Part shown: piece by piece, positions 1 to 64,000 of the stretch
Layout: every line of letters begins with the position of its first letter
How positions within the stretch are numbered: the stretch's first letter is position 1
IMG/VR virus record: IMGVR_UViG_3300003375_000013
Location: 64,001 to 128,000 of that record
Origin: a virus
Strand: one strand, 5' to 3'
DNA: 64,000 bases
Translations under genes and position numbers: made by a program
The notes under the pieces: model-generated
Database searches by the model: none
What the model was told of the DNA's origin: nothing
The model's input: only the letters and a program-made list of their open reading frames with translations

Positions 1-75
1 GGCGGGCCCTTATAAAGCCCGGAGACTGGTCAGATGGGCTGGAACGGCAGGGATCGTAACCCTGATCTACTACCA
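1..75 (+). tRNA. 3' part of tRNA-Ile(TAT)-like gene with 27-nt variable region (5' end outside window)
   Basis: Anticodon arm GGGCC-CTTATAA-AGCCC (4-20), T arm CAGGG-ATCGTAA-CCCTG (48-64), acceptor 3' strand ATCTACT-A-CCA (65-75). Confidence 0.65.
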
Positions 76-81
76 AATATT

Positions 82-158
82 GCGTCCGTAGCTCAACTGG
101 ATAGAGTTCTGGTCTTCGAAACCAGCTGTTGGGAGTTCGAATCTCTCCGGACGCACCA
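82..158 (+). tRNA. tRNA-Arg(TCG)
   Basis: Cloverleaf; CTGGT-CTTCGAA-ACCAG; TTCGAAT T loop; encoded CCA. Confidence 0.95.
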
Positions 159-165
159 CAGTAAT

Positions 166-242
166 ACCTGTTTAGCTCAGCTGGTTAGAGCACCATCTTG
201 ATAAGGTGGGGGTCTCTGGTTCGATTCCAGAAACAGGTACCA
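166..242 (+). tRNA. tRNA-Ile(GAT)
   Basis: ACCTGTT/AACAGGT acceptor; CCATC-TTGATAA-GGTGG; CCA. Confidence 0.95.
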
Positions 243-243
243 G

Positions 244-251
244 TATAAATA
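244..251 (+). promoter_or_regulatory. T4-type late promoter TATAAATA
   Basis: Exact TATAAATA, 5 nt before ATG 257. Confidence 0.75.
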
Positions 252-256
252 CTATT

Positions 257-763
257 ATGAAAATCATAGAACTATTAACAGAATCTACAAGCCAGTTTGA
301 TCCATTATTAATTGAATTTTGGAAATCTAGTAGCCCAGCAGATTTGAAATATTTCTTTGTTCAAAACAACTGCTATGGGGCATCGCAGTCTTTTATGGAA
401 TTTCTTGAAAATAAAGGAATTCACACAGCAGAAATTGTACCAATTGGCCGTGTACGCAATGGTAAAAAAACTGAAGGATGGTTTCATGCAGATGTTCCAG
501 ATACAACATTAGATGCATTTACTAAGGAAGATATAGCTGCATGTAAAAGTCAAGGTTTAGATCCTCGTAAAAAAGCAGATCGAATTGCATATATTACCAA
601 CAACAATCTTGAAGACGAGTTCAAATGGATTCCCCATAGTTGGGTAGAAGTTCGTGGACAAATTTTAGATCCCAGCGGATTTTACATTGACGGTAAGAGC
701 GGTCAGTTCGACCATTTAGTACACAACAAATCAAATTTATCACAACGATATCAATATTTTTAA
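257..763 (+). CDS. Putative virion-packaged protein with transglutaminase/papain-like Cys-His-Asp motif
   Basis: Start moved to ATG 257 (track start lies inside tRNA-Ile); N-terminus MKIIELLTES; NNCYGAS...PHSWVEV...ILDPS. Confidence 0.55.
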   Translation: MKIIELLTESTSQFDPLLIEFWKSSSPADLKYFFVQNNCYGASQSFMEFLENKGIHTAEIVPIGRVRNGKKTEGWFHADVPDTTLDAFTKEDIAACKSQGLDPRKKADRIAYITNNNLEDEFKWIPHSWVEVRGQILDPSGFYIDGKSGQFDHLVHNKSNLSQRYQYF

Positions 764-766
764 AAT

Positions 767-841
767 GGGTGCTTCATCTAATTGGCAAGATTGTGGATTC
801 CAAATCCATTCATCTAGGTTCGAGTCCTAGGGTGCCCGCCA
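767..841 (+). tRNA. tRNA-Trp(CCA)
   Basis: GTGGA-TTCCAAA-TCCAT; TTCGAGT; CCA; acceptor stem has three G-U pairs. Confidence 0.9.
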
Positions 842-861
842 AATTAACCTGAGAGGTCGTA

Positions 862-1332
862 ATGAAGTTCAACATACCACAAATCAAAGAGTTCATAGAT
901 AGACAAGGTCCCAACACTAAAATTTATATTGGTGTTGACTCGGAGCGAATTAAAAAAGGTACACAATGGTACGCTGACTATACGGCAGCTATCGTTGTTC
1001 ACTTAGATGGAAAACATGGTTGTAAGCTGTTTGGTGAGGTAACTCGTGAAAGAGATTACGACCGAGTTGACAAACCTAACACTAGGCTTATGACCGAAGT
1101 TTTTAAAGTTTCGGAACTGTATCTTAAACTAGCAGAAGTTCTGGAAAATCGTGAGGTTTCGGTACATTTAGATATTAATCCGAATGATCAACATGCCAGC
1201 TCTAATGTAGTGGCACAAGCTATTGGATATATTCGCGGTACTTGTAATGTAGAGCCACAAGTTAAGCCACATGCATGGGCTGCTTCGTATGCTGCGGATA
1301 GGTTTAAAGGTTTAAAAGTTGCTAATTCTTAA
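862..1332 (+). CDS. RNase H-like protein, YkuK/DUF458 family
   Basis: YIGVDS...AIVVH...RLMTEV...VHLDIN...KPHAWAASYAAD motifs; GAGG Shine-Dalgarno. Confidence 0.75.
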   Translation: MKFNIPQIKEFIDRQGPNTKIYIGVDSERIKKGTQWYADYTAAIVVHLDGKHGCKLFGEVTRERDYDRVDKPNTRLMTEVFKVSELYLKLAEVLENREVSVHLDINPNDQHASSNVVAQAIGYIRGTCNVEPQVKPHAWAASYAADRFKGLKVANS

Positions 1333-2004
1333 AAATGAAGGATCACGGCCTTTATGAAATCCTTCCGGAATTGGATCACAAACAGGATGCTTACGACTTA
1401 AAGTTCCGTTTGTGATCCAGCAAAATTTTCCAATAGATTTTTTACGGCCTTTATCCATAGCATCTAATACAGATTGTGGTCTCTTTTTTCCGGCCATTGG
1501 ATTAGGTTTTCCTGCGCTAACTTGTTCTTGTCGTATTTTACTTAAGTGTTCGGAGCGAATCTGTTTTAATTCTTTTGCTTTTTCATTTCCGTAAATTTCT
1601 TCATAAGTTTTGCCTTTAAGAATTCCTTTTCTGCCTTTGGAAATATTAGTGCGAGATTCAGGAGAAGTTGAACTAAAACGATTATGACCAAGTGTTTTAT
1701 CAAAATAATGTTTGTTTAAACATAATGGATTTTTAATATTTTCTTTAATTAAATCTTGTTCAAACCAATAAGCATCATCACTAGCTGTTTCAGTGTAAAA
1801 TTCAGCAACAACCGACCATATAAAGTCATTAAAGTTGTCTTTTACTAGCTGTGCAGATGAACATGTGTTATAATGAAATCCTAAATCTAAATGAGATTGA
1901 ATTTTATTTTTTTCACGATATCCGATATAAAATTGACCGGTAACTTTATGAATGCCAATATAGACATAAGGATAATTTTTATTTTTATATAAATGATTTT
2001 TCAT
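1312..2004 (-). CDS. Free-standing homing endonuclease (GIY-YIG-like N-terminus, NUMOD3-like basic repeats)
   Basis: YVYIGIHKVTGQFYIGYR; ESRTNISKGRKG; NPMAGKKR; TATAAATA 5 nt upstream of ATG 2004. Confidence 0.75.
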   Translation of the reverse strand: MKNHLYKNKNYPYVYIGIHKVTGQFYIGYREKNKIQSHLDLGFHYNTCSSAQLVKDNFNDFIWSVVAEFYTETASDDAYWFEQDLIKENIKNPLCLNKHYFDKTLGHNRFSSTSPESRTNISKGRKGILKGKTYEEIYGNEKAKELKQIRSEHLSKIRQEQVSAGKPNPMAGKKRPQSVLDAMDKGRKKSIGKFCWITNGTLSRKHPVCDPIPEGFHKGRDPSFLRISNF

Positions 2005-2075
2005 ATAAGTATTTATACATCTAGACATTAATCAGAGAGAAAAATGAGAGTAACAACTAAAAAGGATGTAAAATT

Positions 2076-2321
2076 ATGCCATTAGATAATAGCATGTATC
2101 CCACCATGCAGGAAGATGTGTGGATGCCACGATTATCAGTTTATGATAAGTGTTTTGCTTGGTTACCACATCGGTGTACTCAAAGTAACTGTGTAATATG
2201 GTTACGGTGGGGTCGTAGATATCAGCGGTGGGTTGGATATGGGGATGGTCGTTACTTGAAATACATATGGTTAACTGAAAAGGAATACCTAATGTATTGT
2301 TTAAAGGCAGGCAATGAGTAA
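2076..2321 (+). CDS. Small hypothetical protein (F/Y-x-LK C-terminal family)
   Basis: ORF; ends EYLMYCLKAGNE; overlaps next gene. Confidence 0.6.
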   Translation: MPLDNSMYPTMQEDVWMPRLSVYDKCFAWLPHRCTQSNCVIWLRWGRRYQRWVGYGDGRYLKYIWLTEKEYLMYCLKAGNE

Positions 2322-2775
2322 CATCACAAAAGGTCGTAAGAGTTATGACAGTACTATGGGTAACACCATAGTACCGTTCTTTAATCGCAATGTAACACCT
2401 TATCCCACTGAAGCTGGTGGTCCTAAGTTTGATCTAGTTCCAGTTACACAACAAAAAGACATTATGATTAATAATGCCCGCTTGTATGCTCAGCAGGAAT
2501 ATGATAGAATAATGGAATTAGTAGCAGTATTAGAAAGACAAGCAGGAGATATTAAGCGTCGATTAGACATGACTGACTTAGTACACAGTTGTAAATATGA
2601 TTTTCAGCTGAGTATGGGTCATGTGTATTGGGTAGTTAAAGATACACGCAAGAATATAACGATACTAACTGGCATGTCGCCAACTGATTGGACTAGTGGT
2701 GTTCCAGTTGATTATGAATATTTAATACAAGTAAGATATCTAGGAGATCACTCCTGGATGGAAGTAACTGAGTAA
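2314..2775 (+). CDS. DUF2452-like phage protein
   Basis: PYPTEAGGPKF...EYDRIMELV...LVHSCKYDFQLSMGHVYWV resembles DUF2452 of T4-like phages. Confidence 0.55.
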   Translation: MSNITKGRKSYDSTMGNTIVPFFNRNVTPYPTEAGGPKFDLVPVTQQKDIMINNARLYAQQEYDRIMELVAVLERQAGDIKRRLDMTDLVHSCKYDFQLSMGHVYWVVKDTRKNITILTGMSPTDWTSGVPVDYEYLIQVRYLGDHSWMEVTE

Positions 2776-2780
2776 GTAAT

Positions 2781-2863
2781 GCCCCGGTGGTGGAACGGTC
2801 TACACAGCGGTCTTAGAAGCCGTCCTTAATTGGGTGCGAGTTCGAATCTCGCCTGGGGCACCA
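2781..2863 (+). tRNA. tRNA-Leu(TAG)
   Basis: GCGGT-CTTAGAA-GCCGT, long variable arm, CCA. Confidence 0.95.
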
Positions 2864-2868
2864 TATAT

Positions 2869-2953
2869 GCGAAAGTGGAGAAATTGGTATATTCACTAGA
2901 TTCAAAATCTTGCGCTGCAAGGCATGCGGGTTCGAGTCCCGCCTTTCGCACCA
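2869..2953 (+). tRNA. tRNA-Leu(CAA)
   Basis: CTAGA-TTCAAAA-TCTTG, long variable arm, CCA. Confidence 0.93.
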
Positions 2954-2959
2954 TAATAT

Positions 2960-2988
2960 TTGACAGTAATAGTAAAGCACTATATAAT
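2960..2988 (+). promoter_or_regulatory. Consensus sigma70 promoter
   Basis: TTGACA-17 nt-TATAAT. Confidence 0.9.
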
Positions 2989-2998
2989 AGTAACATGC

Positions 2999-3084
2999 GG
3001 GGATGTGGCGAAATTTGGTATATGCAAGGCGCTTAAAACGCCTCGCCGTAAGGCATGCCGGTTCGAGTCCGGCCATCCCCACCA
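2999..3084 (+). tRNA. tRNA-Leu(TAA)
   Basis: AGGCG-CTTAAAA-CGCCT, long variable arm, CCA. Confidence 0.95.
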
Positions 3085-3103
3085 AAGATAGTTGAAGTAC
3101 AAT

Positions 3104-3174
3104 GCGGGATTAGTTTAATGGTAAAACTACAGATTTCCAATCTGTTGTTATCAGTTCGATTCTGATATTCCGCT
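3104..3174 (+). tRNA. tRNA-Gly(TCC), no encoded CCA
   Basis: ACAGA-TTTCCAA-TCTGT; TTCGATT; discriminator T followed by CAT. Confidence 0.9.
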
Positions 3175-3194
3175 CATTTTACTTAGATTTGTGA

Positions 3195-3266
3195 GCAGGA
3201 TTAATTCAGCGGTAGAATGTCTCGTTGCCAACGAGAATGCCATCGGTTCGATCCCGATATCCTGCT
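3195..3266 (+). tRNA. tRNA-Gly(GCC), no encoded CCA, acceptor stem extended by 12 perfect bp
   Basis: TCTCG-TTGCCAA-CGAGA; flanks TTAGATTTGTGA (3183-3194) / TCACAAATCTAA (3266-3277). Confidence 0.9.
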
Positions 3267-3284
3267 CACAAATCTAAACAGAGT

Positions 3285-3349
3285 ACTCCTTATATGACAG
3301 TTGAACAAGGTCATATAAGGGAAGGACAGTGTTCAACCTGTCCGAGAGT
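3285..3349 (+). ncRNA. Unclassified two-hairpin RNA with complementary (kissing) loops
   Basis: 11-bp hairpin 3288-3320 and 6-bp hairpin 3324-3343; loop sequences GTTGAACA and TGTTCAAC are exact reverse complements. Confidence 0.6.
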
Positions 3350-3354
3350 TTTTA

Positions 3355-3432
3355 GGGGGATGGGTCTGCTCGGAGTGGACACCTGCTTTGCAAGCAGGAA
3401 TCAGAACGGTTCGAATCCGTTATTCTCCACCA
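3355..3432 (+). tRNA. tRNA-Ala(TGC)
   Basis: CCTGC-TTTGCAA-GCAGG; G3:U70 identity pair; CCA. Confidence 0.93.
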
Positions 3433-3437
3433 ATTAG

Positions 3438-3466
3438 TTGACATTAAATACAATATCATGTATAAT
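3438..3466 (+). promoter_or_regulatory. Consensus sigma70 promoter
   Basis: TTGACA-17 nt-TATAAT. Confidence 0.9.
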
Positions 3467-3485
3467 GTTTACATAGTAAGTCTGT

Positions 3486-3564
3486 TGCGGAGTAGGGGAG
3501 TCTGGTCGTCCCCGCTAGTCTCATAAGCTAGAGATCGTTGGTTCAAATCCTTCCTCCGCTACCA
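3486..3564 (+). tRNA. tRNA-Met(CAT), initiator-like body
   Basis: CTAGT-CTCATAA-GCTAG; T1:T72 mismatch; TTCAAAT T loop; CCA. Confidence 0.85.
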
Positions 3565-3584
3565 TTTTATAACAAGGAGTTAAC

Positions 3585-3803
3585 ATGAAAGCAGTTTTAG
3601 CAATCGTTGTAGCATCACTAGCACTTACTGGATGTGTTGTTGCTGATCCATATTATGTTCAGCCTCGTCCTGTATATGTTCAACCTGCACCAGTTTATGT
3701 GCAACCTAGGCCTGTATATGTAGCTCCTCCTGTTCGCTGTACGTATGTACAACAATGGAATGGTTACACAAGACAGTATCAAAATGTTCGTGTTTGTAGA
3801 TAA
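3585..3803 (+). CDS. Small proline-rich lipoprotein (PXPV-like repeats)
   Basis: Signal peptide with LTGC lipobox; YVQPRPV/YVQPAPV repeats; AAGGAG SD. Confidence 0.7.
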   Translation: MKAVLAIVVASLALTGCVVADPYYVQPRPVYVQPAPVYVQPRPVYVAPPVRCTYVQQWNGYTRQYQNVRVCR

Positions 3804-3811
3804 GGAATAAA

Positions 3812-4039
3812 ATGTTTATCAAAGTATCTAATGCAGCAAAAGATTTTCTTCATAATCCCTTGTACATCAAGGCTGATGTAATTCTAACAGTATACGAAGG
3901 TACTAGTGTTAGAAATGAAGGAACCCCTGATGAATATCAGGAACATGTGACTTTTATCTTTAGTCCTACTCATGGTACTTGGGAAGTTCTAGATAGAGCC
4001 GAGGATGTATACAAGCAATTAGTACAATTAGGTTTATAG
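3812..4039 (+). CDS. Hypothetical protein
   Basis: ORF with AAGGA SD. Confidence 0.7.
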   Translation: MFIKVSNAAKDFLHNPLYIKADVILTVYEGTSVRNEGTPDEYQEHVTFIFSPTHGTWEVLDRAEDVYKQLVQLGL

Positions 4040-4053
4040 TAAAGCAGTTTATT

Positions 4054-4132
4054 CTCCGGTTCGCCTAATCTGGTTATGGCACTTGCTTTGGGAGCAAGAA
4101 TAATGTGAGTTCAAATCCCACACTGGAGACCA
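4054..4132 (+). tRNA. tRNA-Pro(TGG)
   Basis: CTTGC-TTTGGGA-GCAAG; CCA. Confidence 0.93.
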
Positions 4133-4159
4133 TTAATGTAGTTAAAATTTAGGAAATAT

Positions 4160-4414
4160 ATGTCAATTAAAACAGCAGCTAGCCTTATCGATATCAATGT
4201 TTGCGTTAATCAAACAGGCAATAAAAGATATGATTTAGTATTAATCGCAGCAGCGAGAATGCGTGAACTGAAGTTTCATAGGATGGGAACAGATAAGATT
4301 ACACGATGGTCAGAAGTATTACTTGAAATTCAGGAAGGTCGCATTGATCCAACTGAATATTTGAGAAAAATTGAAGCAGTACGCCCTAAAAAACAAAGTA
4401 GGAAGTACAAATAG
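4160..4414 (+). CDS. rpoZ: RNA polymerase omega subunit-like protein
   Basis: GNKRYDLVLIAAARMREL and VLLEIQEGRI match the two conserved helices of RpoZ. Confidence 0.7.
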   Translation: MSIKTAASLIDINVCVNQTGNKRYDLVLIAAARMRELKFHRMGTDKITRWSEVLLEIQEGRIDPTEYLRKIEAVRPKKQSRKYK

Positions 4415-4420
4415 TTTAGT

Positions 4421-4496
4421 TGGAGATTAGCCAAGCTGGTAAGGCAACGGATTTTGATTCCGTCATACACAGGTTCGAACCCTGTATCTCCTGCCA
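4421..4496 (+). tRNA. tRNA-Gln(TTG)
   Basis: ACGGA-TTTTGAT-TCCGT; CCA; T1:T72 mismatch. Confidence 0.93.
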
Positions 4497-4533
4497 AGAA
4501 ATCAATAAATATATGTACTATTAGGAATATTCC

Positions 4534-5154
4534 ATGAAATTTAAAGAGCTATTTGAAATGCCAACTTATAACCCAAAAGAGTTACCTACAACAGATTTTA
4601 AGGTTCATTTAGTGAGCGTAGATACACTTGATCGTGATTATACCTTACTGGAAGCCATACAAGTAGGAGATAAAAAAATTATTGCGGGCTTAAAAAAGGA
4701 TAGATCAATTGCCATAATTGGACCGGCTGTTGTTCGCAATGATGGGAAAACTTCGGTAGAAGTCATGGCTCAAATTGAATTTCACGAAGGCACAGTTAGT
4801 GGCGAAGCTGGCGGTAAAGCGACACTTCAAATTTCTTTAGTAGAAGCTGCCGATAAAGTGCGAGGTTTCGGATACGGATATCAATTATATAAGATGATAT
4901 TAAATCGTGGATTCACAATCGTAAGTGATAATGTACAATATGTAGGTGGCAAAGAACTGTGGTTAAAGATTATTCGCAAAAGTGCTGCTGATAAGCATAA
5001 TGTGTTTATTATGCAACAAGGCAAATACATGCGTGATGAAGCTGGAAATCCAATAGTATTTGATGGTGTTAATATTTCACCAGAAGATATCTGGAGTACA
5101 GATAAGAAAAGTGAAAAGCATTTTTACACTTTACTAGTAGCAAAAAATATCTAA
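4534..5154 (+). CDS. Putative virion-packaged GNAT-fold protein
   Basis: ATAAATA at 4505-4511; N-terminus MKFKELFEMP; VRGFGYGYQLY...SDNVQYVGGKELW acetyl-CoA-binding-like motif. Confidence 0.55.
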   Translation: MKFKELFEMPTYNPKELPTTDFKVHLVSVDTLDRDYTLLEAIQVGDKKIIAGLKKDRSIAIIGPAVVRNDGKTSVEVMAQIEFHEGTVSGEAGGKATLQISLVEAADKVRGFGYGYQLYKMILNRGFTIVSDNVQYVGGKELWLKIIRKSAADKHNVFIMQQGKYMRDEAGNPIVFDGVNISPEDIWSTDKKSEKHFYTLLVAKNI

Positions 5155-5160
5155 TTTCAC

Positions 5161-5236
5161 GGATCGTTAGCTCAGCGGTAGCAGCGGCGCCCTTACAAGG
5201 CGTAGGTCGTAGGTTCAATCCCTACACGATCCACCA
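5161..5236 (+). tRNA. tRNA-Val(TAC)
   Basis: GCGCC-CTTACAA-GGCGT; CCA. Confidence 0.93.
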
Positions 5237-5242
5237 ATCAAT

Positions 5243-5318
5243 GTCAACTTAGCTGATGTGGTCATAGCAGTAGCTTGAAGAGCTTCGGAAAGTGGTTCGA
5301 TTCCACTAGTTGACACCA
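5243..5318 (+). tRNA. tRNA-Phe(GAA)
   Basis: GTAGC-TTGAAGA-GCTTC; CCA. Confidence 0.88.
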
Positions 5319-5342
5319 ATCAATGGTGACTGTGATAATAGG

Positions 5343-5415
5343 GGTGACCATAGTGTAAAATAGGCACCTAACTCTGTGAAAGTTATAGTCTGAGTGAGAC
5401 TTCTCAGTGGTCACC
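5343..5415 (+). tRNA. tRNA-His(GTG)-like, aberrant T loop, no CCA, inside a 26-27 bp helix (5325-5433)
   Basis: G-1/C73; TAACT-CTGTGAA-AGTTA; T arm CTGAG-TGAGACTT-CTCAG; ends CCT; flanks pair with G-U wobbles. Confidence 0.75.
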
Positions 5416-6243
5416 CCTATTGTCATAGTCATCAACTTCACGAACAAGTTGTTCGTAGGTTATTGAAGATTTACTGTGTTTTCTTGAGTTTTTATTCTGT
5501 GGCATCAGATCGCAATTTACTGGATGACGAATGTAGTATTCATCGTAGTTATTGAGCATAGCTTCACTGACTGATACACGATGATCACGAGACAATCCGT
5601 TCATATTTATACCGCGTTTATTATTACCACCGGCATTATAGAACCCAACCCGTGTTAGTTCATTTAAATCGAATAGGTCAGGATAGTGAAACACATTGAA
5701 CTTGAAGTAATATCTGGCCCGGTTTAGTGATTTATGTAAATGTATGTGTTCTTTACAGTAACCTATTTTATATCTGTTCACGAACTTAATTTTACAATGA
5801 CGACAAGTGTTTAGAATGAGTTTAGAGTGAGGTGCGAGTTCTTGTTTAGGCACTCGTCTATCTGCCCAAGTCTTCTTGACTTTTTCGTATAAGGCGTAGT
5901 CTCTTTCGTTGTTGTTATGAGTTGCGCTGCAACTTTGAGAACAGAATGTCAAGTGTCGTTTTTCGTATGATAGTTCCACTGAACATGCTTTGCACTGCTT
6001 AGGAGTTGTTAGATAAACCGTCCTAGAGTATTCTCTTTTACGCTTATGAGCATCAATAGCGCCTTGGTTACCACCACCTTTTTTGCCGCCATTTTTAGCA
6101 TCAAGAATAAGTTGAGGGTCACGAGCTGGACCATATTTTAGTTCATAGTCACGAGTATTAGTGCCATGATTTTTTAAATGAATTCCTGATATTTGGCCGT
6201 TGAAATCACGATGGCATATAGCACAGTTTATTATTTTATACAT
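5404..6243 (-). CDS. HNH homing endonuclease with Zn-finger motifs
   Basis: Several CxxC; SRDHRVSV...HPVNCDLMPQNKNSRK; TAAATA 5 nt upstream of ATG. Confidence 0.75.
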   Translation of the reverse strand: MYKIINCAICHRDFNGQISGIHLKNHGTNTRDYELKYGPARDPQLILDAKNGGKKGGGNQGAIDAHKRKREYSRTVYLTTPKQCKACSVELSYEKRHLTFCSQSCSATHNNNERDYALYEKVKKTWADRRVPKQELAPHSKLILNTCRHCKIKFVNRYKIGYCKEHIHLHKSLNRARYYFKFNVFHYPDLFDLNELTRVGFYNAGGNNKRGINMNGLSRDHRVSVSEAMLNNYDEYYIRHPVNCDLMPQNKNSRKHSKSSITYEQLVREVDDYDNRGDH

Positions 6244-6290
6244 ATACTTATTTAGTCTAACTTGTAAGTTCAGTAAGTATTTGTCACCCC

Positions 6291-6321
6291 AGTTGACATT
6301 TAATTGAAAGTCAACTATAAT
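6291..6321 (+). promoter_or_regulatory. Consensus sigma70 promoter with operator-like inverted repeat
   Basis: TTGACA(6293)-17-TATAAT(6316); AGTTGAC-N12-GTCAACT. Confidence 0.85.
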
Positions 6322-6348
6322 AAGTACTTGTTAAACAAAGGAGCAGTT

Positions 6349-6477
6349 ATGAAAGCGTTCGGATCTAAGCGTTGCTACCACGACTGCCGTGTTGTTCAGG
6401 CAGGTAACGGTAAGAAAATTAAGTTTACCGTTGGCGTGAAGTCACGCAAAAGCGGTCGTAAAATTGAAAAGGAGTAG
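6349..6477 (+). CDS. 42-aa basic protein (not in ORF track)
   Basis: AAGGAG SD; MKAFGSKRCYHDCRVVQAGNGKKIKFTVGVKSRKSGRKIEKE. Confidence 0.65.
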   Translation: MKAFGSKRCYHDCRVVQAGNGKKIKFTVGVKSRKSGRKIEKE

Positions 6478-6479
6478 TT

Positions 6480-6632
6480 ATGAAGTCTAAGATGATCGTG
6501 CCAACACTAAATCCACGAAACCCGTTCGTGATGCTGGCACATAAAAGAAGTGCGGGAAGTCATGCTAAGCCACACAAGGCTCAGCGTAAGTTAGAAAAAC
6601 AAAGGCATTGGGAGAGTAGCTCAATTTGGTAG
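6480..6632 (+). CDS. 50-aa basic protein (not in ORF track), 3' end overlaps tRNA-Lys
   Basis: AAGGAG SD; MKSKMIVPTLNPRNPFVMLAHKRSAGSHAKPHKAQRKLEKQRHWESSSIW. Confidence 0.6.
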   Translation: MKSKMIVPTLNPRNPFVMLAHKRSAGSHAKPHKAQRKLEKQRHWESSSIW

Positions 6633-6686
6633 AGCAAGAAACTTTTAATTTCGAGGCTGTGGGATCATGCCCCATCTCTCCTACCA
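6610..6686 (+). tRNA. tRNA-Lys(TTT), atypical T loop
   Basis: AGAAA-CTTTTAA-TTTCG (A27:G43 mismatch); T loop ATCATGC; CCA. Confidence 0.85.
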
Positions 6687-6769
6687 TTATTATATTGAAG
6701 CACATTTAAGTAGGCATGCCAACGCTAGGTCTTATCGGACATAGCCAGAGTGTGTTTCAATATAATAAT
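6686..6769 (+). ncRNA. Unclassified long-stem structured RNA between tRNA-Lys and tRNA-Arg
   Basis: About 22-bp stem 6686-6707/6748-6769 with 3 G-U pairs; internal hairpin GCTA-G-GTC-TTATCG-GAC-A-TAGC. Confidence 0.55.
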
Positions 6770-6844
6770 CCGGCCATAGTTAAATGGATATAACTAGGGA
6801 TTTCTACTCCCTTATTGTGGGTTCGATTCCTGCTGGCCGGACCA
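6770..6844 (+). tRNA. tRNA-Arg(TCT)
   Basis: AGGGA-TTTCTAC-TCCCT; CCA. Confidence 0.9.
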
Positions 6845-6845
6845 T

Positions 6846-6922
6846 GGCGATGTAGCTCAGTTGGTTAGAGCAGGTGACTCATATTCACAAGGTCGGTGGT
6901 TCGAATCCACTCTTCGCTACCA
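6846..6922 (+). tRNA. tRNA-CAT (elongator Met or Ile2)
   Basis: GGTGA-CTCATAT-TCACA; body resembles bacterial Ile2; CCA. Confidence 0.85.
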
Positions 6923-6947
6923 AATAACATCGTACATAAATAAAGTA

Positions 6948-7916
6948 ATGCGATTATATGAAATACAACAAAATATTGAAGAATCTATCAACTTAACTAG
7001 ATATCTGCCCGAGGTTGAAGATGCCATTAAAAAAGGTATTTTAGCTTCCATGGATTCGCTTATAAATGTAAAAATAACACCTAATGTACAAGCTAACATT
7101 GATGAAACTGGAAAATTTGGAGCAGTTAGATCACGAGTTAAATTAGTATCTAAAATGAAAAAACATTGTTCTGCTAATCTGCAAAACGTTGCCAGTAGTA
7201 TTATGAACATGCCAAACATTATTGTTTATTTTGATAAAATGAAGAAAAATAATGGAGAATGGTATAGCGACAATTCTTCTATAGCGATAAACATCAAATA
7301 TCTTAATGATATTAAAAATAGAATATGGGCCAATTGGTCAGCACAAATAATTAAATATAATGAAGGCGACACACTTGATTATTTAGAAACTGCCGAATCA
7401 ATTATAGATGAATTTAAAAGATATACTTTTACTCCCGCGGTAAGCGCAGTTGTGACTAATATTGCCGGTGTGTTTATTCATGAAATGGTACATGCCATGC
7501 AAGACAAAGCTGCTGCTGCAAAAGGAATGAATACAGATAAGGCATATCGTAGTTACCTAACAAATAAAGAAACGTTTGATAAATCAATAGAAGATTACAA
7601 AAAAGCTGGGTTTACGGAGAAAGAAGCATATAGATTTTATAGAGGTAGTCCTCAAGAAATTGCAGCGTTTGCTAATCAAGAAGCAGCAAAATTTATTAAA
7701 TCTAAAAAATTAGATCAACCAGGTGTTCAAGCAACACCACAAAGGTTGTCTGAATTACAGACTCAGTTGAAATATTTGAATGATATTTTTAAAGATACCA
7801 ACAATACAACAGAAATCAAAATTATACGACGATACACAACATTAATGTATAAAGCAGTCATGGATTATGTTGAAAGAAAAAATGAGTTAGCACAAGCAAA
7901 GCAAAACACACGATAA
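6948..7916 (+). CDS. Putative virion-packaged zinc metalloprotease-like protein
   Basis: Start moved to ATG 6948 (ATAAATA 5 nt upstream); MRLYEIQQNIEES; FIHEMVHAMQD and YRGSPQEIAAF. Confidence 0.6.
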   Translation: MRLYEIQQNIEESINLTRYLPEVEDAIKKGILASMDSLINVKITPNVQANIDETGKFGAVRSRVKLVSKMKKHCSANLQNVASSIMNMPNIIVYFDKMKKNNGEWYSDNSSIAINIKYLNDIKNRIWANWSAQIIKYNEGDTLDYLETAESIIDEFKRYTFTPAVSAVVTNIAGVFIHEMVHAMQDKAAAAKGMNTDKAYRSYLTNKETFDKSIEDYKKAGFTEKEAYRFYRGSPQEIAAFANQEAAKFIKSKKLDQPGVQATPQRLSELQTQLKYLNDIFKDTNNTTEIKIIRRYTTLMYKAVMDYVERKNELAQAKQNTR

Positions 7917-7934
7917 TACATAAGTCAATACTAT

Positions 7935-7987
7935 AAGCAACCAAAAGTAATATTTTGGTTGCTTTTTTATTTGGCTTATGTTATAAT
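7935..7987 (+). terminator. Intrinsic terminator overlapping a sigma70 promoter
   Basis: 12-bp hairpin AAGCAACCAAAA/TTTTGGTTGCTT plus T tract; TTGCTT(7959)-17-TATAAT(7982). Confidence 0.8.
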
Positions 7988-8012
7988 ATATTTTTATATA
8001 AAGGAGAATAAT

Positions 8013-8618
8013 ATGCCATCAGTATTTCTGGTAAGTGATACACATTTTGGACACAAAGGTGTCTGCCATTTTATGCGTAAAGATGGTGAGACCAAGCTTC
8101 GTCCATGGGATACTGCCGAGGAAATGGATGAAGAAATGGTTAAGCGGTGGAACGATACTGTTCGGCCAAATGACAAAGTGTATCATCTTGGTGATGTGGT
8201 TATTAACCGCAAGGCGCTTGGTATTATGCAACGTCTTAATGGAGACAAAGTTTTAATTCGTGGTAATCATGATATCTTCCGTGACGACGAATATCGAGAG
8301 CATTTTCGTGAGCTTCGTGCGTATCATGTCATGAACGGAATGATTCTTAGTCATATTCCCCTTCACTCTGCCAGTATGGGACGATTCGGAGTTAATATTC
8401 ACGGACATCTTCATTCTGATCGTGTTATGAAACCTTCTGGGGTTAATAATAAGACTGGTGAGATTGTATACAGTGAAACAGAGATTGATAATAGATATCA
8501 TTGTGTTTGCGTAGAACAAACTGACTTTGCACCAATATTGTTTGAAGATGTAATCAAACGGATTGAGGAAGAAGGCGGCGCTGTTGGTTTCAAAAACGGC
8601 AACGGCCCCTCGATGTAG
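8013..8618 (+). CDS. Calcineurin-like metallophosphoesterase
   Basis: SDTHFGH, HLGDV, RGNHD, NIHGHLH motifs; AAGGAG SD before ATG 8013. Confidence 0.9.
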   Translation: MPSVFLVSDTHFGHKGVCHFMRKDGETKLRPWDTAEEMDEEMVKRWNDTVRPNDKVYHLGDVVINRKALGIMQRLNGDKVLIRGNHDIFRDDEYREHFRELRAYHVMNGMILSHIPLHSASMGRFGVNIHGHLHSDRVMKPSGVNNKTGEIVYSETEIDNRYHCVCVEQTDFAPILFEDVIKRIEEEGGAVGFKNGNGPSM

Positions 8619-8632
8619 TCATAAATAAAATT

Positions 8633-9253
8633 ATGATTATAACGTGCGGGCCCGTTAGTAACCAACGTACCCTTAAATTAAAACTTCCCGAAGAACGAAC
8701 TAAAATAGCAGTCCTTATCAGTGGTGGCATAGATAGTGCTATACTGTATTACTTAATGTTGCTGGAAAATAAAAACACAGGATATAGGCATGACATAAGA
8801 CCTATATCTATAATGCGACAAGAAGGATCTGAATACTTTAGTAAGTTGGTAGTGGCAAACATGAATGAGAAGTTTAATCTAATCAAACAGGATGCTATTA
8901 TAGTTGGAAATCCTTCTTTGCCAGAAGATCAGCAGGTTAAGTCAGGTGTAAATCATGCTTATAACTTGGGGTTTGATCTAACATACTGTGGCGTGATTGA
9001 ACAACAGCCTGAACACATGATAGGTTGGGTTCAACCCGAAGCTAAAGAAACTAAACGATTCAAAACACCGCTAAAAGATCTAAACAAAATACATATAATA
9101 GATCTTGTTATACAATGTAAACAAGAGGACTTGTTTTACATTACCCATACTTGCAACAAATTTAAAGTAGGTCGTTGCCACAAATGTAATGGGTGTAACG
9201 AACGAGCATGGGGATTTTCACAACTAGGATTACCAGATCCTGGTACTATATAA
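8633..9253 (+). CDS. QueC-like PP-loop ATPase
   Basis: ISGGIDS PP-loop; C-terminal THTC...CHKCNGCNER Zn motif; ATAAATA 5 nt upstream. Confidence 0.7.
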   Translation: MIITCGPVSNQRTLKLKLPEERTKIAVLISGGIDSAILYYLMLLENKNTGYRHDIRPISIMRQEGSEYFSKLVVANMNEKFNLIKQDAIIVGNPSLPEDQQVKSGVNHAYNLGFDLTYCGVIEQQPEHMIGWVQPEAKETKRFKTPLKDLNKIHIIDLVIQCKQEDLFYITHTCNKFKVGRCHKCNGCNERAWGFSQLGLPDPGTI

Positions 9254-9791
9254 ACAAGTGTTGGAATTTGGCAATAGCATCTTCCCATGTTATTTTACCA
9301 TATCTACAACGCAAGCTAAAAGCATATCTACCATTAAATCCTGATGGACGATGAGGTATTTCCGCATTAGTTAAATACGCCCCCGGTAAAGTCGTATAGA
9401 TTTTAACGGGATTTTTTTTAGCTATACAAAGTATACGACTACTACCTATGGTATCACCCTCTTCAACCTGTTCATCTACGTCATCTGGAAGCCAGTATTC
9501 CATAGTTCCATATCCATTATAAATCCAGTTAATACCCCATACTCTGCGACCGTCAACGTGTATAACACCTGTGTGATTATTTTTGTAAAAAAAATTAATA
9601 AAATCCCATTCAATGCCAGCCCAATTCAACCATTCAGGTTTAAGTACTTCTTTTGGATGATATTGTTTATACATTGATATTTGCTCACCAACTAATATCT
9701 CAGCTTTTCCCTCATCAGTCAGTATTTCATCTAACGATGGCAAATCTAGTTTATACATATATTCTGGACTTATTGCCATGGCATTTTCCAT
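9246..9791 (-). CDS. 2OG-Fe(II)/cupin-like oxygenase
   Basis: IHVD...IPHRP...RYAFSLR. Confidence 0.6.
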   Translation of the reverse strand: MENAMAISPEYMYKLDLPSLDEILTDEGKAEILVGEQISMYKQYHPKEVLKPEWLNWAGIEWDFINFFYKNNHTGVIHVDGRRVWGINWIYNGYGTMEYWLPDDVDEQVEEGDTIGSSRILCIAKKNPVKIYTTLPGAYLTNAEIPHRPSGFNGRYAFSLRCRYGKITWEDAIAKFQHLFI

Positions 9792-10546
9792 TTAGTGGGA
9801 GGAACAGCAGGGGTAAACTCAACCGGGGTGAAATCCCATTCTTCTATGTTACTAAGATAATTTATAACTTCATACTTTGACTCTATGATTATTTTAGAAA
9901 TGCCCTCAGCTAACTTTATATTATTATGTTCACTAAAGTGATTACTTCTCATATCTGGACCAAAATGGCCTTGGGATGGATCACCAGTGTGTGGCATCAA
10001 TTCTTTTTGCGATGCCTTAAACAGTGATGTTAGTTCTGATGAAATTTGTAAGATACATGAATTATGTGTAGGAACATGATCATAATCATCAAAACAATTT
10101 ATATGGATTAATTTATAAAAATTATCTGACATGAGATTTAGCTCATTGATCCAGGATGCTTTAGCCCATTTGTAAAATTCAGGTACATACAAGTCAGATT
10201 GATAAAAATCTTTTACTAATGCGTGTAATTTGCCGCTTGGATCAAGATGTTTTATATCTGATTTGTCTGAATTAACTTCTGCTCTTATTAAACCCGGGTT
10301 AATAGGAAAATCTAACATGGAAGGCAATCTACTAAAATTCGTGTGACACACAATAACTAAAGTTTGTTTATCAAGAATAGAATTATTTTCAAGTAACCAT
10401 CTTCGTGTAGTCCACCAGGGTCTGCCACCATAACCTACGCCAAACAATGGCATCTCTAATTTATTTGCCAAATATAAAGGCCAATCAGTGGGTTTATATC
10501 TCTCTGAACAAAAACTATCTCCAACTATGACTAATTTATTAAACAT
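9770..10546 (-). CDS. SGNH/GDSL-like protein
   Basis: IVGDSF block I; C-terminal RSNHFS. Confidence 0.55.
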   Translation of the reverse strand: MFNKLVIVGDSFCSERYKPTDWPLYLANKLEMPLFGVGYGGRPWWTTRRWLLENNSILDKQTLVIVCHTNFSRLPSMLDFPINPGLIRAEVNSDKSDIKHLDPSGKLHALVKDFYQSDLYVPEFYKWAKASWINELNLMSDNFYKLIHINCFDDYDHVPTHNSCILQISSELTSLFKASQKELMPHTGDPSQGHFGPDMRSNHFSEHNNIKLAEGISKIIIESKYEVINYLSNIEEWDFTPVEFTPAVPPTKWKMPWQ

Positions 10547-10549
10547 GTT

Positions 10550-11119
10550 TTATTGCTTAATGTAATTTTTAAAAATTTCATATACATTGTCAAAAGTTGG
10601 TCGACCAAGTTGATCTGTATATCCAAAAATTATACTAACACAAAATCGCTCAGTAAGATTGTTGTTATTAATACTGTGAGGTATTCCCACCTGCACTAAA
10701 GTAGGTTGTCCTACTTTTTGACTATGCAATAATGTAACGTCATCTGATGAATAATGTATAGCATAAGTTGAAATAGAAGTTTTATGAGAAGAGCCCAAGC
10801 AATTCTCTTTTATGGCGTACCAACACATAGTACTGCCTTCACCTCCAAATACCCAATTTAGTTTAACGTAATCACCTGGCTTTTGGGTGTCTATGTGTAT
10901 ATAACTGTTTACTCCAACTGGCCTGTAAAAAACTTCAACAAATTTAATATCTAATCCATTACTTGTAAAGAAATTAACAATATCATCATTTAATAGTTCA
11001 TTATTAATTATAAAATGTCTTGCCGAAGTCGGGTTGTTTATTTTTAAAAATTCAATAATATCGATTGTAGATTTAAACAATGGAATTGGTAATTCAAGAT
11101 CAGCGCAATATTTTGTCAT
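10550..11119 (-). CDS. 2OG-Fe(II)/cupin-like oxygenase
   Basis: IHID...IPHSINN...ERFCVSI. Confidence 0.65.
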   Translation of the reverse strand: MTKYCADLELPIPLFKSTIDIIEFLKINNPTSARHFIINNELLNDDIVNFFTSNGLDIKFVEVFYRPVGVNSYIHIDTQKPGDYVKLNWVFGGEGSTMCWYAIKENCLGSSHKTSISTYAIHYSSDDVTLLHSQKVGQPTLVQVGIPHSINNNNLTERFCVSIIFGYTDQLGRPTFDNVYEIFKNYIKQ

Positions 11120-11120
11120 A

Positions 11121-11690
11121 TTATTTAAAAGTAATAGGAAAAGGAATCACACTAGATGAAAAATCTTCCCAACTCCAGGGTGATATTCTAATACTAAGGG
11201 CAATCTGTGCTGTATCACTTTCATTCCTAAGAGCATGCCAAGTGCCAATATCAGTTATCATAGTTCTATCTGCGGTAACTGTTTCTATTTCTCTGGCAGC
11301 ACTGTATGGCAACATAGGAATAGTTTGCCACATATCTTTTTCACCGTAATAAAATATTTTTGAAGAATCTGTGCATTCAAACCATGACCAATGTAACTTA
11401 TCACAGCTAGACAATGGCAAAAATACTGCTTGTCCTAGTTTTCCAAGATCCTTGGTTTCTTTTGGCTTGTCTGAATGTATCCACAATTTTTTATTTGGTG
11501 GTATATATACTAGCATTATCTTATACCCAGAATCTTGGCTTAGTTCAATATTTAACAATTTAATTATCATTTCTTGAGTAGATTTATCTAATGCCTGCAC
11601 TTTTTCAAGATTAGGATCAGATATCGTAATAATATCCAAAATTTGTGACACAGGAATAGTTGGCCAGAATATCGGCATGTAATTACTCAT
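11121..11690 (-). CDS. 2OG-Fe(II)/cupin-like oxygenase
   Basis: IHSD...TWHALRN...IALSIR; TAAATA 4 nt upstream of ATG. Confidence 0.65.
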   Translation of the reverse strand: MSNYMPIFWPTIPVSQILDIITISDPNLEKVQALDKSTQEMIIKLLNIELSQDSGYKIMLVYIPPNKKLWIHSDKPKETKDLGKLGQAVFLPLSSCDKLHWSWFECTDSSKIFYYGEKDMWQTIPMLPYSAAREIETVTADRTMITDIGTWHALRNESDTAQIALSIRISPWSWEDFSSSVIPFPITFK

Positions 11691-11747
11691 GTGGTATTTA
11701 TTATACGTAAAAATTACAAGTATAAATATTTTATCAAGGTGAAATCA

Positions 11748-12359
11748 ATGGATAACATAATGTTTGCCGAAGTAAATTTTCCTTTACTAGACAAATCCAC
11801 CGCAGCAAAAGAAATCTTAGCTATTCCTGAAAAATTTAGTTTTTGGGACGAATATCGCAATACACTAATGATACCTTTAATGAGTAAAGGCGGAATGATG
11901 GCATCCAATAGCATTCCGGGTGAGTTTAAATGGAATGACCATGCTCCTAAAATTATCGTCGATTGGTTTGATGAATATATATTTCCGTGGATGGGTACAA
12001 AAGCTAGAGTCATGGCGTTGATTACACAACCAAATTTTTCAAACTATGAACATATAGACTGTGATCCACATGAGCTAAACACTAGACAACATAAATTTAG
12101 AATTGTACTGCAAGGCAAAACTGACACACTTTACTTTATAACCGACAAAGGAAATATCTTTGCTCCTACAGTAGACGGGGCATTTATCATGGATGGAGGC
12201 TGGCCGCATGGCATGGTCAATACTACCAATGAGGTTAAAGTTACATTAGCTTTAGGTGCTCCTTGGACTGGAAATGATAGCTACGATAATATCAATTTAC
12301 TACTGGATCGTTCCATTCATACTATGCCAGATGATCTTAGCAGCTATTGGAAAAAATGA
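11748..12359 (+). CDS. AspH-like 2OG-Fe(II) oxygenase
   Basis: EHIDCD...WPHGMVN; TATAAATA at 11721-11728. Confidence 0.7.
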   Translation: MDNIMFAEVNFPLLDKSTAAKEILAIPEKFSFWDEYRNTLMIPLMSKGGMMASNSIPGEFKWNDHAPKIIVDWFDEYIFPWMGTKARVMALITQPNFSNYEHIDCDPHELNTRQHKFRIVLQGKTDTLYFITDKGNIFAPTVDGAFIMDGGWPHGMVNTTNEVKVTLALGAPWTGNDSYDNINLLLDRSIHTMPDDLSSYWKK

Positions 12360-12988
12360 GTAACTTTTATCACAAAACAGAATTTAAGTTTAGTAACGCA
12401 GCAATAACTTGGATATTACATAGATATCAGCACAGGTACAACGACATCTTTTTTCATGATCTAGACATCACCCAAAGTGATCCTAAAAGTCAAGCAGAGT
12501 GGCATTCAAATTTGCCAGGTAGAGAATTAAAATCATTTTTATCAGGATATAATTGTGATACTAGCTACTACGGCGTAAATGTATTTCTTAGTAATACAAA
12601 AGAGTTAGTTAGAGGTAATCCGCATATTGATGCTAAATTTAGCAACGGTGATATTTTTAAAATTAAATCTAGATTCAATGTAATGGTGTTGGGTAATCCC
12701 GAAGATAACATGGTATGGTGGGATACAATGCGATGGGGTGATGAAAAATTAATTGATCATCCATTTACTACTATCACTGGAAAGTCCTATGTTAGTAAAG
12801 CTATTCCAGGCACTACACCTGATGAACGATGGAAATTCCTAGGTAAACCAACCAAAGAAGTTACCAATCTATTAACACCAAGTGCTTTTGTACGCACTGA
12901 TTGCGCTCATACAATTTACACAAGTGGGCAGCCTAGATTAATAGTTACAGTGGCATTAGATAAAACATTAGAGGAAATATTAGCATGA
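12356..12988 (+). CDS. 2OG-Fe(II)/cupin-like oxygenase
   Basis: PHID...AHTI...RLIVTV; ATGA overlap with previous gene. Confidence 0.6.
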   Translation: MSNFYHKTEFKFSNAAITWILHRYQHRYNDIFFHDLDITQSDPKSQAEWHSNLPGRELKSFLSGYNCDTSYYGVNVFLSNTKELVRGNPHIDAKFSNGDIFKIKSRFNVMVLGNPEDNMVWWDTMRWGDEKLIDHPFTTITGKSYVSKAIPGTTPDERWKFLGKPTKEVTNLLTPSAFVRTDCAHTIYTSGQPRLIVTVALDKTLEEILA

Positions 12989-14112
12989 TCACAACCAAAT
13001 ACGGTTACTGGGTTGTAAACGGATTACCATTCGACAAAAAAATAGAAGCGGTGCGATATGCTTCGCAACATAATGCCTATATACATTTTTATTACCATGA
13101 TAAAGCATGGAATGCGTATTTTGCCACGATGGATCGTACATCATTGGGTAAAAGAAGTTTGGCTCAGCTATATAAGGAACGGGCAGAACAATTAAGAGAC
13201 AAATATGATTATTTGGTCTTATACTACAGCGGCGGCACAGATAGCCACAATATACTTCGCACATTCATTGACAATGATATTAAATTAGATGAGGTCAACA
13301 TAAAATGGCCAAAGGCATTAAGGGACGGTAAGTTATATACACCAGATCCGCATGACACAAGTGCTTTCAATTTTGTAAGTGAATGGGATTATGCTATTAA
13401 GCCTATGTTAGAGTATCTTAAGCAGCATCACCCTGAGGTAAAAATTACATTTTCCGATTATACAGAGCAACTAGATAACAAAGCTATGGAAAATATAATA
13501 GAAGAATCTAATCACTATCGCAACGGAGCAATTTTATACAGCTATTGCTATAGTGATATTTGTCTTACAAAACCCAGCGTTGGTCATATCTATGGAATTG
13601 ATAAGCCACTATTGATACGAGTTGATAAAACAATTAGAATGATATTCACAGATATGCCTACTACATTGTTTACGCCGCCTAATCATGATCCAGATTCATT
13701 AGAATTTTTCTATTGGTCACCTGATATGCCAGCATTGACTGTTGAAATGGCATATCAGATGTCTAATTATTTTATAGAGAATCCTGATACCATTAAATAC
13801 CTATGGGCAAATGACAATATTGAACATTACGACTTAATCCGTGATTTTCAACACAATATTGCCATAAAAACTTGCTATACTACATGGAACTATAGATTTC
13901 AAGTAGTGAGACCTAATCTAGCAGTAAATGGAAATGACAAATGGAAATGGTTTGCTGAACACAAAGAATTTTCATCGGTATTAGATTGTCTTTCCGAAAA
14001 TCGTAAATCTATGTTTGCCGGAGTCTCGGATCAATATCTGCTAAGAGGAGGCAAGCATGGAGACGGAATGAAAACTTGCTATTCAACTGGATATTATCTT
14101 AGGGACATATGA
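12985..14112 (+). CDS. PP-loop (adenine nucleotide alpha-hydrolase superfamily) protein
   Basis: LYYSGGTDSHNIL motif. Confidence 0.7.
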   Translation: MITTKYGYWVVNGLPFDKKIEAVRYASQHNAYIHFYYHDKAWNAYFATMDRTSLGKRSLAQLYKERAEQLRDKYDYLVLYYSGGTDSHNILRTFIDNDIKLDEVNIKWPKALRDGKLYTPDPHDTSAFNFVSEWDYAIKPMLEYLKQHHPEVKITFSDYTEQLDNKAMENIIEESNHYRNGAILYSYCYSDICLTKPSVGHIYGIDKPLLIRVDKTIRMIFTDMPTTLFTPPNHDPDSLEFFYWSPDMPALTVEMAYQMSNYFIENPDTIKYLWANDNIEHYDLIRDFQHNIAIKTCYTTWNYRFQVVRPNLAVNGNDKWKWFAEHKEFSSVLDCLSENRKSMFAGVSDQYLLRGGKHGDGMKTCYSTGYYLRDI

Positions 14113-14996
14113 AATTTATTAAAACTTTTTTACTTACATTACTATTGTTTTGTAACACTGCATTTGCAGAACGAGCTACCTTGATGATAATGTATCCACC
14201 AGGCGGTCCTATGGACATTGCATCTAGACATTTTCAGAAATACATTAAAGATAAACATGACATTGATTTAACATTTGTATATAAGCCAGGAGCATTAACT
14301 CTAATAGGCTCACAAGAACTTGCTAAATCACCAAAGAATGGGTCTGTGCTAGGAGCTGTGAATATCTCTGATCAAGCGTATGTCATAACAAAAAACTTAT
14401 CATTTGAATATGTGGGTCCTATGAAAAAAGCACCTGGTGTATTAGTGATTAGATCAGATTTAGGCATAGATAGCTACGACAAATTTGTCAGCGAATTAAA
14501 CAAAGGTACTGTATTTAAAATAGGAACTCATACACATAACGTAAACATTCATATGCATGAGATATTTGAAAAAACAAATCCTAAATCTAAACAGACCATG
14601 GTACCATACAATGGAACACCATCTATGTTGAAAGATTTATTAGGTGGGCATATTGATATAATACTAATACCCATGGTAATAGTTCAAGAATATGTTAAGC
14701 TAGGCAAGCTAACTGTATTGGCATCTACATCTAAAATAGATCGATTACCAACAATTATAAATTTATCAGAACGATATGATTTCGTAGATGTATCTGGCTT
14801 CAGTTTGTCATTGCCACCAGGAACTCCAGCTGACATAGTAAATAAATGGAAAGCTCTACTTAAAGAATACGTCAATGACAAAGAAGTACAGAAAGAATTT
14901 ATTAATGACTATGCAAATGCAATGCTGGAAGGTCCTGAATACATAATAAAGGTCATGAACTACATCAATAATTTAAATTTACCAATGAATGAATAA
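14109..14996 (+). CDS. Tripartite tricarboxylate transporter substrate-binding protein (TctC/Bug family)
   Basis: Signal peptide; YPPGGPMD, YKPGA, VPYNG...DLLGGHID, PPGTPADIV motifs. Confidence 0.85.
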   Translation: MKFIKTFLLTLLLFCNTAFAERATLMIMYPPGGPMDIASRHFQKYIKDKHDIDLTFVYKPGALTLIGSQELAKSPKNGSVLGAVNISDQAYVITKNLSFEYVGPMKKAPGVLVIRSDLGIDSYDKFVSELNKGTVFKIGTHTHNVNIHMHEIFEKTNPKSKQTMVPYNGTPSMLKDLLGGHIDIILIPMVIVQEYVKLGKLTVLASTSKIDRLPTIINLSERYDFVDVSGFSLSLPPGTPADIVNKWKALLKEYVNDKEVQKEFINDYANAMLEGPEYIIKVMNYINNLNLPMNE

Positions 14997-15046
14997 ATTT
15001 TTACATACGATATGTGTGCAATAAGTAATTACAACAAGGAAATAAA

Positions 15047-15259
15047 ATGGCAGCAGTAGGCAATCAACGTAATCAAATAGCAGATCCAATGAAAACTAAA
15101 ACCGGCAAGGCTCGGTTAGGTCCATTGGGCATACGTCAGTTAGAAGAATTATTAAGTAAGTCTAGTCGTCCCAAAGACAAAGCTAAAATTAAAAATCGTA
15201 TTCGTATCGTTAAATCTCGTAAAGAGTTCGTCGAAGCAGTACCTGTAGTTTCCTCGTAA
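15047..15259 (+). CDS. Small basic hypothetical protein
   Basis: ORF with AAGGA SD; K/R-rich. Confidence 0.7.
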   Translation: MAAVGNQRNQIADPMKTKTGKARLGPLGIRQLEELLSKSSRPKDKAKIKNRIRIVKSRKEFVEAVPVVSS

Positions 15260-15274
15260 GAGGTGGTGGAGCCG

Positions 15275-15320
15275 GCAGAGTCAATTAATAGTTGACTCTG
15301 CTTTTATTTTGTAGTATAAT
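15275..15320 (+). terminator. Intrinsic terminator overlapping a sigma70 promoter
   Basis: GCAGAGTCAA/TTGACTCTGC hairpin plus T tract; TTGACT(15292)-17-TATAAT(15315). Confidence 0.8.
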
Positions 15321-15336
15321 AGTACAAGTAGTAAAC

Positions 15337-15410
15337 GCCCCTTTAGTTAAATGGCATAACACTGGTTTTGTAATCCGGGGTCGGCAGTTCGATTCTGTCA
15401 AGGGGCACCA
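15337..15410 (+). tRNA. tRNA-Thr(TGT)
   Basis: CTGGT-TTTGTAA-TCCGG; CCA. Confidence 0.9.
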
Positions 15411-15465
15411 TAATCATAAGTATTTTGTAGGTAGAGCTAAATAGATTTATTAGGAGTTCTACTTT

Positions 15466-15879
15466 ATGAAATATTTTAAATGCTTACACTGTAGTAAAGA
15501 TTGTCTATGGTCACACCGTAAAACAAACAAATACTGTGATACACAATGTCAAGTAGACTATCAAAGGGATTTTCGTATCAAAGAATGGTTAGAAGAAGGT
15601 AAAGATTTTATAGGACAACAAATACCAAAGTGGGTTAGATATGCTCTTACGTCTCGGTATGGTGATAATTGTAGTGTTTGTAAAATTACAGAATATAATA
15701 ATATGCCAATTACTCTTGAAGTAGATCATGTTGATGGTGATCATAAAAATAATAAAATTGAAAATTTAAGATTTATATGCCCAAATTGTCACAGTCAAAC
15801 TTCAACGTATAAGTATAAAAATGCAGGAAATGGAAGGCATAGTAGAAGACAAAGATACGCAGAAGGAAAGAGTTTTTAG
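15466..15879 (+). CDS. HNH endonuclease
   Basis: CSVC...LEVDHVDGDHKNNKIENLRFICPNCH. Confidence 0.9.
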   Translation: MKYFKCLHCSKDCLWSHRKTNKYCDTQCQVDYQRDFRIKEWLEEGKDFIGQQIPKWVRYALTSRYGDNCSVCKITEYNNMPITLEVDHVDGDHKNNKIENLRFICPNCHSQTSTYKYKNAGNGRHSRRQRYAEGKSF

Positions 15880-15888
15880 TAGTACAAT

Positions 15889-15964
15889 TGGCCAGTAGCT
15901 CAGTCGGTAGAGCAAATGTCTGTTAAACATTAGGTCGGTGGATCGTGCCCACCCTGGCCAGCCA
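15889..15964 (+). tRNA. tRNA-Asn(GTT), atypical T loop
   Basis: AATGT-CTGTTAA-ACATT; T loop ATCGTGC; CCA. Confidence 0.92.
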
Positions 15965-15981
15965 AGAACAAAGGATAGTAT

Positions 15982-16095
15982 ATGAGAAAACTTATCAATT
16001 GGGTGTTAACACCCTACTTCAGATACAAAGAAAAACAAGCATTTAAGAAACGACTTAAAGAATTACGCGAAAAAGACCCGTTCATTTACAAATGA
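15982..16095 (+). CDS. 37-aa protein (not in ORF track)
   Basis: AAGGA SD; MRKLINWVLTPYFRYKEKQAFKKRLKELREKDPFIYK; ATGA overlap with next gene. Confidence 0.65.
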   Translation: MRKLINWVLTPYFRYKEKQAFKKRLKELREKDPFIYK

Positions 16096-16997
16096 AATAC
16101 TGGGGAATCAACGCTCTTAATCATGGCAGTAGCATTGCTGTTTTTAACGACAACATATATACACAATACACATACAACAGTGATACGCTAAGTATTGGAG
16201 AAATACATGATCTGTTTCGTAAACACGGAGAACCAGATCATATTTTTTGGTATGAACGGCCTTGGCTTAAGAAAGCTAGACAACTGTATGCAGGACAATA
16301 TAAAACTGCATTTGATACATCAACAATTCCAAGACTTCAACTTGCTAAGTGGGATCTAGGACATATTCCTGTTACATACACTTCGCACCACGCTAGTCAT
16401 GCTGCCGCTGGATACTATACAAGTCCCTATGATGAATGCGCTGTGATAGTATTAGATGCTATAGGCGAGTTTGAATCAGCAACAATCTGGCATGGTAGTA
16501 ACAATCAACTAAAGAAAGTATGGAGTCGTAGTTATCCAAATAGCCTAGGGTTATTCTATAGTGCTTTCACCCACTTATGCGGACTCACCCCCGTCCAAGA
16601 CGAAGGCAAATTAGAAAAGTTAAGCGCCGAAGGTAACCCTACAAAATACTATGACACAGTGAAAGATTACATAGGAAGCGATCTTATACTTACCAGAAAT
16701 CTACACCGTGGTGTCAGAGATTGGCCATATGAAATCAAAGACGAACAAGATATCAAAGATATAGCGGCAGCGGTACAGCTTGTATTTGAGGAAGAGATAA
16801 GTGGGATAGTTGGTCTAGCCCGATGGTTTATCAATTCTGATAACTTGGTATTCATGGGAGGATGTGCCATGAATCGTGGCGCTAGAAAAATGATTGACTA
16901 CGCAAAAGTGTGGACACTACCTAATCCAGGAGATCCAAGTAGTAGCATTGGAGCAGTGGCATATTATACAAAACAAAAAGTAAAGGAACTAAAATGA
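16092..16997 (+). CDS. Carbamoyltransferase N-terminal (Kae1-like) domain, NodU/CmcH family
   Basis: HGSSIA, YERP, HHASHAAAGYYTS, VLDAIGE, SLGLFY, GGCAMN, GDPSSSIGA. Confidence 0.85.
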   Translation: MKYWGINALNHGSSIAVFNDNIYTQYTYNSDTLSIGEIHDLFRKHGEPDHIFWYERPWLKKARQLYAGQYKTAFDTSTIPRLQLAKWDLGHIPVTYTSHHASHAAAGYYTSPYDECAVIVLDAIGEFESATIWHGSNNQLKKVWSRSYPNSLGLFYSAFTHLCGLTPVQDEGKLEKLSAEGNPTKYYDTVKDYIGSDLILTRNLHRGVRDWPYEIKDEQDIKDIAAAVQLVFEEEISGIVGLARWFINSDNLVFMGGCAMNRGARKMIDYAKVWTLPNPGDPSSSIGAVAYYTKQKVKELK

Positions 16998-17158
16998 GCA
17001 AAACATCAGACTTACTTAAACAAGCATTAGACAAGAAACGAGGCATCCATCATATTGAACCAGATGGAACTCCTGTAGTAGACAAGAAATCTAAGAAAGC
17101 ACCTACAATGACTCCGGGCAAGAAGCCTCCGACACGCCCAGCAGGACGCGGTAGATAA
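16994..17158 (+). CDS. 54-aa basic protein (not in ORF track)
   Basis: AAGGA SD; MSKTSDLLKQALDKKRG...PTRPAGRGR. Confidence 0.55.
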   Translation: MSKTSDLLKQALDKKRGIHHIEPDGTPVVDKKSKKAPTMTPGKKPPTRPAGRGR

Positions 17159-17172
17159 TATTAAATTTTGCG

Positions 17173-17293
17173 TTGACAATTAATTCATACTCAGCTACAA
17201 TAGCTTTGTTAGTTTAGTTGTCACCGAAATTTTGTAGAGCAAACAACACAGCGACAAATATTGGTTGACAGTTAATTAAAATAGTACTATAAT
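17173..17293 (+). promoter_or_regulatory. Tandem sigma70 promoters
   Basis: TTGACA(17173)-17-TACAAT; TTGACA(17265)-17-TATAAT. Confidence 0.85.
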
Positions 17294-17350
17294 ATTAGTT
17301 CAGTACAAATAAAAACTTTTTAATTTTAATCTTTTAAGGAAACACAGCCC

Positions 17351-18436
17351 ATGTCGGACACTCGTGAAGTAAATACAGTACAAGCCCGTCGCTCATTGTT
17401 AGCGGCATTCAAACATCAACGCCCAATTTTCTTGTGGGGCCCTCCAGGTATTGGTAAGTCAGAATTGGTAGAAGATATTACCAATGAACTTGGCGGCCAA
17501 ATGATTGACATTCGTTTAGGTCAAATGGAACCCACAGATATTCGTGGTATCCCGTTTTATAATCGTGACATTGGTAAAATGGATTGGGCTCCACCAATCG
17601 ACTTGCCTGATGAAGAAGAATCTAGCAAACATCCAATTGTTGTTCTGTTTCTTGACGAGATGAACAGTGCCGCGCCTAGCGTACAAGCCGCTGCGTATCA
17701 ATTGATCCTTAACCGTCGTATTGGCAAATATAAACTGCCAAAGAACGTTGTTATGGTAGCAGCTGGTAACCGCGAAAGTGACAAAGGTGTTACTTATCGT
17801 ATGCCTACTCCACTAGCAAATCGTTTCATTCATCAAGAATTGAAAGTAGATTTTGCTTCATGGCAAGATTGGGCTGTGTTGCATAAACAGCATAAAGACG
17901 TTATCGGTTATCTTGGTTCTAACAAACAAGATTTGGCAGAGCGTAACAACAAATCAGCTAGCCGTGCTTTTCCAACTCCACGTTCATGGAGCTTTGTGAG
18001 CCAACTGTTGTCAGATGATACAACTGACGAAGAAACGCTTACTAACCTGATTTCAGGTACAATTGGCGAAGGACTTGCTATCAAGTTTAACGCTCACCGT
18101 AAAATTTCTGGTCGTATGCCTAAGCCTGAAGATATTTTGTCAGGTAAAGTTACAACCCTTGATGTTAAAGAAATTTCAGCTATGTACTCATTGGTTATTT
18201 CAATGTGCTACGAGTTGAAAGATGCTGTAGAGAAGAAAATTGATGACAAAAAGTTTCACACTATGTCTGACTTCTTCTTTGCTTACATGATGAAGAACTT
18301 CGAGACAGAATTGGTAGTTATGGGAGCAAGGATCGCCTTGACCGTGTATAATCTCCCATTTCAACCAACAAAGTTGAAAAACTTTGATGAGTTTCACAAG
18401 AAATTTGGTAAGTATATTCTTAACGCTTCGGCTTAA
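17351..18436 (+). CDS. MoxR-like AAA+ ATPase
   Basis: GPPGIGKS Walker A, LFLDE Walker B, AAGNR, LANRF. Confidence 0.92.
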   Translation: MSDTREVNTVQARRSLLAAFKHQRPIFLWGPPGIGKSELVEDITNELGGQMIDIRLGQMEPTDIRGIPFYNRDIGKMDWAPPIDLPDEEESSKHPIVVLFLDEMNSAAPSVQAAAYQLILNRRIGKYKLPKNVVMVAAGNRESDKGVTYRMPTPLANRFIHQELKVDFASWQDWAVLHKQHKDVIGYLGSNKQDLAERNNKSASRAFPTPRSWSFVSQLLSDDTTDEETLTNLISGTIGEGLAIKFNAHRKISGRMPKPEDILSGKVTTLDVKEISAMYSLVISMCYELKDAVEKKIDDKKFHTMSDFFFAYMMKNFETELVVMGARIALTVYNLPFQPTKLKNFDEFHKKFGKYILNASA

Positions 18437-18487
18437 TCAACCGGGGTAGTGAGTTACTGGGCTGTGTTCGCACTGCCCTAGTTGGCG

Positions 18488-18512
18488 AAAGGAGCTTAGG
18501 CTCCTTTTGTTT
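18488..18512. terminator. Probable bidirectional intrinsic terminator
   Basis: AAAGGAGC-TTAG-GCTCCTTT between convergent genes. Confidence 0.75.
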
Positions 18513-19104
18513 TTGCCAATCTAGCAGCAATCTTATTAGCGATATGTTCCGGTGATTGTTTTCTTCCTTTCAATTTCTCAGATATTTTAGCATTAGTCTT
18601 ACCTTTGGCGGGTGAAACTTTACCTTTGTTATTTGATGGCTTGCCTTTTCTAGCAGCAGACAATTTTGCTTTTTGCTCTTCGCTCATAGCAATACCCTTA
18701 TTATGAGCCTGCTTGCCTTTTTTGCTATCTGATATCTGTGGTGCTTTTTTGCCACTATTCCAGCTTGGCGTACCCCTCGGGTTCTTTATTCCCTTATTCC
18801 AAGCTATTTTACCTGTAGTGCTAAATTTACCATCTGCGTTATCTTGGTTGTAACTCATGGGATCATCTTTCGCGCCAATCGCATTTAAACGAATTTCTTC
18901 TAATTCTCTTATATACAATGGTTCGCCTATAACCAAAATTTGCCTAGACCAATCTTCACAATTTTCTGCTATCATGGGCTTTACTTTTTTACTAGAGCAA
19001 ATATATCCATCATCGGGATGACATCCTTTCGCAGTACGAGATCCTTCGTACCACATTCCGGTAGATTTTTGAGTCCAACGATATAAGTAAGCAATTGTTG
19101 ACAT
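18496..19104 (-). CDS. Free-standing homing endonuclease (GIY-YIG-like plus NUMOD3 repeats)
   Basis: YLYRWTQKSTGMWYEGSR, DGYICSS, repeated WNKG/HNKG motifs; TATAAATA 7 nt upstream of ATG 19104. Confidence 0.8.
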   Translation of the reverse strand: MSTIAYLYRWTQKSTGMWYEGSRTAKGCHPDDGYICSSKKVKPMIAENCEDWSRQILVIGEPLYIRELEEIRLNAIGAKDDPMSYNQDNADGKFSTTGKIAWNKGIKNPRGTPSWNSGKKAPQISDSKKGKQAHNKGIAMSEEQKAKLSAARKGKPSNNKGKVSPAKGKTNAKISEKLKGRKQSPEHIANKIAARLAKTKGA

Positions 19105-19126
19105 AGTATTATATTTATAGTATAAT
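19098..19126 (+). promoter_or_regulatory. Sigma70 promoter overlapping an opposite-strand late promoter
   Basis: TTGACA-17-TATAAT; spacer contains TATTTATA (19112-19119). Confidence 0.8.
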
Positions 19127-19160
19127 GTGTATATAATTAACAAATAATACAGGAAATAAA

Positions 19161-19916
19161 ATGAATGTGATTCCAACTAAAGTAGTTAATTCTACATACG
19201 GCCCTATGATTATTAATGCCAATGACCAGTATATTGGCCGCAGTATTGAGCAGTATGGTTTTTGGGGGCAAGAAGAAATTGACTTAATTAAGTCAATTGT
19301 AGATGTACTACTGTTGGAAAAGCCCTGTATTAAATTTTATGACATTGGCGCAAATATCGGTACGCATACTGTGTCAATGTCAAAACTTTTCGGAGATAAG
19401 ATCTCCATTAGATCATTTGAAGCACAACGACAAGTTTATTATATGTTGTGTGGCAATGTAGCTATCAATGGACTTACTAATGTCGAATGCGAACATGTTG
19501 CTGTTGGCAACGGCGATGAAACTGCTATCAAAATTGATTTACCAGACTATCATCTGCCCAATAACTTTGGTGGATTGGAGTTGATAGCACCCCGTATCTC
19601 AGACAATCAATACATGACCAAAACTGGAAGTGAAGTAGTTGATTGTGTTACAATTGACCAATATGACGAGCCTGTTGACTTTATCAAAATGGATATTGAA
19701 GGCATGGAGCACATGGCGTTAGTTGGTGGAATTGAAACGCTAACAAAATATCGTCCCATTTGCTTTTTAGAAATGTATAAGACTGATATTGATAGAGTAA
19801 AACAGATCTTTAAGAACATGAAATACGTAGCATACACGCATACACATGATAACTGGATATTTCTTCCATCAGAAACTAATGTAAGTATTAATAACGCTAA
19901 CAAAATTGAGTTATGA
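19161..19916 (+). CDS. FkbM-family SAM methyltransferase
   Basis: YDIGANIGTH, FEAQ, FIKMDIEGME. Confidence 0.9.
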   Translation: MNVIPTKVVNSTYGPMIINANDQYIGRSIEQYGFWGQEEIDLIKSIVDVLLLEKPCIKFYDIGANIGTHTVSMSKLFGDKISIRSFEAQRQVYYMLCGNVAINGLTNVECEHVAVGNGDETAIKIDLPDYHLPNNFGGLELIAPRISDNQYMTKTGSEVVDCVTIDQYDEPVDFIKMDIEGMEHMALVGGIETLTKYRPICFLEMYKTDIDRVKQIFKNMKYVAYTHTHDNWIFLPSETNVSINNANKIEL

Positions 19917-20155
19917 GAATGGTAACTCAAAAAGCTAATCTAGGCCAAAAGAAATTTCAATTAATACCACGACTCACAGATGGCAGTTTATGCCTAATGA
20001 TTATAGATGTAATGTGGTGGATTGATAACGAGCGTGAAGTATTGAACTGGATGACAGAAATTTTACCACAAGGTATTGACCATCTAGAGGGAATGGTGTT
20101 AAAATTTGATAACGACTATGATCGTGTAAATTTTTTAATGAGATGGGGACCGTAA
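19913..20155 (+). CDS. Small hypothetical protein (F-x-L[KR]-W family)
   Basis: Ends DRVNFLMRWGP. Confidence 0.7.
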   Translation: MRMVTQKANLGQKKFQLIPRLTDGSLCLMIIDVMWWIDNEREVLNWMTEILPQGIDHLEGMVLKFDNDYDRVNFLMRWGP

Positions 20156-20529
20156 TGGATCGTGATTTAGAAGAAGATATAAAAAATGATGCAATTATAA
20201 TGGCTAAATTACAAAATGAAAGATACGCACAGAATGTATACGCAGCCATGTGTAACATGCGCTGGCAACCATATGAAGTATGGCCAGTACTCAAAGATGA
20301 GTACTGGAGTACTAGTTGGCGCGGCGCTGGTGGAATTATTGCTGATCTACGTGGGCATGGAGAAAATTACATGGACTACTACTGCTCTGGTATCATTGGT
20401 GATGATTTAGATGAAACCGATGTAAGGTACGGATTCATGCCAGAGGGTGAAGTCACAGACGAGGTTCTTGCTGATTTTGTTCGATTAGGCTGGAGACCAT
20501 TTCCGTGGCCGAAAGATGACAAAATATGA
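20143..20529 (+). CDS. Hypothetical phage protein
   Basis: YAQNVYAAMCN...SWRGAGGIIADLR...YMDYYCSG. Confidence 0.75.
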   Translation: MGTVMDRDLEEDIKNDAIIMAKLQNERYAQNVYAAMCNMRWQPYEVWPVLKDEYWSTSWRGAGGIIADLRGHGENYMDYYCSGIIGDDLDETDVRYGFMPEGEVTDEVLADFVRLGWRPFPWPKDDKI

Positions 20530-20765
20530 ATTTAGATATTATTCGTGTGCCAAAGAAATGGTATAATCATGATACCAAAGAATGGGTTGACGCTTCTGTA
20601 TATCGGATTCGCTACAGCCAAGACGTTCATGATTGGTTAATAGAAAGTTACGGAGGACCCGAAGCTAATTTGGTATCAGGTAAAGGTTGGAACATATTAA
20701 TGGATAAAATTTTTATGGACGAGACTGCTTACATGATGTATTCACTAAAATTTGGAATAATGTGA
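20526..20765 (+). CDS. Small hypothetical protein (F-x-LK family)
   Basis: Ends AYMMYSLKFGIM. Confidence 0.7.
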   Translation: MNLDIIRVPKKWYNHDTKEWVDASVYRIRYSQDVHDWLIESYGGPEANLVSGKGWNILMDKIFMDETAYMMYSLKFGIM

Positions 20766-21040
20766 ACGACGATTTATATAACTCCGCAGAAGCAAGATTA
20801 GATACTGTAGCCGGTAGAAATGCGTATTGGATACGATTAACATCTGCTAAAAAAGAATACGATATTCTGCGAGCTAGTTCGGGTGGACTAGAATTGCCTA
20901 ACTTCAGAAACTACATACGCGATGTGTATGGTGTTGAAATGGGCGCAGATGAAGACGGCTTTACTCTACCAACATACACTATCATAGACGAACAAAAACA
21001 TCTTATATTTTTATTAAAACATAGCAAACATGAAAACTAA
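20762..21040 (+). CDS. Small hypothetical protein (F-x-LK family)
   Basis: Ends HLIFLLKHSKHEN. Confidence 0.7.
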   Translation: MNDDLYNSAEARLDTVAGRNAYWIRLTSAKKEYDILRASSGGLELPNFRNYIRDVYGVEMGADEDGFTLPTYTIIDEQKHLIFLLKHSKHEN

Positions 21041-21290
21041 AATTAAACATAATCTAGTTATTTTTGAACGAGAATCAGATTGGGAAATTGTGCGAGAGAA
21101 AATCAAAAAGGATTTTGGAGCAACTATATGTGCTATTTCTTGGCGACTTAAACGAGAACTTGGATTTACTATTAGATATCACCGAGCAGAAATAGAAGGA
21201 GTCACATATTCTCATGAGTCAGTTCATCTTGATTTTTTCAACGAGTCAGCACATTCGTGGTTTGTTCTCAAATACTTAAACCTTGAATAG
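21030..21290 (+). CDS. Small hypothetical protein (F-x-LK family)
   Basis: Ends HSWFVLKYLNLE. Confidence 0.7.
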   Translation: MKTKIKHNLVIFERESDWEIVREKIKKDFGATICAISWRLKRELGFTIRYHRAEIEGVTYSHESVHLDFFNESAHSWFVLKYLNLE

Positions 21291-21297
21291 AAAATAA

Positions 21298-21585
21298 ATG
21301 GATTTTAGAATAACAAAACTTGATAAACGACATAACGGTCACTTATTTTACAAATATTCAGTGGCTCCTATATGGCATGCAGCATATACATATAATGACG
21401 CTATATATGATCAAAAGTTTGTCAATGCACGTAACTGGTGCTGGGAAACATGGGGACCATCAACTGAGTTTACTATACTATCTCGTAACGAATATTGGGC
21501 GTGGGATAGTGAATTTAAACATAGACGAATATATCTAAAAAACGACGAATCATTAATATTTTTTAAACTGAAATTCAATACTTGA
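21298..21585 (+). CDS. Small hypothetical protein (F-x-LK family)
   Basis: Ends SLIFFKLKFNT. Confidence 0.7.
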   Translation: MDFRITKLDKRHNGHLFYKYSVAPIWHAAYTYNDAIYDQKFVNARNWCWETWGPSTEFTILSRNEYWAWDSEFKHRRIYLKNDESLIFFKLKFNT

Positions 21586-21610
21586 CAATTAAATCATGTG
21601 CTACTATAAT
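21582..21610 (+). promoter_or_regulatory. Consensus sigma70 promoter
   Basis: TTGACA-17-TATAAT. Confidence 0.9.
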
Positions 21611-21640
21611 AGTTACACATTAACAACTAAGGATTACACC

Positions 21641-22912
21641 ATGGCTACTGCCGGTACTAGTGCAAACAAAAAACAAGGCGAAAGCCTTAAAGACATTTTA
21701 GGTCCGATGGATCCTAAAATTGATGCTATCGTTCGTGAAAAACTTATCACAGCTCGTGTAGGTTTATTGCTACGTGCCAGCTTTTTCGGCAACTTAGCTA
21801 CTCGACTTAAATTAGTAAATGCTGACGAGTGGCTGTCCACTGCTGCTACTGATGGTCGTCACTTTTATTACAATAGTCGCTTTATTAACATGCTACGTCC
21901 AAAAGAAATTGAATTCCTATTTGGCCACGAAGTACTGCATTGCGTATACGATCATATGGGTCGTGCTGGTAGCCGTGATAAACAATTATTCAACGTTGCC
22001 GCTGACTATTGCGTAAATGCTGACTTAGTTAAACATCGTGTTGGTGAAAAAATCACCACAGTTGGCTGTTTACATGATTCCAAATATGATGGCATGAGTG
22101 CTGAACAAGTTTATGATTTGTTACAACAAAATGCTGACAAAATCAGTATGCAAGATCTTATTGATCAATTGCTTGATGACCACTTAGATGGTGATGACGA
22201 TGGTGATGGTGGTGATGATGAAAATGATGATAGCAAAGGTCCACGTAGATTAACACAAGCCGAAAAAGACGCTATCCGTGATGAAATCAAAGAAGCGGTA
22301 TTAGCCGCAGCTGCCGCATCAGATCAGGCTGGTAATTTGCCAGCTGGCGTTAAGCGTATGATTGAGGATATGACAGAGCCAAAAATGAACTGGCGTGAAC
22401 TGTTACGTATGCAACTTGAGTCTACTATCAAGTCAGACTTTACTTGGATGCGTACTGGTCGCAAAGGTTGGGATATGGATGCTGTTATGCCAGGCATGAA
22501 ATTAGAACCTATGATTGATATTGGTATTGCTATTGATGCATCTGGTTCTATCAGTAGCAAAATGCTTAAAGAATTCTTGTCTGAAGTACAAGGCATTATG
22601 GATTCGTTTCCTGCTTATAAGATTCATATTATTACTTGGGATACAGACACCTATAATCCACAACAGTATAACAGCGATAATCTTGATACTATCTGCGATT
22701 ATGAAGTCAAAGGTGGTGGCGGTACCGATGTAGATTGCGTATTCAAATATTTCAGAGACAATGAAATTGAGCCTAAACGTCTAGTTATTTTCACAGACGG
22801 ATATTTCAGTGGATTCGGTGACGAGAATTATTGTGATACAGTCTGGATTGTTCATAGTAACCCTTCATTTGATCCTACCCATGGTGAATGGGCAGAGTAC
22901 GAACTAGACTAA
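21641..22912 (+). CDS. Metallopeptidase plus vWA domain protein (DUF2201-like), usual MoxR partner
   Basis: HEVLHC; NVAADY; IDASGS MIDAS motif; GGGGTD; FTDG; AAGGA SD before ATG 21641. Confidence 0.88.
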   Translation: MATAGTSANKKQGESLKDILGPMDPKIDAIVREKLITARVGLLLRASFFGNLATRLKLVNADEWLSTAATDGRHFYYNSRFINMLRPKEIEFLFGHEVLHCVYDHMGRAGSRDKQLFNVAADYCVNADLVKHRVGEKITTVGCLHDSKYDGMSAEQVYDLLQQNADKISMQDLIDQLLDDHLDGDDDGDGGDDENDDSKGPRRLTQAEKDAIRDEIKEAVLAAAAASDQAGNLPAGVKRMIEDMTEPKMNWRELLRMQLESTIKSDFTWMRTGRKGWDMDAVMPGMKLEPMIDIGIAIDASGSISSKMLKEFLSEVQGIMDSFPAYKIHIITWDTDTYNPQQYNSDNLDTICDYEVKGGGGTDVDCVFKYFRDNEIEPKRLVIFTDGYFSGFGDENYCDTVWIVHSNPSFDPTHGEWAEYELD

Positions 22913-22930
22913 ACTGCTGGCAATATTGCC

Positions 22931-22962
22931 AAAATGCCCCTTAACAGGGGCATTTTTATTTT
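22931..22962 (+). terminator. Intrinsic terminator
   Basis: AAAATGCCCCT/AGGGGCATTTT plus T tract. Confidence 0.8.
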
Positions 22963-22993
22963 CAGCATGATATAATGTGTATTAAATAGTTGT

Positions 22994-23212
22994 ATGGAAA
23001 ACACAACACAACCTATACAACCAATTACTGTAGCAGACCTAGATGCTCTCCGTAGCATTATTGATCTTGCAGCTACCCGCGGAGCATTCCAGGGGGCAGA
23101 ATTATCTCAAGTTGGAGCTGTCTTTGACAAGCTGACAATTTTTCTTAATTCAGTAGTAAAACAGGCGCAAGCCTCAGCTGAGCCACTCAGCGATAATACA
23201 CAAGGAGTATAA
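22994..23212 (+). CDS. Hypothetical protein
   Basis: TAAATA 5 nt upstream of ATG. Confidence 0.75.
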   Translation: MENTTQPIQPITVADLDALRSIIDLAATRGAFQGAELSQVGAVFDKLTIFLNSVVKQAQASAEPLSDNTQGV

Positions 23213-23213
23213 A

Positions 23214-23972
23214 ATGGCACAAATGATTAAGCATGTAGGGAAACACGGAGACCGTAAGGTTCTCGTATTGTACAGAGAAGTACCAAACGAAGATCATATG
23301 TGTTTGGTAGTCTATCCTGAGGTATTAAATGCCACATGGCAAGATGCTATTCAGCGAGTAGTAGAAAGTCCAGTCGGACAGAATGAAAATTGTTTAGCAG
23401 ATGCTTTGCATCGTTCATTACTTCCAGATGGTCGTCCGATTCTAGAAACATTACACAATGAACGAATGATTAAGAAAATTCGTTGCTCAGATGTTCTTAT
23501 GACCCCAGGCGGAAATGCTAAAATGCGCTTAGACGAAATGAACAAGATGGTCAATGAAATGAATAAAGGCGAAGAAGCTCGCAAGAAGATGGAAGAAAAC
23601 GAAGCTTCTCGTGGAATGGTTGATCCTTCTGTTAAACGTGCCGCAGAAGCTCGTTATAAAGATGAACAACTTGCCAAGCAAACAGAAGCGCAAAATCGTT
23701 ACATTGAACCAACAGAAAATCTTATTGCGCCAGTTGATGGTGTGTTAAGTGACCGTGCTATCGCTGCTAACATGTTGACTCAGGCTAAACGCATGGAAAT
23801 TGAAGCAACAAACATGATTGCTGAAGCTGCTCGTATGAAAAAAGATGCTGAACGCATGGTGCCTGGTGTTAATCCAGCAGAAGCCACATGGACACCTCCT
23901 GTTCCAGAAGCACCTAAGCGCCGTGGTCGTCCACCTAAAGCAGAAGCTACGGTGAGTGATGCAGCCAACTGA
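23214..23972 (+). CDS. Hypothetical phage protein with coiled-coil C-terminal half
   Basis: Long ORF, AGGAG SD. Confidence 0.8.
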   Translation: MAQMIKHVGKHGDRKVLVLYREVPNEDHMCLVVYPEVLNATWQDAIQRVVESPVGQNENCLADALHRSLLPDGRPILETLHNERMIKKIRCSDVLMTPGGNAKMRLDEMNKMVNEMNKGEEARKKMEENEASRGMVDPSVKRAAEARYKDEQLAKQTEAQNRYIEPTENLIAPVDGVLSDRAIAANMLTQAKRMEIEATNMIAEAARMKKDAERMVPGVNPAEATWTPPVPEAPKRRGRPPKAEATVSDAAN

Positions 23973-24261
23973 TGATTTGCTGAGTCAGTGGGAAATCATT
24001 GTTGAAGAAGTTAACAAAACTGATGTCCCACTTGAGTGTATTAAAAAGATTGTGTTTAAGTTAACTAATGGTAGACAACGAACAATTAACATACATACAC
24101 TCACTAAACAAGGGCTAAACATGGACGATCTTGAACAGCTAGTTGCTAGAACATTTAGTGAGCTAGACACAGAGATCAAAGATGTTGAATTTATAGTAGA
24201 CATTAAAAGTGTAGCGGCGTTGGTACAACCCGAGACAGATAAATTATTAGGAAAACTTTGA
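23956..24261 (+). CDS. Hypothetical protein
   Basis: ORF overlapping both neighbours. Confidence 0.7.
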   Translation: MMQPTDDLLSQWEIIVEEVNKTDVPLECIKKIVFKLTNGRQRTINIHTLTKQGLNMDDLEQLVARTFSELDTEIKDVEFIVDIKSVAALVQPETDKLLGKL

Positions 24262-24935
24262 AAGTAACATTAGTATCATCAAGTCAGCCCAGCAAGGAAC
24301 TAGTAGAACAGGGCATAGTAAATGCCCAAGAACTAGTTGCTTACTGTGCCAGAGTTAGCAATCCTGCTAACCAAAATAACACAGACACAAGCGAAAAATT
24401 AATACGCTATCTGATTAAGCATAATCACTGGTCACCTCTTGAGATGGTAAGCGTGTGTCTTTCTATTGAGACAACAAGAGATATCGCACGACAAATTCTA
24501 CGGCATCGTAGTTTTAGTTTTCAAGAGTTTAGTCAACGATACGCAGTCGCTGATTTAGGTTGGGAATTAAAACAACCAAGATTGCAAGATACAAAGAATC
24601 GACAGAACAGTATTGAGATTACTGGAGATAACTTAACTGAACAAAATTTAATAGAACAATGGCGTTGGAAACAAGAATCAGTTATCGCTTCTGCTCAAAG
24701 TTCATATGAATGGGCTATTAAACAAGGCATCGCTAAAGAACAAGCTCGTGCTGTACTACCAGAAGGACTTACCCTTAGTAGATTATACATGCAAGGCACA
24801 TTGCGTTCATGGTTACATTACATAGAACTACGCAGTGGACCAGAAACACAAAAAGAACATAGGGAAGTGGCAGTATCTTGTGCTAAAGCACTTGAATCAA
24901 TATTTCCCATGGTGAACGAATTTCTAGTGGCATAA
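24258..24935 (+). CDS. thyX: Flavin-dependent thymidylate synthase
   Basis: HWSPLE, RQILRHRSFSFQEFSQRY, QARAVLP, RSWLHYIELR. Confidence 0.95.
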   Translation: MKVTLVSSSQPSKELVEQGIVNAQELVAYCARVSNPANQNNTDTSEKLIRYLIKHNHWSPLEMVSVCLSIETTRDIARQILRHRSFSFQEFSQRYAVADLGWELKQPRLQDTKNRQNSIEITGDNLTEQNLIEQWRWKQESVIASAQSSYEWAIKQGIAKEQARAVLPEGLTLSRLYMQGTLRSWLHYIELRSGPETQKEHREVAVSCAKALESIFPMVNEFLVA

Positions 24936-25171
24936 TAGTACACACATTTGTAATAGGCGATGTAGAAGACCCTGATATATACGCTGCCAATCCTCTTTGG
25001 GAATGGCAAGAAAGTGAAATGGGAAAATGGGTCATGGAACACGCAATAGAACCTCCTGAATGGCATCGTATGACCGATTCATTGAGTTATGGATACCGAT
25101 ATAACGTTATTGCCAAACTCACTGAGCAAGATCAAACTTTTTGGACACTAAAGTGGAAAGATATTAAATGA
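24932..25171 (+). CDS. Small F-x-LK-W family protein with no ATG/GTG/TTG start (probable ATA start)
   Basis: Open frame IIVHTFVIGDVEDPDIYAANPLWEWQESEMGKWVMEH...QTFWTLKWKDIK; ATA overlaps the thyX TAA. Confidence 0.6.
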   Translation: MIVHTFVIGDVEDPDIYAANPLWEWQESEMGKWVMEHAIEPPEWHRMTDSLSYGYRYNVIAKLTEQDQTFWTLKWKDIK

Positions 25172-26112
25172 ATATACTAATTACAGGTGGCATGGGATTC
25201 ATAGGACATAATGTAGTTATTGTTTTAGAAAAATTGAAACATAATGTTTCTATGGTGGACAATATAACTGATTATGGCATTATACCAAGGCGTGAATTAG
25301 ATTTCCTAATGTTTAAGAGAATATGTAGAATTAAATCTCCTAATATCACTATTGCTGATATCACAGAACCGTTAGACGATAAACTGTTTGAGGGTATTGA
25401 TGTTGTTATACATTTAGCCAGTTTTCCTAGACAAAAAGTTGTTAACAAAAATCCCGCCGCTGGAAGTAAAGTTATGAGTGAAGGATTATTGAACTTACTT
25501 GAACTATCCGTTAAACATGGTATTAAAAGATTTGTGTATGCTAGTTCAAGTATGGTGTATGGTAATTTTGATCATAACAGCACTAACGAAAATGCCGTAT
25601 GTGCGCCTATTGGCCAATATGGCATAATGAAACTGGCAGGTGAATGGTTAGTTCGAGATTATACTAGACAATACGGGTTAAATCATACCATTGTTCGTCC
25701 TAGTGCCGTATACGGACCATATGATGTAGAAGATAGGGTTATTAGTAAGTTTTTTGCCGCTGCTATGCGTGATGATAAACTGATAGTTAATGGAGCCGAT
25801 GAAATGCTGGACTTTACGTTTGTCGGTGATACTGCATTCGGTATAGCACTAGCTGCCACTAGCCCCGGTTCATTAAATAAAACGTATAATATATCCCGCG
25901 GCAAAGCGCATACTTTATTAGAAGCTGCTACATTAATAACTAAAATAGTCGGCAAAGGAACTGTTGTAGTTAGAGAACGAGATTCAGCGTTTCCTGTAAG
26001 GGGAGAACTAAATATACAACAAGCGAAAACAGATTTTGGATATCACCCTGATGTTAATCTAGCACAAGGATTATTTGAATACTACGAATGGCTTAAACAA
26101 GTAAAATTATAA
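25168..26112 (+). CDS. NAD-dependent epimerase/dehydratase (extended SDR)
   Basis: TGGMGFIG, HLAS, ASSSMVYG, YGIMK, AVYGP. Confidence 0.92.
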   Translation: MNILITGGMGFIGHNVVIVLEKLKHNVSMVDNITDYGIIPRRELDFLMFKRICRIKSPNITIADITEPLDDKLFEGIDVVIHLASFPRQKVVNKNPAAGSKVMSEGLLNLLELSVKHGIKRFVYASSSMVYGNFDHNSTNENAVCAPIGQYGIMKLAGEWLVRDYTRQYGLNHTIVRPSAVYGPYDVEDRVISKFFAAAMRDDKLIVNGADEMLDFTFVGDTAFGIALAATSPGSLNKTYNISRGKAHTLLEAATLITKIVGKGTVVVRERDSAFPVRGELNIQQAKTDFGYHPDVNLAQGLFEYYEWLKQVKL

Positions 26113-26682
26113 TATATATTGCGACATATTGTTATACCAAAGCTCAGGCCCACTATTAGTTAAATGATGTAACATAACCCATTGCTGACAACTTTCAGGA
26201 ATGGGATCTTTAGAACCACATACATTATACTTTGAAGATTCCATTGTAAACTCAATAGAACAATTTGTTTTAATTAATTCTAAATATTTTGAGAAGGCAA
26301 GTAGATTATGCTCACGACTAATAAATAAACAGTCAAGATTGTTTAGTTTAGCTACATTAAATTGTATGGGTAAACAGTAAGTTGTATTAAGAAACTTATC
26401 GCCACCACCAAACTTAGATAGTCCATGCCTATAATCTGGATGTATCCACATTCTAGTACTACATCTTCCAATACCTTTTGCCCAACGTTCATCACTAATT
26501 TGTAACGCACTAAAACATACAATTTTATCATTTATAATAACAACCGGAAATGATAAAAAATCCCTAGGATCTAATCCTATATAATTTTCTTTAAGATCAT
26601 CGGTTGTGTTAATGAGATATTCTTGATATTCTTCCCAAAGTGTTGTGTCAAAACTTGTAGCGAAATCAACTATTTTCTTCAT
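26107..26682 (-). CDS. GNAT-like protein
   Basis: IVCFSALQ...IGRCSTRMWIHPDYR. Confidence 0.55.
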   Translation of the reverse strand: MKKIVDFATSFDTTLWEEYQEYLINTTDDLKENYIGLDPRDFLSFPVVIINDKIVCFSALQISDERWAKGIGRCSTRMWIHPDYRHGLSKFGGGDKFLNTTYCLPIQFNVAKLNNLDCLFISREHNLLAFSKYLELIKTNCSIEFTMESSKYNVCGSKDPIPESCQQWVMLHHLTNSGPELWYNNMSQYIL

Positions 26683-26689
26683 CGTACTC

Positions 26690-26703
26690 TATTTAATTAA
26701 ATA
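26690..26703. promoter_or_regulatory. Palindromic back-to-back late promoters
   Basis: TATTTAATTAAATA is its own reverse complement; ATGs 7 nt (minus) and 4 nt (plus) away. Confidence 0.7.
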
Positions 26704-26707
26704 CCAT

Positions 26708-27541
26708 ATGCCTAAAATAAATTCATTCTTGTACTACATACTCTATCCAGTACATGCCATAGCATGGATAGGTACAATATTATTCTTTATATTTTTTGAC
26801 TTTACATGGACTAACTTTTGGCAATTGCTAATTGGCTGGATCATAATAGAAGGACTTGGCGTTGCTGTAGTACTACATAGGCATGTTAGTCACAAAGCTG
26901 TTGGACTACGACCTTGGTTAAAACCAATTTTACTATGGATTAGTTGTTTATCACTGCAAGGCAGTCCGCTTGGCTGGGCAGCAGTACACAGAGGTAGTCA
27001 TCACCGATACAGCGATACAGAAAAAGATGCCCACACACCCACCAAAGGCTGGTGGTACGCATGGCACATGTGGTTACATGATTGGGACAAATACTTTAAT
27101 CCTAAGTACGCAATAGATTTAGTCAGAGATCCTATGCATGTGTGGATTGCTAAGCATTATAACTATATTATTCTCGTAACTTATGTTATAGTAGGGTTGA
27201 TTAGCTGGAAACTGTTGCTATTTGGGTTTATTATACCAGCAGCACTAAGCTTATATATGGAAAGTAACATTAATGTATTTTGTCATACTAAAAATATGGG
27301 TTATAGGAATTTTGAAACTAAGGATAATAGCCAGAATGTTTCATTACTAGCTTGGATAACATGGGGCCAAGGTTGGCACAATAACCATCATGAGAAAGCA
27401 AGTAGCTATGATTTTGGATCTAGTGTAAGTGGCAAGTCAAGTGAGTGGGATTTTAGTTTAATCTTCTTGCCACTGATTGCCACTAAAGAAAGTAGACAAA
27501 AAATTTGGCGGGAGCGCAATGACAAACTTCACTCACAATAA
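26708..27541 (+). CDS. Membrane fatty acid desaturase (delta-9/OLE1-like)
   Basis: His boxes HRHVSH, HRGSHH, HNNHH; transmembrane segments. Confidence 0.92.
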   Translation: MPKINSFLYYILYPVHAIAWIGTILFFIFFDFTWTNFWQLLIGWIIIEGLGVAVVLHRHVSHKAVGLRPWLKPILLWISCLSLQGSPLGWAAVHRGSHHRYSDTEKDAHTPTKGWWYAWHMWLHDWDKYFNPKYAIDLVRDPMHVWIAKHYNYIILVTYVIVGLISWKLLLFGFIIPAALSLYMESNINVFCHTKNMGYRNFETKDNSQNVSLLAWITWGQGWHNNHHEKASSYDFGSSVSGKSSEWDFSLIFLPLIATKESRQKIWRERNDKLHSQ

Positions 27542-28436
27542 TCATCTTGTATACAGCATAGGTGGACGTGATTATGATTATAGAACAAATTCAATAGAAA
27601 AATATTCAGTAAGAGTTGGCGCAATAGACCCAGAACGATATGCTGCTAGCTCATATGTAGACGAATTACATCGTACTGCTCAGTTAGTAAGAAGTGATTT
27701 TGGCAAGGATCTTGTATTATTTTTATCAGGTGGCACTGACAGTGAAATAGTACTAAGAAATTTTGTAGCAACAGGATTCAAGCCACGCTGCGTTACTCTT
27801 AGATTTAAAAATGACTACAATGCCAGTGATTTAGTTGAAGCGCAAGCAATAGCGGATGAGTTGAGAGTTAAACTAGATATCATTGATATAGATATTGAGG
27901 ATTTTTACTATTCAGGCGAAGCTAAAGAGTTTGGCGAGCAAATACAATGTACTCAGATAACTTATATTATGGTTTACAGAAGCGTATTGAAACTAGGTGC
28001 TCCAGCAGTAATGGGCGGAGAAGCATTACTTACTAGACAAGTAAATCTTAATGATAGTTATTGGTATTATACACTTAGAGAAAATGAAGATGCCAGTGCC
28101 ATGCGTTTCTCTGATAAATTTGGAGTGCCATTAGTAAATGAATGGTTTAGTTATACACCTGAATTGCTATTGCATTGGTTAGAAAATCCTTTAGTAAAAG
28201 AACTCGTGTCCAATCGATACAACTACAAGCTAAACTCTGCCAGCAGCAAGAACTCAATTTTATCCACACTATACAAAACTAGACCTAAATCAAAAACACA
28301 TGGATTTGAAAAGTTACTAGACTTTAATCAAGAAGTATACAAAGAATTAGGAAGAACACAAATCAAAAGGCTAGAAGCCAGTATTGATGGCGTACCTTAT
28401 GATACCGTAATACAGCAATTGAAAGGACTGCTATGA
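27519..28436 (+). CDS. PP-loop (adenine nucleotide alpha-hydrolase superfamily) protein
   Basis: LFLSGGTDSEIVLRNF. Confidence 0.7.
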   Translation: MTNFTHNNHLVYSIGGRDYDYRTNSIEKYSVRVGAIDPERYAASSYVDELHRTAQLVRSDFGKDLVLFLSGGTDSEIVLRNFVATGFKPRCVTLRFKNDYNASDLVEAQAIADELRVKLDIIDIDIEDFYYSGEAKEFGEQIQCTQITYIMVYRSVLKLGAPAVMGGEALLTRQVNLNDSYWYYTLRENEDASAMRFSDKFGVPLVNEWFSYTPELLLHWLENPLVKELVSNRYNYKLNSASSKNSILSTLYKTRPKSKTHGFEKLLDFNQEVYKELGRTQIKRLEASIDGVPYDTVIQQLKGLL

Positions 28437-28951
28437 AAATTGTAGAATTAAATCTATTATATAGAGAACTTGTTAAACCATTATTCACAGTAGATGCGTT
28501 ATATGAAAGATTTGTAGACACTTATCTATCAGGGTTAACCAGTTACAAAGCACTAGCTATAGAACAAGAAGATGGCAGTATAACATCTTTTATATCATTT
28601 TATATAAGCCGTGATGACGCATGTTGGTACATCACTGATATAAAATCAAATGACGCAAAAGATGAACTTCGCACATTAATAGGTGCGGCAATAGCTCATA
28701 ATGAGGGAATGGGTAGGTTGAAATTTTACTCACTTATTGATGCTGATGATATTGGATTGGTGGATATTGTGTTTAATTTAAGATACAAATATGTTGATGA
28801 ATGTATAGTTCCAGCAAAAACAAGGTGTTTATACAATAATTATTGGCAAATACTGTATAATCGTATGTTACCAGAAAGAGATACTATAGTACGTTGTTCA
28901 TTTCTAAAACAAAAACACAGACGATTGCTACCAATCGGTGGTAATATATGA
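28433..28951 (+). CDS. Hypothetical protein, possibly GNAT fold
   Basis: Alternating helix/strand pattern with WYITDI strand; ATGA overlaps. Confidence 0.4.
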   Translation: MKIVELNLLYRELVKPLFTVDALYERFVDTYLSGLTSYKALAIEQEDGSITSFISFYISRDDACWYITDIKSNDAKDELRTLIGAAIAHNEGMGRLKFYSLIDADDIGLVDIVFNLRYKYVDECIVPAKTRCLYNNYWQILYNRMLPERDTIVRCSFLKQKHRRLLPIGGNI

Positions 28952-29556
28952 ATAGCTTAGTTAGTCCATTCAAAATATTTGATAGTGACTTGAACTATGT
29001 TAAAATAGGCTCAAATGAAGAATTGGGTAACGAACTAAGAGCTTATCTAGCTGATTCCGCTAATCATCATTTATGGAAACTTAGTACCCACAGACAAACT
29101 ACGACACATGCACTTCGTTTCACAGAATCTATACATTTAAGGTTCTTAAAAGATCTTCCAACAGGGGTATCTACTATAGAATCTAATCAATGGATGGAAA
29201 TTGGCGAAAAGCCCGTTTCAAATGAAGATATTTTTAAAAAAGCTACATCTTGGTTTGAAAAAATGTTATTAAATACAGGCGCGGACCAAGTTGAATTTGG
29301 CAGAATTTTTATTAGCAAATTATCAGCTAACTCTGTTATTGATTCGCATGTTGATAGTGGAAAATATTTTAGTTACTATGATAGATTTCATTTTACTGTT
29401 ACTGCTGCTGAAGAAAACATCTTTGTAATTAGAAATGAAGAATGTACATTGGAAAACGATTCATTATTCTGGGTTAATAATCATGTTCCCCATTGGTTAG
29501 AAAATCGTAGCAACCAGGACAGAATAAACTTTATCATAGACGCAAGATTATCATGA
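28948..29556 (+). CDS. AspH-like 2OG-Fe(II) oxygenase
   Basis: SHVDSG, RFHF, NNHVPHWLEN, RINFIID. Confidence 0.85.
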   Translation: MNSLVSPFKIFDSDLNYVKIGSNEELGNELRAYLADSANHHLWKLSTHRQTTTHALRFTESIHLRFLKDLPTGVSTIESNQWMEIGEKPVSNEDIFKKATSWFEKMLLNTGADQVEFGRIFISKLSANSVIDSHVDSGKYFSYYDRFHFTVTAAEENIFVIRNEECTLENDSLFWVNNHVPHWLENRSNQDRINFIIDARLS

Positions 29557-30428
29557 AAATAACTGACATACATAGTAGTTGGGGTTCAATTATACAGTTA
29601 GAATCTCCGGCTGAGTTCTTTCTATACAGTACTAATTACTGGCGTGATTTAATATACAAAAGAAAAGTAATATTCTTTAAACAAGTTAAATTTACTAATG
29701 CGGAATATGCAGAGTTTAGCTTACACTTTGGATCACCATGGCAACCAGATGATTACACTTATTCAAGAGAAAATGTAGAAACTGTTGATACTGAACACGG
29801 TGAGATGACATTAAGTCCTATAACTAATACAGCAAAACGATTGGGCATGAGTGAAATGCCATGGCATTCTGACATACCAAATAGATCATATAAGCCATTT
29901 CCATTTAGAAGCTTATGGATTGTGGCAAATCCCAATCCAACAGAGTCAGGCAAGACATCTTGGCTAAATCTTGAACATGCCATAGATTATCTTACTCCAG
30001 AAATGAAAAGTCTATTGCCTCGTGTGAAAATTATACAACAAAGTTGGTATAACCCAGGCACAGATGTTAAAGAATTTGATTTGATAAAAACTCATCCTAT
30101 CACTGGAAAACAATCGTTAAGATTAAACTATTATAACTGGGAAAAGAATACAGAAGCTTGGATATGCGGCGTAAAAATTGATAATGTATTACAACCAGAT
30201 TGCTCACTAGTAAGAGAATGGTTGTTTTACTTAGAAAAGATACCTGAGTTGACATATACTCATATTTGGGACACATATGACATATCAATTTACGATAATT
30301 GGCCGTTTGTACATAATAGATCTGAGTTGAAATTCAATAGTGATAATGAAATAAGGAAGTTTTATAGAATCAACATAGATCATCTTAACACTCATGAATG
30401 GCAGCAACATACCGCAAAATATTTTTAG
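29553..30428 (+). CDS. TauD/TfdA-family dioxygenase
   Basis: PWHSD, HPITGK, WDTYDISIYDNWPFVHNR. Confidence 0.88.
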   Translation: MKITDIHSSWGSIIQLESPAEFFLYSTNYWRDLIYKRKVIFFKQVKFTNAEYAEFSLHFGSPWQPDDYTYSRENVETVDTEHGEMTLSPITNTAKRLGMSEMPWHSDIPNRSYKPFPFRSLWIVANPNPTESGKTSWLNLEHAIDYLTPEMKSLLPRVKIIQQSWYNPGTDVKEFDLIKTHPITGKQSLRLNYYNWEKNTEAWICGVKIDNVLQPDCSLVREWLFYLEKIPELTYTHIWDTYDISIYDNWPFVHNRSELKFNSDNEIRKFYRINIDHLNTHEWQQHTAKYF

Positions 30429-30457
30429 ACTATTATATATGAGTTAAATACTATCCT

Positions 30458-32083
30458 ATGTTAAACATCTATCAAGTACCAACTAATGAAGTTACTAAAA
30501 TTGAATGGGAAGATGATTTCCTTGATTATGATAGTAAACTATCTCAACTAGGCAATGGACACGAAGAATTCTTAGTAATAAATCCAGAATTTGAAGGATC
30601 TGGATTACATAAAACTATAGAAAGAATACCCCCTACACCAGGAATTAAATGTGTGGTGTGGAAATTTCACGGCAATTGGATAGCAAAATATTTTAATAAA
30701 GCATGGACTCCGGACATGGGCTATTGGCCAGTAAAACTATTCAATACGGAATCTACTTTAGTATGGAAAAGAAATCCAGATATACCCGAAGAGTTACCTT
30801 TTTTAAACGATCCGTCTAAGTTAAATGCAGCACAAGAAGCAGAGATGCCATGGATTTCAGTATGGTACTTAGATCCAATGTTTAATCCTACTTCAGAAAA
30901 AATATGGGTAATGCGATGTTACAATTTATCAAATTCATCAATTAGTGGCGAAACAGATATGGGATATATTAGTCCCAAAGTCAGAATAAAATATAATCCT
31001 GATATTCCTAAAATAGATTTTGATATTAACTTTTTGATTCCATGGTATGATTTAAAATATGAACATGTATGGCATTTAGACGAACGATTTAATCCCACAG
31101 AGGATAAAATTTGGGCAATCAAAATAAAATTAATGAATGGTATGCCTAAACAAACAAAAGATATGGGATATGTTAGTCCAAAGATAATTTATAATCCAGA
31201 GCTACCAGTACTTGATTATACTATAGATGATCATATTCCTTATTATGATTTAGCATATGAACATGTATGGACAGTTGACGAGAGATTAGTCAACAGCTAT
31301 GAAGAAGTATGGGCAGCAAAAATTGTACCACACGAGTCCGAGGGTGTTAAGGTGGTCGGAAATATTAAATGCAATTTGCCTGAACAATTAGATGTGGTGT
31401 TTATTAGTTACAATGAACCTAATGCCGAAGCTAATTGGCAAAAAGTATTAGCAAAAGCTCCTAATGCTAAACGAGTTAATGGTGTGAAGGGTATTGTGGC
31501 TGCTCACAAACAAGCAGCGGCTATAGTAACCACTGACATGTTTTATGTAGTCGATGGTGATGCTGACTTAGCTGACTATTGGGATTTTAAATTTCAACCA
31601 AACTTGTTTGATAGAGATTGTGTTCATGTTTGGCGTAGTATTAATCCTGTGAATGAGTTAAAGTATGGATATGGCGGAGTTAAATTATTTCCAACTAAGT
31701 TAGTTATATCGGCAAATCCTAACAACACAGATATGACCACTAGTTTAAGTGATAAATTTAAACTAATGCCTAAGATTAGTAACACTACTGCTTTCAATAG
31801 TGATAAATTTAGTACTTGGCGCAGCGCATTTAGAGAATGTGCTAAATTGTCTGGCAAAGTACTAAAACGACAAATGGTTCGTGAAACAGAAAAACGCCTA
31901 GACATTTGGTGTACACTAGGTGCAGATAAACCCTTTGGAAAATATGCGATAGCAGGAGCAATTGCGGGCAGAAAATTCGGAGAAGAAAATCAAGGCAATG
32001 ACAGAATATTACAAAAAGTAAATGACTACGATTGGCTTAAATCAAAATTTAACGAGAATATGCTAAATAACATTGATAGTTAA
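30458..32083 (+). CDS. Three tandem approx. 65-aa repeats fused to a glycosyltransferase-like C-terminal domain
   Basis: Repeats NPDIP...W.LD.RFNPT..KIW...DMGY; C-terminal VFISYNEP...YVVDGDA. Confidence 0.65.
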   Translation: MLNIYQVPTNEVTKIEWEDDFLDYDSKLSQLGNGHEEFLVINPEFEGSGLHKTIERIPPTPGIKCVVWKFHGNWIAKYFNKAWTPDMGYWPVKLFNTESTLVWKRNPDIPEELPFLNDPSKLNAAQEAEMPWISVWYLDPMFNPTSEKIWVMRCYNLSNSSISGETDMGYISPKVRIKYNPDIPKIDFDINFLIPWYDLKYEHVWHLDERFNPTEDKIWAIKIKLMNGMPKQTKDMGYVSPKIIYNPELPVLDYTIDDHIPYYDLAYEHVWTVDERLVNSYEEVWAAKIVPHESEGVKVVGNIKCNLPEQLDVVFISYNEPNAEANWQKVLAKAPNAKRVNGVKGIVAAHKQAAAIVTTDMFYVVDGDADLADYWDFKFQPNLFDRDCVHVWRSINPVNELKYGYGGVKLFPTKLVISANPNNTDMTTSLSDKFKLMPKISNTTAFNSDKFSTWRSAFRECAKLSGKVLKRQMVRETEKRLDIWCTLGADKPFGKYAIAGAIAGRKFGEENQGNDRILQKVNDYDWLKSKFNENMLNNIDS

Positions 32084-32164
32084 TCTACTATTAATTTCCC
32101 ATAAAAGTTGTTTTCCCACACTCGTTCGTGTACACTATACACGCAAGTACCTTTAACATATCCC

Positions 32165-33457
32165 ATGACACAAGAACAAACTAAAATTATACCAATTATT
32201 TCCGAAAACGCTAGCTCAACTATATGTGCTGTACCTTGGATGCATCTTGCCTTTGAACCTAGTGGCAAAGTATTACCATGTTGCTTAACTGCTTCGCATA
32301 AAGTATTCTCAGGTGATCTTAAAACAATGACACTTGAAGAAGTATGGAATAGTGACAATCAAAAAGCAATACGCAAAGACATGATTGAAGGTAAAGAGCC
32401 TGCTATATGCTCAAAGTGTTTTGATCGTGAACGAGTAACAGGCGAAAGCGCAAGAACATACCATCGTAGAGATTTTCAAGACGTAATTGATACTATCCCT
32501 GATATCACCGAAGCTGATGGCACATGCACTACTATGGATTTAAAGTATTGGGATTTCCGATTCAGTAACTTATGTAACTTTAAATGTCGTAGTTGTGGCC
32601 CAGCATATAGCTCAGCTTGGGTACCAGATGCCACTAAATTAGGTTATGCCGATCAAGAAAAAGTATGGAGTATTGGTAACGTAGGGGAGCAAACCAACTA
32701 TGATTTCTTATATGATCAAATTGACAATGTGCGACGGATATATTTTGCAGGTGGTGAACCGTTGCTTATGCCAGAACATTGGCAAATTTTAGATATGTTG
32801 GTTGCCAAGGAACGATTTGACGTAAAGCTAAGTTATAACACCAACTGTTCCGTATTAGAGTACGGTAAGAAAAATATTGTAGACTACTGGAGTAAATGGC
32901 AATATGGTAAGTTAGAAATATGGCCTAGTATTGATGAGATTGAAGAACGAGCAGAGTTAATTCGCTCAGGTACAGTATGGAATAAAGTAGAAGCTAATCT
33001 AATTAAACTATCAACGTTGGATAATATCATACTTCGCCCTGGATTAACCATAGGAGCATTTAACGTGTTTCGATTACCTGAAATGATTACGCATTTAGTT
33101 GATATTGGCGTTATTAGAAGTGATCCGAAACGCAAGAGTCAAAATCACAATAACTTCTTTATCAATCTATTAGAAAGTCCTATTTACTATCATGTAAGTA
33201 TTTTGCCAGATGATTTTAAACATGAAATCATTCTTAAGTTGGAAAATTTCATAACGGAATTCAATGAGAAGCATGGGACTAATATTAGTAAGTTGTTTGA
33301 ACACATCTTATTTGAATTAACCAAGCCGTTTAATGTAGCAGCAGCTAAGCATTTCTTAAGACAGACTATGAAATTAGATGCATTACGCAATGAAGATACA
33401 TTTGAAATTATACCAGAGCTAAAAGCAGTAAAGGTAGCATTGAATGTGGAAAAGTGA
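32165..33457 (+). CDS. Radical SAM protein with N-terminal SPASM/twitch-like domain
   Basis: CAVPW...PCC; NLCNFKCRSC; YFAGGEP. Confidence 0.92.
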   Translation: MTQEQTKIIPIISENASSTICAVPWMHLAFEPSGKVLPCCLTASHKVFSGDLKTMTLEEVWNSDNQKAIRKDMIEGKEPAICSKCFDRERVTGESARTYHRRDFQDVIDTIPDITEADGTCTTMDLKYWDFRFSNLCNFKCRSCGPAYSSAWVPDATKLGYADQEKVWSIGNVGEQTNYDFLYDQIDNVRRIYFAGGEPLLMPEHWQILDMLVAKERFDVKLSYNTNCSVLEYGKKNIVDYWSKWQYGKLEIWPSIDEIEERAELIRSGTVWNKVEANLIKLSTLDNIILRPGLTIGAFNVFRLPEMITHLVDIGVIRSDPKRKSQNHNNFFINLLESPIYYHVSILPDDFKHEIILKLENFITEFNEKHGTNISKLFEHILFELTKPFNVAAAKHFLRQTMKLDALRNEDTFEIIPELKAVKVALNVEK

Positions 33458-34463
33458 TCGAAGTTTATTAGTAACAGCCAGTAATAAAAATAATGAACTG
33501 TTACATATTAAATTTAAAATCTTAGATACTGACTTAGGTGATAGATGGTTGGCAATGATCAAACAGAATCAAGAAGCCAACCATACTATACAAGCCAACT
33601 ATAGAAGAATCTTAAGTCCAGAAGATCGTAAGGAAAACTTTGCTGAGTTTAGGGACAACATATTAAAAATTAACTCTATGTATGATGTTGTGTTAGATGA
33701 CATTATATCATTAGAACACTTACATGCTAATCAAGATGTACTCAATGATTTACATGAAGAATTTGAAATTTATGGCGACAGACTACAAGAATTATTAGAT
33801 ACAAAATATTTTAATAATCCTGATGATAAACCTGAGTTAGCAAACGTAATATGGCCGGGTAAACGACAGAACTTTGAACTACATGATAGATTCTTGCGCC
33901 TAAACGAGCAGATACATAATTTTGAAGCTATCTTTAGAAACTGGGAAACTCCTGATCAAGGACTATGTACTTGTTTAGTTGATTACTTACCGGCTGGAAT
34001 ACATCAAAATCTTAAAACAGAAGATTTCTTCTTATTTGGCTCAGATTTACAATGGGGATGGATGTATTTAGGATACAACACATTAGGTAAACATTGGTCA
34101 AGTGTACTAAATGAGAATGATATCGAAGTAGTGAAGCGACATGCTGTTCGACCACAAGCAAGATTCGCAGCTGAGTTCTACATGCATTTTGGTCGTCCAT
34201 CACTTACCTATGTCAACAGAGTAAAGTTCTATAACTGGTGGATGAAGAATAATTTATCAGAGTTTCATGATCCTGATATGAAACTATCTGAGTTAGCATT
34301 GGGGTATATTCCAATAGCTAGAATATCAGATTACAGAATTGGCGATGGCGAATCAATTACTGTGCCAGCTACATACTCCCACAAAGATGCCAAGGAATGG
34401 AATGTCAATGTGTGGAGTAAGTTTAATAAAATAGTCAATATACAGATTTTAGATGCAGGGTAG
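33444..34463 (+). CDS. Hypothetical protein
   Basis: 339-aa ORF overlapping both neighbours. Confidence 0.75.
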   Translation: MWKSDRSLLVTASNKNNELLHIKFKILDTDLGDRWLAMIKQNQEANHTIQANYRRILSPEDRKENFAEFRDNILKINSMYDVVLDDIISLEHLHANQDVLNDLHEEFEIYGDRLQELLDTKYFNNPDDKPELANVIWPGKRQNFELHDRFLRLNEQIHNFEAIFRNWETPDQGLCTCLVDYLPAGIHQNLKTEDFFLFGSDLQWGWMYLGYNTLGKHWSSVLNENDIEVVKRHAVRPQARFAAEFYMHFGRPSLTYVNRVKFYNWWMKNNLSEFHDPDMKLSELALGYIPIARISDYRIGDGESITVPATYSHKDAKEWNVNVWSKFNKIVNIQILDAG

Positions 34464-35075
34464 AGTAGTTCGGTAATGATATATGTCATTACCAAGCGAT
34501 TGCCATTCGGGATCATTTTCTATGTTTACAGAGGCAGAGTGAATTTCAGAGAGAATACAATTTTTATTAGTTAGTATATTAAAATTAGTAACTTCTTCTA
34601 ATATAGATTTATATCCTAATGGACGATTTCTGACACATTGTTCCCATGCTGCACCAAAAAAATATATATTTTTCACTTCAGGATGTAATAACAAATAGTA
34701 TTCTAACTCCCACCACCAATACATAGTCACTTGGTATTTTGATGGGTTTAGATAATTCCATATCACAGGATCTGTTTGTTCTGATTTAAAATTATTATTA
34801 CTGTTAGCATATAACAAATCAAATGCCAATTTGAAATCAATAATTTTTTTTCTTATTGGATTTCTAAACAATGACATGTTGTTATCAGCCCAAATAGAGT
34901 TAGGAGTGTATCTTTCTGTTTTACAATTGTAAGTCGCAAGCACTACTGTGGTGATACTTTCAGTGGTATCTAAGAAATTTATAATATTATTAAAACACTT
35001 TGCAGAACTGTTATTTGTTATAGGGCTTTTCCAACAGTCTATAAGAATGGCAATACTGGGAAATGAAGTAATCAT
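34449..35075 (-). CDS. Cysteine hydrolase/isochorismatase-like protein
   Basis: AILIDCW; IYFFGAAWEQCVRNRPLG; TAAATA 5 nt upstream of ATG 35075. Confidence 0.45.
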   Translation of the reverse strand: MITSFPSIAILIDCWKSPITNNSSAKCFNNIINFLDTTESITTVVLATYNCKTERYTPNSIWADNNMSLFRNPIRKKIIDFKLAFDLLYANSNNNFKSEQTDPVIWNYLNPSKYQVTMYWWWELEYYLLLHPEVKNIYFFGAAWEQCVRNRPLGYKSILEEVTNFNILTNKNCILSEIHSASVNIENDPEWQSLGNDIYHYRTTLPCI

Positions 35076-35078
35076 AAA

Positions 35079-35113
35079 ACTATTTAGTGAAGTAAGGCAT
35101 GGCACTAAATAGT
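35079..35113. promoter_or_regulatory. Divergent late promoters formed by an 11-bp inverted repeat
   Basis: ACTATTTAGTG / CACTAAATAGT. Confidence 0.7.
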
Positions 35114-35168
35114 GTTACAAATCAACTAGAATACTATTGTATTCTGCCTTAAGTTAACATAGATACTA

Positions 35169-36116
35169 ATGAACAAAATAATCAAAATACAGCAGCATGA
35201 CGATTCTTTGATGCATCTTACCTGGATGATCAACAACATATGTACCAACCATTGTTCTTATTGCCCTCCTAATTTACACGAAGGCAAAAATCATTACTAC
35301 GAATGGGAAAATGCTCAAAGATTCTTCAAGATGCTATTTGAAAGATATCCAAGAATACATTGTAGCGTCAGTGGCGGAGAACCTAGTTTAAGTCCATTCT
35401 TCCCTGACATTTGTAAAATATTCTACGAAGCAGGGCATACTATAGGGTGTACATCTAATGCTGCTAAACCAGCTAGTTACTGGAAAAACATAGCGCCATA
35501 CTTAGGTTACATCTGTTTTTCGTGGCATCCACAATTTCCTGATAAAAACTTTTTAGAAAAAGTAGTTGCCGCTGCTAGGCAAATACATGTAACCGTCCGA
35601 GTAATGATGTTATCTGAAAAGTGGGACGAATGTGTAGAAATGTTCAATGAACTAAGCAGTCGTTGGGAGTTTATAACAGAACCAGTTAAGATTATAGCAT
35701 ATAACGACATTGATCCTACCACTTCAGTATATACAGATGAACAATTAGAATGGTTTGAGAAAAACTATGGCAATCACAATGATAGGCCCCTTCGTCATTT
35801 AATTTCTCCTATAAATCCGGTTGTAATACTGTCTGATTATCACTTTGATGACGGCACTATCGTGAATAAAGCCAATGCTAGTGATTGGGTTAATCGTGGA
35901 TACACTAATTTCAATGGATATACATGTGAAATAGGAAAAAAATCATTGTTTGTTCGTCCTAATGGCATAATATATTTGGGTAACTGCTTAGTTGGTGGTA
36001 AAATTGGAAACATCAATAAGCCTGAAAAAATTATGTGGCCGACTGATAATATAAAATGTAACATTGACATATGTAGTTGCTCAAGTGACGTTAATATAAA
36101 CAAGTGGATTGAATGA
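35169..36116 (+). CDS. Radical SAM protein
   Basis: CTNHCSYC; SGGEP; C-terminal Cys cluster. Confidence 0.92.
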   Translation: MNKIIKIQQHDDSLMHLTWMINNICTNHCSYCPPNLHEGKNHYYEWENAQRFFKMLFERYPRIHCSVSGGEPSLSPFFPDICKIFYEAGHTIGCTSNAAKPASYWKNIAPYLGYICFSWHPQFPDKNFLEKVVAAARQIHVTVRVMMLSEKWDECVEMFNELSSRWEFITEPVKIIAYNDIDPTTSVYTDEQLEWFEKNYGNHNDRPLRHLISPINPVVILSDYHFDDGTIVNKANASDWVNRGYTNFNGYTCEIGKKSLFVRPNGIIYLGNCLVGGKIGNINKPEKIMWPTDNIKCNIDICSCSSDVNINKWIE

Positions 36117-37063
36117 ACAAAATAATTAGAATAGAACAACCAAGCAATGCTCCTTTAAATTTAACATGGATCATTAATAATATATGCACTAACCATTGTT
36201 CATACTGCGCCACAAACTTGCACATGGGAAAAAATCATAATTACGAATGGGCAAATGCACTAAGATTTTTTGAAATGTTGTTTGAGAAGTATCCTAAAAT
36301 ACATTGTAGTGTTAGTGGCGGCGAACCAAGTGTTAGTCCATTCTTTCCTGAAATTTGTAAACTATTTTATGATCGTGGGCATACTATTGGCGTAACAACT
36401 AATCTAGCGAAACCCGTTAGATATTGGAAAGAATTGGCTCCATATCTAAATTACGCATCAATATCATGGCATTCACAATTTATTGATATAAATTTTTTAG
36501 AAAAAACACTAGCAGTTGCAGAATTAATACCGACTAATGTTCGTATATTAATGCTGCCGGGGCAATGGGAACAGTGTGTCGCAGCATATGATAAGTTATC
36601 TAAAATAGATAAATTTACAACAGAACCAGTCATGATACAAGACAAACGAGGAATGGACTCAAGTGCTCACGTATATAATGTTCCGCAACAAATATGGTTT
36701 GAACAGAATAGACCGGCAAACGAAGGAAAAATGTTACATTTGTCTATACCACATGTTGCTGGACTAGGTGCCACTTATTTCTTTCAGGATGGCACGAGTA
36801 TAGAAAATGCTAATACCACTGATTTAGTAAACAGTGGGTTAACTCATTTCAAAGGATATGACTGCGAAATAGGATTAAAATCACTGTACATAGACTATAA
36901 CGGAAAAGTATTTGCAGGTAACTGTTGTGTCGGAGGTCCCTTAGGATCAATCAATGAACCAGAAAACATAACATGGGTAACACAACCTGTAAAATGTACT
37001 GTAAATTTATGCCATTGCGACACTGATGTTTCTATTAATAAAAGGATTGACAATGTTTTGTAA
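36113..37063 (+). CDS. Radical SAM protein (tandem paralogue of 35169-36116)
   Basis: Shared INNICTNHCSYC, IHCSVSGGEPS.SPFFP. Confidence 0.92.
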   Translation: MNKIIRIEQPSNAPLNLTWIINNICTNHCSYCATNLHMGKNHNYEWANALRFFEMLFEKYPKIHCSVSGGEPSVSPFFPEICKLFYDRGHTIGVTTNLAKPVRYWKELAPYLNYASISWHSQFIDINFLEKTLAVAELIPTNVRILMLPGQWEQCVAAYDKLSKIDKFTTEPVMIQDKRGMDSSAHVYNVPQQIWFEQNRPANEGKMLHLSIPHVAGLGATYFFQDGTSIENANTTDLVNSGLTHFKGYDCEIGLKSLYIDYNGKVFAGNCCVGGPLGSINEPENITWVTQPVKCTVNLCHCDTDVSINKRIDNVL

Positions 37064-38198
37064 ATTTTTAACTAACACATATCACTTTACATATGACAAT
37101 GTAAAGCCATGTTGCTGGATTAAACATACTCCAGAAACTCAAATTAAAATCAATGATCCCGATCTTATAGAAAAATTTAAACACATAAGACAGATAAATG
37201 ATTGGACACCAGAGTGTAGCTATTGCTATGACTTAGAATCATCGGGCACAGCATCTCCTAGAACACTTGCTACAAAAGAAGATATATTTACTAATGAAGA
37301 TGAGTTAGGCGATGCCATTAAGGTTGAACTACAGTTAGATGACGATTGCAATGCAGCATGTTTAATGTGTGGAACTTGGAATAGTACAACATGGCAACAA
37401 TACGAAACAAAAACTCTTAAAACTAAATTGCCGTCATATAGATGGCAAACTACAGTCAAAGAAAGAATTGAAGTTGTTAAAAATATGATTGATTTCAATA
37501 TGACAAAACAAGTACATTTTTTCGGAGGAGAGCCATTTAATGGTGACACCCAACTAAAAATGTTACGTCTGATGGAACATCCAGAAAACATTAAACTTGT
37601 GTATACGACAAATGGTAGCGTATTTCCTTCTGACGAAACATTGGCATTATGGAAAAAATTTAAAAATGTTCACATAGGAATTAGCATAGATGGCATCGGC
37701 GAACAGTTTAACTATTTACGATGGCCATTGCAATGGCACCAAGTTGAAAATAATTTAATAAAGTATATTAATCTAAACTACGATAATGTTACAATAAACA
37801 CCAGTTTTACTGCCACTCCATTTAACATATGGTATATAGACAAGTATACTGATTGGTCTATTGACTTTTCTAAAAAGTATAAATCAAATAAAACAGATCT
37901 TACCAGATGGTTCTTAAATCCACATCCAGTAGTTGGTGATAAAATGAATATGACTTGTATTCCTCCTGGGTTAGAAGAAGCAGTTATAGCTAAATTTGGT
38001 AAAGATAGTAGAGTTGCTAAATTAATAATGCCGTTTGATGTCCAAACATGTCTACATATGATCAATTATACGCAATTCCATGATAGGCATAGACACACTG
38101 ATTGGAAAAAAACTTTTCCGGAAATTGTAGATTACTTCGACATGGATATACTTGCTCCTGTTCGCAAAAGCAAAGTATGGGAAATAAAAAGCATATGA
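37053..38198 (+). CDS. Radical SAM protein with N-terminal SPASM/twitch-like domain
   Basis: FCKFL...PCC; CNAACLMC; FFGGEP. Confidence 0.9.
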   Translation: MFCKFLTNTYHFTYDNVKPCCWIKHTPETQIKINDPDLIEKFKHIRQINDWTPECSYCYDLESSGTASPRTLATKEDIFTNEDELGDAIKVELQLDDDCNAACLMCGTWNSTTWQQYETKTLKTKLPSYRWQTTVKERIEVVKNMIDFNMTKQVHFFGGEPFNGDTQLKMLRLMEHPENIKLVYTTNGSVFPSDETLALWKKFKNVHIGISIDGIGEQFNYLRWPLQWHQVENNLIKYINLNYDNVTINTSFTATPFNIWYIDKYTDWSIDFSKKYKSNKTDLTRWFLNPHPVVGDKMNMTCIPPGLEEAVIAKFGKDSRVAKLIMPFDVQTCLHMINYTQFHDRHRHTDWKKTFPEIVDYFDMDILAPVRKSKVWEIKSI

Positions 38199-39037
38199 AA
38201 ACGTTGCGAATATACGGAGATAGCTTTGCATCTGCTGAGAACAATAGTTTTTTAGTGTCAGCAGGATGGGGTAATATGTTAGGAGAGTTAATGAACATAC
38301 CAGTACAAAACAACGCTGTTTCTGGTAGTAGTACCGAATATTCTATTCTAACATTTGTCAAAGATGTTTCGACCGGTGTTATAAACGATAATGATATTGT
38401 TATTTTTGTTCCCAGTAGTATTGGAAGATTATATTTTTCTCATCAACTTCACGCACGACCAGAAACAGCAAGCCTCTACTTATCTGACCCGAAGCAATAT
38501 GAAGAATCACATAATTGGTATTATAGGAACAAAGATCACATAGAATGGTGGATGGTAAACAACGATAGGGCAATGCATGGCATTACGTTTGAATCCTATA
38601 TGCAACTTTTAAAAAACTTTGCCATTAGTAAACCATTATGTACTGTTATAGTATTGCCGGCATTCAATAACGGATACTACAACCAAGATATATTTAATAA
38701 TGTTCCTCCTCATAATTTTTTAAGAGCTAATATTTTCCTTAAGCGTATTAGTGAAGCTGAAGTAATATGCGATAATAGTGAATTTGATTATGTTTGGTGG
38801 AGAGAATTTACTACAATAGATCTTAGATCAAATCATTTGACTAATACAAATTTATCTATACTAGCTAATTTATTATTTAACTCAATAAACTCATTATCTA
38901 TAGATAATATTACATATGATAAATTCAAATCTAACAATATTAATAAGATTACAACAAAAGAACAATATTTAAAATATGTAAGGGATGGACTATTATCACC
39001 AAGGAAATATACAAAAATGCTAGGTAATCTGAAATGA
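38195..39037 (+). CDS. SGNH-like protein
   Basis: MKTLRIYGDSF, NNAVSGSS, RSNHLT. Confidence 0.6.
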   Translation: MKTLRIYGDSFASAENNSFLVSAGWGNMLGELMNIPVQNNAVSGSSTEYSILTFVKDVSTGVINDNDIVIFVPSSIGRLYFSHQLHARPETASLYLSDPKQYEESHNWYYRNKDHIEWWMVNNDRAMHGITFESYMQLLKNFAISKPLCTVIVLPAFNNGYYNQDIFNNVPPHNFLRANIFLKRISEAEVICDNSEFDYVWWREFTTIDLRSNHLTNTNLSILANLLFNSINSLSIDNITYDKFKSNNINKITTKEQYLKYVRDGLLSPRKYTKMLGNLK

Positions 39038-39708
39038 AAAATCATTTAAACTTTCCTCCAGCCCTACTTGAGTTTTATAATCAAAACAAAAACTGCTCAA
39101 ATCCAACATACAATAATTTTCAAGAATCACATGATGATCCAGAGTGTGCGTATTATCCGATTAAATTTGACTTTGATACTGTGCTATTGTTAGCAGAGTG
39201 CCAATCAGTGGATGATTTATATTTCAATCATCGTGGGCAAGACAAGAAAAAAGGCTATGGTCATGAAGGTTGGCAAAGTCTAACGCTACATGGTATTGAC
39301 AAACACAAGACAGAACATTATACTAAGTATGGGTTTACCAGTGCAACAGAAGCTGATTATCATTGGACTGATGCGTGTGAACGTGTACCTAACTTATACA
39401 AATTTTTAAGTAGTTTACCATTTACAGAATTTGATCGTGTACGTATTATGCGTCTTGCACCAGGTGGATACATTATGCCACATAGTGATAATAAATTTCA
39501 AAGAGCATTCGGCCCATTAAATATTGCTATCAATAATCCAGATGGATGTCATTTTGTTTTTAAGAATAAAGGTATAGTACCATTTGAGTCTGGCACTGGA
39601 TTAGTGTTAGATGTTGGGACTGAACATATTGTCATTAATAACAGCAATGAAGTTAGATACCATGTCATTGTACATGGCAATTACGATAAAGGGTTTTACA
39701 GTTTATGA
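39034..39708 (+). CDS. AspH-like 2OG-Fe(II) oxygenase
   Basis: RVRIMRLAPGGYIMPHSD; EHIVINNSNEVRYHVIVH. Confidence 0.88.
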   Translation: MKNHLNFPPALLEFYNQNKNCSNPTYNNFQESHDDPECAYYPIKFDFDTVLLLAECQSVDDLYFNHRGQDKKKGYGHEGWQSLTLHGIDKHKTEHYTKYGFTSATEADYHWTDACERVPNLYKFLSSLPFTEFDRVRIMRLAPGGYIMPHSDNKFQRAFGPLNIAINNPDGCHFVFKNKGIVPFESGTGLVLDVGTEHIVINNSNEVRYHVIVHGNYDKGFYSL

Positions 39709-41072
39709 ACGTAGTATATACAAGAAGATTTTTTGAAGGCAAGAAAGTAAAATTTGCCGTTGTTGACGAAGCAAGAGTTGCTGAAAAACATATTGAGCTG
39801 TTTACCAAAGTTCGTGATTTAACTTTTTCACTAACATCAAGAATGATAACTCCTATCGTCGAAGGTAAAGTTATGTTTTATAACACCATCGATGACGCAA
39901 TGGATGATAGTTTGGATTACGATTTAATATTCATTCAATCAGTTGGAAATCTAATCAAAAGCAATATATTACTAGAACAAATTGAAAAGTATAGCATAGA
40001 CAATCCTGATTTTTTTGCTCTTGCATTTACATTAGATTGGCAAAGTGAAAAAGGCGCAGGTTGGGTTGAAATACATCATCAAATGATGTTTGTTAATATC
40101 AACAAATGGAAAGAAATAGGATCTCCTAAATTTGGCGGGTGGGATACGGTTACAGAAGAACTTCCTAACTATATACGTTCAGAAGAAAACTTTCATAACC
40201 GATATACACCATATTGGATGAAAGGTGCCGAAGGATCTACAGTAGGCACTAGAACTAGCCAAGGATATGGATTCTTAAAAGCTGCATTTGCCAACGGTAT
40301 CAAGATAGATAATTTTACTGATGAAATGCGTAAATGTAGATTGTTTATTTACCCTGAATCAGACACAGATAATCTGTATGAAGCATTTATAAAACGAAAT
40401 ACAAAGTTAGTATCGAACTCTAACCAAAAGAAATGGATAAAAACATTCAAACTTGCTCCTACTATTTGGGTGTATAACAGCGAACGCTATTATTTCCACG
40501 GCGATAAAAAGTGCGATACGTACTTTGGCACAGCATCAGGATTTAAGTATCTTGATATTCTGAATGGAAATGATACTGTGAAATTTGTGTTTTATGATTT
40601 TCATGAAAAATCACTTGACTGGATCAAACAGCTTAAAGAAACTTGGGATGGCAATGATTTTCCAAAGTATCTATCAAAACAGTCAGATGACTTTAAGAAA
40701 TATTACAAATATATCAATGGCAGTATTGAAGAAAATCAAAAACTTTTGTTTTCTGATTTTGGCAGTGAAAAACAGTTTATGGAACTATGGAATAGATTTA
40801 AGACATGCGAGGTTGAGTATATTAAGTGCAATTTATTTGAACTTGACGAAGTTCAAAGGTTGTTGTCTAAGACGGTAGGAGACACTCCGTTCTTTTTTTA
40901 CAGTAACATATTTGCTACTGACTATACCATAATAAATTTTACGCTAGAAGAAATAACTAAAAAATATAATGACTTTTTAGATGCAATTTTTTCAGCATAT
41001 CCTACAGCTATTACGAATGGTAGCACACAATTAGGTGACTGGGTAGAATATACAGCAAAGAATAGACAATGA
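39705..41072 (+). CDS. Hypothetical protein
   Basis: 455-aa ORF with ATGA overlaps; no family recognised with confidence. Confidence 0.75.
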   Translation: MNVVYTRRFFEGKKVKFAVVDEARVAEKHIELFTKVRDLTFSLTSRMITPIVEGKVMFYNTIDDAMDDSLDYDLIFIQSVGNLIKSNILLEQIEKYSIDNPDFFALAFTLDWQSEKGAGWVEIHHQMMFVNINKWKEIGSPKFGGWDTVTEELPNYIRSEENFHNRYTPYWMKGAEGSTVGTRTSQGYGFLKAAFANGIKIDNFTDEMRKCRLFIYPESDTDNLYEAFIKRNTKLVSNSNQKKWIKTFKLAPTIWVYNSERYYFHGDKKCDTYFGTASGFKYLDILNGNDTVKFVFYDFHEKSLDWIKQLKETWDGNDFPKYLSKQSDDFKKYYKYINGSIEENQKLLFSDFGSEKQFMELWNRFKTCEVEYIKCNLFELDEVQRLLSKTVGDTPFFFYSNIFATDYTIINFTLEEITKKYNDFLDAIFSAYPTAITNGSTQLGDWVEYTAKNRQ

Positions 41073-41875
41073 AAACATTAAGAATATACGGAGATAGTTT
41101 TGGTGTTAACACTGAAAATCTTCAATCTTGGCCTATTATGTTGCAAAAAAAATTACAAATTCCATTAGTCAACAAAGCAGTAGGCGGTGGCAGTACCGAA
41201 TACGCAGCATTGCAATTTGTTAATGATGTACAAAATAATATTATCGGCAATGATGATATTGTCATTTATATACCTAGCACTAAGGGAAGATTACATTTTA
41301 ATTTTCAAATTTCAACACATCCAGAAACAGCTGGAGGATATTGCCATGGTCCGGACATTAGACCACATATTGACAATAGTTGGTACCATAGTAGCAAAGA
41401 GCATATAGAATGGTGGATGGTTAATGCATCTCACGCAGTAATTTCCATGAACTTTGAAAGTTATGTGCATCTAATAAGCAATGTAGCAAGGTCAAAACCA
41501 AATGCTACGTTTATAATGATAAGACATATAAAATGGAATCATCATATTCCTAATATCGTTCATCCTAGTAATTTTTTAATTCCTCCCGTATTGTTCACTG
41601 ATATTACAGCGAGAGAAATTATTGGCAAATATAATTACATGGATTTTGTGGAATTCACTAAGTATGATCCCAGAGCTAATCACTTAACTATTCCAAATTT
41701 AGAGATATTATCTGAATTAGTATATGAAACTATCAATACTAAATCAGTAGAAAATTTTACAATGGATAAATTTAAAACTAATGTAATTAAAAAAATAACT
41801 TCTGCTGAGCAATACTTAGAATATGTTAAACAAGGTTACTTAGATTTTAGTCATAGCATATTGATGAATTTATGA
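41069..41875 (+). CDS. SGNH-like protein (paralogue of 38195-39037)
   Basis: MKTLRIYGDSF, HIEWWMVN, RANHLT. Confidence 0.6.
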   Translation: MKTLRIYGDSFGVNTENLQSWPIMLQKKLQIPLVNKAVGGGSTEYAALQFVNDVQNNIIGNDDIVIYIPSTKGRLHFNFQISTHPETAGGYCHGPDIRPHIDNSWYHSSKEHIEWWMVNASHAVISMNFESYVHLISNVARSKPNATFIMIRHIKWNHHIPNIVHPSNFLIPPVLFTDITAREIIGKYNYMDFVEFTKYDPRANHLTIPNLEILSELVYETINTKSVENFTMDKFKTNVIKKITSAEQYLEYVKQGYLDFSHSILMNL

Positions 41876-42414
41876 TAAACAAAGACGCATTTTCAAATGG
41901 CCAAATGGATAGTAAGCTATGGTTATGTCGTGAACTTGAGAAGTTAGGATGGGATAGTAAACTAACACGCATATACGCTGGCTGGTATGGAATAACTGGA
42001 TTCTTACTGTTAAGTAGAGAAAAATTTATGGTTGATCGTATTGAAAGCTATGACTTAGATCCTACATGCGAGGCTATTGCTGATATGATCAACGAAAATT
42101 GGGTTATTAAGGAATGGAAGTTTAAAGCACATACAAAAGATTGTAATATAACATTACCTGGTAATCCAGATCTAATAATTAACACTAGCACAGAGCATTT
42201 TGACTCTATGGATTGGTTTAATAACATTTCCAAGGGAACTAGAGTTATACTTCAAGGGAATGATATGCCACATGATGATCATGTGGTACATTCAGCGACA
42301 TTAGATGATTTTATTGATCATTATCCACTAACAAGCATTGATTACTATGATAGTTTAGACTTCGTGTATCCTGATTCACAGTTTACACGTTATATGATAA
42401 TTGGCACTAAGTAA
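41872..42414 (+). CDS. Class I SAM-dependent methyltransferase-like protein
   Basis: SKLWL, AGWYG, SYDLDP, INTSTEH, RYMIIG. Confidence 0.7.
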   Translation: MINKDAFSNGQMDSKLWLCRELEKLGWDSKLTRIYAGWYGITGFLLLSREKFMVDRIESYDLDPTCEAIADMINENWVIKEWKFKAHTKDCNITLPGNPDLIINTSTEHFDSMDWFNNISKGTRVILQGNDMPHDDHVVHSATLDDFIDHYPLTSIDYYDSLDFVYPDSQFTRYMIIGTK

Positions 42415-43359
42415 TTACCAGCCTTCTTGCCTGCGTATTACATCAATTTCACGAACCATAATACCTTGGTTATGCCAATTACTGTGATAGTGTCTTTTAA
42501 AAAATCTACTTGCAGTTTCATCTAACATTGTTATAGGAAGATCTAATTGAGTAATTAGATCGGGTGCTATTCTAGCAGCAACTTGCTCTGGGTCATGCCC
42601 ATCTATTGTATCATAGATTAACTTAAGTGCATTAAAATCTTGAACAGTGGTATGATCCCATGATGGGTTAATCATAAGCATGTAAGTGCCCATACGAGCA
42701 CCCAACATAGCCCAGATGCCATTTTCAACGTCTCTGCCTACATTATGCCATATAGTTAAGTGATCAAGATTACGATGATGTACTCTGCTTCTAAAATCTT
42801 GTATGCTAGGCTTAGCTCCACGATCTAAACACATCTTAACACCTTCCCTAAACCCCGCTCTCCACGCCTGAAAAGGTGATCCATCTGGATATGTTGTCGA
42901 ATAACAGTCATGCATAGCCCAATACAGTGGATCAAAGCAAAACTCTACTTGCGTTTCAACTTTACCATCAGTATTTTCATGTGTTTTCATGTTATTAATG
43001 AAAGTGCGGGTCCATGAGCTAATTCCCCCATTACCATACATCAATCCATTGATATTATTTCTGGCACGCCAACGATATACTGCTTGTTCCCATTGTTCAT
43101 CAGGAAATTCAAGTATCAGATCAAAGAAATCATCTTCGGGTAGATTATCACCATCAATTAAAATAAATCTTTCAGTTTCACTGGCAGCAGCGGCAGCTTT
43201 ATGTGCGGCATCTGATCCTATTACTCCGTCAACTCGTTTAGCCCATGGCGCCATGTTTATTATTTGAGCCCAAAACTTTTCTTTCTGTGGCTCATCATAA
43301 GTTAGAAATATAATGTCTAATTCTGCAATACATAATGTGGTTTTTTTCATATTTTTCAT
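42415..43359 (-). CDS. Glycosyltransferase-like protein (paralogue of 30458 C-terminal domain)
   Basis: IFLTYDEP, KRVDGVIGSDAAHKAAA, ILIDGDN, AWRAGFREGVK. Confidence 0.65.
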   Translation of the reverse strand: MKNMKKTTLCIAELDIIFLTYDEPQKEKFWAQIINMAPWAKRVDGVIGSDAAHKAAAAASETERFILIDGDNLPEDDFFDLILEFPDEQWEQAVYRWRARNNINGLMYGNGGISSWTRTFINNMKTHENTDGKVETQVEFCFDPLYWAMHDCYSTTYPDGSPFQAWRAGFREGVKMCLDRGAKPSIQDFRSRVHHRNLDHLTIWHNVGRDVENGIWAMLGARMGTYMLMINPSWDHTTVQDFNALKLIYDTIDGHDPEQVAARIAPDLITQLDLPITMLDETASRFFKRHYHSNWHNQGIMVREIDVIRRQEGW

Positions 43360-43425
43360 AAATAAAAGTGTAGTTCACGATACTAGTCCTATCCAACTAC
43401 TCTAACGCTTGAAAGAGCATCAGCC
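43358..43425 (+). promoter_or_regulatory. Late promoter plus structured leader of an endonuclease remnant
   Basis: ATAAATA; GTAGTT...AACTAC stem with inner GATA/TATC; GCTT-GAAA-GAGC hairpin. Confidence 0.5.
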
Positions 43426-43557
43426 ATGTATTTAACTAACAAATACCATCAGTACTATTTTATCATAATCAATAGAGCAAAATCAAGAAATTTGCCTACA
43501 GATACATATACAGAAAAACATCATACTATATTCCAGTTTATATGGGGCAATACTGAG
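43426..43557 (+). pseudogene. Frameshifted/truncated HNH homing endonuclease remnant
   Basis: MYLTNKYHQYYFIIINRAKSRNLPTDTYTEKHH then frame change; the alternative frame reads IPVYMG, matching the usual HHIIP..GG motif. Confidence 0.7.
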
Positions 43558-43838
43558 TCAACCACTATACTTACATCTTGTGGATGACATGATACTCCAT
43601 AGATGGTAGGAGTTAATTTTGTTATTACGTTAGTATCAAGAGTCACTAACTTGCCATCAATTACTCTAATATGAGTATGAGGAGTATTGTAAGTAGTCTG
43701 ATCAAGATTTATATATTTACCCGGCAAATCTTCTTGACTAAAAAATAATGGAAGTCCTTGATCGTCATGATACAGCCTATAAAATACAGATTTTGTCTCT
43801 ATAGGCTGTAATGCTGCCCAAAATTCTTCTTCATTCAT
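43521..43838 (-). CDS. Hypothetical protein
   Basis: ORF coupled to upstream gene. Confidence 0.7.
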   Translation of the reverse strand: MNEEEFWAALQPIETKSVFYRLYHDDQGLPLFFSQEDLPGKYINLDQTTYNTPHTHIRVIDGKLVTLDTNVITKLTPTIYGVSCHPQDVSIVVDSVLPHINWNIV

Positions 43839-44142
43839 CTGCTGGCGGCAATCCGTTACTATGTTTATTGCGTGTTTTCTCTACATCTTGCATAGCTCGT
43901 TGCTCTTGCATTGTACGCTCGTCAAAAAATTTACGAGGATTACCGCACATAACACAATTTGAGTCGCCACAAGTCATGCCAGATACTTTATGATACCGAT
44001 GCGGACTTGAATCTGCTGCGTCACCAGGTGTACCATAATCTGGATATGAATGAGCCTTACGAATGCTCATCTGTCGATTAATATGATTTTCTTTCTGCTG
44101 ATATCGCTTACTATGTTTAATTTTATCTGCTTCGTCACTCAT
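43831..44142 (-). CDS. Hypothetical protein with CxxxxCxxC motif
   Basis: CGDSNCVMCGNPRK. Confidence 0.7.
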   Translation of the reverse strand: MSDEADKIKHSKRYQQKENHINRQMSIRKAHSYPDYGTPGDAADSSPHRYHKVSGMTCGDSNCVMCGNPRKFFDERTMQEQRAMQDVEKTRNKHSNGLPPADE

Positions 44143-44869
44143 GTGCTAACTCCTTAATATAATAATGAACTAAACCCCACTGTGCCACTGTATTAATTCT
44201 AACACCTGGATTCGTAAGTTCACATACTAACTCTTTACTCCAATCTTCCGATAAAATAGGTATCATATGTTTTTTCATATGCACTATCGTCGGGCCTAGA
44301 CTCTTTGGTAAGGTTACACGATCAACTCCCATTATAACAGCAGCCATAGCATAAACTACATCAGTAGTAGCTTTTTCATCGGGAAATTTTAACAAAGCCT
44401 TATACTTTTCCCAATTTTCAAATATACTACGCACTAATTTGAAAAATTCAGTGGCAGTATCACTTGTTTGCCAGTACGTAATAGCATTATATACATCAGG
44501 CAAGTTATTATCATCAAATATCTTGCGATAATACCTTGATTTACCAGCATTATCATAAAAATCCCTGCATCCTTGACTAATAACTACATCTTTAGTCATG
44601 AATAAATCCCACCAATGATCAATGGGACTGGCACACCACATATCAGCTTCTAATTTAATCGTATATTTGTACGGACTTAACAAACAACATTGCCAATCAT
44701 TAGCATAACCACCTAGATTTCCATATGGCAACATATCTTCAGTGATAATAGTGTAATAAGCGTTAGGATGCCACTGGCGTATACTATAAACTAATTTATT
44801 AGCACAATCAATGTATTGATCACCAATAGCAGGGATCAAATATCCTCTATCCGATATCACTGGCAACAA
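44135..44869 (-). CDS. GT-A-fold glycosyltransferase-like protein
   Basis: RGYLIPA, SPYKYTIKLEADM, DVYNAITYW. Confidence 0.6.
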   Translation of the reverse strand: MLPVISDRGYLIPAIGDQYIDCANKLVYSIRQWHPNAYYTIITEDMLPYGNLGGYANDWQCCLLSPYKYTIKLEADMWCASPIDHWWDLFMTKDVVISQGCRDFYDNAGKSRYYRKIFDDNNLPDVYNAITYWQTSDTATEFFKLVRSIFENWEKYKALLKFPDEKATTDVVYAMAAVIMGVDRVTLPKSLGPTIVHMKKHMIPILSEDWSKELVCELTNPGVRINTVAQWGLVHYYIKELAHE

Positions 44870-45650
44870 TATCTCCTAAATGTTTCTTACCCATAGCATG
44901 AAAATCTTGATTTGATAAAGTTATATATCGTGGTTTTTGATCTTGTGTTAAAAAATCTACACGATATTGATCTGTCGCTGATTTTGTCAACTTAAGATCT
45001 GGCGTAACTGAAGCCAATTTCCATGGAATATCAGTATGATCAAGTGTATGACCATGAATAATACCTAACGCTATACTTAAAGCAAAATCATTACGATAGG
45101 TGGATTTTGAAATCTTATACAAATTTCTATAATGCTGCCAGTTCTGCTTAATCATATTCATTGCGTTAAAAAGCATCTCTACTTCAGGATCTCGTCTAAA
45201 CATCATTACAGTAGCCCACCACATTGGCATATTAAAGTTGCCAAAGTTGTTTAACTCATCAAAATTAGCTTGATTTACTACGTCATACGCTGTTTTATGT
45301 GCTGCAAATGTATGTGGCATTGCCAGTAATGTCTTTAGTTGATCGCTTGCCACAACATAATCAGCATCTATAACTAGTGTCTGTTCCCATGGAGTTAAAC
45401 CATATGCGTCAACCCGATTACCGTTATACCACGTAACACTTGTATCTTGATCAGCAAATCTTCTTGAATGTGCTCCTTCTGGTTTAGCATATACGCATTG
45501 TTCATACTCAGCAGGTTCAAATTGCTTATCAGTTACAATAGCAGTAGGAATGTCTAAATGTCGTAAAATATTAGCGGCTGTCCATCGCGCCATAGCAAGA
45601 TAATCTATGTGCTCATTATTAAATGCAAATATAAGTGCGCCAGTTGTCAT
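44847..45650 (-). CDS. GT-A-fold glycosyltransferase-like protein
   Basis: GALIFAFNN, TPWEQTLVIDADY, RNDFALSIAL. Confidence 0.6.
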   Translation of the reverse strand: MTTGALIFAFNNEHIDYLAMARWTAANILRHLDIPTAIVTDKQFEPAEYEQCVYAKPEGAHSRRFADQDTSVTWYNGNRVDAYGLTPWEQTLVIDADYVVASDQLKTLLAMPHTFAAHKTAYDVVNQANFDELNNFGNFNMPMWWATVMMFRRDPEVEMLFNAMNMIKQNWQHYRNLYKISKSTYRNDFALSIALGIIHGHTLDHTDIPWKLASVTPDLKLTKSATDQYRVDFLTQDQKPRYITLSNQDFHAMGKKHLGDIVASDIG

Positions 45651-45952
45651 CGTTTTTTGTTTAATTCTTGATATTCAGTATGCCAGTTTTTCATACATGC
45701 TTCCCATCTATTATTCATAATATGTAGTAGATCTGATGCTTTGACTTCAATAGGATTTCCATACATATCCAACACAACAACTAGTTTATCACCACATAGG
45801 GCAAAAAATGTAATCATTTCAGGAGTTGTTTCAAACATACCTCCATTCCAACCAAATACTAATTGTGCTTGGTATTTTTCTTTGAGAGTGCGTTTTGCGG
45901 CGGCGTGGTCAAACCTAGCCCGCGAGTGTGCGATTAATTTATCAGTATCCAT
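45647..45952 (-). CDS. Hypothetical protein, possibly tail fibre assembly
   Basis: Position after fibre-like gene; LDMYGNPIEV motif. Confidence 0.45.
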   Translation of the reverse strand: MDTDKLIAHSRARFDHAAAKRTLKEKYQAQLVFGWNGGMFETTPEMITFFALCGDKLVVVLDMYGNPIEVKASDLLHIMNNRWEACMKNWHTEYQELNKKR

Positions 45953-45977
45953 ATGATTATTATACTACAGAAAGGAA

Positions 45978-46009
45978 TAAAAGTAAAGAGGCTAACGCCT
46001 CTTTACTTT
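45978..46009 (-). terminator. Intrinsic terminator
   Basis: AAAGTAAAGAGGC-TAAC-GCCTCTTTACTTT 13-bp hairpin. Confidence 0.8.
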
Positions 46010-46016
46010 AGTGATA

Positions 46017-46997
46017 TTACGTGTTAGCTGATGAAACTGCTACTGTTGGTGTACCCCAAACATTTGATAGATAAGTAGTTTCAGGCGGAATATATGTAAC
46101 AATCGTTGCAGGTGCTGTGCCAAATGTAATTCCCGTGGTAGCTGTGCCGCCAGTTAATGTCGTTACTGCGCCTGGTAATGGATCACCCGCATCAAACCAT
46201 TTTGTGGTAAGAGTAAGAACAGCACCAGTAATTGTAGCATTTGTCTGTACATAGTTACTTGAATAAGCTGCACCTGCGTCAAATTGTTTATAAATTGTAG
46301 TTGGGCTTGATGTTAATTGAGCAAATCCTGTACTAGTTGCTAATACAGTAGGAGTACCAGATCCGCCAATCTTTGTTGTCCCAGTATACGTAGTACCATT
46401 GAGAGTTTTACTTGCTCCGGTACTTGTTACATAGATAGTACCGACTACGTTGGCAATAAAAGCATTCCATTCTGTATCGGCTGGAGTGCCAGTGCTTGTT
46501 TTGCTATATTGAATCTTAACTAATCCACCAGCATTAAAGAAATTACTAGCAGCAGTTGTATTGGCAAAAGTTACGTTAGATGTCCAAGTTGCTGTCCATG
46601 CACCGTGTGTATTAGCAGCAGTATTGCCGATACCAGCTGTGAAACTTGCTGTTCCAGTCCATGCTGTATACTGTGTGCCTTGCGTAGCTGCATTATAACG
46701 ATTATTATAACAGCTAGTGATATCAGCGTTAACGTTGGCCAATACAGCAATTACATTGCCCGCTACAGGATTTGTTCTTGATGTAATACTAGTACCCTGA
46801 TGACTTGCCATTGAACTAATATTTGCGTTTAATGTTGACCATTGTGTAGCTGTTACTGTTCCGCCGGCAGCAACAGTTGATAATGCTGTCTGCCCATATG
46901 TAGTATTCATAGTAGCGTTAATATTAGCGCCGACTGTAGTAGACACAAAACCATTATAGTCTGTTGCCTGTATTAACCCGCCTGTTGAATAAGTCAT
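46017..46997 (-). CDS. Virion structural protein (tail fibre-like, T/G/A-rich)
   Basis: MTYSTGGLIQATDYN N-terminus; low-complexity beta-rich composition. Confidence 0.7.
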   Translation of the reverse strand: MTYSTGGLIQATDYNGFVSTTVGANINATMNTTYGQTALSTVAAGGTVTATQWSTLNANISSMASHQGTSITSRTNPVAGNVIAVLANVNADITSCYNNRYNAATQGTQYTAWTGTASFTAGIGNTAANTHGAWTATWTSNVTFANTTAASNFFNAGGLVKIQYSKTSTGTPADTEWNAFIANVVGTIYVTSTGASKTLNGTTYTGTTKIGGSGTPTVLATSTGFAQLTSSPTTIYKQFDAGAAYSSNYVQTNATITGAVLTLTTKWFDAGDPLPGAVTTLTGGTATTGITFGTAPATIVTYIPPETTYLSNVWGTPTVAVSSANT

Positions 46998-47018
46998 TCC
47001 TGTTTTTCCTGTTATAGT

Positions 47019-48224
47019 TTATTTAATAGTGACAATAGCTTCAACGGTACCTAAACCTGAGTCTAATTTGTCATTGAGTGAACGCCCTATTACATTGAAT
47101 GCTGTCGCTTCACCAGATGCGGCGGCTCTTGCCACACCGTTGCCTGCTGATACTAAACGATCTCCTCTTTGTACGACACCTGTGACCTGAACCGGAACAC
47201 GACCTGTCATAGCAACTGGAGGGTGAGTTAAATCATTACCTGCACCACCATTCATTAAATAGGCTGCTCTTGTACTTATGACTCCGAACACAGATTCGCT
47301 TAGTTCAGTGTTAGATATTGTAATTTCTGCTGATCCACCTAATTCAACAACAGTACCAGGAGCATACTCTTGGTCTGCGGCAAATCTTTCTGCCACATCG
47401 GCATATTGTGCTGACGTAGCTGTAGCAAAGATTGTGTTAAATGGAACTGCGCTAGACCCAATATTCCCAACAGCCGAACCGGCTGCGTTAATAAGTGCAA
47501 CAGCAGCGCCTGACGAGTTAATAGTAATACTTCCACTAGTAGATGTATTTTGATCTGATCTCATGAATGAGCTAGCAGTAACATTGCCTAATGCTTGTGA
47601 GTTTGTAGCAGTACCTTGGAATAACGGAGATTGCCCATTAAGTAGTGTAGTAGCAAGAGTAATACCAGGACGAATTGTCGTAAATCCAGTAACTGAAGTT
47701 TGTGGAGTAAATGCTGGGTCTTCTGAAATGAAGCCAACAATTACATTATTCACATAAAGCTCAACCACAATATGTGAAGTGGCTGTATTGTCAAGAATCA
47801 CAGCTGGAACAGCACCAGTAATACCAGTAGATGCGCTATAAATTGGACCAACTAATAACCATGCTGAACCAGTCCATACCTTCAATTGAGCATTCGTAGT
47901 ATCATACCACAAATCACCTATTGAATTACCAGATGGAGCTGATGAAGCAGCGTTTGCGCTAGCAAGAGTTTTAAAAACTGAACCGTTATATACTTGCAAC
48001 ACTCCTGTTGTAGTATTATACCAAAGTTGACCGGTTAATGGAGCTGTCGGAGCTGTGCCGTTAGCAGCATTCTCTAACAAATGAACAAAGTTATCATCTA
48101 AAAACTGTCCGTAACCAGCATAATTTTTGCCTATTAGCACCTGTGAGCAAGCACTATTATTAATAGTGCCGTCTGGAACATTAACTAATAAATTACCGTT
48201 TGTTAAATTGATTGTATAACTCAT
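47019..48224 (-). CDS. Virion baseplate/tail fibre protein
   Basis: GKNYAGYGQFLDDNFVHLLEN, GQLWYN/GDLWYD repeats; C-terminal YADVAERF...GTVVELGG domain; TATAAATA upstream. Confidence 0.75.
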   Translation of the reverse strand: MSYTINLTNGNLLVNVPDGTINNSACSQVLIGKNYAGYGQFLDDNFVHLLENAANGTAPTAPLTGQLWYNTTTGVLQVYNGSVFKTLASANAASSAPSGNSIGDLWYDTTNAQLKVWTGSAWLLVGPIYSASTGITGAVPAVILDNTATSHIVVELYVNNVIVGFISEDPAFTPQTSVTGFTTIRPGITLATTLLNGQSPLFQGTATNSQALGNVTASSFMRSDQNTSTSGSITINSSGAAVALINAAGSAVGNIGSSAVPFNTIFATATSAQYADVAERFAADQEYAPGTVVELGGSAEITISNTELSESVFGVISTRAAYLMNGGAGNDLTHPPVAMTGRVPVQVTGVVQRGDRLVSAGNGVARAAASGEATAFNVIGRSLNDKLDSGLGTVEAIVTIK

Positions 48225-48273
48225 AATATTACTCCATCCTTGTATAGTATTTATAACCGTTTAATATATATAT

Positions 48274-48879
48274 TTATGCGGCGCTTAAGTTTGTTAAAGT
48301 CTGAATTCGTAATGTATAATCTATTTGGATTTGACGATTCAAACTCTTTTGTACTGGGTGAAAAATAACATGAGTAATTAGAAATAAATCAGTTGCAGAG
48401 CCATTCCAGCACTGTAATCCTAATTCATCAAATACATATTCCCCATTAAAATTTGTGCTATTATCAAATGCCTGTTGTCCAGCCGGTTGCCCATAGTCCA
48501 ACAAGCATGACACAAGTATATCCGTGTAAGGATTACCCGAAGTATGTAAAACTGTCATATTATTATTAACAGGGTCTAAATTAGAAGCTGAATTTTGATC
48601 TACCACTTGAGCATATGTCTCGTTGTACAAACTAGCATTTTGTCCTACCACATTAGGAGGAAGATATGTAATGACACCAGTCGGATCTACCGCTGAGCCG
48701 CCATTGCCAAAAGCCATTGTATAAATCCAACCGGTACTTTGATCAGCCAATGCATTTGCCATGGCAATTGAAATATTTTCATAATTAATGGCGTTTTTCT
48801 TATCAATTAAAACTTCGCCGGTAACAGCATCAGTAATTTTAATAAATCCTTCAATTTTTGCTAAACCTGGCTGTATCAT
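48274..48879 (-). CDS. Virion structural protein (baseplate/tail region)
   Basis: KKNAINYEN, FDELGL, THVIFHPVQKSLNR. Confidence 0.7.
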   Translation of the reverse strand: MIQPGLAKIEGFIKITDAVTGEVLIDKKNAINYENISIAMANALADQSTGWIYTMAFGNGGSAVDPTGVITYLPPNVVGQNASLYNETYAQVVDQNSASNLDPVNNNMTVLHTSGNPYTDILVSCLLDYGQPAGQQAFDNSTNFNGEYVFDELGLQCWNGSATDLFLITHVIFHPVQKSLNRQIQIDYTLRIQTLTNLSAA

Positions 48880-49013
48880 GACTTTTGCTCCACAAATACT
48901 TTTCGTGTTTTTGGATCAAATATCTTCACAAAAGCGTCAACTGATACAGATCCCGTGTCAGTAGGCTGTTTGCTGGGATTAGTTTGTTGCTGATTAGATG
49001 TTGTATTTTCCAT
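48876..49013 (-). CDS. 45-aa protein (not in ORF track)
   Basis: MENTTSNQQQ...FVKIFDPKTRKVFVEQKS; TAAATA 7 nt upstream; ATGA overlap. Confidence 0.65.
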   Translation of the reverse strand: MENTTSNQQQTNPSKQPTDTGSVSVDAFVKIFDPKTRKVFVEQKS

Positions 49014-49065
49014 TGTTCTTTATTTATTAAATTTATAACTGAGTAAAAACTTACAGTTATTTATC

Positions 49066-52000
49066 TTAATTTAACCCCCGTAAAAACAGAGCAGGAATAG
49101 TATTTGTCTCCTGTAATGGGACACCATTTGACGCTGTTGGAGGATTAATGCCAGGAGCATACCAGGTTGATCCAAATTTTACAAATATTGTTATTTCAGA
49201 TCCGTCTGCTGGAGGAATATCAAATAATATTACCACTGGATCTATATTTGTTACCGCATATCCACTAGTTTGTAATTTTCCGCCAACATAAACTTGAATT
49301 GCTTCTATGTTTCCAGCAAATCCATAATCAAATGATAAAGATTCTCCAGTAACATTACCCTCATCAAATGTAGTACTATCAAATGGCTCTGTATTTTTCC
49401 AGAAATTAGCGTAGTTAACATTAATATTAGTAGTGTATGCACTTGTCGAACCATTGCCTAAGAAAGAGTTACTTTCAATATAATTTTGGAACTCAGGCGA
49501 CAACAAATTGCCACGGCCCATATCATAAACATAAGCACCTATGTTATGTTGCGCTGCTGCTGTACCAGCAGTACCACGAAGTAAACTACTAATAGTGTTG
49601 TTCACTAAATCAATTTCACGATACATAATACGTTCGCCATTAATGGTAACCACACCCCACATATTAGCAGTAAAATTAGGAATGCTTAATGCACTAGCAT
49701 TAGATACATATATGATATCATCAGTCTGGGCGACTTGTTGAGTCACAGTAGTTGTAGAATTCGGGGTAATACGATAGGTTGCTTGTACTCCTCTCATATC
49801 TTGGAATATTCTAAATGCCATCGCTTCTGGAACTACTGAATTAGTCATATTAGTTATCATCAACGTATCAGTAACACCTATTGTTCCGGAATTTAATATT
49901 AATAAATTGCCCTCAATCGTGTAATCTAAGTATGCAGTTAGCGTTCTTCCATTCAATGAAACCCATGGACGAGATATATCAGTATATGCTTGATATAATA
50001 CAAAATTATTAGTTTGTATAACTGTGCCAACAGTGCCATCAAATGTATTACCAAATCCAGTAGTATCATATCCTTCATATATAGCCGAACCTTCTTCTAC
50101 TGGTCCAACAAATATTTGCGTTGATAATCGTTGTTCACGAGTATCATTAAATGTAGTTACCGAAATTACTTGACCCACAAATGGATTTATGCCTGTATTT
50201 TCGATAAAAGTTAATGTCATCGCTATAGGATCAATTATATATTGTGCAGTAGAATCAACCGCAATGTAAATTTGTGCTCCGTCAGCTGGGGCAGTATCTA
50301 ACAACACATATAATACACCTGCATCAAGATCAAATGGACCTGCCGAGAAATAATCAACAGAACTATCAGAACTAAATCCGTCGGATATTTCTAAATCGTA
50401 TGTTGTTGGATTTTGTAATACACCATCAATATATACACTTACATTAGCTTTTTCGATAGTAATAGGGCTAGCCGAAATGCGTTGTGGTAATACATAGGTA
50501 ACAGTATTTCCATCACCCACATAAGGAATCCCAGCTGACCCGCGTGCCGTAATTCCGCCTACTGTAACAATTGCTGTGACAGGATTGGTATATTCCAAAC
50601 TAATTGCTGGATCTAAGTCAAACACCAATTGACCAGAAGTAGCAACAGTAAAACTTTGTGCCACTGGCAAACTCCAACTATATTCAGTAGTCACAGAATC
50701 AATTGTGGTAGGTCCAATTGCGGCTAGACTAATAAAATCAGTTGAAGTGTAAGTATTGTTGAATGTAATGGTAGTAGTGCCATATGCTGTTCCAGCAATA
50801 TATGAATAATTAGCATTAGACAAATAATTGCCATTGACAAAAATAGCAAAACCGTTATTATCAGGAGATAATAAAGTATAATCAACGGGAACTATCAATA
50901 TATCACCAAATTCATCACCTAGATATGTGTCTTTGAATAACTGATTGCCACCGCCCAATTCATAAACGTAAATGCCAAGTTGATCCCCATTAATTACTCT
51001 AGTAAAACTTGATAAGATAGTAAATGTTAAAGATGGCCAATCAACAGTATAGTCTATCCCTTCAACTAAATTATATCGTTGAGTAGCATTTGTTATTTCT
51101 AAATCAAATGGATAAGTTACTAAATTAGCAAAACTTATAGTTGGATTTGTGATGTCATATATGACCTGTACTAATCCTTGGTTAAATCCATGACCTTTTC
51201 CAGACCAATCAGCACCGGGAGTTGTATAAACACGCATGTCTAATGTATCAAATTCTATTCCTGGCACTAATTCTTCGGGAGCATGACTTTCAAACACATC
51301 AACATACTTGCCACCATCAATATTAATGTCAGATGGACGGATTCCTAGATATGGATCTAAGTAGCTACTTTCAAAAATAGTATCAAGTATATTTAAATCA
51401 TACGTTGGTTGACCACTAGCATCTAATGAGAAGTTATCAAAAGGATTAATATCAAAGTTACCGCGATCAAATCCAGTATCTTGACTAAAATTCAATCCAA
51501 CTACTTGAACACCCGGATAATCAATACCATCTACCAATAATGGTAATGATAATCCTGGGGTATTAACTGTGCTGACATAATAACCCATTGTACGGTTAAC
51601 GCCGCTCAATACACTAGCATCAATGCGAGTCCATTGAGCAGGATCAAATACTGAATTAGTAACGGTTTCGTTAGCACTCCATACTATAGCATCAAAACGA
51701 ACTTGTGTGCCTATTTCATACGTTGTATTGGCTACCCACTCAACAATATTTGATGAATATTCATATCTATCATACTTTAATGTAGTATTAAATGTACGAG
51801 CCAATGAATGACCAGATGGATTGCCCATTATCACAGCGGCCTGAGCAATTTGTCCCACAAATGCTAGGGTTACAGTGCCATTAACTTGATTTTCTTGCCC
51901 AACCGGAGCAACACCATCCAATGTTCCAGCTACAGTTACTTCAAATATGTTGTTTGAAGGAGTGATTATGTAACTACTTGAAACTACAGATAAATTAGCA

Positions 52001-55000
52001 GCCCACGGTATAGTAACACCAGGCAATCCACCGCCAGTAATGTTTACAGTGGCATCAGTGATATAACCTTTTCCTGGATTTGTTATATTAATTGAAATGA
52101 TGCCACCGTATGTATTAATGATACAGCTGCCAGTAGCTGGATATCCAGCATACGTAAGAGTAGCACTACCATCTAATGATGAGCCAAAAGTAAATGTTGG
52201 CGCAACAGATCCAGTAATGCCAGGAACAGTGATAGTATACAGATTATTATCATAATAAACTTGTTGGCCAAGGAAATAAGATGTATTAGCTTGCCAAATT
52301 GTACCAAAAGTTATTACTGGAACTGAAGTATATCCCGTTCCTTGATTAATAACAGTTATTCCTTGTACATTTAACTGATAATTGTTAAACCATTGACTAT
52401 ACGAACTTGGGGTTAACCATAACTGAGCATTGGGTGCGGTATTGCTTGCCAATGAATTGTGAGTAGTTATTGCCTGATTATATGGTGTTAATATTGGACT
52501 TACAAATTGCGGTGATGGCAATGTTGAATTCCAGTATGCTGGTAAATCAAAATCAGTAATATCACCTTGGAAATTATCATCTCCTGCATAAATCAAGTTA
52601 AATTGTCTTACTTGTACATGGTAAGGCTTAACTTCTTGGAAATAATCTAATACAAAATCTTGATTATCAGCAAGATAACTTTGATATGGTAATAATGAAC
52701 GAATTTTATGATTTACATCAACATAACTAGTTTTGATTAGCCATGATGGATTAGTAAATTCACTATATACATAGTTGAACATTAGTATTAAACTACTGTT
52801 ACGCTCAAGTAGTAATTCTTCAATATAAATTTCTTCGTTCAACGCACGAATTATGAAACGTGTTTCAATTTGAGGTGCTTGATCATAGTGTTGTGAATCA
52901 AATGTCTGAGCACCAAAGCCAAAATCACCAACAGTGTAATTCCATAATTCTTCTTTGAACGCTATTGTTCCATCTTCAAGTCCAACTCGTTGCCATCCTG
53001 TAGTAGGACTAACTCCAGTACGTAAGTAAATTTCCCATTTACCTACTCCATTAGCAATAACACGAACAGAAGATCCAACTGGCGCTGTTTTATATGATAA
53101 TGTTGACAATTGGCCATAATTTTGCACTGCTGCCACCGGTGCAACACTTGGATTATATCCAGGTAGATACCAATTAACATAATACCAGTATAACGAAGTA
53201 TCATAACTCTGAACTTGAGTTAATATTAATGTTTGATTAGCACCAACAGTATAAACAGTCCATGTGCCTTGCTGACTACTATCGTTAAGCACTAGATATT
53301 TGTACCCAATAGGTATTCCAGCAAGATTTTGGTAACCAAGTACTTCTAAATTAGGTACTTCAAAATTCCATGCTCCTGAATTTGCCGGAGGAATTGGCTG
53401 TGATGCGTTTAATAGATTAAAACTGCACATTTCAGTGATAGGATATTGCGCTAGCACATTATTAGCACGAGTTAAATAATTTTCTAACGCAGTAAATCTA
53501 TCCGCAAACATTGATTGACGAGGGCGGAATTGAACTCCATATCTCATTCCAGGACTTAATCTTGGATCTGGAACTATATTACCAACTGTATCAATTCCGC
53601 ATAAACTGTCTAAGAATTTACGATATAAATTTCCATTAAGGAATGAATCAGCAATTCCATCTGTGACAATTTGAAATTCTTGATGTACTACATCGTCATT
53701 TAATTTTTGATCATATCCAACATTTAAAATAGTATTGGTTGCGTTTAATAAATTTTGAGCGTTATATATAGCAATAGTTGACGCATTAAGTCCAGCAATA
53801 TAAGGTAATCCGCTACTTCGTGGATCAATAATATAGTTTGATATTGCCACTGTGCTTAATGTTTTGCCTGATCCAGATGCCACAGTTGGAATATCTCTAA
53901 CCCAAAAATAATATAGCGTAACAAAAACATTGTTTGCTCCTAATACTGATCCTATAGTATAACTGGTAGGACTTAATGGAGTACCTGGCCCAGCATAGTT
54001 AGCTGGTGGTGTTGTGCTTTCAACCCATTGATATATGTCTGCTCTACTACCTGGAAACGTAGTTCCCCAACGACGACTAGCATACACTATATCATCTTGA
54101 TTGGGATCTATAAATCTTATAGTGTCCGTATCCCACCAAATTTGTCCTATGTGTTCAGCACCCCATGGTTGTCCATTATTGTGTACAGTTCCTTGGTTAT
54201 ATTGTCCCGGATCAACCGCACCAATATAATCAATATTTCTTTTGGCTATACCAAGAATTTTACCTTGTAAAGGATCAAAGAAATCAAAATAAGTTTGATA
54301 ACCGCCGTTTACTGTATCATTAATACCAATCGCTTGATTACTACTATAACTAAACACATTATTAATAGCGTAAACATCTACTACTGGCTGCTGAGTGCGA
54401 ATTGGCACCCATGCAGGAGAGTTATTAGTGTTATTATACACAACAACATAGCCTAAATTAGTTGTGTTAGAAGGAACTCCGCCAGTTGCACCTACCATTA
54501 ATTTATGATTAGTGTAATTAACCGATGATGCAAAAAAATCTCCAGATTGTGTACCATCATTGTAAATTTGTTGTCCAAACGCAAATTTACCTGGATTATT
54601 AATATTACTTGTGCTACTCAAGAAATAATCATATGTATAAGCAACTCCTCCGTTATTAATTGGATTAAAGAAGGTAGTGCTATTATCGTCAAAGTACGTT
54701 CTTTCACCATCAAAGATTGTTGGCTCATATACATTACCGTTAGGAGCACCAATAATCAAATTAACCGCACTAGAATCAATACTTAAACTTGATCCAAATT
54801 GAGCATTAAATGTAGGCGCTGGACTTAATATCTGCTGTGTAAATACTAACGTTTCAAAGCCTAACGTATCAAATGCTGAAAACGTTACACCAGGAGATAC
54901 TGTAAGTAAATTATTCTTAATGCCTGCTGTTGAATTTTGAACTGATACTGTTAATCTTCCCGACACTACTGTAATCTTTGTGCCAGAAATAGGAGGATTT

Positions 55001-58000
55001 AAGAAATTAATAGTCTCTGTAGATGGATCATATGAATAATTTGTTCCTACGATTTGTAATACGTTATTTAAATACACAACAGTATTATAAGAACTAGTAT
55101 TAGTATATAAAGACCCAATATTGTAAGTTTGTGTAACTCCATCACCAGTAAAATATAAATCACTAGTAGGAAATGACACTACGTTTGGTATTGCTGCTTT
55201 ATTAATTACTTCCGCAAATCCAGCTATAGTATTGTTTGGTGCCAGAGGAACTGTTACAATACTATTATTAATTCTTATTGAGCTGTATGGCTCCAACAAT
55301 GGGTTAGCTATAGTTGTTGTTATAACTCCGTATAAACGAGATTGATTAGCCTGACGGTCAACGGATCCTGCTTCATCAATATAAGTGCTATCAAACGGTG
55401 CTCCTATATACACACTACAACTTAGAGGACAAGTGTCAATTGCTGCCCCAAAATTTGCAGATAGATTTTCTGTACTACTAACTAATTCTTGAATTTGAAC
55501 AAATTGATTTGTACCAAATTCAATTATATCGCCATAGTTAAATGTTATATTAGTAAATGTAACAGTATTATCAGTTACACTATATTGTCCATTTGTTGAT
55601 TGATCAGTTGATAATAAAAATACTTCATTTACATTCACTGATATAGGAGAATTAATAGTTCCAGCAACATCATATGTCATTTGAGAAGGATTAGAAACTA
55701 TGAAACGAATCACACTTCTGTCAAACACATATACAACACCTGCGTTATCGATGCCATTACTAGTAGCATTAGGAGCACCTATGAATATTTGTGATCCATC
55801 TGTAGTAGTTGACACACTTGCTCCAAAATTATCACCTTCTAATGAATTAGGTGATGTAATATTAGTTACATATTGCCAATACGTCGGAGTTGTTACCGTA
55901 ATAACAGCATTTTGTGGAGGAACTGTTGAAAATGTCAATTCAGTTGTTGTTGGATCAAATGTATAGTCAAAGTATGGTCGTTGAACCTCTTGATTCACAA
56001 CAACAGTAAATGTTTCAATAGATGAAGCGTTGTATAATGTGGTATTAAGAGCAAATACACTTGTTGTGTATACTCCTGTGCCAGAAACTGTAAATCCAAA
56101 CAATTCTCCGTTGGTTAATACACTGGCAACAGTTATCTCTAAGTCATTAGTAGGAGTTGTGCCTCCTAATTGTGTTCCTCTGACCAATAACGTATCTCCT
56201 ACGCTATAATTTTGTCCACCTGCAGTAATACTTCCTGTATATGTGCCACGAGAGTTATAAATTGTAAATACAGCGCCATAACCAGTGCCAGAAGTTGAAT
56301 TTTGTTGAATTCCAGTATACTTCTGCACATCAAGCACACTTGAAGTATTCCGTGTTATCAATAGAGTTTGGTTATTGCCGGGAGTATTTGTTAATATTAC
56401 ATTATTTTGATTTAATGTATAATCCGTGCCAGATGTTAGTACATCATTATCTAATGTAACGACTAATTGATCAGGATACAAGTAATTAACTTGTATCGTA
56501 TCTGAGTAATTATATGCTAATACGTCAAATCTAGTAGAATATGAAACTGATTGATCCTCTACTGTTATTTTTTCATATGCATAGACAACATTATTGCCAG
56601 GAGCACCGACATACATCCATTGTTCATCTTTGCTAATTGCTCCCGATGTTCCAAAATTTATTGGATCAAAATTTTGATCTGGCGGAACTAATAATTGAGT
56701 GATACTGAAAGAATTTACATTAGGATTTCTGTAAATTACAGCAGCATATCCCATGTTAGATAAACTAGTATTAGCTCCTGCTATTGCCCAATCAGAATTT
56801 CCAAATGATACTATATTACCAAAATTACTAGTGTCAATTGCACCTAATGCCAACGAATCATTATATTGATAGTATGATACTACGCCTCTAAAATAAGTTA
56901 AAATTCTGCTAGTGCCAGGTGCTCCAACTAATGCGGCCACCCCAGACTCTGCCTGTGCTACACTTGCGCCATATCTAGCAGTAGCAGTTAACCCAGGAGT
57001 AATTACTAACTCTGTATCAAATACATTTTGTTTTTCTACCGTTTCCCAGTGTCCATTTCCATCATTATCAACCCATGCTTTTGCCCCTGGTATTAAATTG
57101 TTTACATAAAGCAATGTTGCAATATCACTTGCTTGTGATACTCTGGCATCTTGAAGATGAAACGCTAATCCACTTCCTGTTATTGTGGATACATTATAAT
57201 TGTTGAATGTAAATGCAACAATTATAGTTGTTGGGGTAGGAACTGCTAAAACACGATATACTCCGTTAACTTCATCGTTAAAATATTTAACAATTATTAA
57301 ATCAGCAACAGATAGTCCATGATATGCGTTAAATTGAACTATACTAGTACCATTGAGATTATTAGATACTTGAGTAATATTTCCAGGAACTCCTGCTACT
57401 CGGTATACTCCCCAATCATGTGTATTTACCTTAGCAATCCATATATAAGTGCCAATTCCGATACTATCAATATTCTGATTAATAGTAGTTGGATCTTTAA
57501 GGCTAAAAACAGTAATATCAACATCTTCTAAACATACAAAGCCAGCTGATGGCAACGCAGATGGCAAACTGCCATTCTCATATACGGTAGGAAGAATGTT
57601 TGTGCTAGTAATATTAAAACTTTCTTTCCATAAATTATCTAGATACAAAGTTTGATTAGCCTGACTAGTTTCCTCTGGATTAATAATCTGAATAGTTGAA
57701 GGATTATATGACAACTTTGCTTCGTTTAATTGAATTTCGAAAAAACTTTTATTTGCCTGCGCTCCATATGTACCAGATAGTACTCCCCAATTTTCATATA
57801 TATTATAATCGCCACTTTCTTTCTTGTTAAGATTAGCTAAGTTAAATATTTCAGCAGCATGAACAGTGCCTTTTGTACCAATAAATTGTTGGTATAACTG
57901 AACTTGAGTAACTCCGTTCAAGTTCATATCTGTCATATATTGCCTAGGTCTAAATCCAATTAATCCAAACGCAAATAAATCATTATCACTTGTTAAGTTA

Positions 58001-61000
58001 GCTTGATATACATTATATGTATCAACTAATTGATTAGCTTTGTTAGCTAAGTTAGGCAATAATCCATTATCAATAGCTTGATAATCACTCTTAATCCAAT
58101 TTGCGTAGTTGAATACTTCTGATGGATCTATAATAGTCAGTGATTGCCAGTATGTATTTTTATATAATACCATTTCACCCTTAGTGTATTTGGTATAAGG
58201 CTGCCACTGTTTTACATTGTTTAAATTAAGTATGAATCCCTGTGCATTAAGCTGCCCATCCCATTCAGTTGAAGTTGACGCAATCAAACTTAATCGAACT
58301 TGTCTAGCAGCAGTAATAGGATCATAAATTAAATCATTGAACTGTGTTGTATTGTTCAACACAATCATATCTTCATAATTTGTAAACTTTAATGTCAGAA
58401 AATTAATTGTTTGACCCGTTGTTGTAGTAACAGAAAATAGATTATTAATTCTATTAACTACCATGTTACTAACATCTAGAGCAAAACGATTTTGATCTAA
58501 TAACATATTTTCAGGCGTTACACTAGCAATAGTATCTACGATAGATACAGGACGACTAGCCACAATTGTGGTAGCACTAGGGTTTAAATTAATCATTGTA
58601 TTAGGTTGCCATCCTTGGGCTCCAAAATACAAGAATTCCTGTGCCATCTGTTTCCAATCTAATGTATAACCATTAAATCGATCAGAAAATATTAAACCTT
58701 GACTTTCTAAATAAGCACCATAACTTAATAAAAAGTCACACACACTTGCCGGACTAGTAAACACGTATCCATATGGAACTTGCCTGATGTTGTCGGTATA
58801 CTGTGACGGAATTTGTACAATAGTGTTACCAGCGGTAAGAGTTTGATAAGCTCCAACTGGACTACTTACTAATGTCTCAAAATAAGGCTGAACATTGCTA
58901 TATCCATATACACCATATCCAATTCCTCCTGTGCCCAGTTGTTCAACTTGAACAATTACAGAACTATATGTAATCTGACCAAATGGTTGATTTTTATAAA
59001 ACAATAATTCGTAACTTGAAGCTGGAATTTCTAAACTATTATTAGTAGAATTTGGTCCACCTCTTTCAGTAAACAATTGTACGTATGCTGGATCACTAAA
59101 TGATGCCATACGATAGCATAAACGAACATCTAGATTTGCTAGTGCTTCTGTTAATGTTTTAGTACTATTAACTCCTGACCGTTGATTATAATCAACAATC
59201 CAGTTAATATAACTTGCTTTACTTACACCATCGCCGTATACTTGAACGCCGGATGCATCTAAACGATAACGATTGTTTAGCAAATACTGACCCAACGTAG
59301 TATTATAACGATATAAATCTCTATCAGCAAACAATGAGAAAAATTGTGCTGGTTTAGTAAGAGCTAATAAACGCATCATTGCAAATGGATAAGAACTGCT
59401 ATTCCACCATGATGCTTCTACTGGGCCGCCATCACCAGCTGCCCATGATTGTTGAAATCCATATGGATCATTCAATCCAACTATACAATCTATAGGAGAT
59501 AATAGTTCACCCTCTAGTCCTGCTGGAATAATTTTGCTTAACCCAGCCCGAATATATTCAGGTAAAATGTATGGACCCGCTGGATCACCTACAATACCGG
59601 CCTCTAAATCATCCCAGAGTACAGTATTGCCTGATGTATATGGCGCTGGTCCGTAACGTGTAATCCACCATGCTGGTTCTTCGGTAAATCCTACCATTTC
59701 CCATGGGGTCGAGTTAGGAGTTTCAGTATCGTAAAAATAACGATAGATTCCACGCCAGTTGCCTTGAAGGAATGCCGCTTGATCAATACGATTAGATGCC
59801 TGGCTATAGTTGTATGTAAATGGATTATTGGCAATGTAATCTTGCGTTGTGTAATTTAATTTATTTTGACCAACCCATGACAAAAAGTCCTCACTCATTA
59901 TCTGATTGACTTCTTGATATGTATATGGCGTTTTGCGGAAATATCCTGGCAATAACGCGGTAGTTTGAGCAGGATAAAAATCCGGATTTACTTGGTCAGT
60001 AGATAACGGAATTGGATTATCATCAGTTTTGATATTATCGTATATACGTTTTTCAAATTCAAATAATACTTGATCACGAATGTCACCAAAAGCAATAGTA
60101 ATTGACCCATCATGGCCTTGAATTACCACGGTTGGCTCTGAATAAGTGTCATCTACGTAGACAGAAGGAGTGTATTTAGGATATAGACCCATTTTGCTAG
60201 GTGTATTTGGACACCAGCTAGCCACTGTGGTAGGATATTCATTAATTGTAACAACATCGCCAATGTGTAATGGAATCAATATAGTCAATTTAGCAGCATC
60301 AGTAGATACTGTATACTCAGTTCCTCTTAGTAAAAGTACATTATTGACATATACTAATAATCCAAGATAGTTACTTGATTTGAAATCATATACTTGATTT
60401 GTATTAAAGATATTTGTAGTTATTGGGTTAACTACTGTTGTCGATGATGTATAATTAGTTCCAACTGGCAACATATCTGACCAATAAGATGAGTCAGAAC
60501 TTGTTAAGCTTTTTGTAATGTTAGAAATAACCAAATCAAGAATTTGAGGCACAGTCTCAGATCCATTAAGATCTAATCTAGTGACTTCGGTCAATAATTT
60601 ATTCTTGTACTTGATATATTCTCTGCTATTATACTCCAATGAAGCAAATATATCATAGTTAATATTTCGTAAGAAAAATCCAGCAAGCGTCAATGGTGAT
60701 GATTGTTGTAATATTAACTGACCATAAGGAACAATGTTACCTAGGTCACGAGTGTTATTACGTCCATTAATAGGACCATTAAGATCAACTAAATTTTCAC
60801 ATATTGTGGCGTAATGTTGACGAACTGTCCCCAAACTAAACTGTTTGCTATTACCATTAAACGGATTATTTTCTAAGTTTTTTGGAACTTCATAGAAACC
60901 GTATGCACTTACTTGCTGACTATATGCAAGTACCTCAATAATGTCACCAAACACATATCCAGTACCATTTAATGTAATAGTAGATACATTAGTTGTGGTA

Positions 61001-64000
61001 TCAACTAATAAAGTGTATGATGATGGAAGTTGATATACATTATTAATAAAAATTTGAACAGGCGGCACGTCTAATGTAGTTTCTACTACAATATCAAGCT
61101 GAAGAGGTTGTCCAGCATAACTAAATTGAAATTGTTGTCTAGCCAATGATGGAATAGCAGCAATTTGCCAACCAATCTCAAGGCTGAACGTAATTCTATC
61201 AGAATACTGATATACAAATCCATTGCTGACATTTACAGTAACGCCAGCTGTATTAGATGGAGTATAAACAAATGTATCAGTATATAAATTGTTAGTGAAT
61301 AAAATATCACCAATATTATTGATACTAAAGAAGTCTAACGGAATTCCTAACACAGAATCAATTGGATTATCTGGATTTTCTGTGTAACTTAATAGTTTAC
61401 ATCCAGTAAAGTTAGAACTTGGATATATTGTTGTATCACTAAAGCTATATCCACTACTATCAAATACATCAAATAACGGAGCTTGATTAACTGAAGTTTT
61501 TTGTTGAGAATCTATCCATGTTGTGCCGTTGTAGTAGAAACTTTGACCTTGAACACCAATAATGCCGCCAGAAATATACGTGGCAGTCGTATTACTAGCA
61601 AAACTTACCGATGAAGTTGAACATGCTGTTACAATATAGTTTCCGTTATATGCAGCAGGCAATATTCCTGTCACAGATATAGATTGTCCAACAGTATACG
61701 GAATACTTGATCGTGGGGTAAAGTTTAAAGTAACACTAGCACCTGTTCCAGATGCTGATATAACTGGCAATGTAAGTCCATTCAGACATACTGTAGTTTG
61801 TTCAGGTAAAACTGGACTATAACTTGTCGGTACCAAATCAATGATAGGAACAGTAGAAGTTTCTGGATCTGGAACAATAAAGTTTACAGTGAAAATTTGA
61901 TTACGCACATTAGGATTAGAATCAGCAGCAAAAATAACTAAACTGCCCTGGACTAGACTATATCCATTAATACCGTATCCTATTTGTCCATTTACATTCA
62001 ATAACGCATTGGTCTGGGTAAAATCAATAACATTAACAGCTGGTACTCCTTCTGTGCCAAAATTAAATAATTTTGTACCAGCTCTAAACTCTAAAATAGG
62101 CCTAGCAGCACGTTGTAATCCAGTGTATTTAGGAGCTACATTATTATAAGCAGCAGCAGCATCAATAACATCAACGTGAAACCATCTGTTACTACGAGTC
62201 CATGGATTTAAATCAATACTTGCCATATTGATGGTAATATAATCAGGAATTACAGGTTGTCCATCAACATTATTAGCATAAGGTTCCACTACTACTAAAT
62301 TAGAAGCAAGTATTAGCTTAATTCCAGTGCCAACACCTTGTACATAGTAAGTATTGTTTACATATGACGAAGGGTATACATTGCCTTTAAGAACAATCTT
62401 AAGTCCATTAGTAAATGTTATACCATTTGGACTAGTATAATTTTTTTGACCTAAAATATCAGTTTCAACATTAATGTATGAATTAATACTAACCGAATTT
62501 ATTACACCGCCTGTACTATAAGTGCCAGTATATGTACTTGCGTAAGTTACTGAGGTTGTAGTACAATCTAGTACTGTATAATCACCATTATATCCAGTTG
62601 GAGTAATTTCTGATACAATAATCGTGCTTCCAATAGAATAAGGAGCTGATAATTGTTCGGCAAAAGACAATGTTACCCCAGTGCCAGATGCAGAAAGTCC
62701 ACTAATTGCCAAAGCAGGAATACTTGGATTGATATTGCCCTCAATCAAATTGATTACGCCAAAAATAGTTGGATCTTCACTGTCTTGATAGTATAACTGT
62801 GGTAATGCTGCAGTAAGTAATGGCATTTGTGTAAAGAATCCTGATGAATTCTTATACCACTGTGTATTGACATATTCTGTTCCAAAAGACACAATAAATT
62901 GTGTTAGATTAGCAATAGGCAAAATGCTGTTAAGCTGTATAAAATCTACCCCGCCTTTGTTTACGTATTGAATTTGCCATAAACTTGCTTGAATAGCAGG
63001 ATCTGTAATTGGAATAGCTTGATCGAACGGAATACTATCAAATGTTCCAACTCTACCATCAAGTGGGTCAGGCACTCCGTCAATAGAATTTATGTTTGTG
63101 TCATATGAAAAATTATCAAATCCTGGACTTGCCGTTCCGCCATTAACATAAGCAGTTGTAGTAACATTTTCATAACTCACGCTACTAGACGTACTATTAG
63201 TTACTACATAAGTTCCATTATATCCAGAAGGAGTAATACCTTCCACTATGATAGTACTACCTGTAGGAAATGCGGGTGATGGATAGGTTGCATTGGCATC
63301 AAAGTCTAGTGTTACTATGCTTCCTGTGCCAGTCGCATTACTAATAGCTAAACCTAGATCATACCCAAGACTTGTAGAATATCTATTGGGAACGGTTCTA
63401 ACTATTGGATCAAATGGAGTTTTTACATACCATCCACCTGGAGCTGGGTCAGATGATTGAGTAGGAAATACTAATGTTCTACCATTGAGATTCGTAACGC
63501 CATCAATACCATCTGGGTAAGTAGATAAAAATTGTTCAACAGTAATGCCATTTATTTGATCAAATTGTATATTACCACAAATTAAATCTACCGCACCAGT
63601 TGTAGCAGTAGGATAACCAATATAAGGCATAGAATAATAAAAATTCTGTGCGCTAATATCAGGAACGTTGAATGTAACTGTACCGAGATCTGTGCCATTG
63701 TTTGATACACCAAGCACATCACGACTACTGATATTTCTAGACCATGGTAATTTACCATCTACTCCTGGAGCAGATTGAATCCAAAATTCAGGTCCAGTTC
63801 CTGGCTCAGCACTTATAATATCAAACTGTCCACGTAGATTAAACTCTAAATCATTGCAGTAATATAATGTATCAGGCGCATTTTGTGGCACTGTAAATGT
63901 AATCAGTCCTTGACTAGTGCCGCCATTAGTAACTCCATCAGTCCATAAGTTGGTAGTACCAAAACTTTCTTTTGTTTTGATATAGAAAGCGTATGCAGCT
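49066..64000 (-). CDS. Giant virion structural protein (baseplate wedge/hub-like), N-terminus outside window, >4,970 aa
   Basis: Frame stays open from 63891 to the window edge (...GLITFTVPQNAPDTLYY); FG-GAP-like repeats; three internal approx. 72-aa repeats. Confidence 0.85.
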   Translation of the reverse strand, partial: AAYAFYIKTKESFGTTNLWTDGVTNGGTSQGLITFTVPQNAPDTLYYCNDLEFNLRGQFDIISAEPGTGPEFWIQSAPGVDGKLPWSRNISSRDVLGVSNNGTDLGTVTFNVPDISAQNFYYSMPYIGYPTATTGAVDLICGNIQFDQINGITVEQFLSTYPDGIDGVTNLNGRTLVFPTQSSDPAPGGWYVKTPFDPIVRTVPNRYSTSLGYDLGLAISNATGTGSIVTLDFDANATYPSPAFPTGSTIIVEGITPSGYNGTYVVTNSTSSSVSYENVTTTAYVNGGTASPGFDNFSYDTNINSIDGVPDPLDGRVGTFDSIPFDQAIPITDPAIQASLWQIQYVNKGGVDFIQLNSILPIANLTQFIVSFGTEYVNTQWYKNSSGFFTQMPLLTAALPQLYYQDSEDPTIFGVINLIEGNINPSIPALAISGLSASGTGVTLSFAEQLSAPYSIGSTIIVSEITPTGYNGDYTVLDCTTTSVTYASTYTGTYSTGGVINSVSINSYINVETDILGQKNYTSPNGITFTNGLKIVLKGNVYPSSYVNNTYYVQGVGTGIKLILASNLVVVEPYANNVDGQPVIPDYITINMASIDLNPWTRSNRWFHVDVIDAAAAYNNVAPKYTGLQRAARPILEFRAGTKLFNFGTEGVPAVNVIDFTQTNALLNVNGQIGYGINGYSLVQGSLVIFAADSNPNVRNQIFTVNFIVPDPETSTVPIIDLVPTSYSPVLPEQTTVCLNGLTLPVISASGTGASVTLNFTPRSSIPYTVGQSISVTGILPAAYNGNYIVTACSTSSVSFASNTTATYISGGIIGVQGQSFYYNGTTWIDSQQKTSVNQAPLFDVFDSSGYSFSDTTIYPSSNFTGCKLLSYTENPDNPIDSVLGIPLDFFSINNIGDILFTNNLYTDTFVYTPSNTAGVTVNVSNGFVYQYSDRITFSLEIGWQIAAIPSLARQQFQFSYAGQPLQLDIVVETTLDVPPVQIFINNVYQLPSSYTLLVDTTTNVSTITLNGTGYVFGDIIEVLAYSQQVSAYGFYEVPKNLENNPFNGNSKQFSLGTVRQHYATICENLVDLNGPINGRNNTRDLGNIVPYGQLILQQSSPLTLAGFFLRNINYDIFASLEYNSREYIKYKNKLLTEVTRLDLNGSETVPQILDLVISNITKSLTSSDSSYWSDMLPVGTNYTSSTTVVNPITTNIFNTNQVYDFKSSNYLGLLVYVNNVLLLRGTEYTVSTDAAKLTILIPLHIGDVVTINEYPTTVASWCPNTPSKMGLYPKYTPSVYVDDTYSEPTVVIQGHDGSITIAFGDIRDQVLFEFEKRIYDNIKTDDNPIPLSTDQVNPDFYPAQTTALLPGYFRKTPYTYQEVNQIMSEDFLSWVGQNKLNYTTQDYIANNPFTYNYSQASNRIDQAAFLQGNWRGIYRYFYDTETPNSTPWEMVGFTEEPAWWITRYGPAPYTSGNTVLWDDLEAGIVGDPAGPYILPEYIRAGLSKIIPAGLEGELLSPIDCIVGLNDPYGFQQSWAAGDGGPVEASWWNSSSYPFAMMRLLALTKPAQFFSLFADRDLYRYNTTLGQYLLNNRYRLDASGVQVYGDGVSKASYINWIVDYNQRSGVNSTKTLTEALANLDVRLCYRMASFSDPAYVQLFTERGGPNSTNNSLEIPASSYELLFYKNQPFGQITYSSVIVQVEQLGTGGIGYGVYGYSNVQPYFETLVSSPVGAYQTLTAGNTIVQIPSQYTDNIRQVPYGYVFTSPASVCDFLLSYGAYLESQGLIFSDRFNGYTLDWKQMAQEFLYFGAQGWQPNTMINLNPSATTIVASRPVSIVDTIASVTPENMLLDQNRFALDVSNMVVNRINNLFSVTTTTGQTINFLTLKFTNYEDMIVLNNTTQFNDLIYDPITAARQVRLSLIASTSTEWDGQLNAQGFILNLNNVKQWQPYTKYTKGEMVLYKNTYWQSLTIIDPSEVFNYANWIKSDYQAIDNGLLPNLANKANQLVDTYNVYQANLTSDNDLFAFGLIGFRPRQYMTDMNLNGVTQVQLYQQFIGTKGTVHAAEIFNLANLNKKESGDYNIYENWGVLSGTYGAQANKSFFEIQLNEAKLSYNPSTIQIINPEETSQANQTLYLDNLWKESFNITSTNILPTVYENGSLPSALPSAGFVCLEDVDITVFSLKDPTTINQNIDSIGIGTYIWIAKVNTHDWGVYRVAGVPGNITQVSNNLNGTSIVQFNAYHGLSVADLIIVKYFNDEVNGVYRVLAVPTPTTIIVAFTFNNYNVSTITGSGLAFHLQDARVSQASDIATLLYVNNLIPGAKAWVDNDGNGHWETVEKQNVFDTELVITPGLTATARYGASVAQAESGVAALVGAPGTSRILTYFRGVVSYYQYNDSLALGAIDTSNFGNIVSFGNSDWAIAGANTSLSNMGYAAVIYRNPNVNSFSITQLLVPPDQNFDPINFGTSGAISKDEQWMYVGAPGNNVVYAYEKITVEDQSVSYSTRFDVLAYNYSDTIQVNYLYPDQLVVTLDNDVLTSGTDYTLNQNNVILTNTPGNNQTLLITRNTSSVLDVQKYTGIQQNSTSGTGYGAVFTIYNSRGTYTGSITAGGQNYSVGDTLLVRGTQLGGTTPTNDLEITVASVLTNGELFGFTVSGTGVYTTSVFALNTTLYNASSIETFTVVVNQEVQRPYFDYTFDPTTTELTFSTVPPQNAVITVTTPTYWQYVTNITSPNSLEGDNFGASVSTTTDGSQIFIGAPNATSNGIDNAGVVYVFDRSVIRFIVSNPSQMTYDVAGTINSPISVNVNEVFLLSTDQSTNGQYSVTDNTVTFTNITFNYGDIIEFGTNQFVQIQELVSSTENLSANFGAAIDTCPLSCSVYIGAPFDSTYIDEAGSVDRQANQSRLYGVITTTIANPLLEPYSSIRINNSIVTVPLAPNNTIAGFAEVINKAAIPNVVSFPTSDLYFTGDGVTQTYNIGSLYTNTSSYNTVVYLNNVLQIVGTNYSYDPSTETINFLNPPISGTKITVVSGRLTVSVQNSTAGIKNNLLTVSPGVTFSAFDTLGFETLVFTQQILSPAPTFNAQFGSSLSIDSSAVNLIIGAPNGNVYEPTIFDGERTYFDDNSTTFFNPINNGGVAYTYDYFLSSTSNINNPGKFAFGQQIYNDGTQSGDFFASSVNYTNHKLMVGATGGVPSNTTNLGYVVVYNNTNNSPAWVPIRTQQPVVDVYAINNVFSYSSNQAIGINDTVNGGYQTYFDFFDPLQGKILGIAKRNIDYIGAVDPGQYNQGTVHNNGQPWGAEHIGQIWWDTDTIRFIDPNQDDIVYASRRWGTTFPGSRADIYQWVESTTPPANYAGPGTPLSPTSYTIGSVLGANNVFVTLYYFWVRDIPTVASGSGKTLSTVAISNYIIDPRSSGLPYIAGLNASTIAIYNAQNLLNATNTILNVGYDQKLNDDVVHQEFQIVTDGIADSFLNGNLYRKFLDSLCGIDTVGNIVPDPRLSPGMRYGVQFRPRQSMFADRFTALENYLTRANNVLAQYPITEMCSFNLLNASQPIPPANSGAWNFEVPNLEVLGYQNLAGIPIGYKYLVLNDSSQQGTWTVYTVGANQTLILTQVQSYDTSLYWYYVNWYLPGYNPSVAPVAAVQNYGQLSTLSYKTAPVGSSVRVIANGVGKWEIYLRTGVSPTTGWQRVGLEDGTIAFKEELWNYTVGDFGFGAQTFDSQHYDQAPQIETRFIIRALNEEIYIEELLLERNSSLILMFNYVYSEFTNPSWLIKTSYVDVNHKIRSLLPYQSYLADNQDFVLDYFQEVKPYHVQVRQFNLIYAGDDNFQGDITDFDLPAYWNSTLPSPQFVSPILTPYNQAITTHNSLASNTAPNAQLWLTPSSYSQWFNNYQLNVQGITVINQGTGYTSVPVITFGTIWQANTSYFLGQQVYYDNNLYTITVPGITGSVAPTFTFGSSLDGSATLTYAGYPATGSCIINTYGGIISINITNPGKGYITDATVNITGGGLPGVTIPWAANLSVVSSSYIITPSNNIFEVTVAGTLDGVAPVGQENQVNGTVTLAFVGQIAQAAVIMGNPSGHSLARTFNTTLKYDRYEYSSNIVEWVANTTYEIGTQVRFDAIVWSANETVTNSVFDPAQWTRIDASVLSGVNRTMGYYVSTVNTPGLSLPLLVDGIDYPGVQVVGLNFSQDTGFDRGNFDINPFDNFSLDASGQPTYDLNILDTIFESSYLDPYLGIRPSDINIDGGKYVDVFESHAPEELVPGIEFDTLDMRVYTTPGADWSGKGHGFNQGLVQVIYDITNPTISFANLVTYPFDLEITNATQRYNLVEGIDYTVDWPSLTFTILSSFTRVINGDQLGIYVYELGGGNQLFKDTYLGDEFGDILIVPVDYTLLSPDNNGFAIFVNGNYLSNANYSYIAGTAYGTTTITFNNTYTSTDFISLAAIGPTTIDSVTTEYSWSLPVAQSFTVATSGQLVFDLDPAISLEYTNPVTAIVTVGGITARGSAGIPYVGDGNTVTYVLPQRISASPITIEKANVSVYIDGVLQNPTTYDLEISDGFSSDSSVDYFSAGPFDLDAGVLYVLLDTAPADGAQIYIAVDSTAQYIIDPIAMTLTFIENTGINPFVGQVISVTTFNDTREQRLSTQIFVGPVEEGSAIYEGYDTTGFGNTFDGTVGTVIQTNNFVLYQAYTDISRPWVSLNGRTLTAYLDYTIEGNLLILNSGTIGVTDTLMITNMTNSVVPEAMAFRIFQDMRGVQATYRITPNSTTTVTQQVAQTDDIIYVSNASALSIPNFTANMWGVVTINGERIMYREIDLVNNTISSLLRGTAGTAAAQHNIGAYVYDMGRGNLLSPEFQNYIESNSFLGNGSTSAYTTNINVNYANFWKNTEPFDSTTFDEGNVTGESLSFDYGFAGNIEAIQVYVGGKLQTSGYAVTNIDPVVILFDIPPADGSEITIFVKFGSTWYAPGINPPTASNGVPLQETNTIPALFLRGLN

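Follow-up and report, generated by a model that had tools for sequence, protein, structure and literature searches.

The window, by which we mean the whole 64,000-nt stretch of phage DNA analysed here, contains 19 tRNA genes as called by ARAGORN with default settings, and 24 are found in the 177-kb record. A tRNA-His that is called at a relaxed threshold brings the window total to 20, rather than the 21 counted in an earlier, sequence-only reading of this DNA. That reading had singled out tRNA-Gly(TCC), tRNA-Gly(GCC) and tRNA-His as the only ones without an encoded CCA, and inspection of the 3' ends agrees: N73-CCA is encoded by every other tRNA of the window. No flank pairing run longer than 5 occurs among the CCA-encoding tRNAs of the phage genome. 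Apart from these three units, ARAGORN found no tRNA-His or tRNA-Gly in the 177-kb record, so the units with paired flanks, hereafter stalks, fill gaps in the phage tRNA set.

The CCA-less tRNA units of the window

The tRNA-Gly(GCC) gene is located on the plus strand at 3195-3267 (body 3195-3265, U73 at 3266, C74 at 3267) and is recognized by both ARAGORN and Rfam, with an Rfam tRNA score of 65.4 bits. Its stalk comprises a leader strand (3183-3194, +) that is the perfect complement of the trailer strand (3266-3277, +), and the acceptor stem together with this 12-bp extension forms 19 continuous base pairs. The perfect extension noticed earlier is thus present, and a pairing run of at least 12 has a frequency of 0.0008 in 5000 random placements in the same genome; the fold z-score is -7.4. 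An A-to-G change in the trailer of a relative (L001) retains the pair as G-U. An identical tRNA-Gly(GCC) body is found in another phage (L003), there with U-CCA and without flank pairing.

The tRNA-Gly(TCC) unit (3095-3184, +) comprises a body at 3104-3173, U73-C74 at 3174-3175 and weakly paired flanks (3095-3103/3176-3184). Eight of nine pairs form beyond a 2-nt bulge made of the unpaired T3174 and C3175, where 9 of 10 had been counted before, and this pairing has a random frequency of about 0.014 and a fold z-score of only -2.0. The leader, TTGAAGTACAAT, is similar to the 5' strand of the repeated long-stem cassettes of this phage. The unit is a weak case: its helix is irregular, lies outside the geometry of the stalk class and does not fit the RNase III rules discussed below.

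The tRNA-His(GUG) unit occupies 5343-5417 (+), with G-1 at 5343, the body at 5344-5414, C73 at 5415 and C74-C75 at 5416-5417. Its stalk is formed by a leader strand at 5324-5342 (+) and a trailer strand at 5418-5434 (+), and G5332 wobbles with U5426. The helix runs from 5324-5351 to 5407-5434 and comprises 28 bp including the acceptor stem, of which 19-20 bp, with three G-U pairs, belong to the extension. The fold z-score is -8.5 and the random frequency at most 0.0002. The pairing of 5325-5342 with 5416-5433 and the three wobbles had been described correctly in the earlier reading, but the tRNA frame was off by one and the extension, given as 18 bp, continues further (from 5324/5434). An ATCAAT spacer (5319-5324, +) separates the CCA of tRNA-Phe from the stalk, and the same 6-mer lies between tRNA-Val and tRNA-Phe, so that CCA-ATCAAT does precede both the Phe and the His units, as had been noticed. 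This spacer is kept in two relatives (L001 and L008) although the Phe gene there has a different sequence. A convergent gene on the minus strand (5404-6243, 279 aa, PHROG 23051) overlaps the 3' part of the His unit with its last ten codons; in another phage (L042) the next gene is a further tRNA, so this overlap is not general.

The tRNA-His escapes standard tools: it has no RF00005 match in Rfam at E up to 1, is not called by ARAGORN by default, and is called at 5344-5417 with -ps85. Its 3' end is C73-C-C-U, with U at position 76 (5418), and its T-loop has 8 nt. It belongs to a phage family of 50 distinct tRNA-His sequences that have the D-arm and anticodon arm in common, one of which (L007) has a canonical T-arm. 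Close relatives show covariation in the T-stem and in the anticodon stem, and the stalk extension covaries across lineages. Judged from these features of its sequence, the His unit of the window is a divergent but genuine tRNA-His.

A bacterial Y RNA (YrlA) associated with Ro/Rsr, a type that combines a tRNA-like module with a long basal stem and is encoded together with a TROVE-domain protein, was considered for the three units and rejected, as none of them has a YrlA match. No TROVE gene was found in the 177 kb of this phage, which is 51% complete. The only weak YrlA match lies at 6790-6906, over tRNA-Arg/Met.

Stalked tRNAs in other phages

We searched for stalks in a first set of loci, for which the presence of a tRNA-His of this family was the sole selection criterion. 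Fifteen of about 17 truly CCA-less tRNAs in that set have an extension of 8-16 bp that starts at the -1:73 pair, and a single one of 840 CCA-encoding tRNAs has an extension of at least 10 bp. In an enlarged set of 1296 distinct phage tRNAs, extensions of at least 10 bp are present in 50 of 102 CCA-less tRNAs versus 7 of 1194 CCA-encoding ones, an association of CCA loss with extension for which the Fisher test gives a p of about 1e-53. Flank complementarity is therefore not equally common in the two groups, and these counts, together with the covariation described below, back the earlier proposal of a distinct, recurrent class of phage tRNA precursors. The identities among the stalked units include His, Asn, Asp, Met, Arg and Pro, each with the correct discriminator base for its amino acid. 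Cultured phages that carry such units include Aeromonas phage avDM4 and Alcaligenes phage vB_Af_QDWS595. Similar stalks are also present in Patescibacteria genomes. The link between CCA loss and helix is not absolute, since a few members of the class keep CCA within the helix and some phages have CCA-less tRNAs without any helix. In particular, a 411-kb phage contig (L107) carries N73-C74 ends on about 20 tRNAs with no helix, so C74 can be retained for other reasons.

The helices are conserved as RNA structures. Within fixed windows, 52 distinct helices contain 567 Watson-Crick pairs, 51 G-U pairs, no A-C pair and 21 other mismatches. The presence of 51 G-U versus 0 A-C pairs indicates that pairing is selected in RNA, on the tRNA-sense strand only, and extends to the whole class the RNA-level pairing that had been suspected from the His wobbles. 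An alignment of six CCA-less His units from three lineages shows that columns 9-22 pair with columns 95-108 in nearly all sequences, the only two unpaired cells adjoining the tRNA. In seven of the nine outer pairs both partners vary, and none of 500 shuffles reaches the observed values. The stalk was predicted independently by RNAalifold in seven tRNA-Pro units, also with compensatory changes. The flanks thus covary in both identities, a point on which the earlier reading had called for a test.

Position profile of the stalks

We then aligned the 52 helices in a frame set beforehand by the tRNA ends and by an assumed staggered cut with a 2-nt 3' overhang, and counted positions outward from the cut. 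About half of the helices came from searches with the pattern CTTTG/CAAAG, so positions 1 to 4 are partly selected; positions 5 and beyond were selected by no search pattern. Chance matches of this pattern without a tRNA acceptor stem served as an internal control, and show no extension beyond the selected bases. With that qualification on the first four, the profile has A/U at position 1 (96%), A-U at position 2 (88%), A/U at position 3 (98%) and G-C at position 4 (56%). Position 7 is C-G in 50% of helices. Position 9 is U-G in 56% (29/52), with U on the trailer, the orientation that the E. coli rules given below demand, and otherwise mostly C-G; U-A makes up 54% at position 10. The paired fraction stays at 100% up to and including position 9, is 83% at position 10 and falls to 40-58% at positions 11-14. 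On the tRNA side, 50 of 52 helices have C at position 74. At position 75, A or U is found in 36 of the 37 non-His members and C in all 15 His members, and position 76 of the latter is U (12) or A (3). The wobble lies at -11/83 in the non-His units; in all CCA-less His units found, which comprise 13 distinct sequences, it lies at -12/84. In tRNA-His, which has an extra 5' nucleotide, wobble, helix end and the rest of the pattern are displaced one base outward.

This pattern may be compared with the RNase III sites of Escherichia coli, in which we take the canonical U-G to lie at base pair 9, a placement based partly on the muR1.1 product sequence. It agrees with a published numbering in which position 2 of the proximal box is 9:30 and the 5' product has 6 nt (PMC1540722), and with the muR1.1 hairpin as printed in PMC10359600. 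E. coli RNase III requires a helix of at least 11 bp, a proximal box that reads G-C, A-U/U-A, A-U, A-U/U-A towards the scissile bond, and a distal box with U-A and a U-G that is strictly required and accepted in one orientation only. Position 2 of the proximal box must not be G-C, a pair that is a catalytic antideterminant beside the cut (PMC1540722). Given the assumed 2-nt stagger, the putative cut sites of the class broadly match the published E. coli RNase III site in their profile; distal-box rules differ between species (PMC3074117), and those of E. coli may not be those of the host.

A close likeness is to the site R1.1 of T7 early RNA and its minimal substrate muR1.1, which also span one helical turn (11 bp) from the cut (PMC1540722, PMC3867540). 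Taken at its most frequent pairs, the class profile resembles them in an AAAG/CUUU proximal box, where box position 1 is G-C and positions 2-4 are A/U, followed about 9-10 bp from the cut by a U-G wobble and then U-A in the same orientation. The T7 sites are located between mRNAs, and internal loops and cutting of one strand only are frequent among them, whereas the putative sites of the phage tRNA stalks would have the stacked acceptor and T-arm beyond the cut and would yield mature tRNA ends as products.

The two stalks of the window follow this profile to different degrees. Counted from the predicted cut, the His stalk reads U-A, A-U, U-A, U-A, then C-G at position 7, A-U at 8, U-G at 9 (the U5426-G5332 wobble) and A-U at 10, and continues for 17 bp. 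Its proximal box contains no forbidden pair, but lacks G-C at box position 1. The Gly(GCC) stalk reads A-U, C-G, A-U, A-U, with C-G at position 7, and extends 10 bp beyond the predicted cut (11 bp in relatives L001 and L094). It thus has C-G at position 2, and has A-U in place of U-G at position 9, a pair reported to be excluded for E. coli RNase III. Because the helix ends at position 10 and lacks the U-G at 9, its fit to the rules is partial.

Predicted maturation and rival readings

We consider it probable that the paired flanks of tRNA-His, tRNA-Gly(GCC) and at least 50 other phage tRNAs are processing stalks on which a bacterial RNase III acts, most probably the host's own. The enzyme would cut both strands of the stalk, with the 2-nt offset that is usual for it, and the cuts would coincide exactly with the boundary of the tRNA. 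The leader would be cut between -1 and +1 (3194/3195 in tRNA-Gly(GCC)) or, in tRNA-His, between -2 and -1 (5342/5343), which would spare the extra 5' nucleotide. The trailer would be cut after C74 (3267/3268, leaving U73-C74) or, in tRNA-His, after C75 (5417/5418). Such cuts would yield a mature 5'-phosphate end without RNase P, and a 3' product N73-C (C73-C-C in tRNA-His) to be completed by the host CCA-adding enzyme. The missing CCA would be a consequence of the stalk design, since the pair beside the cut must be A-U or U-A and C75 could not be retained in ordinary tRNAs. Which enzyme cuts, where exactly it does so and whether RNase P is dispensable are matters of inference; the published sequence rules (PMC1540722, PMC3867540) favour the RNase III-like cut followed by CCA addition that the sequence-only reading had listed among its options. 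A leader paired with the 3' end is itself an established RNase P antideterminant, two extra pairs costing about 10-fold (PMC10731613). Extended acceptor stems also hinder RNase P in eukaryotic and engineered pre-tRNAs, including an RNase P riboswitch, but these have few extra pairs, usually with position -1 mismatched, and RNase P still accepts them (PMC10731613; PMC7897497). Several His lineages carry U or C at -1, so their predicted product would be without G-1. The G1-C72 pair of the tRNA side adjoins the 5' cut and could slow cutting by RNase III.

Phage tRNA genes without CCA, in hosts whose own genes encode CCA, are also found in T4, where they rely on the host CCA-adding enzyme as is predicted here. 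The CCA-less tRNAs of T4 (Pro, Ser, Ile, Gln) are processed by RNase P as dimeric precursors, with 3' trimming and host CCA addition before the RNase P step. A T4-type precursor agrees with the units described here in the absence of CCA, but was rejected because the flanks here are fully paired, unlike those of the T4 genes used as control, which have no leader-trailer helix and a best flank match of 4-5 pairs at any offset.

A cut made by RNase III downstream of tRNA metY, within the E. coli metY-nusA-infB transcript, was reportedly described by Regnier and Grunberg-Manago in 1989 (cited in PMC5371410). RNase III there helps to release a tRNA from a longer transcript, as proposed here, but the cut falls in a separate downstream hairpin rather than in an acceptor extension, and does not form the tRNA ends. 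The leader and trailer of bacterial 16S and 23S rRNA likewise form a long helix, which RNase III cuts, as is predicted for the stalks; the rRNA stems leave extra nucleotides for other nucleases, whereas the register of the tRNA stalks suggests final ends except for CCA. RNase III stems usually serve for cutting that is followed by trimming (PMC3867540), and this, together with the metY case, lends some weight to an unlikely alternative, in which RNase III or another double-strand nuclease would only open or separate the precursor and RNase P and 3' exonucleases would make the true ends. The partial fit of the Gly(GCC) stalk and the C74 kept in the helix-less tRNAs of contig L107 point the same way. 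Opening and trimming would leave unexplained why the pattern, wobble and helix end shift outward by one base in tRNA-His, why C75 is lost in non-His units but kept in His, and why the A/U-only positions start right after 74 (75 in His).

We find it quite improbable that the stalk is a clamp that delays RNase P or an exonuclease as a timing switch, or an aid to the folding of odd tRNAs in a long transcript. RNase P is slowed by such pairing (PMC10731613) and the 8-nt T-loop of tRNA-His is abnormal, but a clamp would work without A/U-only positions, a U-G fixed one turn away, a defined length of 10-11 bp or the His shift, and RNase P would be blocked, not just delayed, by 12-19 bp of helix. The timing role, which the sequence-only reading had also raised, is unsupported. 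Still more improbable are inverted flanks that act in DNA, as ends of small mobile tRNA cassettes or as what is left of an older tRNA-His gene that the minus-strand neighbour has interrupted. The Gly(GCC) body shared with a phage of quite different flanks and the Patescibacteria stalks could suggest mobility, and there is a loose resemblance between the His leader (GGTGAC...TAGG) and the 5' portion of its own tRNA, with GTCACCCCA at 6283-6291. This resemblance is absent from other His lineages, no split older gene was found, and repeats in DNA account neither for the G-U bias, with selection on the tRNA-sense strand only, nor for helix sequences that are lineage-specific, with compensatory changes, and do not form one repeat family. 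Mobility and RNA processing are not mutually exclusive. Finally, the units might remain unprocessed as uncharged decoys for tRNA-targeting defence nucleases, as the sequence-only reading had also proposed; some of the identities listed above (His, Asn, Asp, Met, Arg, Pro) are known targets of anticodon nucleases. We regard this as barely credible, as decoys would be expected neither to fill gaps in a 177-kb record without any further tRNA-His or tRNA-Gly, nor to conserve discriminators that match their identity and the 3' nucleotides left by a staggered cut for CCA repair. These features and the His register shift point to maturation into working tRNAs.

The making of tRNA 5' ends is held to be the work of RNase P almost everywhere, and literature searches returned no description of RNase III-framed phage tRNA stalks. 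It is about an even call whether, in many phages and perhaps some ultra-small bacteria, a subset of tRNAs is matured by host RNase III without RNase P, with the sequence rules of RNase III as the reason why these genes cannot encode CCA. If so, RNase III and the CCA-adding enzyme would constitute a second natural route, a new tRNA maturation pathway, which would explain why scattered phage tRNA genes lack CCA. The stalk suggests a compact design for freeing tRNAs from long transcripts. Stalked tRNA genes are missed or given wrong ends in annotation, like the tRNA-His of the window; the tRNA-Pro of Alcaligenes phage vB_Af_QDWS595 is absent from the annotation of its GenBank record. Expression of stalked tRNAs would depend on the host rnc gene, which could limit the host range of these phages.

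tRNA genes without an encoded CCA and their flanking helices

The 177-kb IMG/VR phage record (36.8% G+C, estimated to be 51% complete), of which the window covers bases 64001-128000, contains 24 tRNA genes called by ARAGORN, 19 of them within the window. Inspection of the flanks of all 24 confirmed that CCA is absent from both tRNA-Gly genes, which end in U73-C-A, while the other 22 end in N73-CCA; tRNA-His, with C73-C-C-U, is the third gene for which the sequence-only reading had reported a missing CCA. This tRNA-His was not called by ARAGORN with default settings, and the Rfam tRNA model does not match it at E-values up to 1. No Rfam family explains the unit: the matches obtained, all weak and below threshold, are to microRNA hairpin models and reflect nothing more than its long hairpin. 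ARAGORN with relaxed thresholds calls tRNA-His at 5344-5417, with G-1 at 5343, +1 at 5344 and C73 at 5415, followed by C, C and U. The pattern of its D-arm and anticodon arm was found at 73 viral loci representing 50 distinct tRNA-His sequences, a family that includes canonical members (as in the viral locus L007) and others with odd T-loops. The unit at 5344-5417 is a tRNA-His despite the silence of the default tools.

Leader and trailer of tRNA-Gly(GCC) form 12 perfect pairs beyond the acceptor stem (fold z -7.4; chance frequency of 0.0008 in this genome), as had been described from the sequence. The long, wobble-bearing extension described for tRNA-His was likewise recovered, with 19-20 pairs past the acceptor stem, three or four of them G-U (fold z -8.5; chance at most 0.0002 in this genome). 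For tRNA-Gly(TCC), pairing does resume after a bulge of two unpaired bases but comprises only 8 of 9 pairs (fold z -2.0; chance about 0.014 in this genome), so that the earlier claim stands in part. Flank pairs number five or fewer in every CCA-encoding tRNA of this phage. The stalks of tRNA-Gly(GCC) and tRNA-His, that is, the helices continuing their acceptor stems, are thus solid, and that of tRNA-Gly(TCC) is weak and of a different geometry.

All three units are kept in a relative of 87-97% identity (L001), in which the Gly(GCC) helix carries a single change, from A-U to G-U. Another phage contig (L003:2514-2588) encodes a tRNA-Gly(GCC) with a body identical to that of the window but with U-CCA and unrelated, non-pairing flanks. 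Thus, the helix belongs to the unit and No close relative of the window region or of the His unit was found among cultured phages. Three other readings of these units were discarded. A promoter at 5310-5339 (TTGACA-18-GATAAT) would start transcription inside the tRNA, and its -35 element, which relatives do not conserve, is simply the tRNA-Phe acceptor stem. An identity of the units as Y RNAs was dropped, and the resemblance to an older split tRNA-His is confined to this lineage.

The tRNA array contains three perfect sigma-70 consensus promoters (TTGACA-17-TATAAT; 2960-2988, 3438-3466 and 6293-6321), the first just upstream of Leu(TAA)-Gly-Gly, and a terminator-like hairpin at 3324-3343 with a T run behind it. 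It also holds a homing endonuclease-like ORF (1312-2028, minus strand; PHROG 314, E = 2e-14) and, between tRNA-Pro and tRNA-Gln, an 84-residue ORF (4160-4414) with a weak match to RNA polymerase omega/Rpb6 (Pfam E = 4e-4, below cut-off). The last ten codons of a conserved 279-residue gene (PHROG 23051, no known function) lie antisense to the 3' part of the tRNA-His unit (5404-5433, minus strand). Five long-stem RNA cassettes, at positions 60039-60774 of the whole record, upstream of the window, and at 6686-6769 of the window, share a basal helix (ACCATATTGAAGTACATT.../...GTGTATTTCAATATGGT) and differ in their heads of 37-76 nt. They have no Rfam match; the head of the first has a canonical T-arm, and four of the five carry a U-G wobble then U-A, 8 pairs below the helix top, resembling an RNase III distal box. 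A permuted two-piece tmRNA is located at 55278-55620 of the record (L010:3278-3620; Rfam tmRNA_permuted 108.9 bits, beta_tmRNA 91.7 bits), and its betaproteobacterial type hints at a betaproteobacterial host.

Link to CCA loss and selection on the RNA

In a first set of 872 distinct tRNAs, from loci selected solely for carrying the His family, 840 encode CCA and a single one of these has a flank run of at least 10. Fifteen of the approximately 17 truly CCA-less genes of this set have extensions of 8-16 bp that start at the -1:73 pair. After further scans the set comprised 1296 distinct tRNAs, and in this enlarged, partly pattern-selected set extensions of at least 10 bp were present in 50 of 102 CCA-less versus 7 of 1194 CCA-encoding tRNAs (Fisher p ~1e-53). 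Stalks are therefore not equally common in CCA-encoding tRNAs, in agreement with the earlier claim. Stalked members include tRNAs for His, Asn, Met, Pro, Gln, Gly, Arg, Ile and Thr, and for Asp in a cultured Aeromonas phage. The link is not absolute, as CCA is retained within the helix in one tRNA-Ile and a few tRNA-His genes. A 411-kb viral contig (L107) has a different kind of CCA-less phage tRNA set: about 20 of its tRNAs retain C74, followed by A or T, and lack a flank helix as well as CCA. The CCA-less tRNAs of T4 also have no helix, unlike the stalked units. CCA-less tRNA genes with a CTTTG/CAAAG-type 13-bp acceptor extension occur on bacterial contigs as well (L150, L205, L238, L241, L248 and L252), including assemblies of Patescibacteria/CPR, ultra-small bacteria (L150 and L205).

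The flank complementarity is conserved and covaries in homologues beyond the relative L001. Viral and metagenome scans yielded 13 distinct CCA-less tRNA-His sequences, which all end in C-C-C-U and carry at least seven different stalk sequences, each pairing over at least 12 bp. When six of these units from three lineages were aligned, the extension columns paired nearly throughout, the exceptions being two cells adjoining the tRNA, and 7 of the 9 outer pairs changed on both sides. None of 500 shuffles reached the observed covariation, and pairing fell to 35-46% in slid registers. A like stalk was predicted independently by RNAalifold for seven tRNA-Pro units. Fixed-length windows over 52 distinct helices contain 567 Watson-Crick pairs, 51 G-U, no A-C and 21 other mismatches. 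A G-U on the sense strand corresponds to A-C on the other strand, and selection therefore acts on the tRNA-sense RNA and not on a DNA inverted repeat.

A predicted RNase III site at the tRNA boundary

Cleavage by RNase III produces 5'-phosphate and 3'-hydroxyl ends with a 2-nt 3' overhang. Before looking at the sequences, we set a frame with the 5' cut between -1 and +1 and the trailer cut after 74, which gives such an overhang; for tRNA-His both cuts were placed one base further out since nucleotide -1 is retained. Pairs are written trailer-leader and counted outward from the cut. Among the 52 helices, position 1 is A-U or U-A in 96%, position 2 is A-U in 88%, position 3 is A-U or U-A in 98% (G-C once) and position 4 is G-C in 56%, these four positions being partly selected because CTTTG/CAAAG was fixed in the search pattern that yielded about half of the helices. 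Members retrieved without this pattern likewise show no pair other than A/U at position 1 or 3, and chance pattern matches without a tRNA acceptor stem, which act as an internal control, show no pairing past the selected bases. At positions 5-10, which were unselected, C-G is found at position 7 (50%), a U-G wobble with the U in the trailer at position 9 (56%, with C-G in 25%) and U-A at position 10 (54%). The paired fraction is 100% up to position 9, 83% at position 10 and 40-58% at positions 11-14. C is conserved at nucleotide 74 (50 of 52 members), AAAG is the commonest trailer after it, and 36 of the 37 non-His members have A or U at 75; His members keep C74 and C75, with U (12) or A (3) at 76. 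The wobble joins -11 and 83 in ordinary tRNAs, and -12 and 84 in every CCA-less His gene, within a continuous helix in both. Such a one-base shift makes no sense unless the 5' end is set by the cut itself, which must then spare -1.

The rules for E. coli RNase III derive from a minimal substrate of T7 origin (PMC1540722; review PMC3867540). The shortest reactive helix is 11 bp, and the four pairs of the proximal box, taken in order towards the scissile bond, are G-C, A-U/U-A, A-U and A-U/U-A; G-C at box position 2 (pair 9:30 in a numbering where the 5' product is 6 nt) blocks binding, and G-C next to the bond blocks catalysis (PMC1540722). The distal box consists of U-A and a "stringently" required U-G wobble, whose reversal costs 50-fold and replacement by A-U more than 30-fold (PMC1540722). 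The T7 proximal box is AAAG, equal to the commonest stalk trailer after C74. In what we take to be the 28-nt product hairpin of this substrate, read with its numbering, the U-G wobble occupies pair nine counted from the cut, its U lying on the outgoing strand. The wobble of the phage stalks would thus have the same position and orientation as in the T7 site. The hairpin sequence is also printed in PMC10359600. Distal-box preferences vary among species (PMC3074117), and the rules used are those of E. coli. Taken together, the stalk profile points to an RNase III site placed on the tRNA boundary.

Cleavage between -1 and +1 and after 74 would generate the mature 5' end directly; in tRNA-His both cuts would fall one base out and spare nucleotide -1. 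CCA-adding enzymes complete N73-C and N73-CC ends, and the N73-C stub (C73-C-C in tRNA-His) would then be completed in this way. Such a cut would account for the pairing over 10-11 bp and for the conserved wobble one helical turn away. As C75 would place G-C at the cut, CCA could not be encoded in stalked tRNAs under this model; in tRNA-His, nucleotide 76 would be free to vary between U and A. Pairing between leader and 3' end is an antideterminant for RNase P, two extra pairs costing about 10-fold (PMC10731613). No Pfam match to a phage RNase III, CCA-adding enzyme or Ro protein was obtained in the 177-kb record and three related fragments, all of them incomplete, so that this negative carries no information.

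The tRNA-His of the window fits the model well, with predicted cuts between 5342 and 5343 and between 5417 and 5418, U-A, A-U, U-A, U-A at positions 1-4 and C-G, A-U, U-G (U5426-G5332) at positions 7-9, although position 4 lacks the G-C and position 10 is A-U. For tRNA-Gly(GCC), predicted cuts between 3194 and 3195 and between 3267 and 3268 would leave U73-C74; the geometry fits, yet pairs 2 and 9 are C-G and A-U, respectively, and the length is just 10 bp, which makes it a weaker predicted site by the E. coli rules. tRNA-Gly(TCC) does not fit the model and may be released by cutting of the adjoining Gly(GCC) stalk, which overlaps its trailer. In several other lineages (L007, L079, L081, L088, L095 and L260) stalked tRNA-His has U or C at -1, mismatched with C73, so that the predicted product would lack the canonical G-1 and carry a non-G extra 5' nucleotide.

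Stalked units are also present in cultured phages. A CCA-less stalked tRNA-Pro is encoded at approximately 56186-56289 (L259:1501-1604) of the complete Alcaligenes phage vB_Af_QDWS595 genome (OK149171.2); AAAG follows its C74, and pairs 9 and 10 are U-G and U-A, respectively. ARAGORN calls several more tRNAs beside it (Leu, Met, Glu, Asn, Gly), and the record lacks annotations for all of them, tRNA-Pro included. In Aeromonas phage avDM4 (OP380596.1), three units are stalked: a tRNA-His that retains CCA and a tRNA-Asp that lacks it, both with U-G at position 9, and a tRNA-Asn whose CCA is entirely paired.

RNase III stems flanking rRNA, the RNase III sites of T7 and the CCA-less tRNAs of T4 are each already known, whereas our literature searches found no report of tRNA genes whose acceptor stems carry an RNase III-type extension. 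On the sequence evidence, the new element would be a stalk whose RNase III site coincides exactly with the tRNA boundary and may thereby account for the missing CCA.

Follow-up and report, generated by a model that had tools for sequence, protein, structure and literature searches.

An apparently virus-only gene module in an uncultured giant lake phage, most likely producing a modified fatty-acyl compound

The PP-loop enzyme LarE adenylates a carboxylate, which is then attacked by a thiol. The late promoter of phage T4 carries TATAAATA at -10 and is read by gp55 together with gp33 and the sliding clamp. Among desaturases encoded by phages, those of cyanophages (vFADs) have been proven to act as delta-9 desaturases on lipids (Roitman et al. 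2017, PMC5776448). JamABC combines an acyl-ACP ligase and an ACP with a membrane desaturase that acts on acyl-ACP (bioRxiv 10.1101/291195), and variable islands of auxiliary genes have been described in pelagimyophages (PMC7029224). Here, we report on an uncultured giant lake phage with a compact set of genes, apparently confined to viruses, the most likely output of which is a modified fatty-acyl compound. No publication on this module was found in the literature. Our preferred reading, to which we assign a probability of roughly 0.55, is that of a late-expressed pathway in which a fatty-acyl group would be activated, desaturated, hydroxylated and transferred; going by its promoter class, the module is probably switched on together with the particle genes.

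The window, i.e., the whole stretch of DNA analysed, comprises 64,000 nucleotides (positions 64,001 to 128,000 of virus record IMGVR_UViG_3300003375_000013). The initial annotation had placed six genes at 26107-30428 around a 14-bp palindrome, five running rightwards and one leftwards, and this layout is confirmed:

26107-26682, minus strand: GNAT-a, a 191-aa GNAT-fold protein (structure prediction), divergent from the desaturase
26690-26703, no strand: back-to-back TAAATA boxes forming the palindrome TATTTAATTAAATA, between the divergent ATGs
26708-27541, plus strand: membrane fatty-acid desaturase of the SCD1/DesC (delta-9) type, 277 aa (Pfam FA_desaturase, SCD1 structures)
27519-28436, plus strand: PP-loop ATP pyrophosphatase of a new viral family, 305 aa (SGGTDSE motif)
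28433-28951, plus strand: GNAT-b, a 172-aa GNAT-fold protein (structure prediction), coupled to the PP-loop gene
28948-29556, plus strand: AspH/LpxO-type cupin Fe(II)/2OG oxygenase, 202 aa, accessory (Pfam Asp_Arg_Hydrox)
29553-30428, plus strand: TauD/TfdA-family Fe(II)/2OG oxygenase, 291 aa, accessory (Pfam TauD)
30445-30450, plus strand: TAAATA box ahead of the following gene (30458-32083), marking where the operon ends on the right

The overlapping rightward chain that had been claimed is real. The desaturase gene overlaps the PP-loop gene by 23 nt, and each of the three later junctions (PP-loop/GNAT-b, GNAT-b/AspH-like, AspH-like/TauD-like) is a 4-nt overlap, ATGA; judged from the sequence, the five rightward genes are translationally coupled. 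For the desaturase, the mechanical ORF began at a GTG further upstream; this start is rejected in favour of ATG 26708. The PP-loop protein, whose homologues measure 305-306 aa, starts at ATG 27519 behind a GGGAG box. The right-hand border drawn initially at 30428 also holds as a real border of the transcription unit, since a separate TAAATA (30445) precedes the gene that follows at 30458. The module sits in a variable region and has genes for baseplate, fibre and a giant 4941-aa protein as neighbours. Directly downstream come four genes for radical SAM enzymes, including two of the twitch-domain type.

Within the window, TATTTAATTAAATA occurs a single time. It lies in the 25 bp that separate the two divergent start codons (minus-strand ATG at 26682, plus-strand ATG at 26708), 4-7 nt away from them. 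By itself the palindrome is not improbable (with up to one mismatch, at least one match arose in 18 of 100 shuffles, mean 0.19), so that its weight rests on position and conservation. Both hexamers (TATTTA and TAAATA) are invariant in 10 related phages, the flanking intergenic and central bases being variable (TATTTAMTTAAATA), and the back-to-back TAAATA pair is unique within the 177-kb contig. TAAATA lies at most 40 nt upstream of gene starts in 46 cases against 3.2 expected, a 14-fold enrichment; sigma-70-type sites do not exceed chance level. Genome-wide, the TAAATA boxes fall into two spacing classes. About 26 of the 187 called genes have the box just 4-7 nt before the ATG and no Shine-Dalgarno sequence. 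Here, the box starts 10 nt ahead of the desaturase ATG and 13 nt ahead of that of GNAT-a, and both spacings belong to the -10 to -13 class that the portal and tape-measure genes also use. Boxes so close to both ATGs would make the transcripts nearly leaderless; with T4 geometry at -10 spacing, the predicted transcript start falls 1 nt inside the desaturase ATG.

The proposal of a double late promoter thus stands as to the class of box, which precedes virion genes: TAAATA is found ahead of the baseplate wedge (E 2.7e-288), portal, tape-measure-like and tail-fibre genes. As in the T4 late promoter, an AT-rich -10-type box resembling TATAAATA stands there without a -35 element, and the TAAATA core is identical. 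The canonical T4 sequence is not present, however: the full 8-mer consensus is unmatched at the palindrome (ATTAAATA), two 5' positions of the phage box being free, and, unlike in T4, two boxes are merged head to head as a palindrome.

The initial annotation had named absence of co-occurrence elsewhere among the results that would speak against its interpretation, but the genes do co-occur across phages. In 55 non-redundant phage loci that extend 3 kb or more to either side, the PP-loop gene is accompanied by GNAT-b in all 55, by the desaturase in 54 and by GNAT-a in 51, GNAT-b and the desaturase lying on the PP-loop strand. What travels together is nevertheless a conserved four and not the six-gene unit that had been proposed, as the AspH-like gene (32/55) and TauD (18/55) are accessory. 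The four-gene core is kept in 11 of 12 close loci. Some 50 diverged phages have it as a unit, arranged in one of two gene orders, with overlaps of 1-4 nt and with flanks that vary between loci. In the alternative order, the ORF directly upstream of the PP-loop gene is distantly homologous to GNAT-a (hhalign 94 %, E 1.3e-7). In one locus (L012) the PP-loop/GNAT-b pair is inverted, with the desaturase still adjoining. Since the loci are all from large phages related to one another, the synteny is partly inherited.

In 36 loci, an ACP with a DSLD motif sits between GNAT-a and the PP-loop gene, scoring 21-31 bits against PP-binding (cut-off 20.8). It directly precedes the PP-loop gene, overlapping its start, in 25 of the 55 non-redundant loci. 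Its insertion into the same module of sister phages argues for the acyl substrate suggested initially. No ACP was found in the module of this phage's clade or in the 177-kb contig, and the carrier is hence assumed here.

The gene calls of the initial annotation, 'GNAT-like' included, are all borne out at the level of fold and family, and all catalytic motifs of the module enzymes appear intact. The desaturase exceeds the gathering score of Pfam FA_desaturase (57.8 bits, cut-off 29.7) and matches the SCD1 structures 4ymk/4zyo at E 8e-10. Its HRxxSH, HRGxHH, N...H and HNNHH motifs are invariant in 30 homologues and align with the boxes of SCD1 4ymk; by these motifs, it is an enzyme of the SCD1/DesC (first-desaturase, delta-9) type with every di-iron ligand present. 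Module-linked desaturases form one virus-only clade (99/98), separate in the tree from bacterial delta-9 and stand-alone phage desaturases, and tblastn against GenBank phage records gave just three distant matches (28 % identity), one of them probably bacterial DNA. The AspH-like protein scores 36.5 bits against Pfam Asp_Arg_Hydrox (PF05118; cut-off 22.6) and keeps its cupin metal site, H134-x-D136...H182, in 23 homologues; in NCBIfam it met no model at E 0.1 or better, so that a specific LpxO or OlsC identity is not supported. The TauD-like protein scores 65.6 bits against Pfam TauD (cut-off 27), with the HxD...H triad (H105, D107, H254) and the 2OG-binding Arg (R268) kept in 28 homologues. 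By their residues, both are Fe/2OG oxygenases with intact metal sites.

GNAT-a and GNAT-b have no match in Pfam, PHROG or NCBIfam; the GNAT alpha/beta fold of their models is recognised by structure prediction alone. GNAT-a (AF2 pLDDT 94) and GNAT-b (pLDDT 85) both reach a Foldseek probability of 1.0, the former to many GNATs, and VIA gives Z 11.4, rmsd 3.3 over 145 aligned residues for GNAT-a and Z 13.9, rmsd 2.9 over 134 for GNAT-b. Inspected by eye, GNAT-a has a Gly-rich insert ahead of helix 3, whereas the model and alignment of GNAT-b have no glycine there and the Q/RxxGxG/A CoA loop is seemingly absent; GNAT-b may not be a transferase at all. Fused GNAT relatives do match Acetyltransf_1.

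The PP-loop protein has the SGGxDS loop opening a nucleotide-binding domain that marks the superfamily; within its SGGTDSE sequence, 55 diverse members all keep S70, G72, S75 and E76, and its profile matches NadE (3p52) at E 3.4e-5. Just the N-terminal ~100 residues align to NadE, QueC, MnmA, TtuA and ThiI, all below curated cut-offs. Assignments to QueC (19.7 vs 22) and NAD synthase (18.3 vs 21) were rejected, as were the NCBIfam models matched (13-20 bits vs cut-offs of 64-479); the matches to QueC, NAD synthase, MnmA and asparagine synthase span ~65-100 residues and do not amount to membership. The remaining ~200 residues and a conserved N-terminal NNH/GGR segment gave no matches. The family counts 773 homologues and 1330 representatives at 50 % identity, its atlas neighbours are 93-96 % viral, and no member was found in 50,697 GenBank phage records; it appears to be a new, virus-only family. 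In other phages, the PP-loop protein is fused at either end to a Pfam GNAT domain (P0359, P0391, P0416). The distant relatives L015 and L019 (25-28 % identity) have no desaturase, and the link between PP-loop protein and desaturase thus holds for one large branch only.

In the pathway that we favour, the PP-loop enzyme would adenylate a carboxylate, most likely that of a fatty acid or of a carboxyl-bearing acceptor; this substrate is a guess, since the nucleotide-binding part alone aligns to characterised families. An amine or a thiol would then receive the adenylated group, the thiol being that of the ACP in sister phages and of host ACP or CoA in this one. While the chain is tethered, the membrane desaturase would give it a double bond. 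Oxygenases of the AspH-like and TauD-like kinds would hydroxylate it in modules that have them, and the two GNAT-fold proteins would transfer it to an amine. Such a route would yield, at the time of particle assembly, an amide-linked lipid, unsaturated and possibly hydroxylated, which could end up as a free metabolite, as an envelope lipid or on a virion protein. The initial interpretation of a late acyl pathway is thus upheld in part, by co-occurrence, folds, promoter class and the inserted ACP, and gives way on the six-gene unit and the canonical T4 box.

It is unlikely, though conceivable, that the enzymes instead acylate and hydroxylate a phage structural protein, such as the tail fibre or the nearby giant protein, or a small ribosomal peptide, as in GNAT-lipidated, beta-hydroxylated RiPPs. 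Module and virion genes use a common promoter class, with the baseplate, fibre and giant-protein genes adjoining; protein Asp/Asn is the classic substrate of AspH-type enzymes (Pfam PF05118), and the radical SAM cluster follows directly. Nevertheless, the four-gene core travels with neither a fibre gene nor a small conserved peptide gene between differing flanks, and the invariant membrane desaturase and frequent ACP point to the acyl donor side and not to a protein substrate. This explanation overlaps with the preferred acyl pathway, which would also allow for a protein as the last recipient of the acyl group.

Alternatively, independent auxiliary genes among unrelated neighbours would remodel the host membrane: the desaturase would raise fluidity like the cyanophage vFAD, and the AspH-like enzyme would hydroxylate lipid A or aminolipids like LpxO/OlsC. 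The full SCD/DesC site fits such a role, as do the proven activity of cyanophage desaturases (PMC5776448), the variable islands of such genes in pelagimyophages (PMC7029224) and the island of Pelagibacter phage Mosig, which has AspH, desaturase, TauD, GNAT and radical SAM without the module's PP-loop family. We consider this improbable, however. The desaturase, the PP-loop gene and both GNAT genes stay adjacent, their stop and start codons overlapping, through the change of order, the L012 inversion and a divergence down to 38-49 % identity; and the ACP and the GNAT-PP-loop fusions would be senseless if these were unrelated. Moreover, the linked desaturases form a clade apart from the bacterial enzymes and from that of Mosig, and the AspH-like protein has no NCBIfam match at the threshold given above.

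A role in nucleic-acid modification, with the PP-loop protein acting like QueC/TilS/MnmA on a tRNA or DNA base and the GNATs as Mom/TmcA-like base acylases, is very improbable: the weak matches to QueC, MnmA, TtuA and TilS, the labels QueC or TilS given to homologues by some sources, and the presence of Mom and TmcA far down the GNAT-a fold list are outweighed by matches that span the shared ATP-binding motif alone and stay under every curated cut-off, by the absence of a QueD, QueE, FolE or DpdA-type partner among the families recurring beside the module, and by an obligate partner that is a membrane-embedded desaturase, with an ACP in relatives.

The SGGxDS loop and N-terminal nucleotide-binding domain of the PP-loop protein are those of the carboxylate- or carbonyl-adenylating enzymes NadE, QueC, the AsnB C-domain and LarE, but the module protein comes without a glutaminase domain. 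At the level of the neighbourhood, pelagi- and cyanomyophage islands (PMC7029224; Mosig, MT647606) likewise place AspH-like, TauD-like, desaturase, GNAT and radical SAM genes beside tail-fibre genes. In Mosig, however, neither the PP-loop family nor either of the module's GNAT families is present, the desaturase lies outside the module clade, and published accounts of such islands list genes and propose no joint pathway. In its logic (activate, carry, oxidise, hand on), the module matches the JamABC terminal-alkyne and related cassettes (10.1101/291195; review PMC8341276): one operon holds an activating enzyme, a dedicated ACP (in the modules of sister phages) and a His-box membrane desaturase that would work on a carrier-bound chain. 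It differs in having a PP-loop ATPase in the activating position instead of an ANL-family acyl-ACP ligase (no AMP-binding enzyme occurs in the module or among its recurrent neighbour families), in its two obligatory GNAT-fold proteins and in being apparently virus-only. Moreover, a dedicated ACP is missing from this window, although present in 25/55 sister modules, and JamABC builds terminal alkynes, whereas the phage module gives no evidence of acetylenase activity. The cyanophage vFADs (PMC5776448), finally, are likewise phage-encoded SCD/DesC-type membrane desaturases whose His boxes are all present; but while vFADs have been described as single auxiliary genes for membrane fluidity, the module desaturase falls in a separate, virus-only clade and is firmly tied to the PP-loop and GNAT genes.

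The six genes lying between 26107 and 30428 make up a conserved and translationally coupled set, apparently confined to viruses, whose enzymes are intact and which stands behind a promoter of the virion class. The cassette is about 4.3 kb in size and is laid out as follows:

26107-26682, minus strand: GNAT-a, a GNAT-fold protein, divergent from the desaturase gene, start codon at 26682
26708-27541, plus strand: desaturase, ATG start at 26708
27519-28436, plus strand: PP-loop protein, ATG behind a GGGAG box, overlapping the desaturase gene by 23 nt
28433-28951, plus strand: GNAT-b, a second GNAT-fold protein, 4-nt ATGA overlap with the PP-loop gene
28948-29556, plus strand: AspH-like oxygenase (AspH1), 4-nt ATGA overlap with GNAT-b
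29553-30428, plus strand: TauD-like oxygenase, 4-nt ATGA overlap with the AspH-like gene

The borders drawn by the initial annotation coincide with those of a transcription unit, since the next plus-strand gene (30458) possesses its own TAAATA motif at 30445. At the opposite end, a sugar-nucleotide epimerase gene (plus strand, ending at 26112) and GNAT-a (minus strand, ending at 26107) converge with a 6-nt overlap of their 3' ends, and no terminator-like hairpin was found between them (26107-26112). The adjoining epimerase prompted the idea of an acetamidino-sugar amidotransferase (WbuX/PseA), which was dropped because there is no NCBIfam match and because the epimerase accompanies the module at no more than 10 of 79 loci.

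The gene calls of the same annotation are all correct, as judged from Pfam, structural relatives, predicted folds and conserved active sites. The desaturase scores 57.8 bits in Pfam against a cut-off of 29.7, and its best solved relatives are the SCD1 structures (E 8e-10), whose metal-binding boxes all align with it; 30 homologues show these boxes without variation. Both oxygenases are above the Pfam cut-off with their HxD...H sites preserved, as is R268 in the TauD-like one. AspH1 has no match at all in NCBIfam, and an LpxO/OlsC identity was dropped on this account. GNAT-a and GNAT-b match no sequence family and have no detectable kinship with each other. Both are nevertheless predicted as GNAT folds (pLDDT 94 and 85, respectively; Foldseek probability 1.0 for both; VIA Z 11.4 and 13.9), the absence of an obvious CoA loop in GNAT-b being a weak point.

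The PP-loop protein carries the motif SGGTDSE. Only its first ~100 residues match NadE, QueC, MnmA, TtuA, ThiI or TilS, and always below the family cut-offs. A role in 7-deazaguanine synthesis (QueC) was rejected, as the match is confined to the ATP loop and stays below cut-off, and Que/Dpd partners were not seen. The family comprises 773 homologues, or 1330 representatives at 50 % identity; its atlas neighbours are 93-96 % viral, with only occasional Asn_synthase or QueC labels. A pattern scan of 185,579 prokaryote genomes, using two conserved peptides only, returned no member. Very distant relatives (25-28 % identity) occur in other contexts without a desaturase, one of them with an AspH-like gene two genes downstream. 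Remote members have the PP-loop domain fused to a Pfam-recognisable GNAT, located at the N-terminus in P0359 and P0391 and at the C-terminus in P0416. At another of the loci compared (L019:7006-9425), two tandem PP-loop paralogues lie among aminoacyl-tRNA synthetase genes.

The 25-bp gap between the divergent starts at 26682 (minus) and 26708 (plus) contains the palindrome TATTTAATTAAATA (26690-26703), present in a single copy. It consists of two TAAATA boxes placed head to head, at -10 to the desaturase and -13 to GNAT-a, the sole such pair in the 177 kb of the contig. Over the whole contig, no hexamer is more enriched than TAAATA in the 40 nt that precede called starts (46 seen, 3.2 expected), and 46 of its 173 copies fall 8-40 nt before a start. 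Two spacing classes can be distinguished. In the first, the motif lies 25-32 nt upstream and is always followed by an AGGA/GGAG box; in the second, which concerns 26 of the 187 called genes, it starts 10-13 nt before the ATG and there is no Shine-Dalgarno sequence (in the window, for example, at 30445 before 30458, 6243 (minus), 8633, 19104 (minus) and 35075 (minus)). Genes behind TAAATA encode a baseplate wedge subunit (E 2.7e-288), a virion structural protein and tail fibres, and the short-spacing class takes in portal and tape-measure-like genes. Sigma-70-like promoters and intrinsic terminators are at chance level between 24.8 and 32.3 kb.

The T4 late promoter is TATAAATA. Given the virion genes behind the motif, TAAATA can by analogy be regarded as the core of a late-type promoter, the timing of which we infer. 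The palindrome could instead be the operator of a dimeric regulator. This is less likely since both hexamers are invariant in ten relatives, where the bases around them differ and not even the central one is constant (TATTTAMTTAAATA), so that the symmetry is broken in most of them while the boxes persist. TAAATA is found at -10/-11 in 13 of the 16 loci with the gene order of the window, and at -28 in one more. If TAAATA is such a promoter core and the T4 geometry applies, mRNAs of the second class would begin 0-2 nt before the AUG and constitute a large leaderless late class. A weak point is that the same spacing predicts the desaturase transcript to start at its ATG or 1 nt inside. The head-to-head pair and the many boxes 4-7 nt from start codons suggest that leaderless late mRNAs are numerous in this phage group.

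Conservation of the module was followed in two sets of loci. The first, of 13 loci, was collected by means of the desaturase; in 11 of the 12 close ones the GNAT-a, desaturase, PP-loop and GNAT-b genes occur together, and AspH and TauD come next in nine. In L012, a diverged PP-loop/GNAT-b pair sits on the opposite strand, still adjoining the desaturase. The second set, retrieved through a PP-loop profile, contains 79 loci (49-96 % identity); for counting we used the 55 that are non-redundant and have flanks of at least 3 kb at either end. The proposed co-occurrence of all six genes holds for a four-gene core, the PP-loop gene being accompanied by GNAT-b in 55/55 loci, the desaturase in 54/55 and GNAT-a in 51/55, but not for the oxygenases, with AspH-like genes in 32/55 and TauD in 18/55. 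In addition, 25/55 loci possess a gene for an acyl carrier protein (ACP), a 72-78-aa ORF that has an LGLDSLD motif and overlaps the start of the PP-loop gene; four of these ORFs are above the Pfam PP-binding cut-off. The order in most loci of this set is GNAT-a, (ACP), PP-loop, GNAT-b, desaturase. In the clade of the window the desaturase has shifted to the front and GNAT-a is inverted; its counterpart in the other order is homologous to the window's GNAT-a at profile level only (hhalign 94 %, E 1.3e-7). The 'Down' ORF family behind the desaturase reaches only 13 % probability against AspH1 in hhalign.

In a tree of desaturases, the module-linked enzymes of both gene orders form one clade (99/98), with the group of the window on a long branch; outside it fall 18 bacterial delta-9-type enzymes, the stand-alone phage desaturase of L014, that of Pelagibacter phage Mosig and the second desaturase of L040. 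Independent recruitment in the two gene orders was rejected on the strength of this single clade, which indicates that the desaturase was captured once, rearrangement having followed. The second desaturase of L040 (L040:6648-7457), very divergent and a few kb from the module, has counterparts in some sister phages and groups with the Mosig enzyme on a long branch. The closest bacterial desaturases (Acidobacteriota, cyanobacteria) are 30-36 % identical and lack neighbours of the PP-loop or GNAT type. When the region was compared with 50,697 GenBank phage records by megablast, nothing matched; in tblastn against GenBank phage records, the PP-loop protein had none and the desaturase three distant ones. 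One of these three, in CAKLQH020000002.1 (L100, 'Acinetobacter phage MD-2021a'), is flanked by btuB, ugpQ, baeSR and trpC, an environment that resembles a bacterial chromosome more than a phage genome.

A block of radical SAM genes downstream of the module comprises two proteins with an N-terminal twitch domain (32108-33457 and 37026-38198; NF033640, E 3.9e-105 and 5.1e-54) and two others (35169-36116 and 36113-37063), and a second AspH-like gene lies at 39034-39708. A beta-lactam synthetase or thienamycin-like cluster (PP-loop, 2OG oxygenases, GNAT, radical SAM) was discarded as a likeness of composition alone, with no crotonase or other scaffold enzyme. The C-terminal half of a 541-aa protein (30458-32083), whose N-terminal half has three W(H/Y)LD..FNP...KIW repeats, is paralogous to the product of 42415-43359 (minus); both have a DGD(N/A)D-type motif and resemble GT-A glycosyltransferases by eye. 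A homologue (L015:6566-7441) lies two genes upstream of a GNAT-PP-loop fusion in a distant phage, where a methyltransferase-like gene directly precedes the fusion. A 180-aa protein (41872-42414) likewise resembles small SAM-dependent methyltransferases by eye, and such proteins are encoded no more than a few kb away from the PP-loop gene in 17 of the 79 loci, often upstream of GNAT-a.

The window covers bases 64001-128000 of the 177-kb IMG/VR contig. The contig, with an estimated completeness of ~51 %, encodes virion proteins like those of PA5oct, Atu_ph07 and other very large myoviruses, and GC content is ~35 % all along the window. An ORF of 4941 codons (49066-63891, minus; open to the window end as 4977 codons) adjoins baseplate and fibre genes. 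Neither a 2Fe-2S ferredoxin nor psbA was found in the 177 kb, which thus offer no hint of the host and no electron donor from the phage. No ACP was found there either, nor in the clade of the window, and a clade lacking a carrier gene is a weak point for the pathway considered here.

LarE is a PP-loop enzyme that adenylates a carboxylate, which is then attacked by a thiol. We consider an acyl-tailoring function of the module somewhat favoured, with a probability of roughly 0.55. The PP-loop enzyme would adenylate a carboxylate, and the activated group would pass to a thiol (ACP or, in the phage of the window, host ACP or CoA) or to an amine. The desaturase would act on the tethered chain, as JamB works on acyl-JamC (10.1101/291195), the oxygenases would hydroxylate it and the GNATs could hand the acyl group to an amine. 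More tentatively, the PP-loop protein and its GNAT partner might be a new ATP-dependent acyl-activating and amide-forming enzyme replacing the usual ANL ligases, with which large freshwater phages would produce, late in infection, an unsaturated N-acyl lipid specific to the virus; this lipid would alter the envelope of the infected cell or serve as a signal (e.g., in phage exclusion, lysis timing or particle release). Decoration of the virion or of peptides, unlikely as a separate function, overlaps in part with acyl tailoring as a possible final acceptor. That the genes are unrelated and serve membrane remodelling seems improbable, and nucleic-acid modification highly so.

Pelagibacter phage Mosig has an island of like composition, but without the PP-loop or GNAT families of the module. 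Such variable islands have been described, as has a stearoyl-CoA desaturase in freshwater pelagimyophages, in work that draws no connection between the genes (PMC7029224), and cyanophage desaturases are described as delta-9 lipid desaturases whose targets are the membranes of the host (PMC5776448). We found no paper joining the genes of the module in phages. Phage desaturases have so far been read as single genes that tune the fluidity of host membranes. The lineage described here is tied to an unclassified ATP-dependent activating enzyme and to two acyltransferase-fold proteins, often also to an ACP of its own, in an apparently virus-only operon. If acyl tailoring is indeed the function, large aquatic phages would possess their own small pathway for the biosynthesis of a lipid or acyl-amide, a new chemistry would be added to the PP-loop superfamily, and a widespread family (>1300 clusters at 50 % identity) would obtain a testable function.
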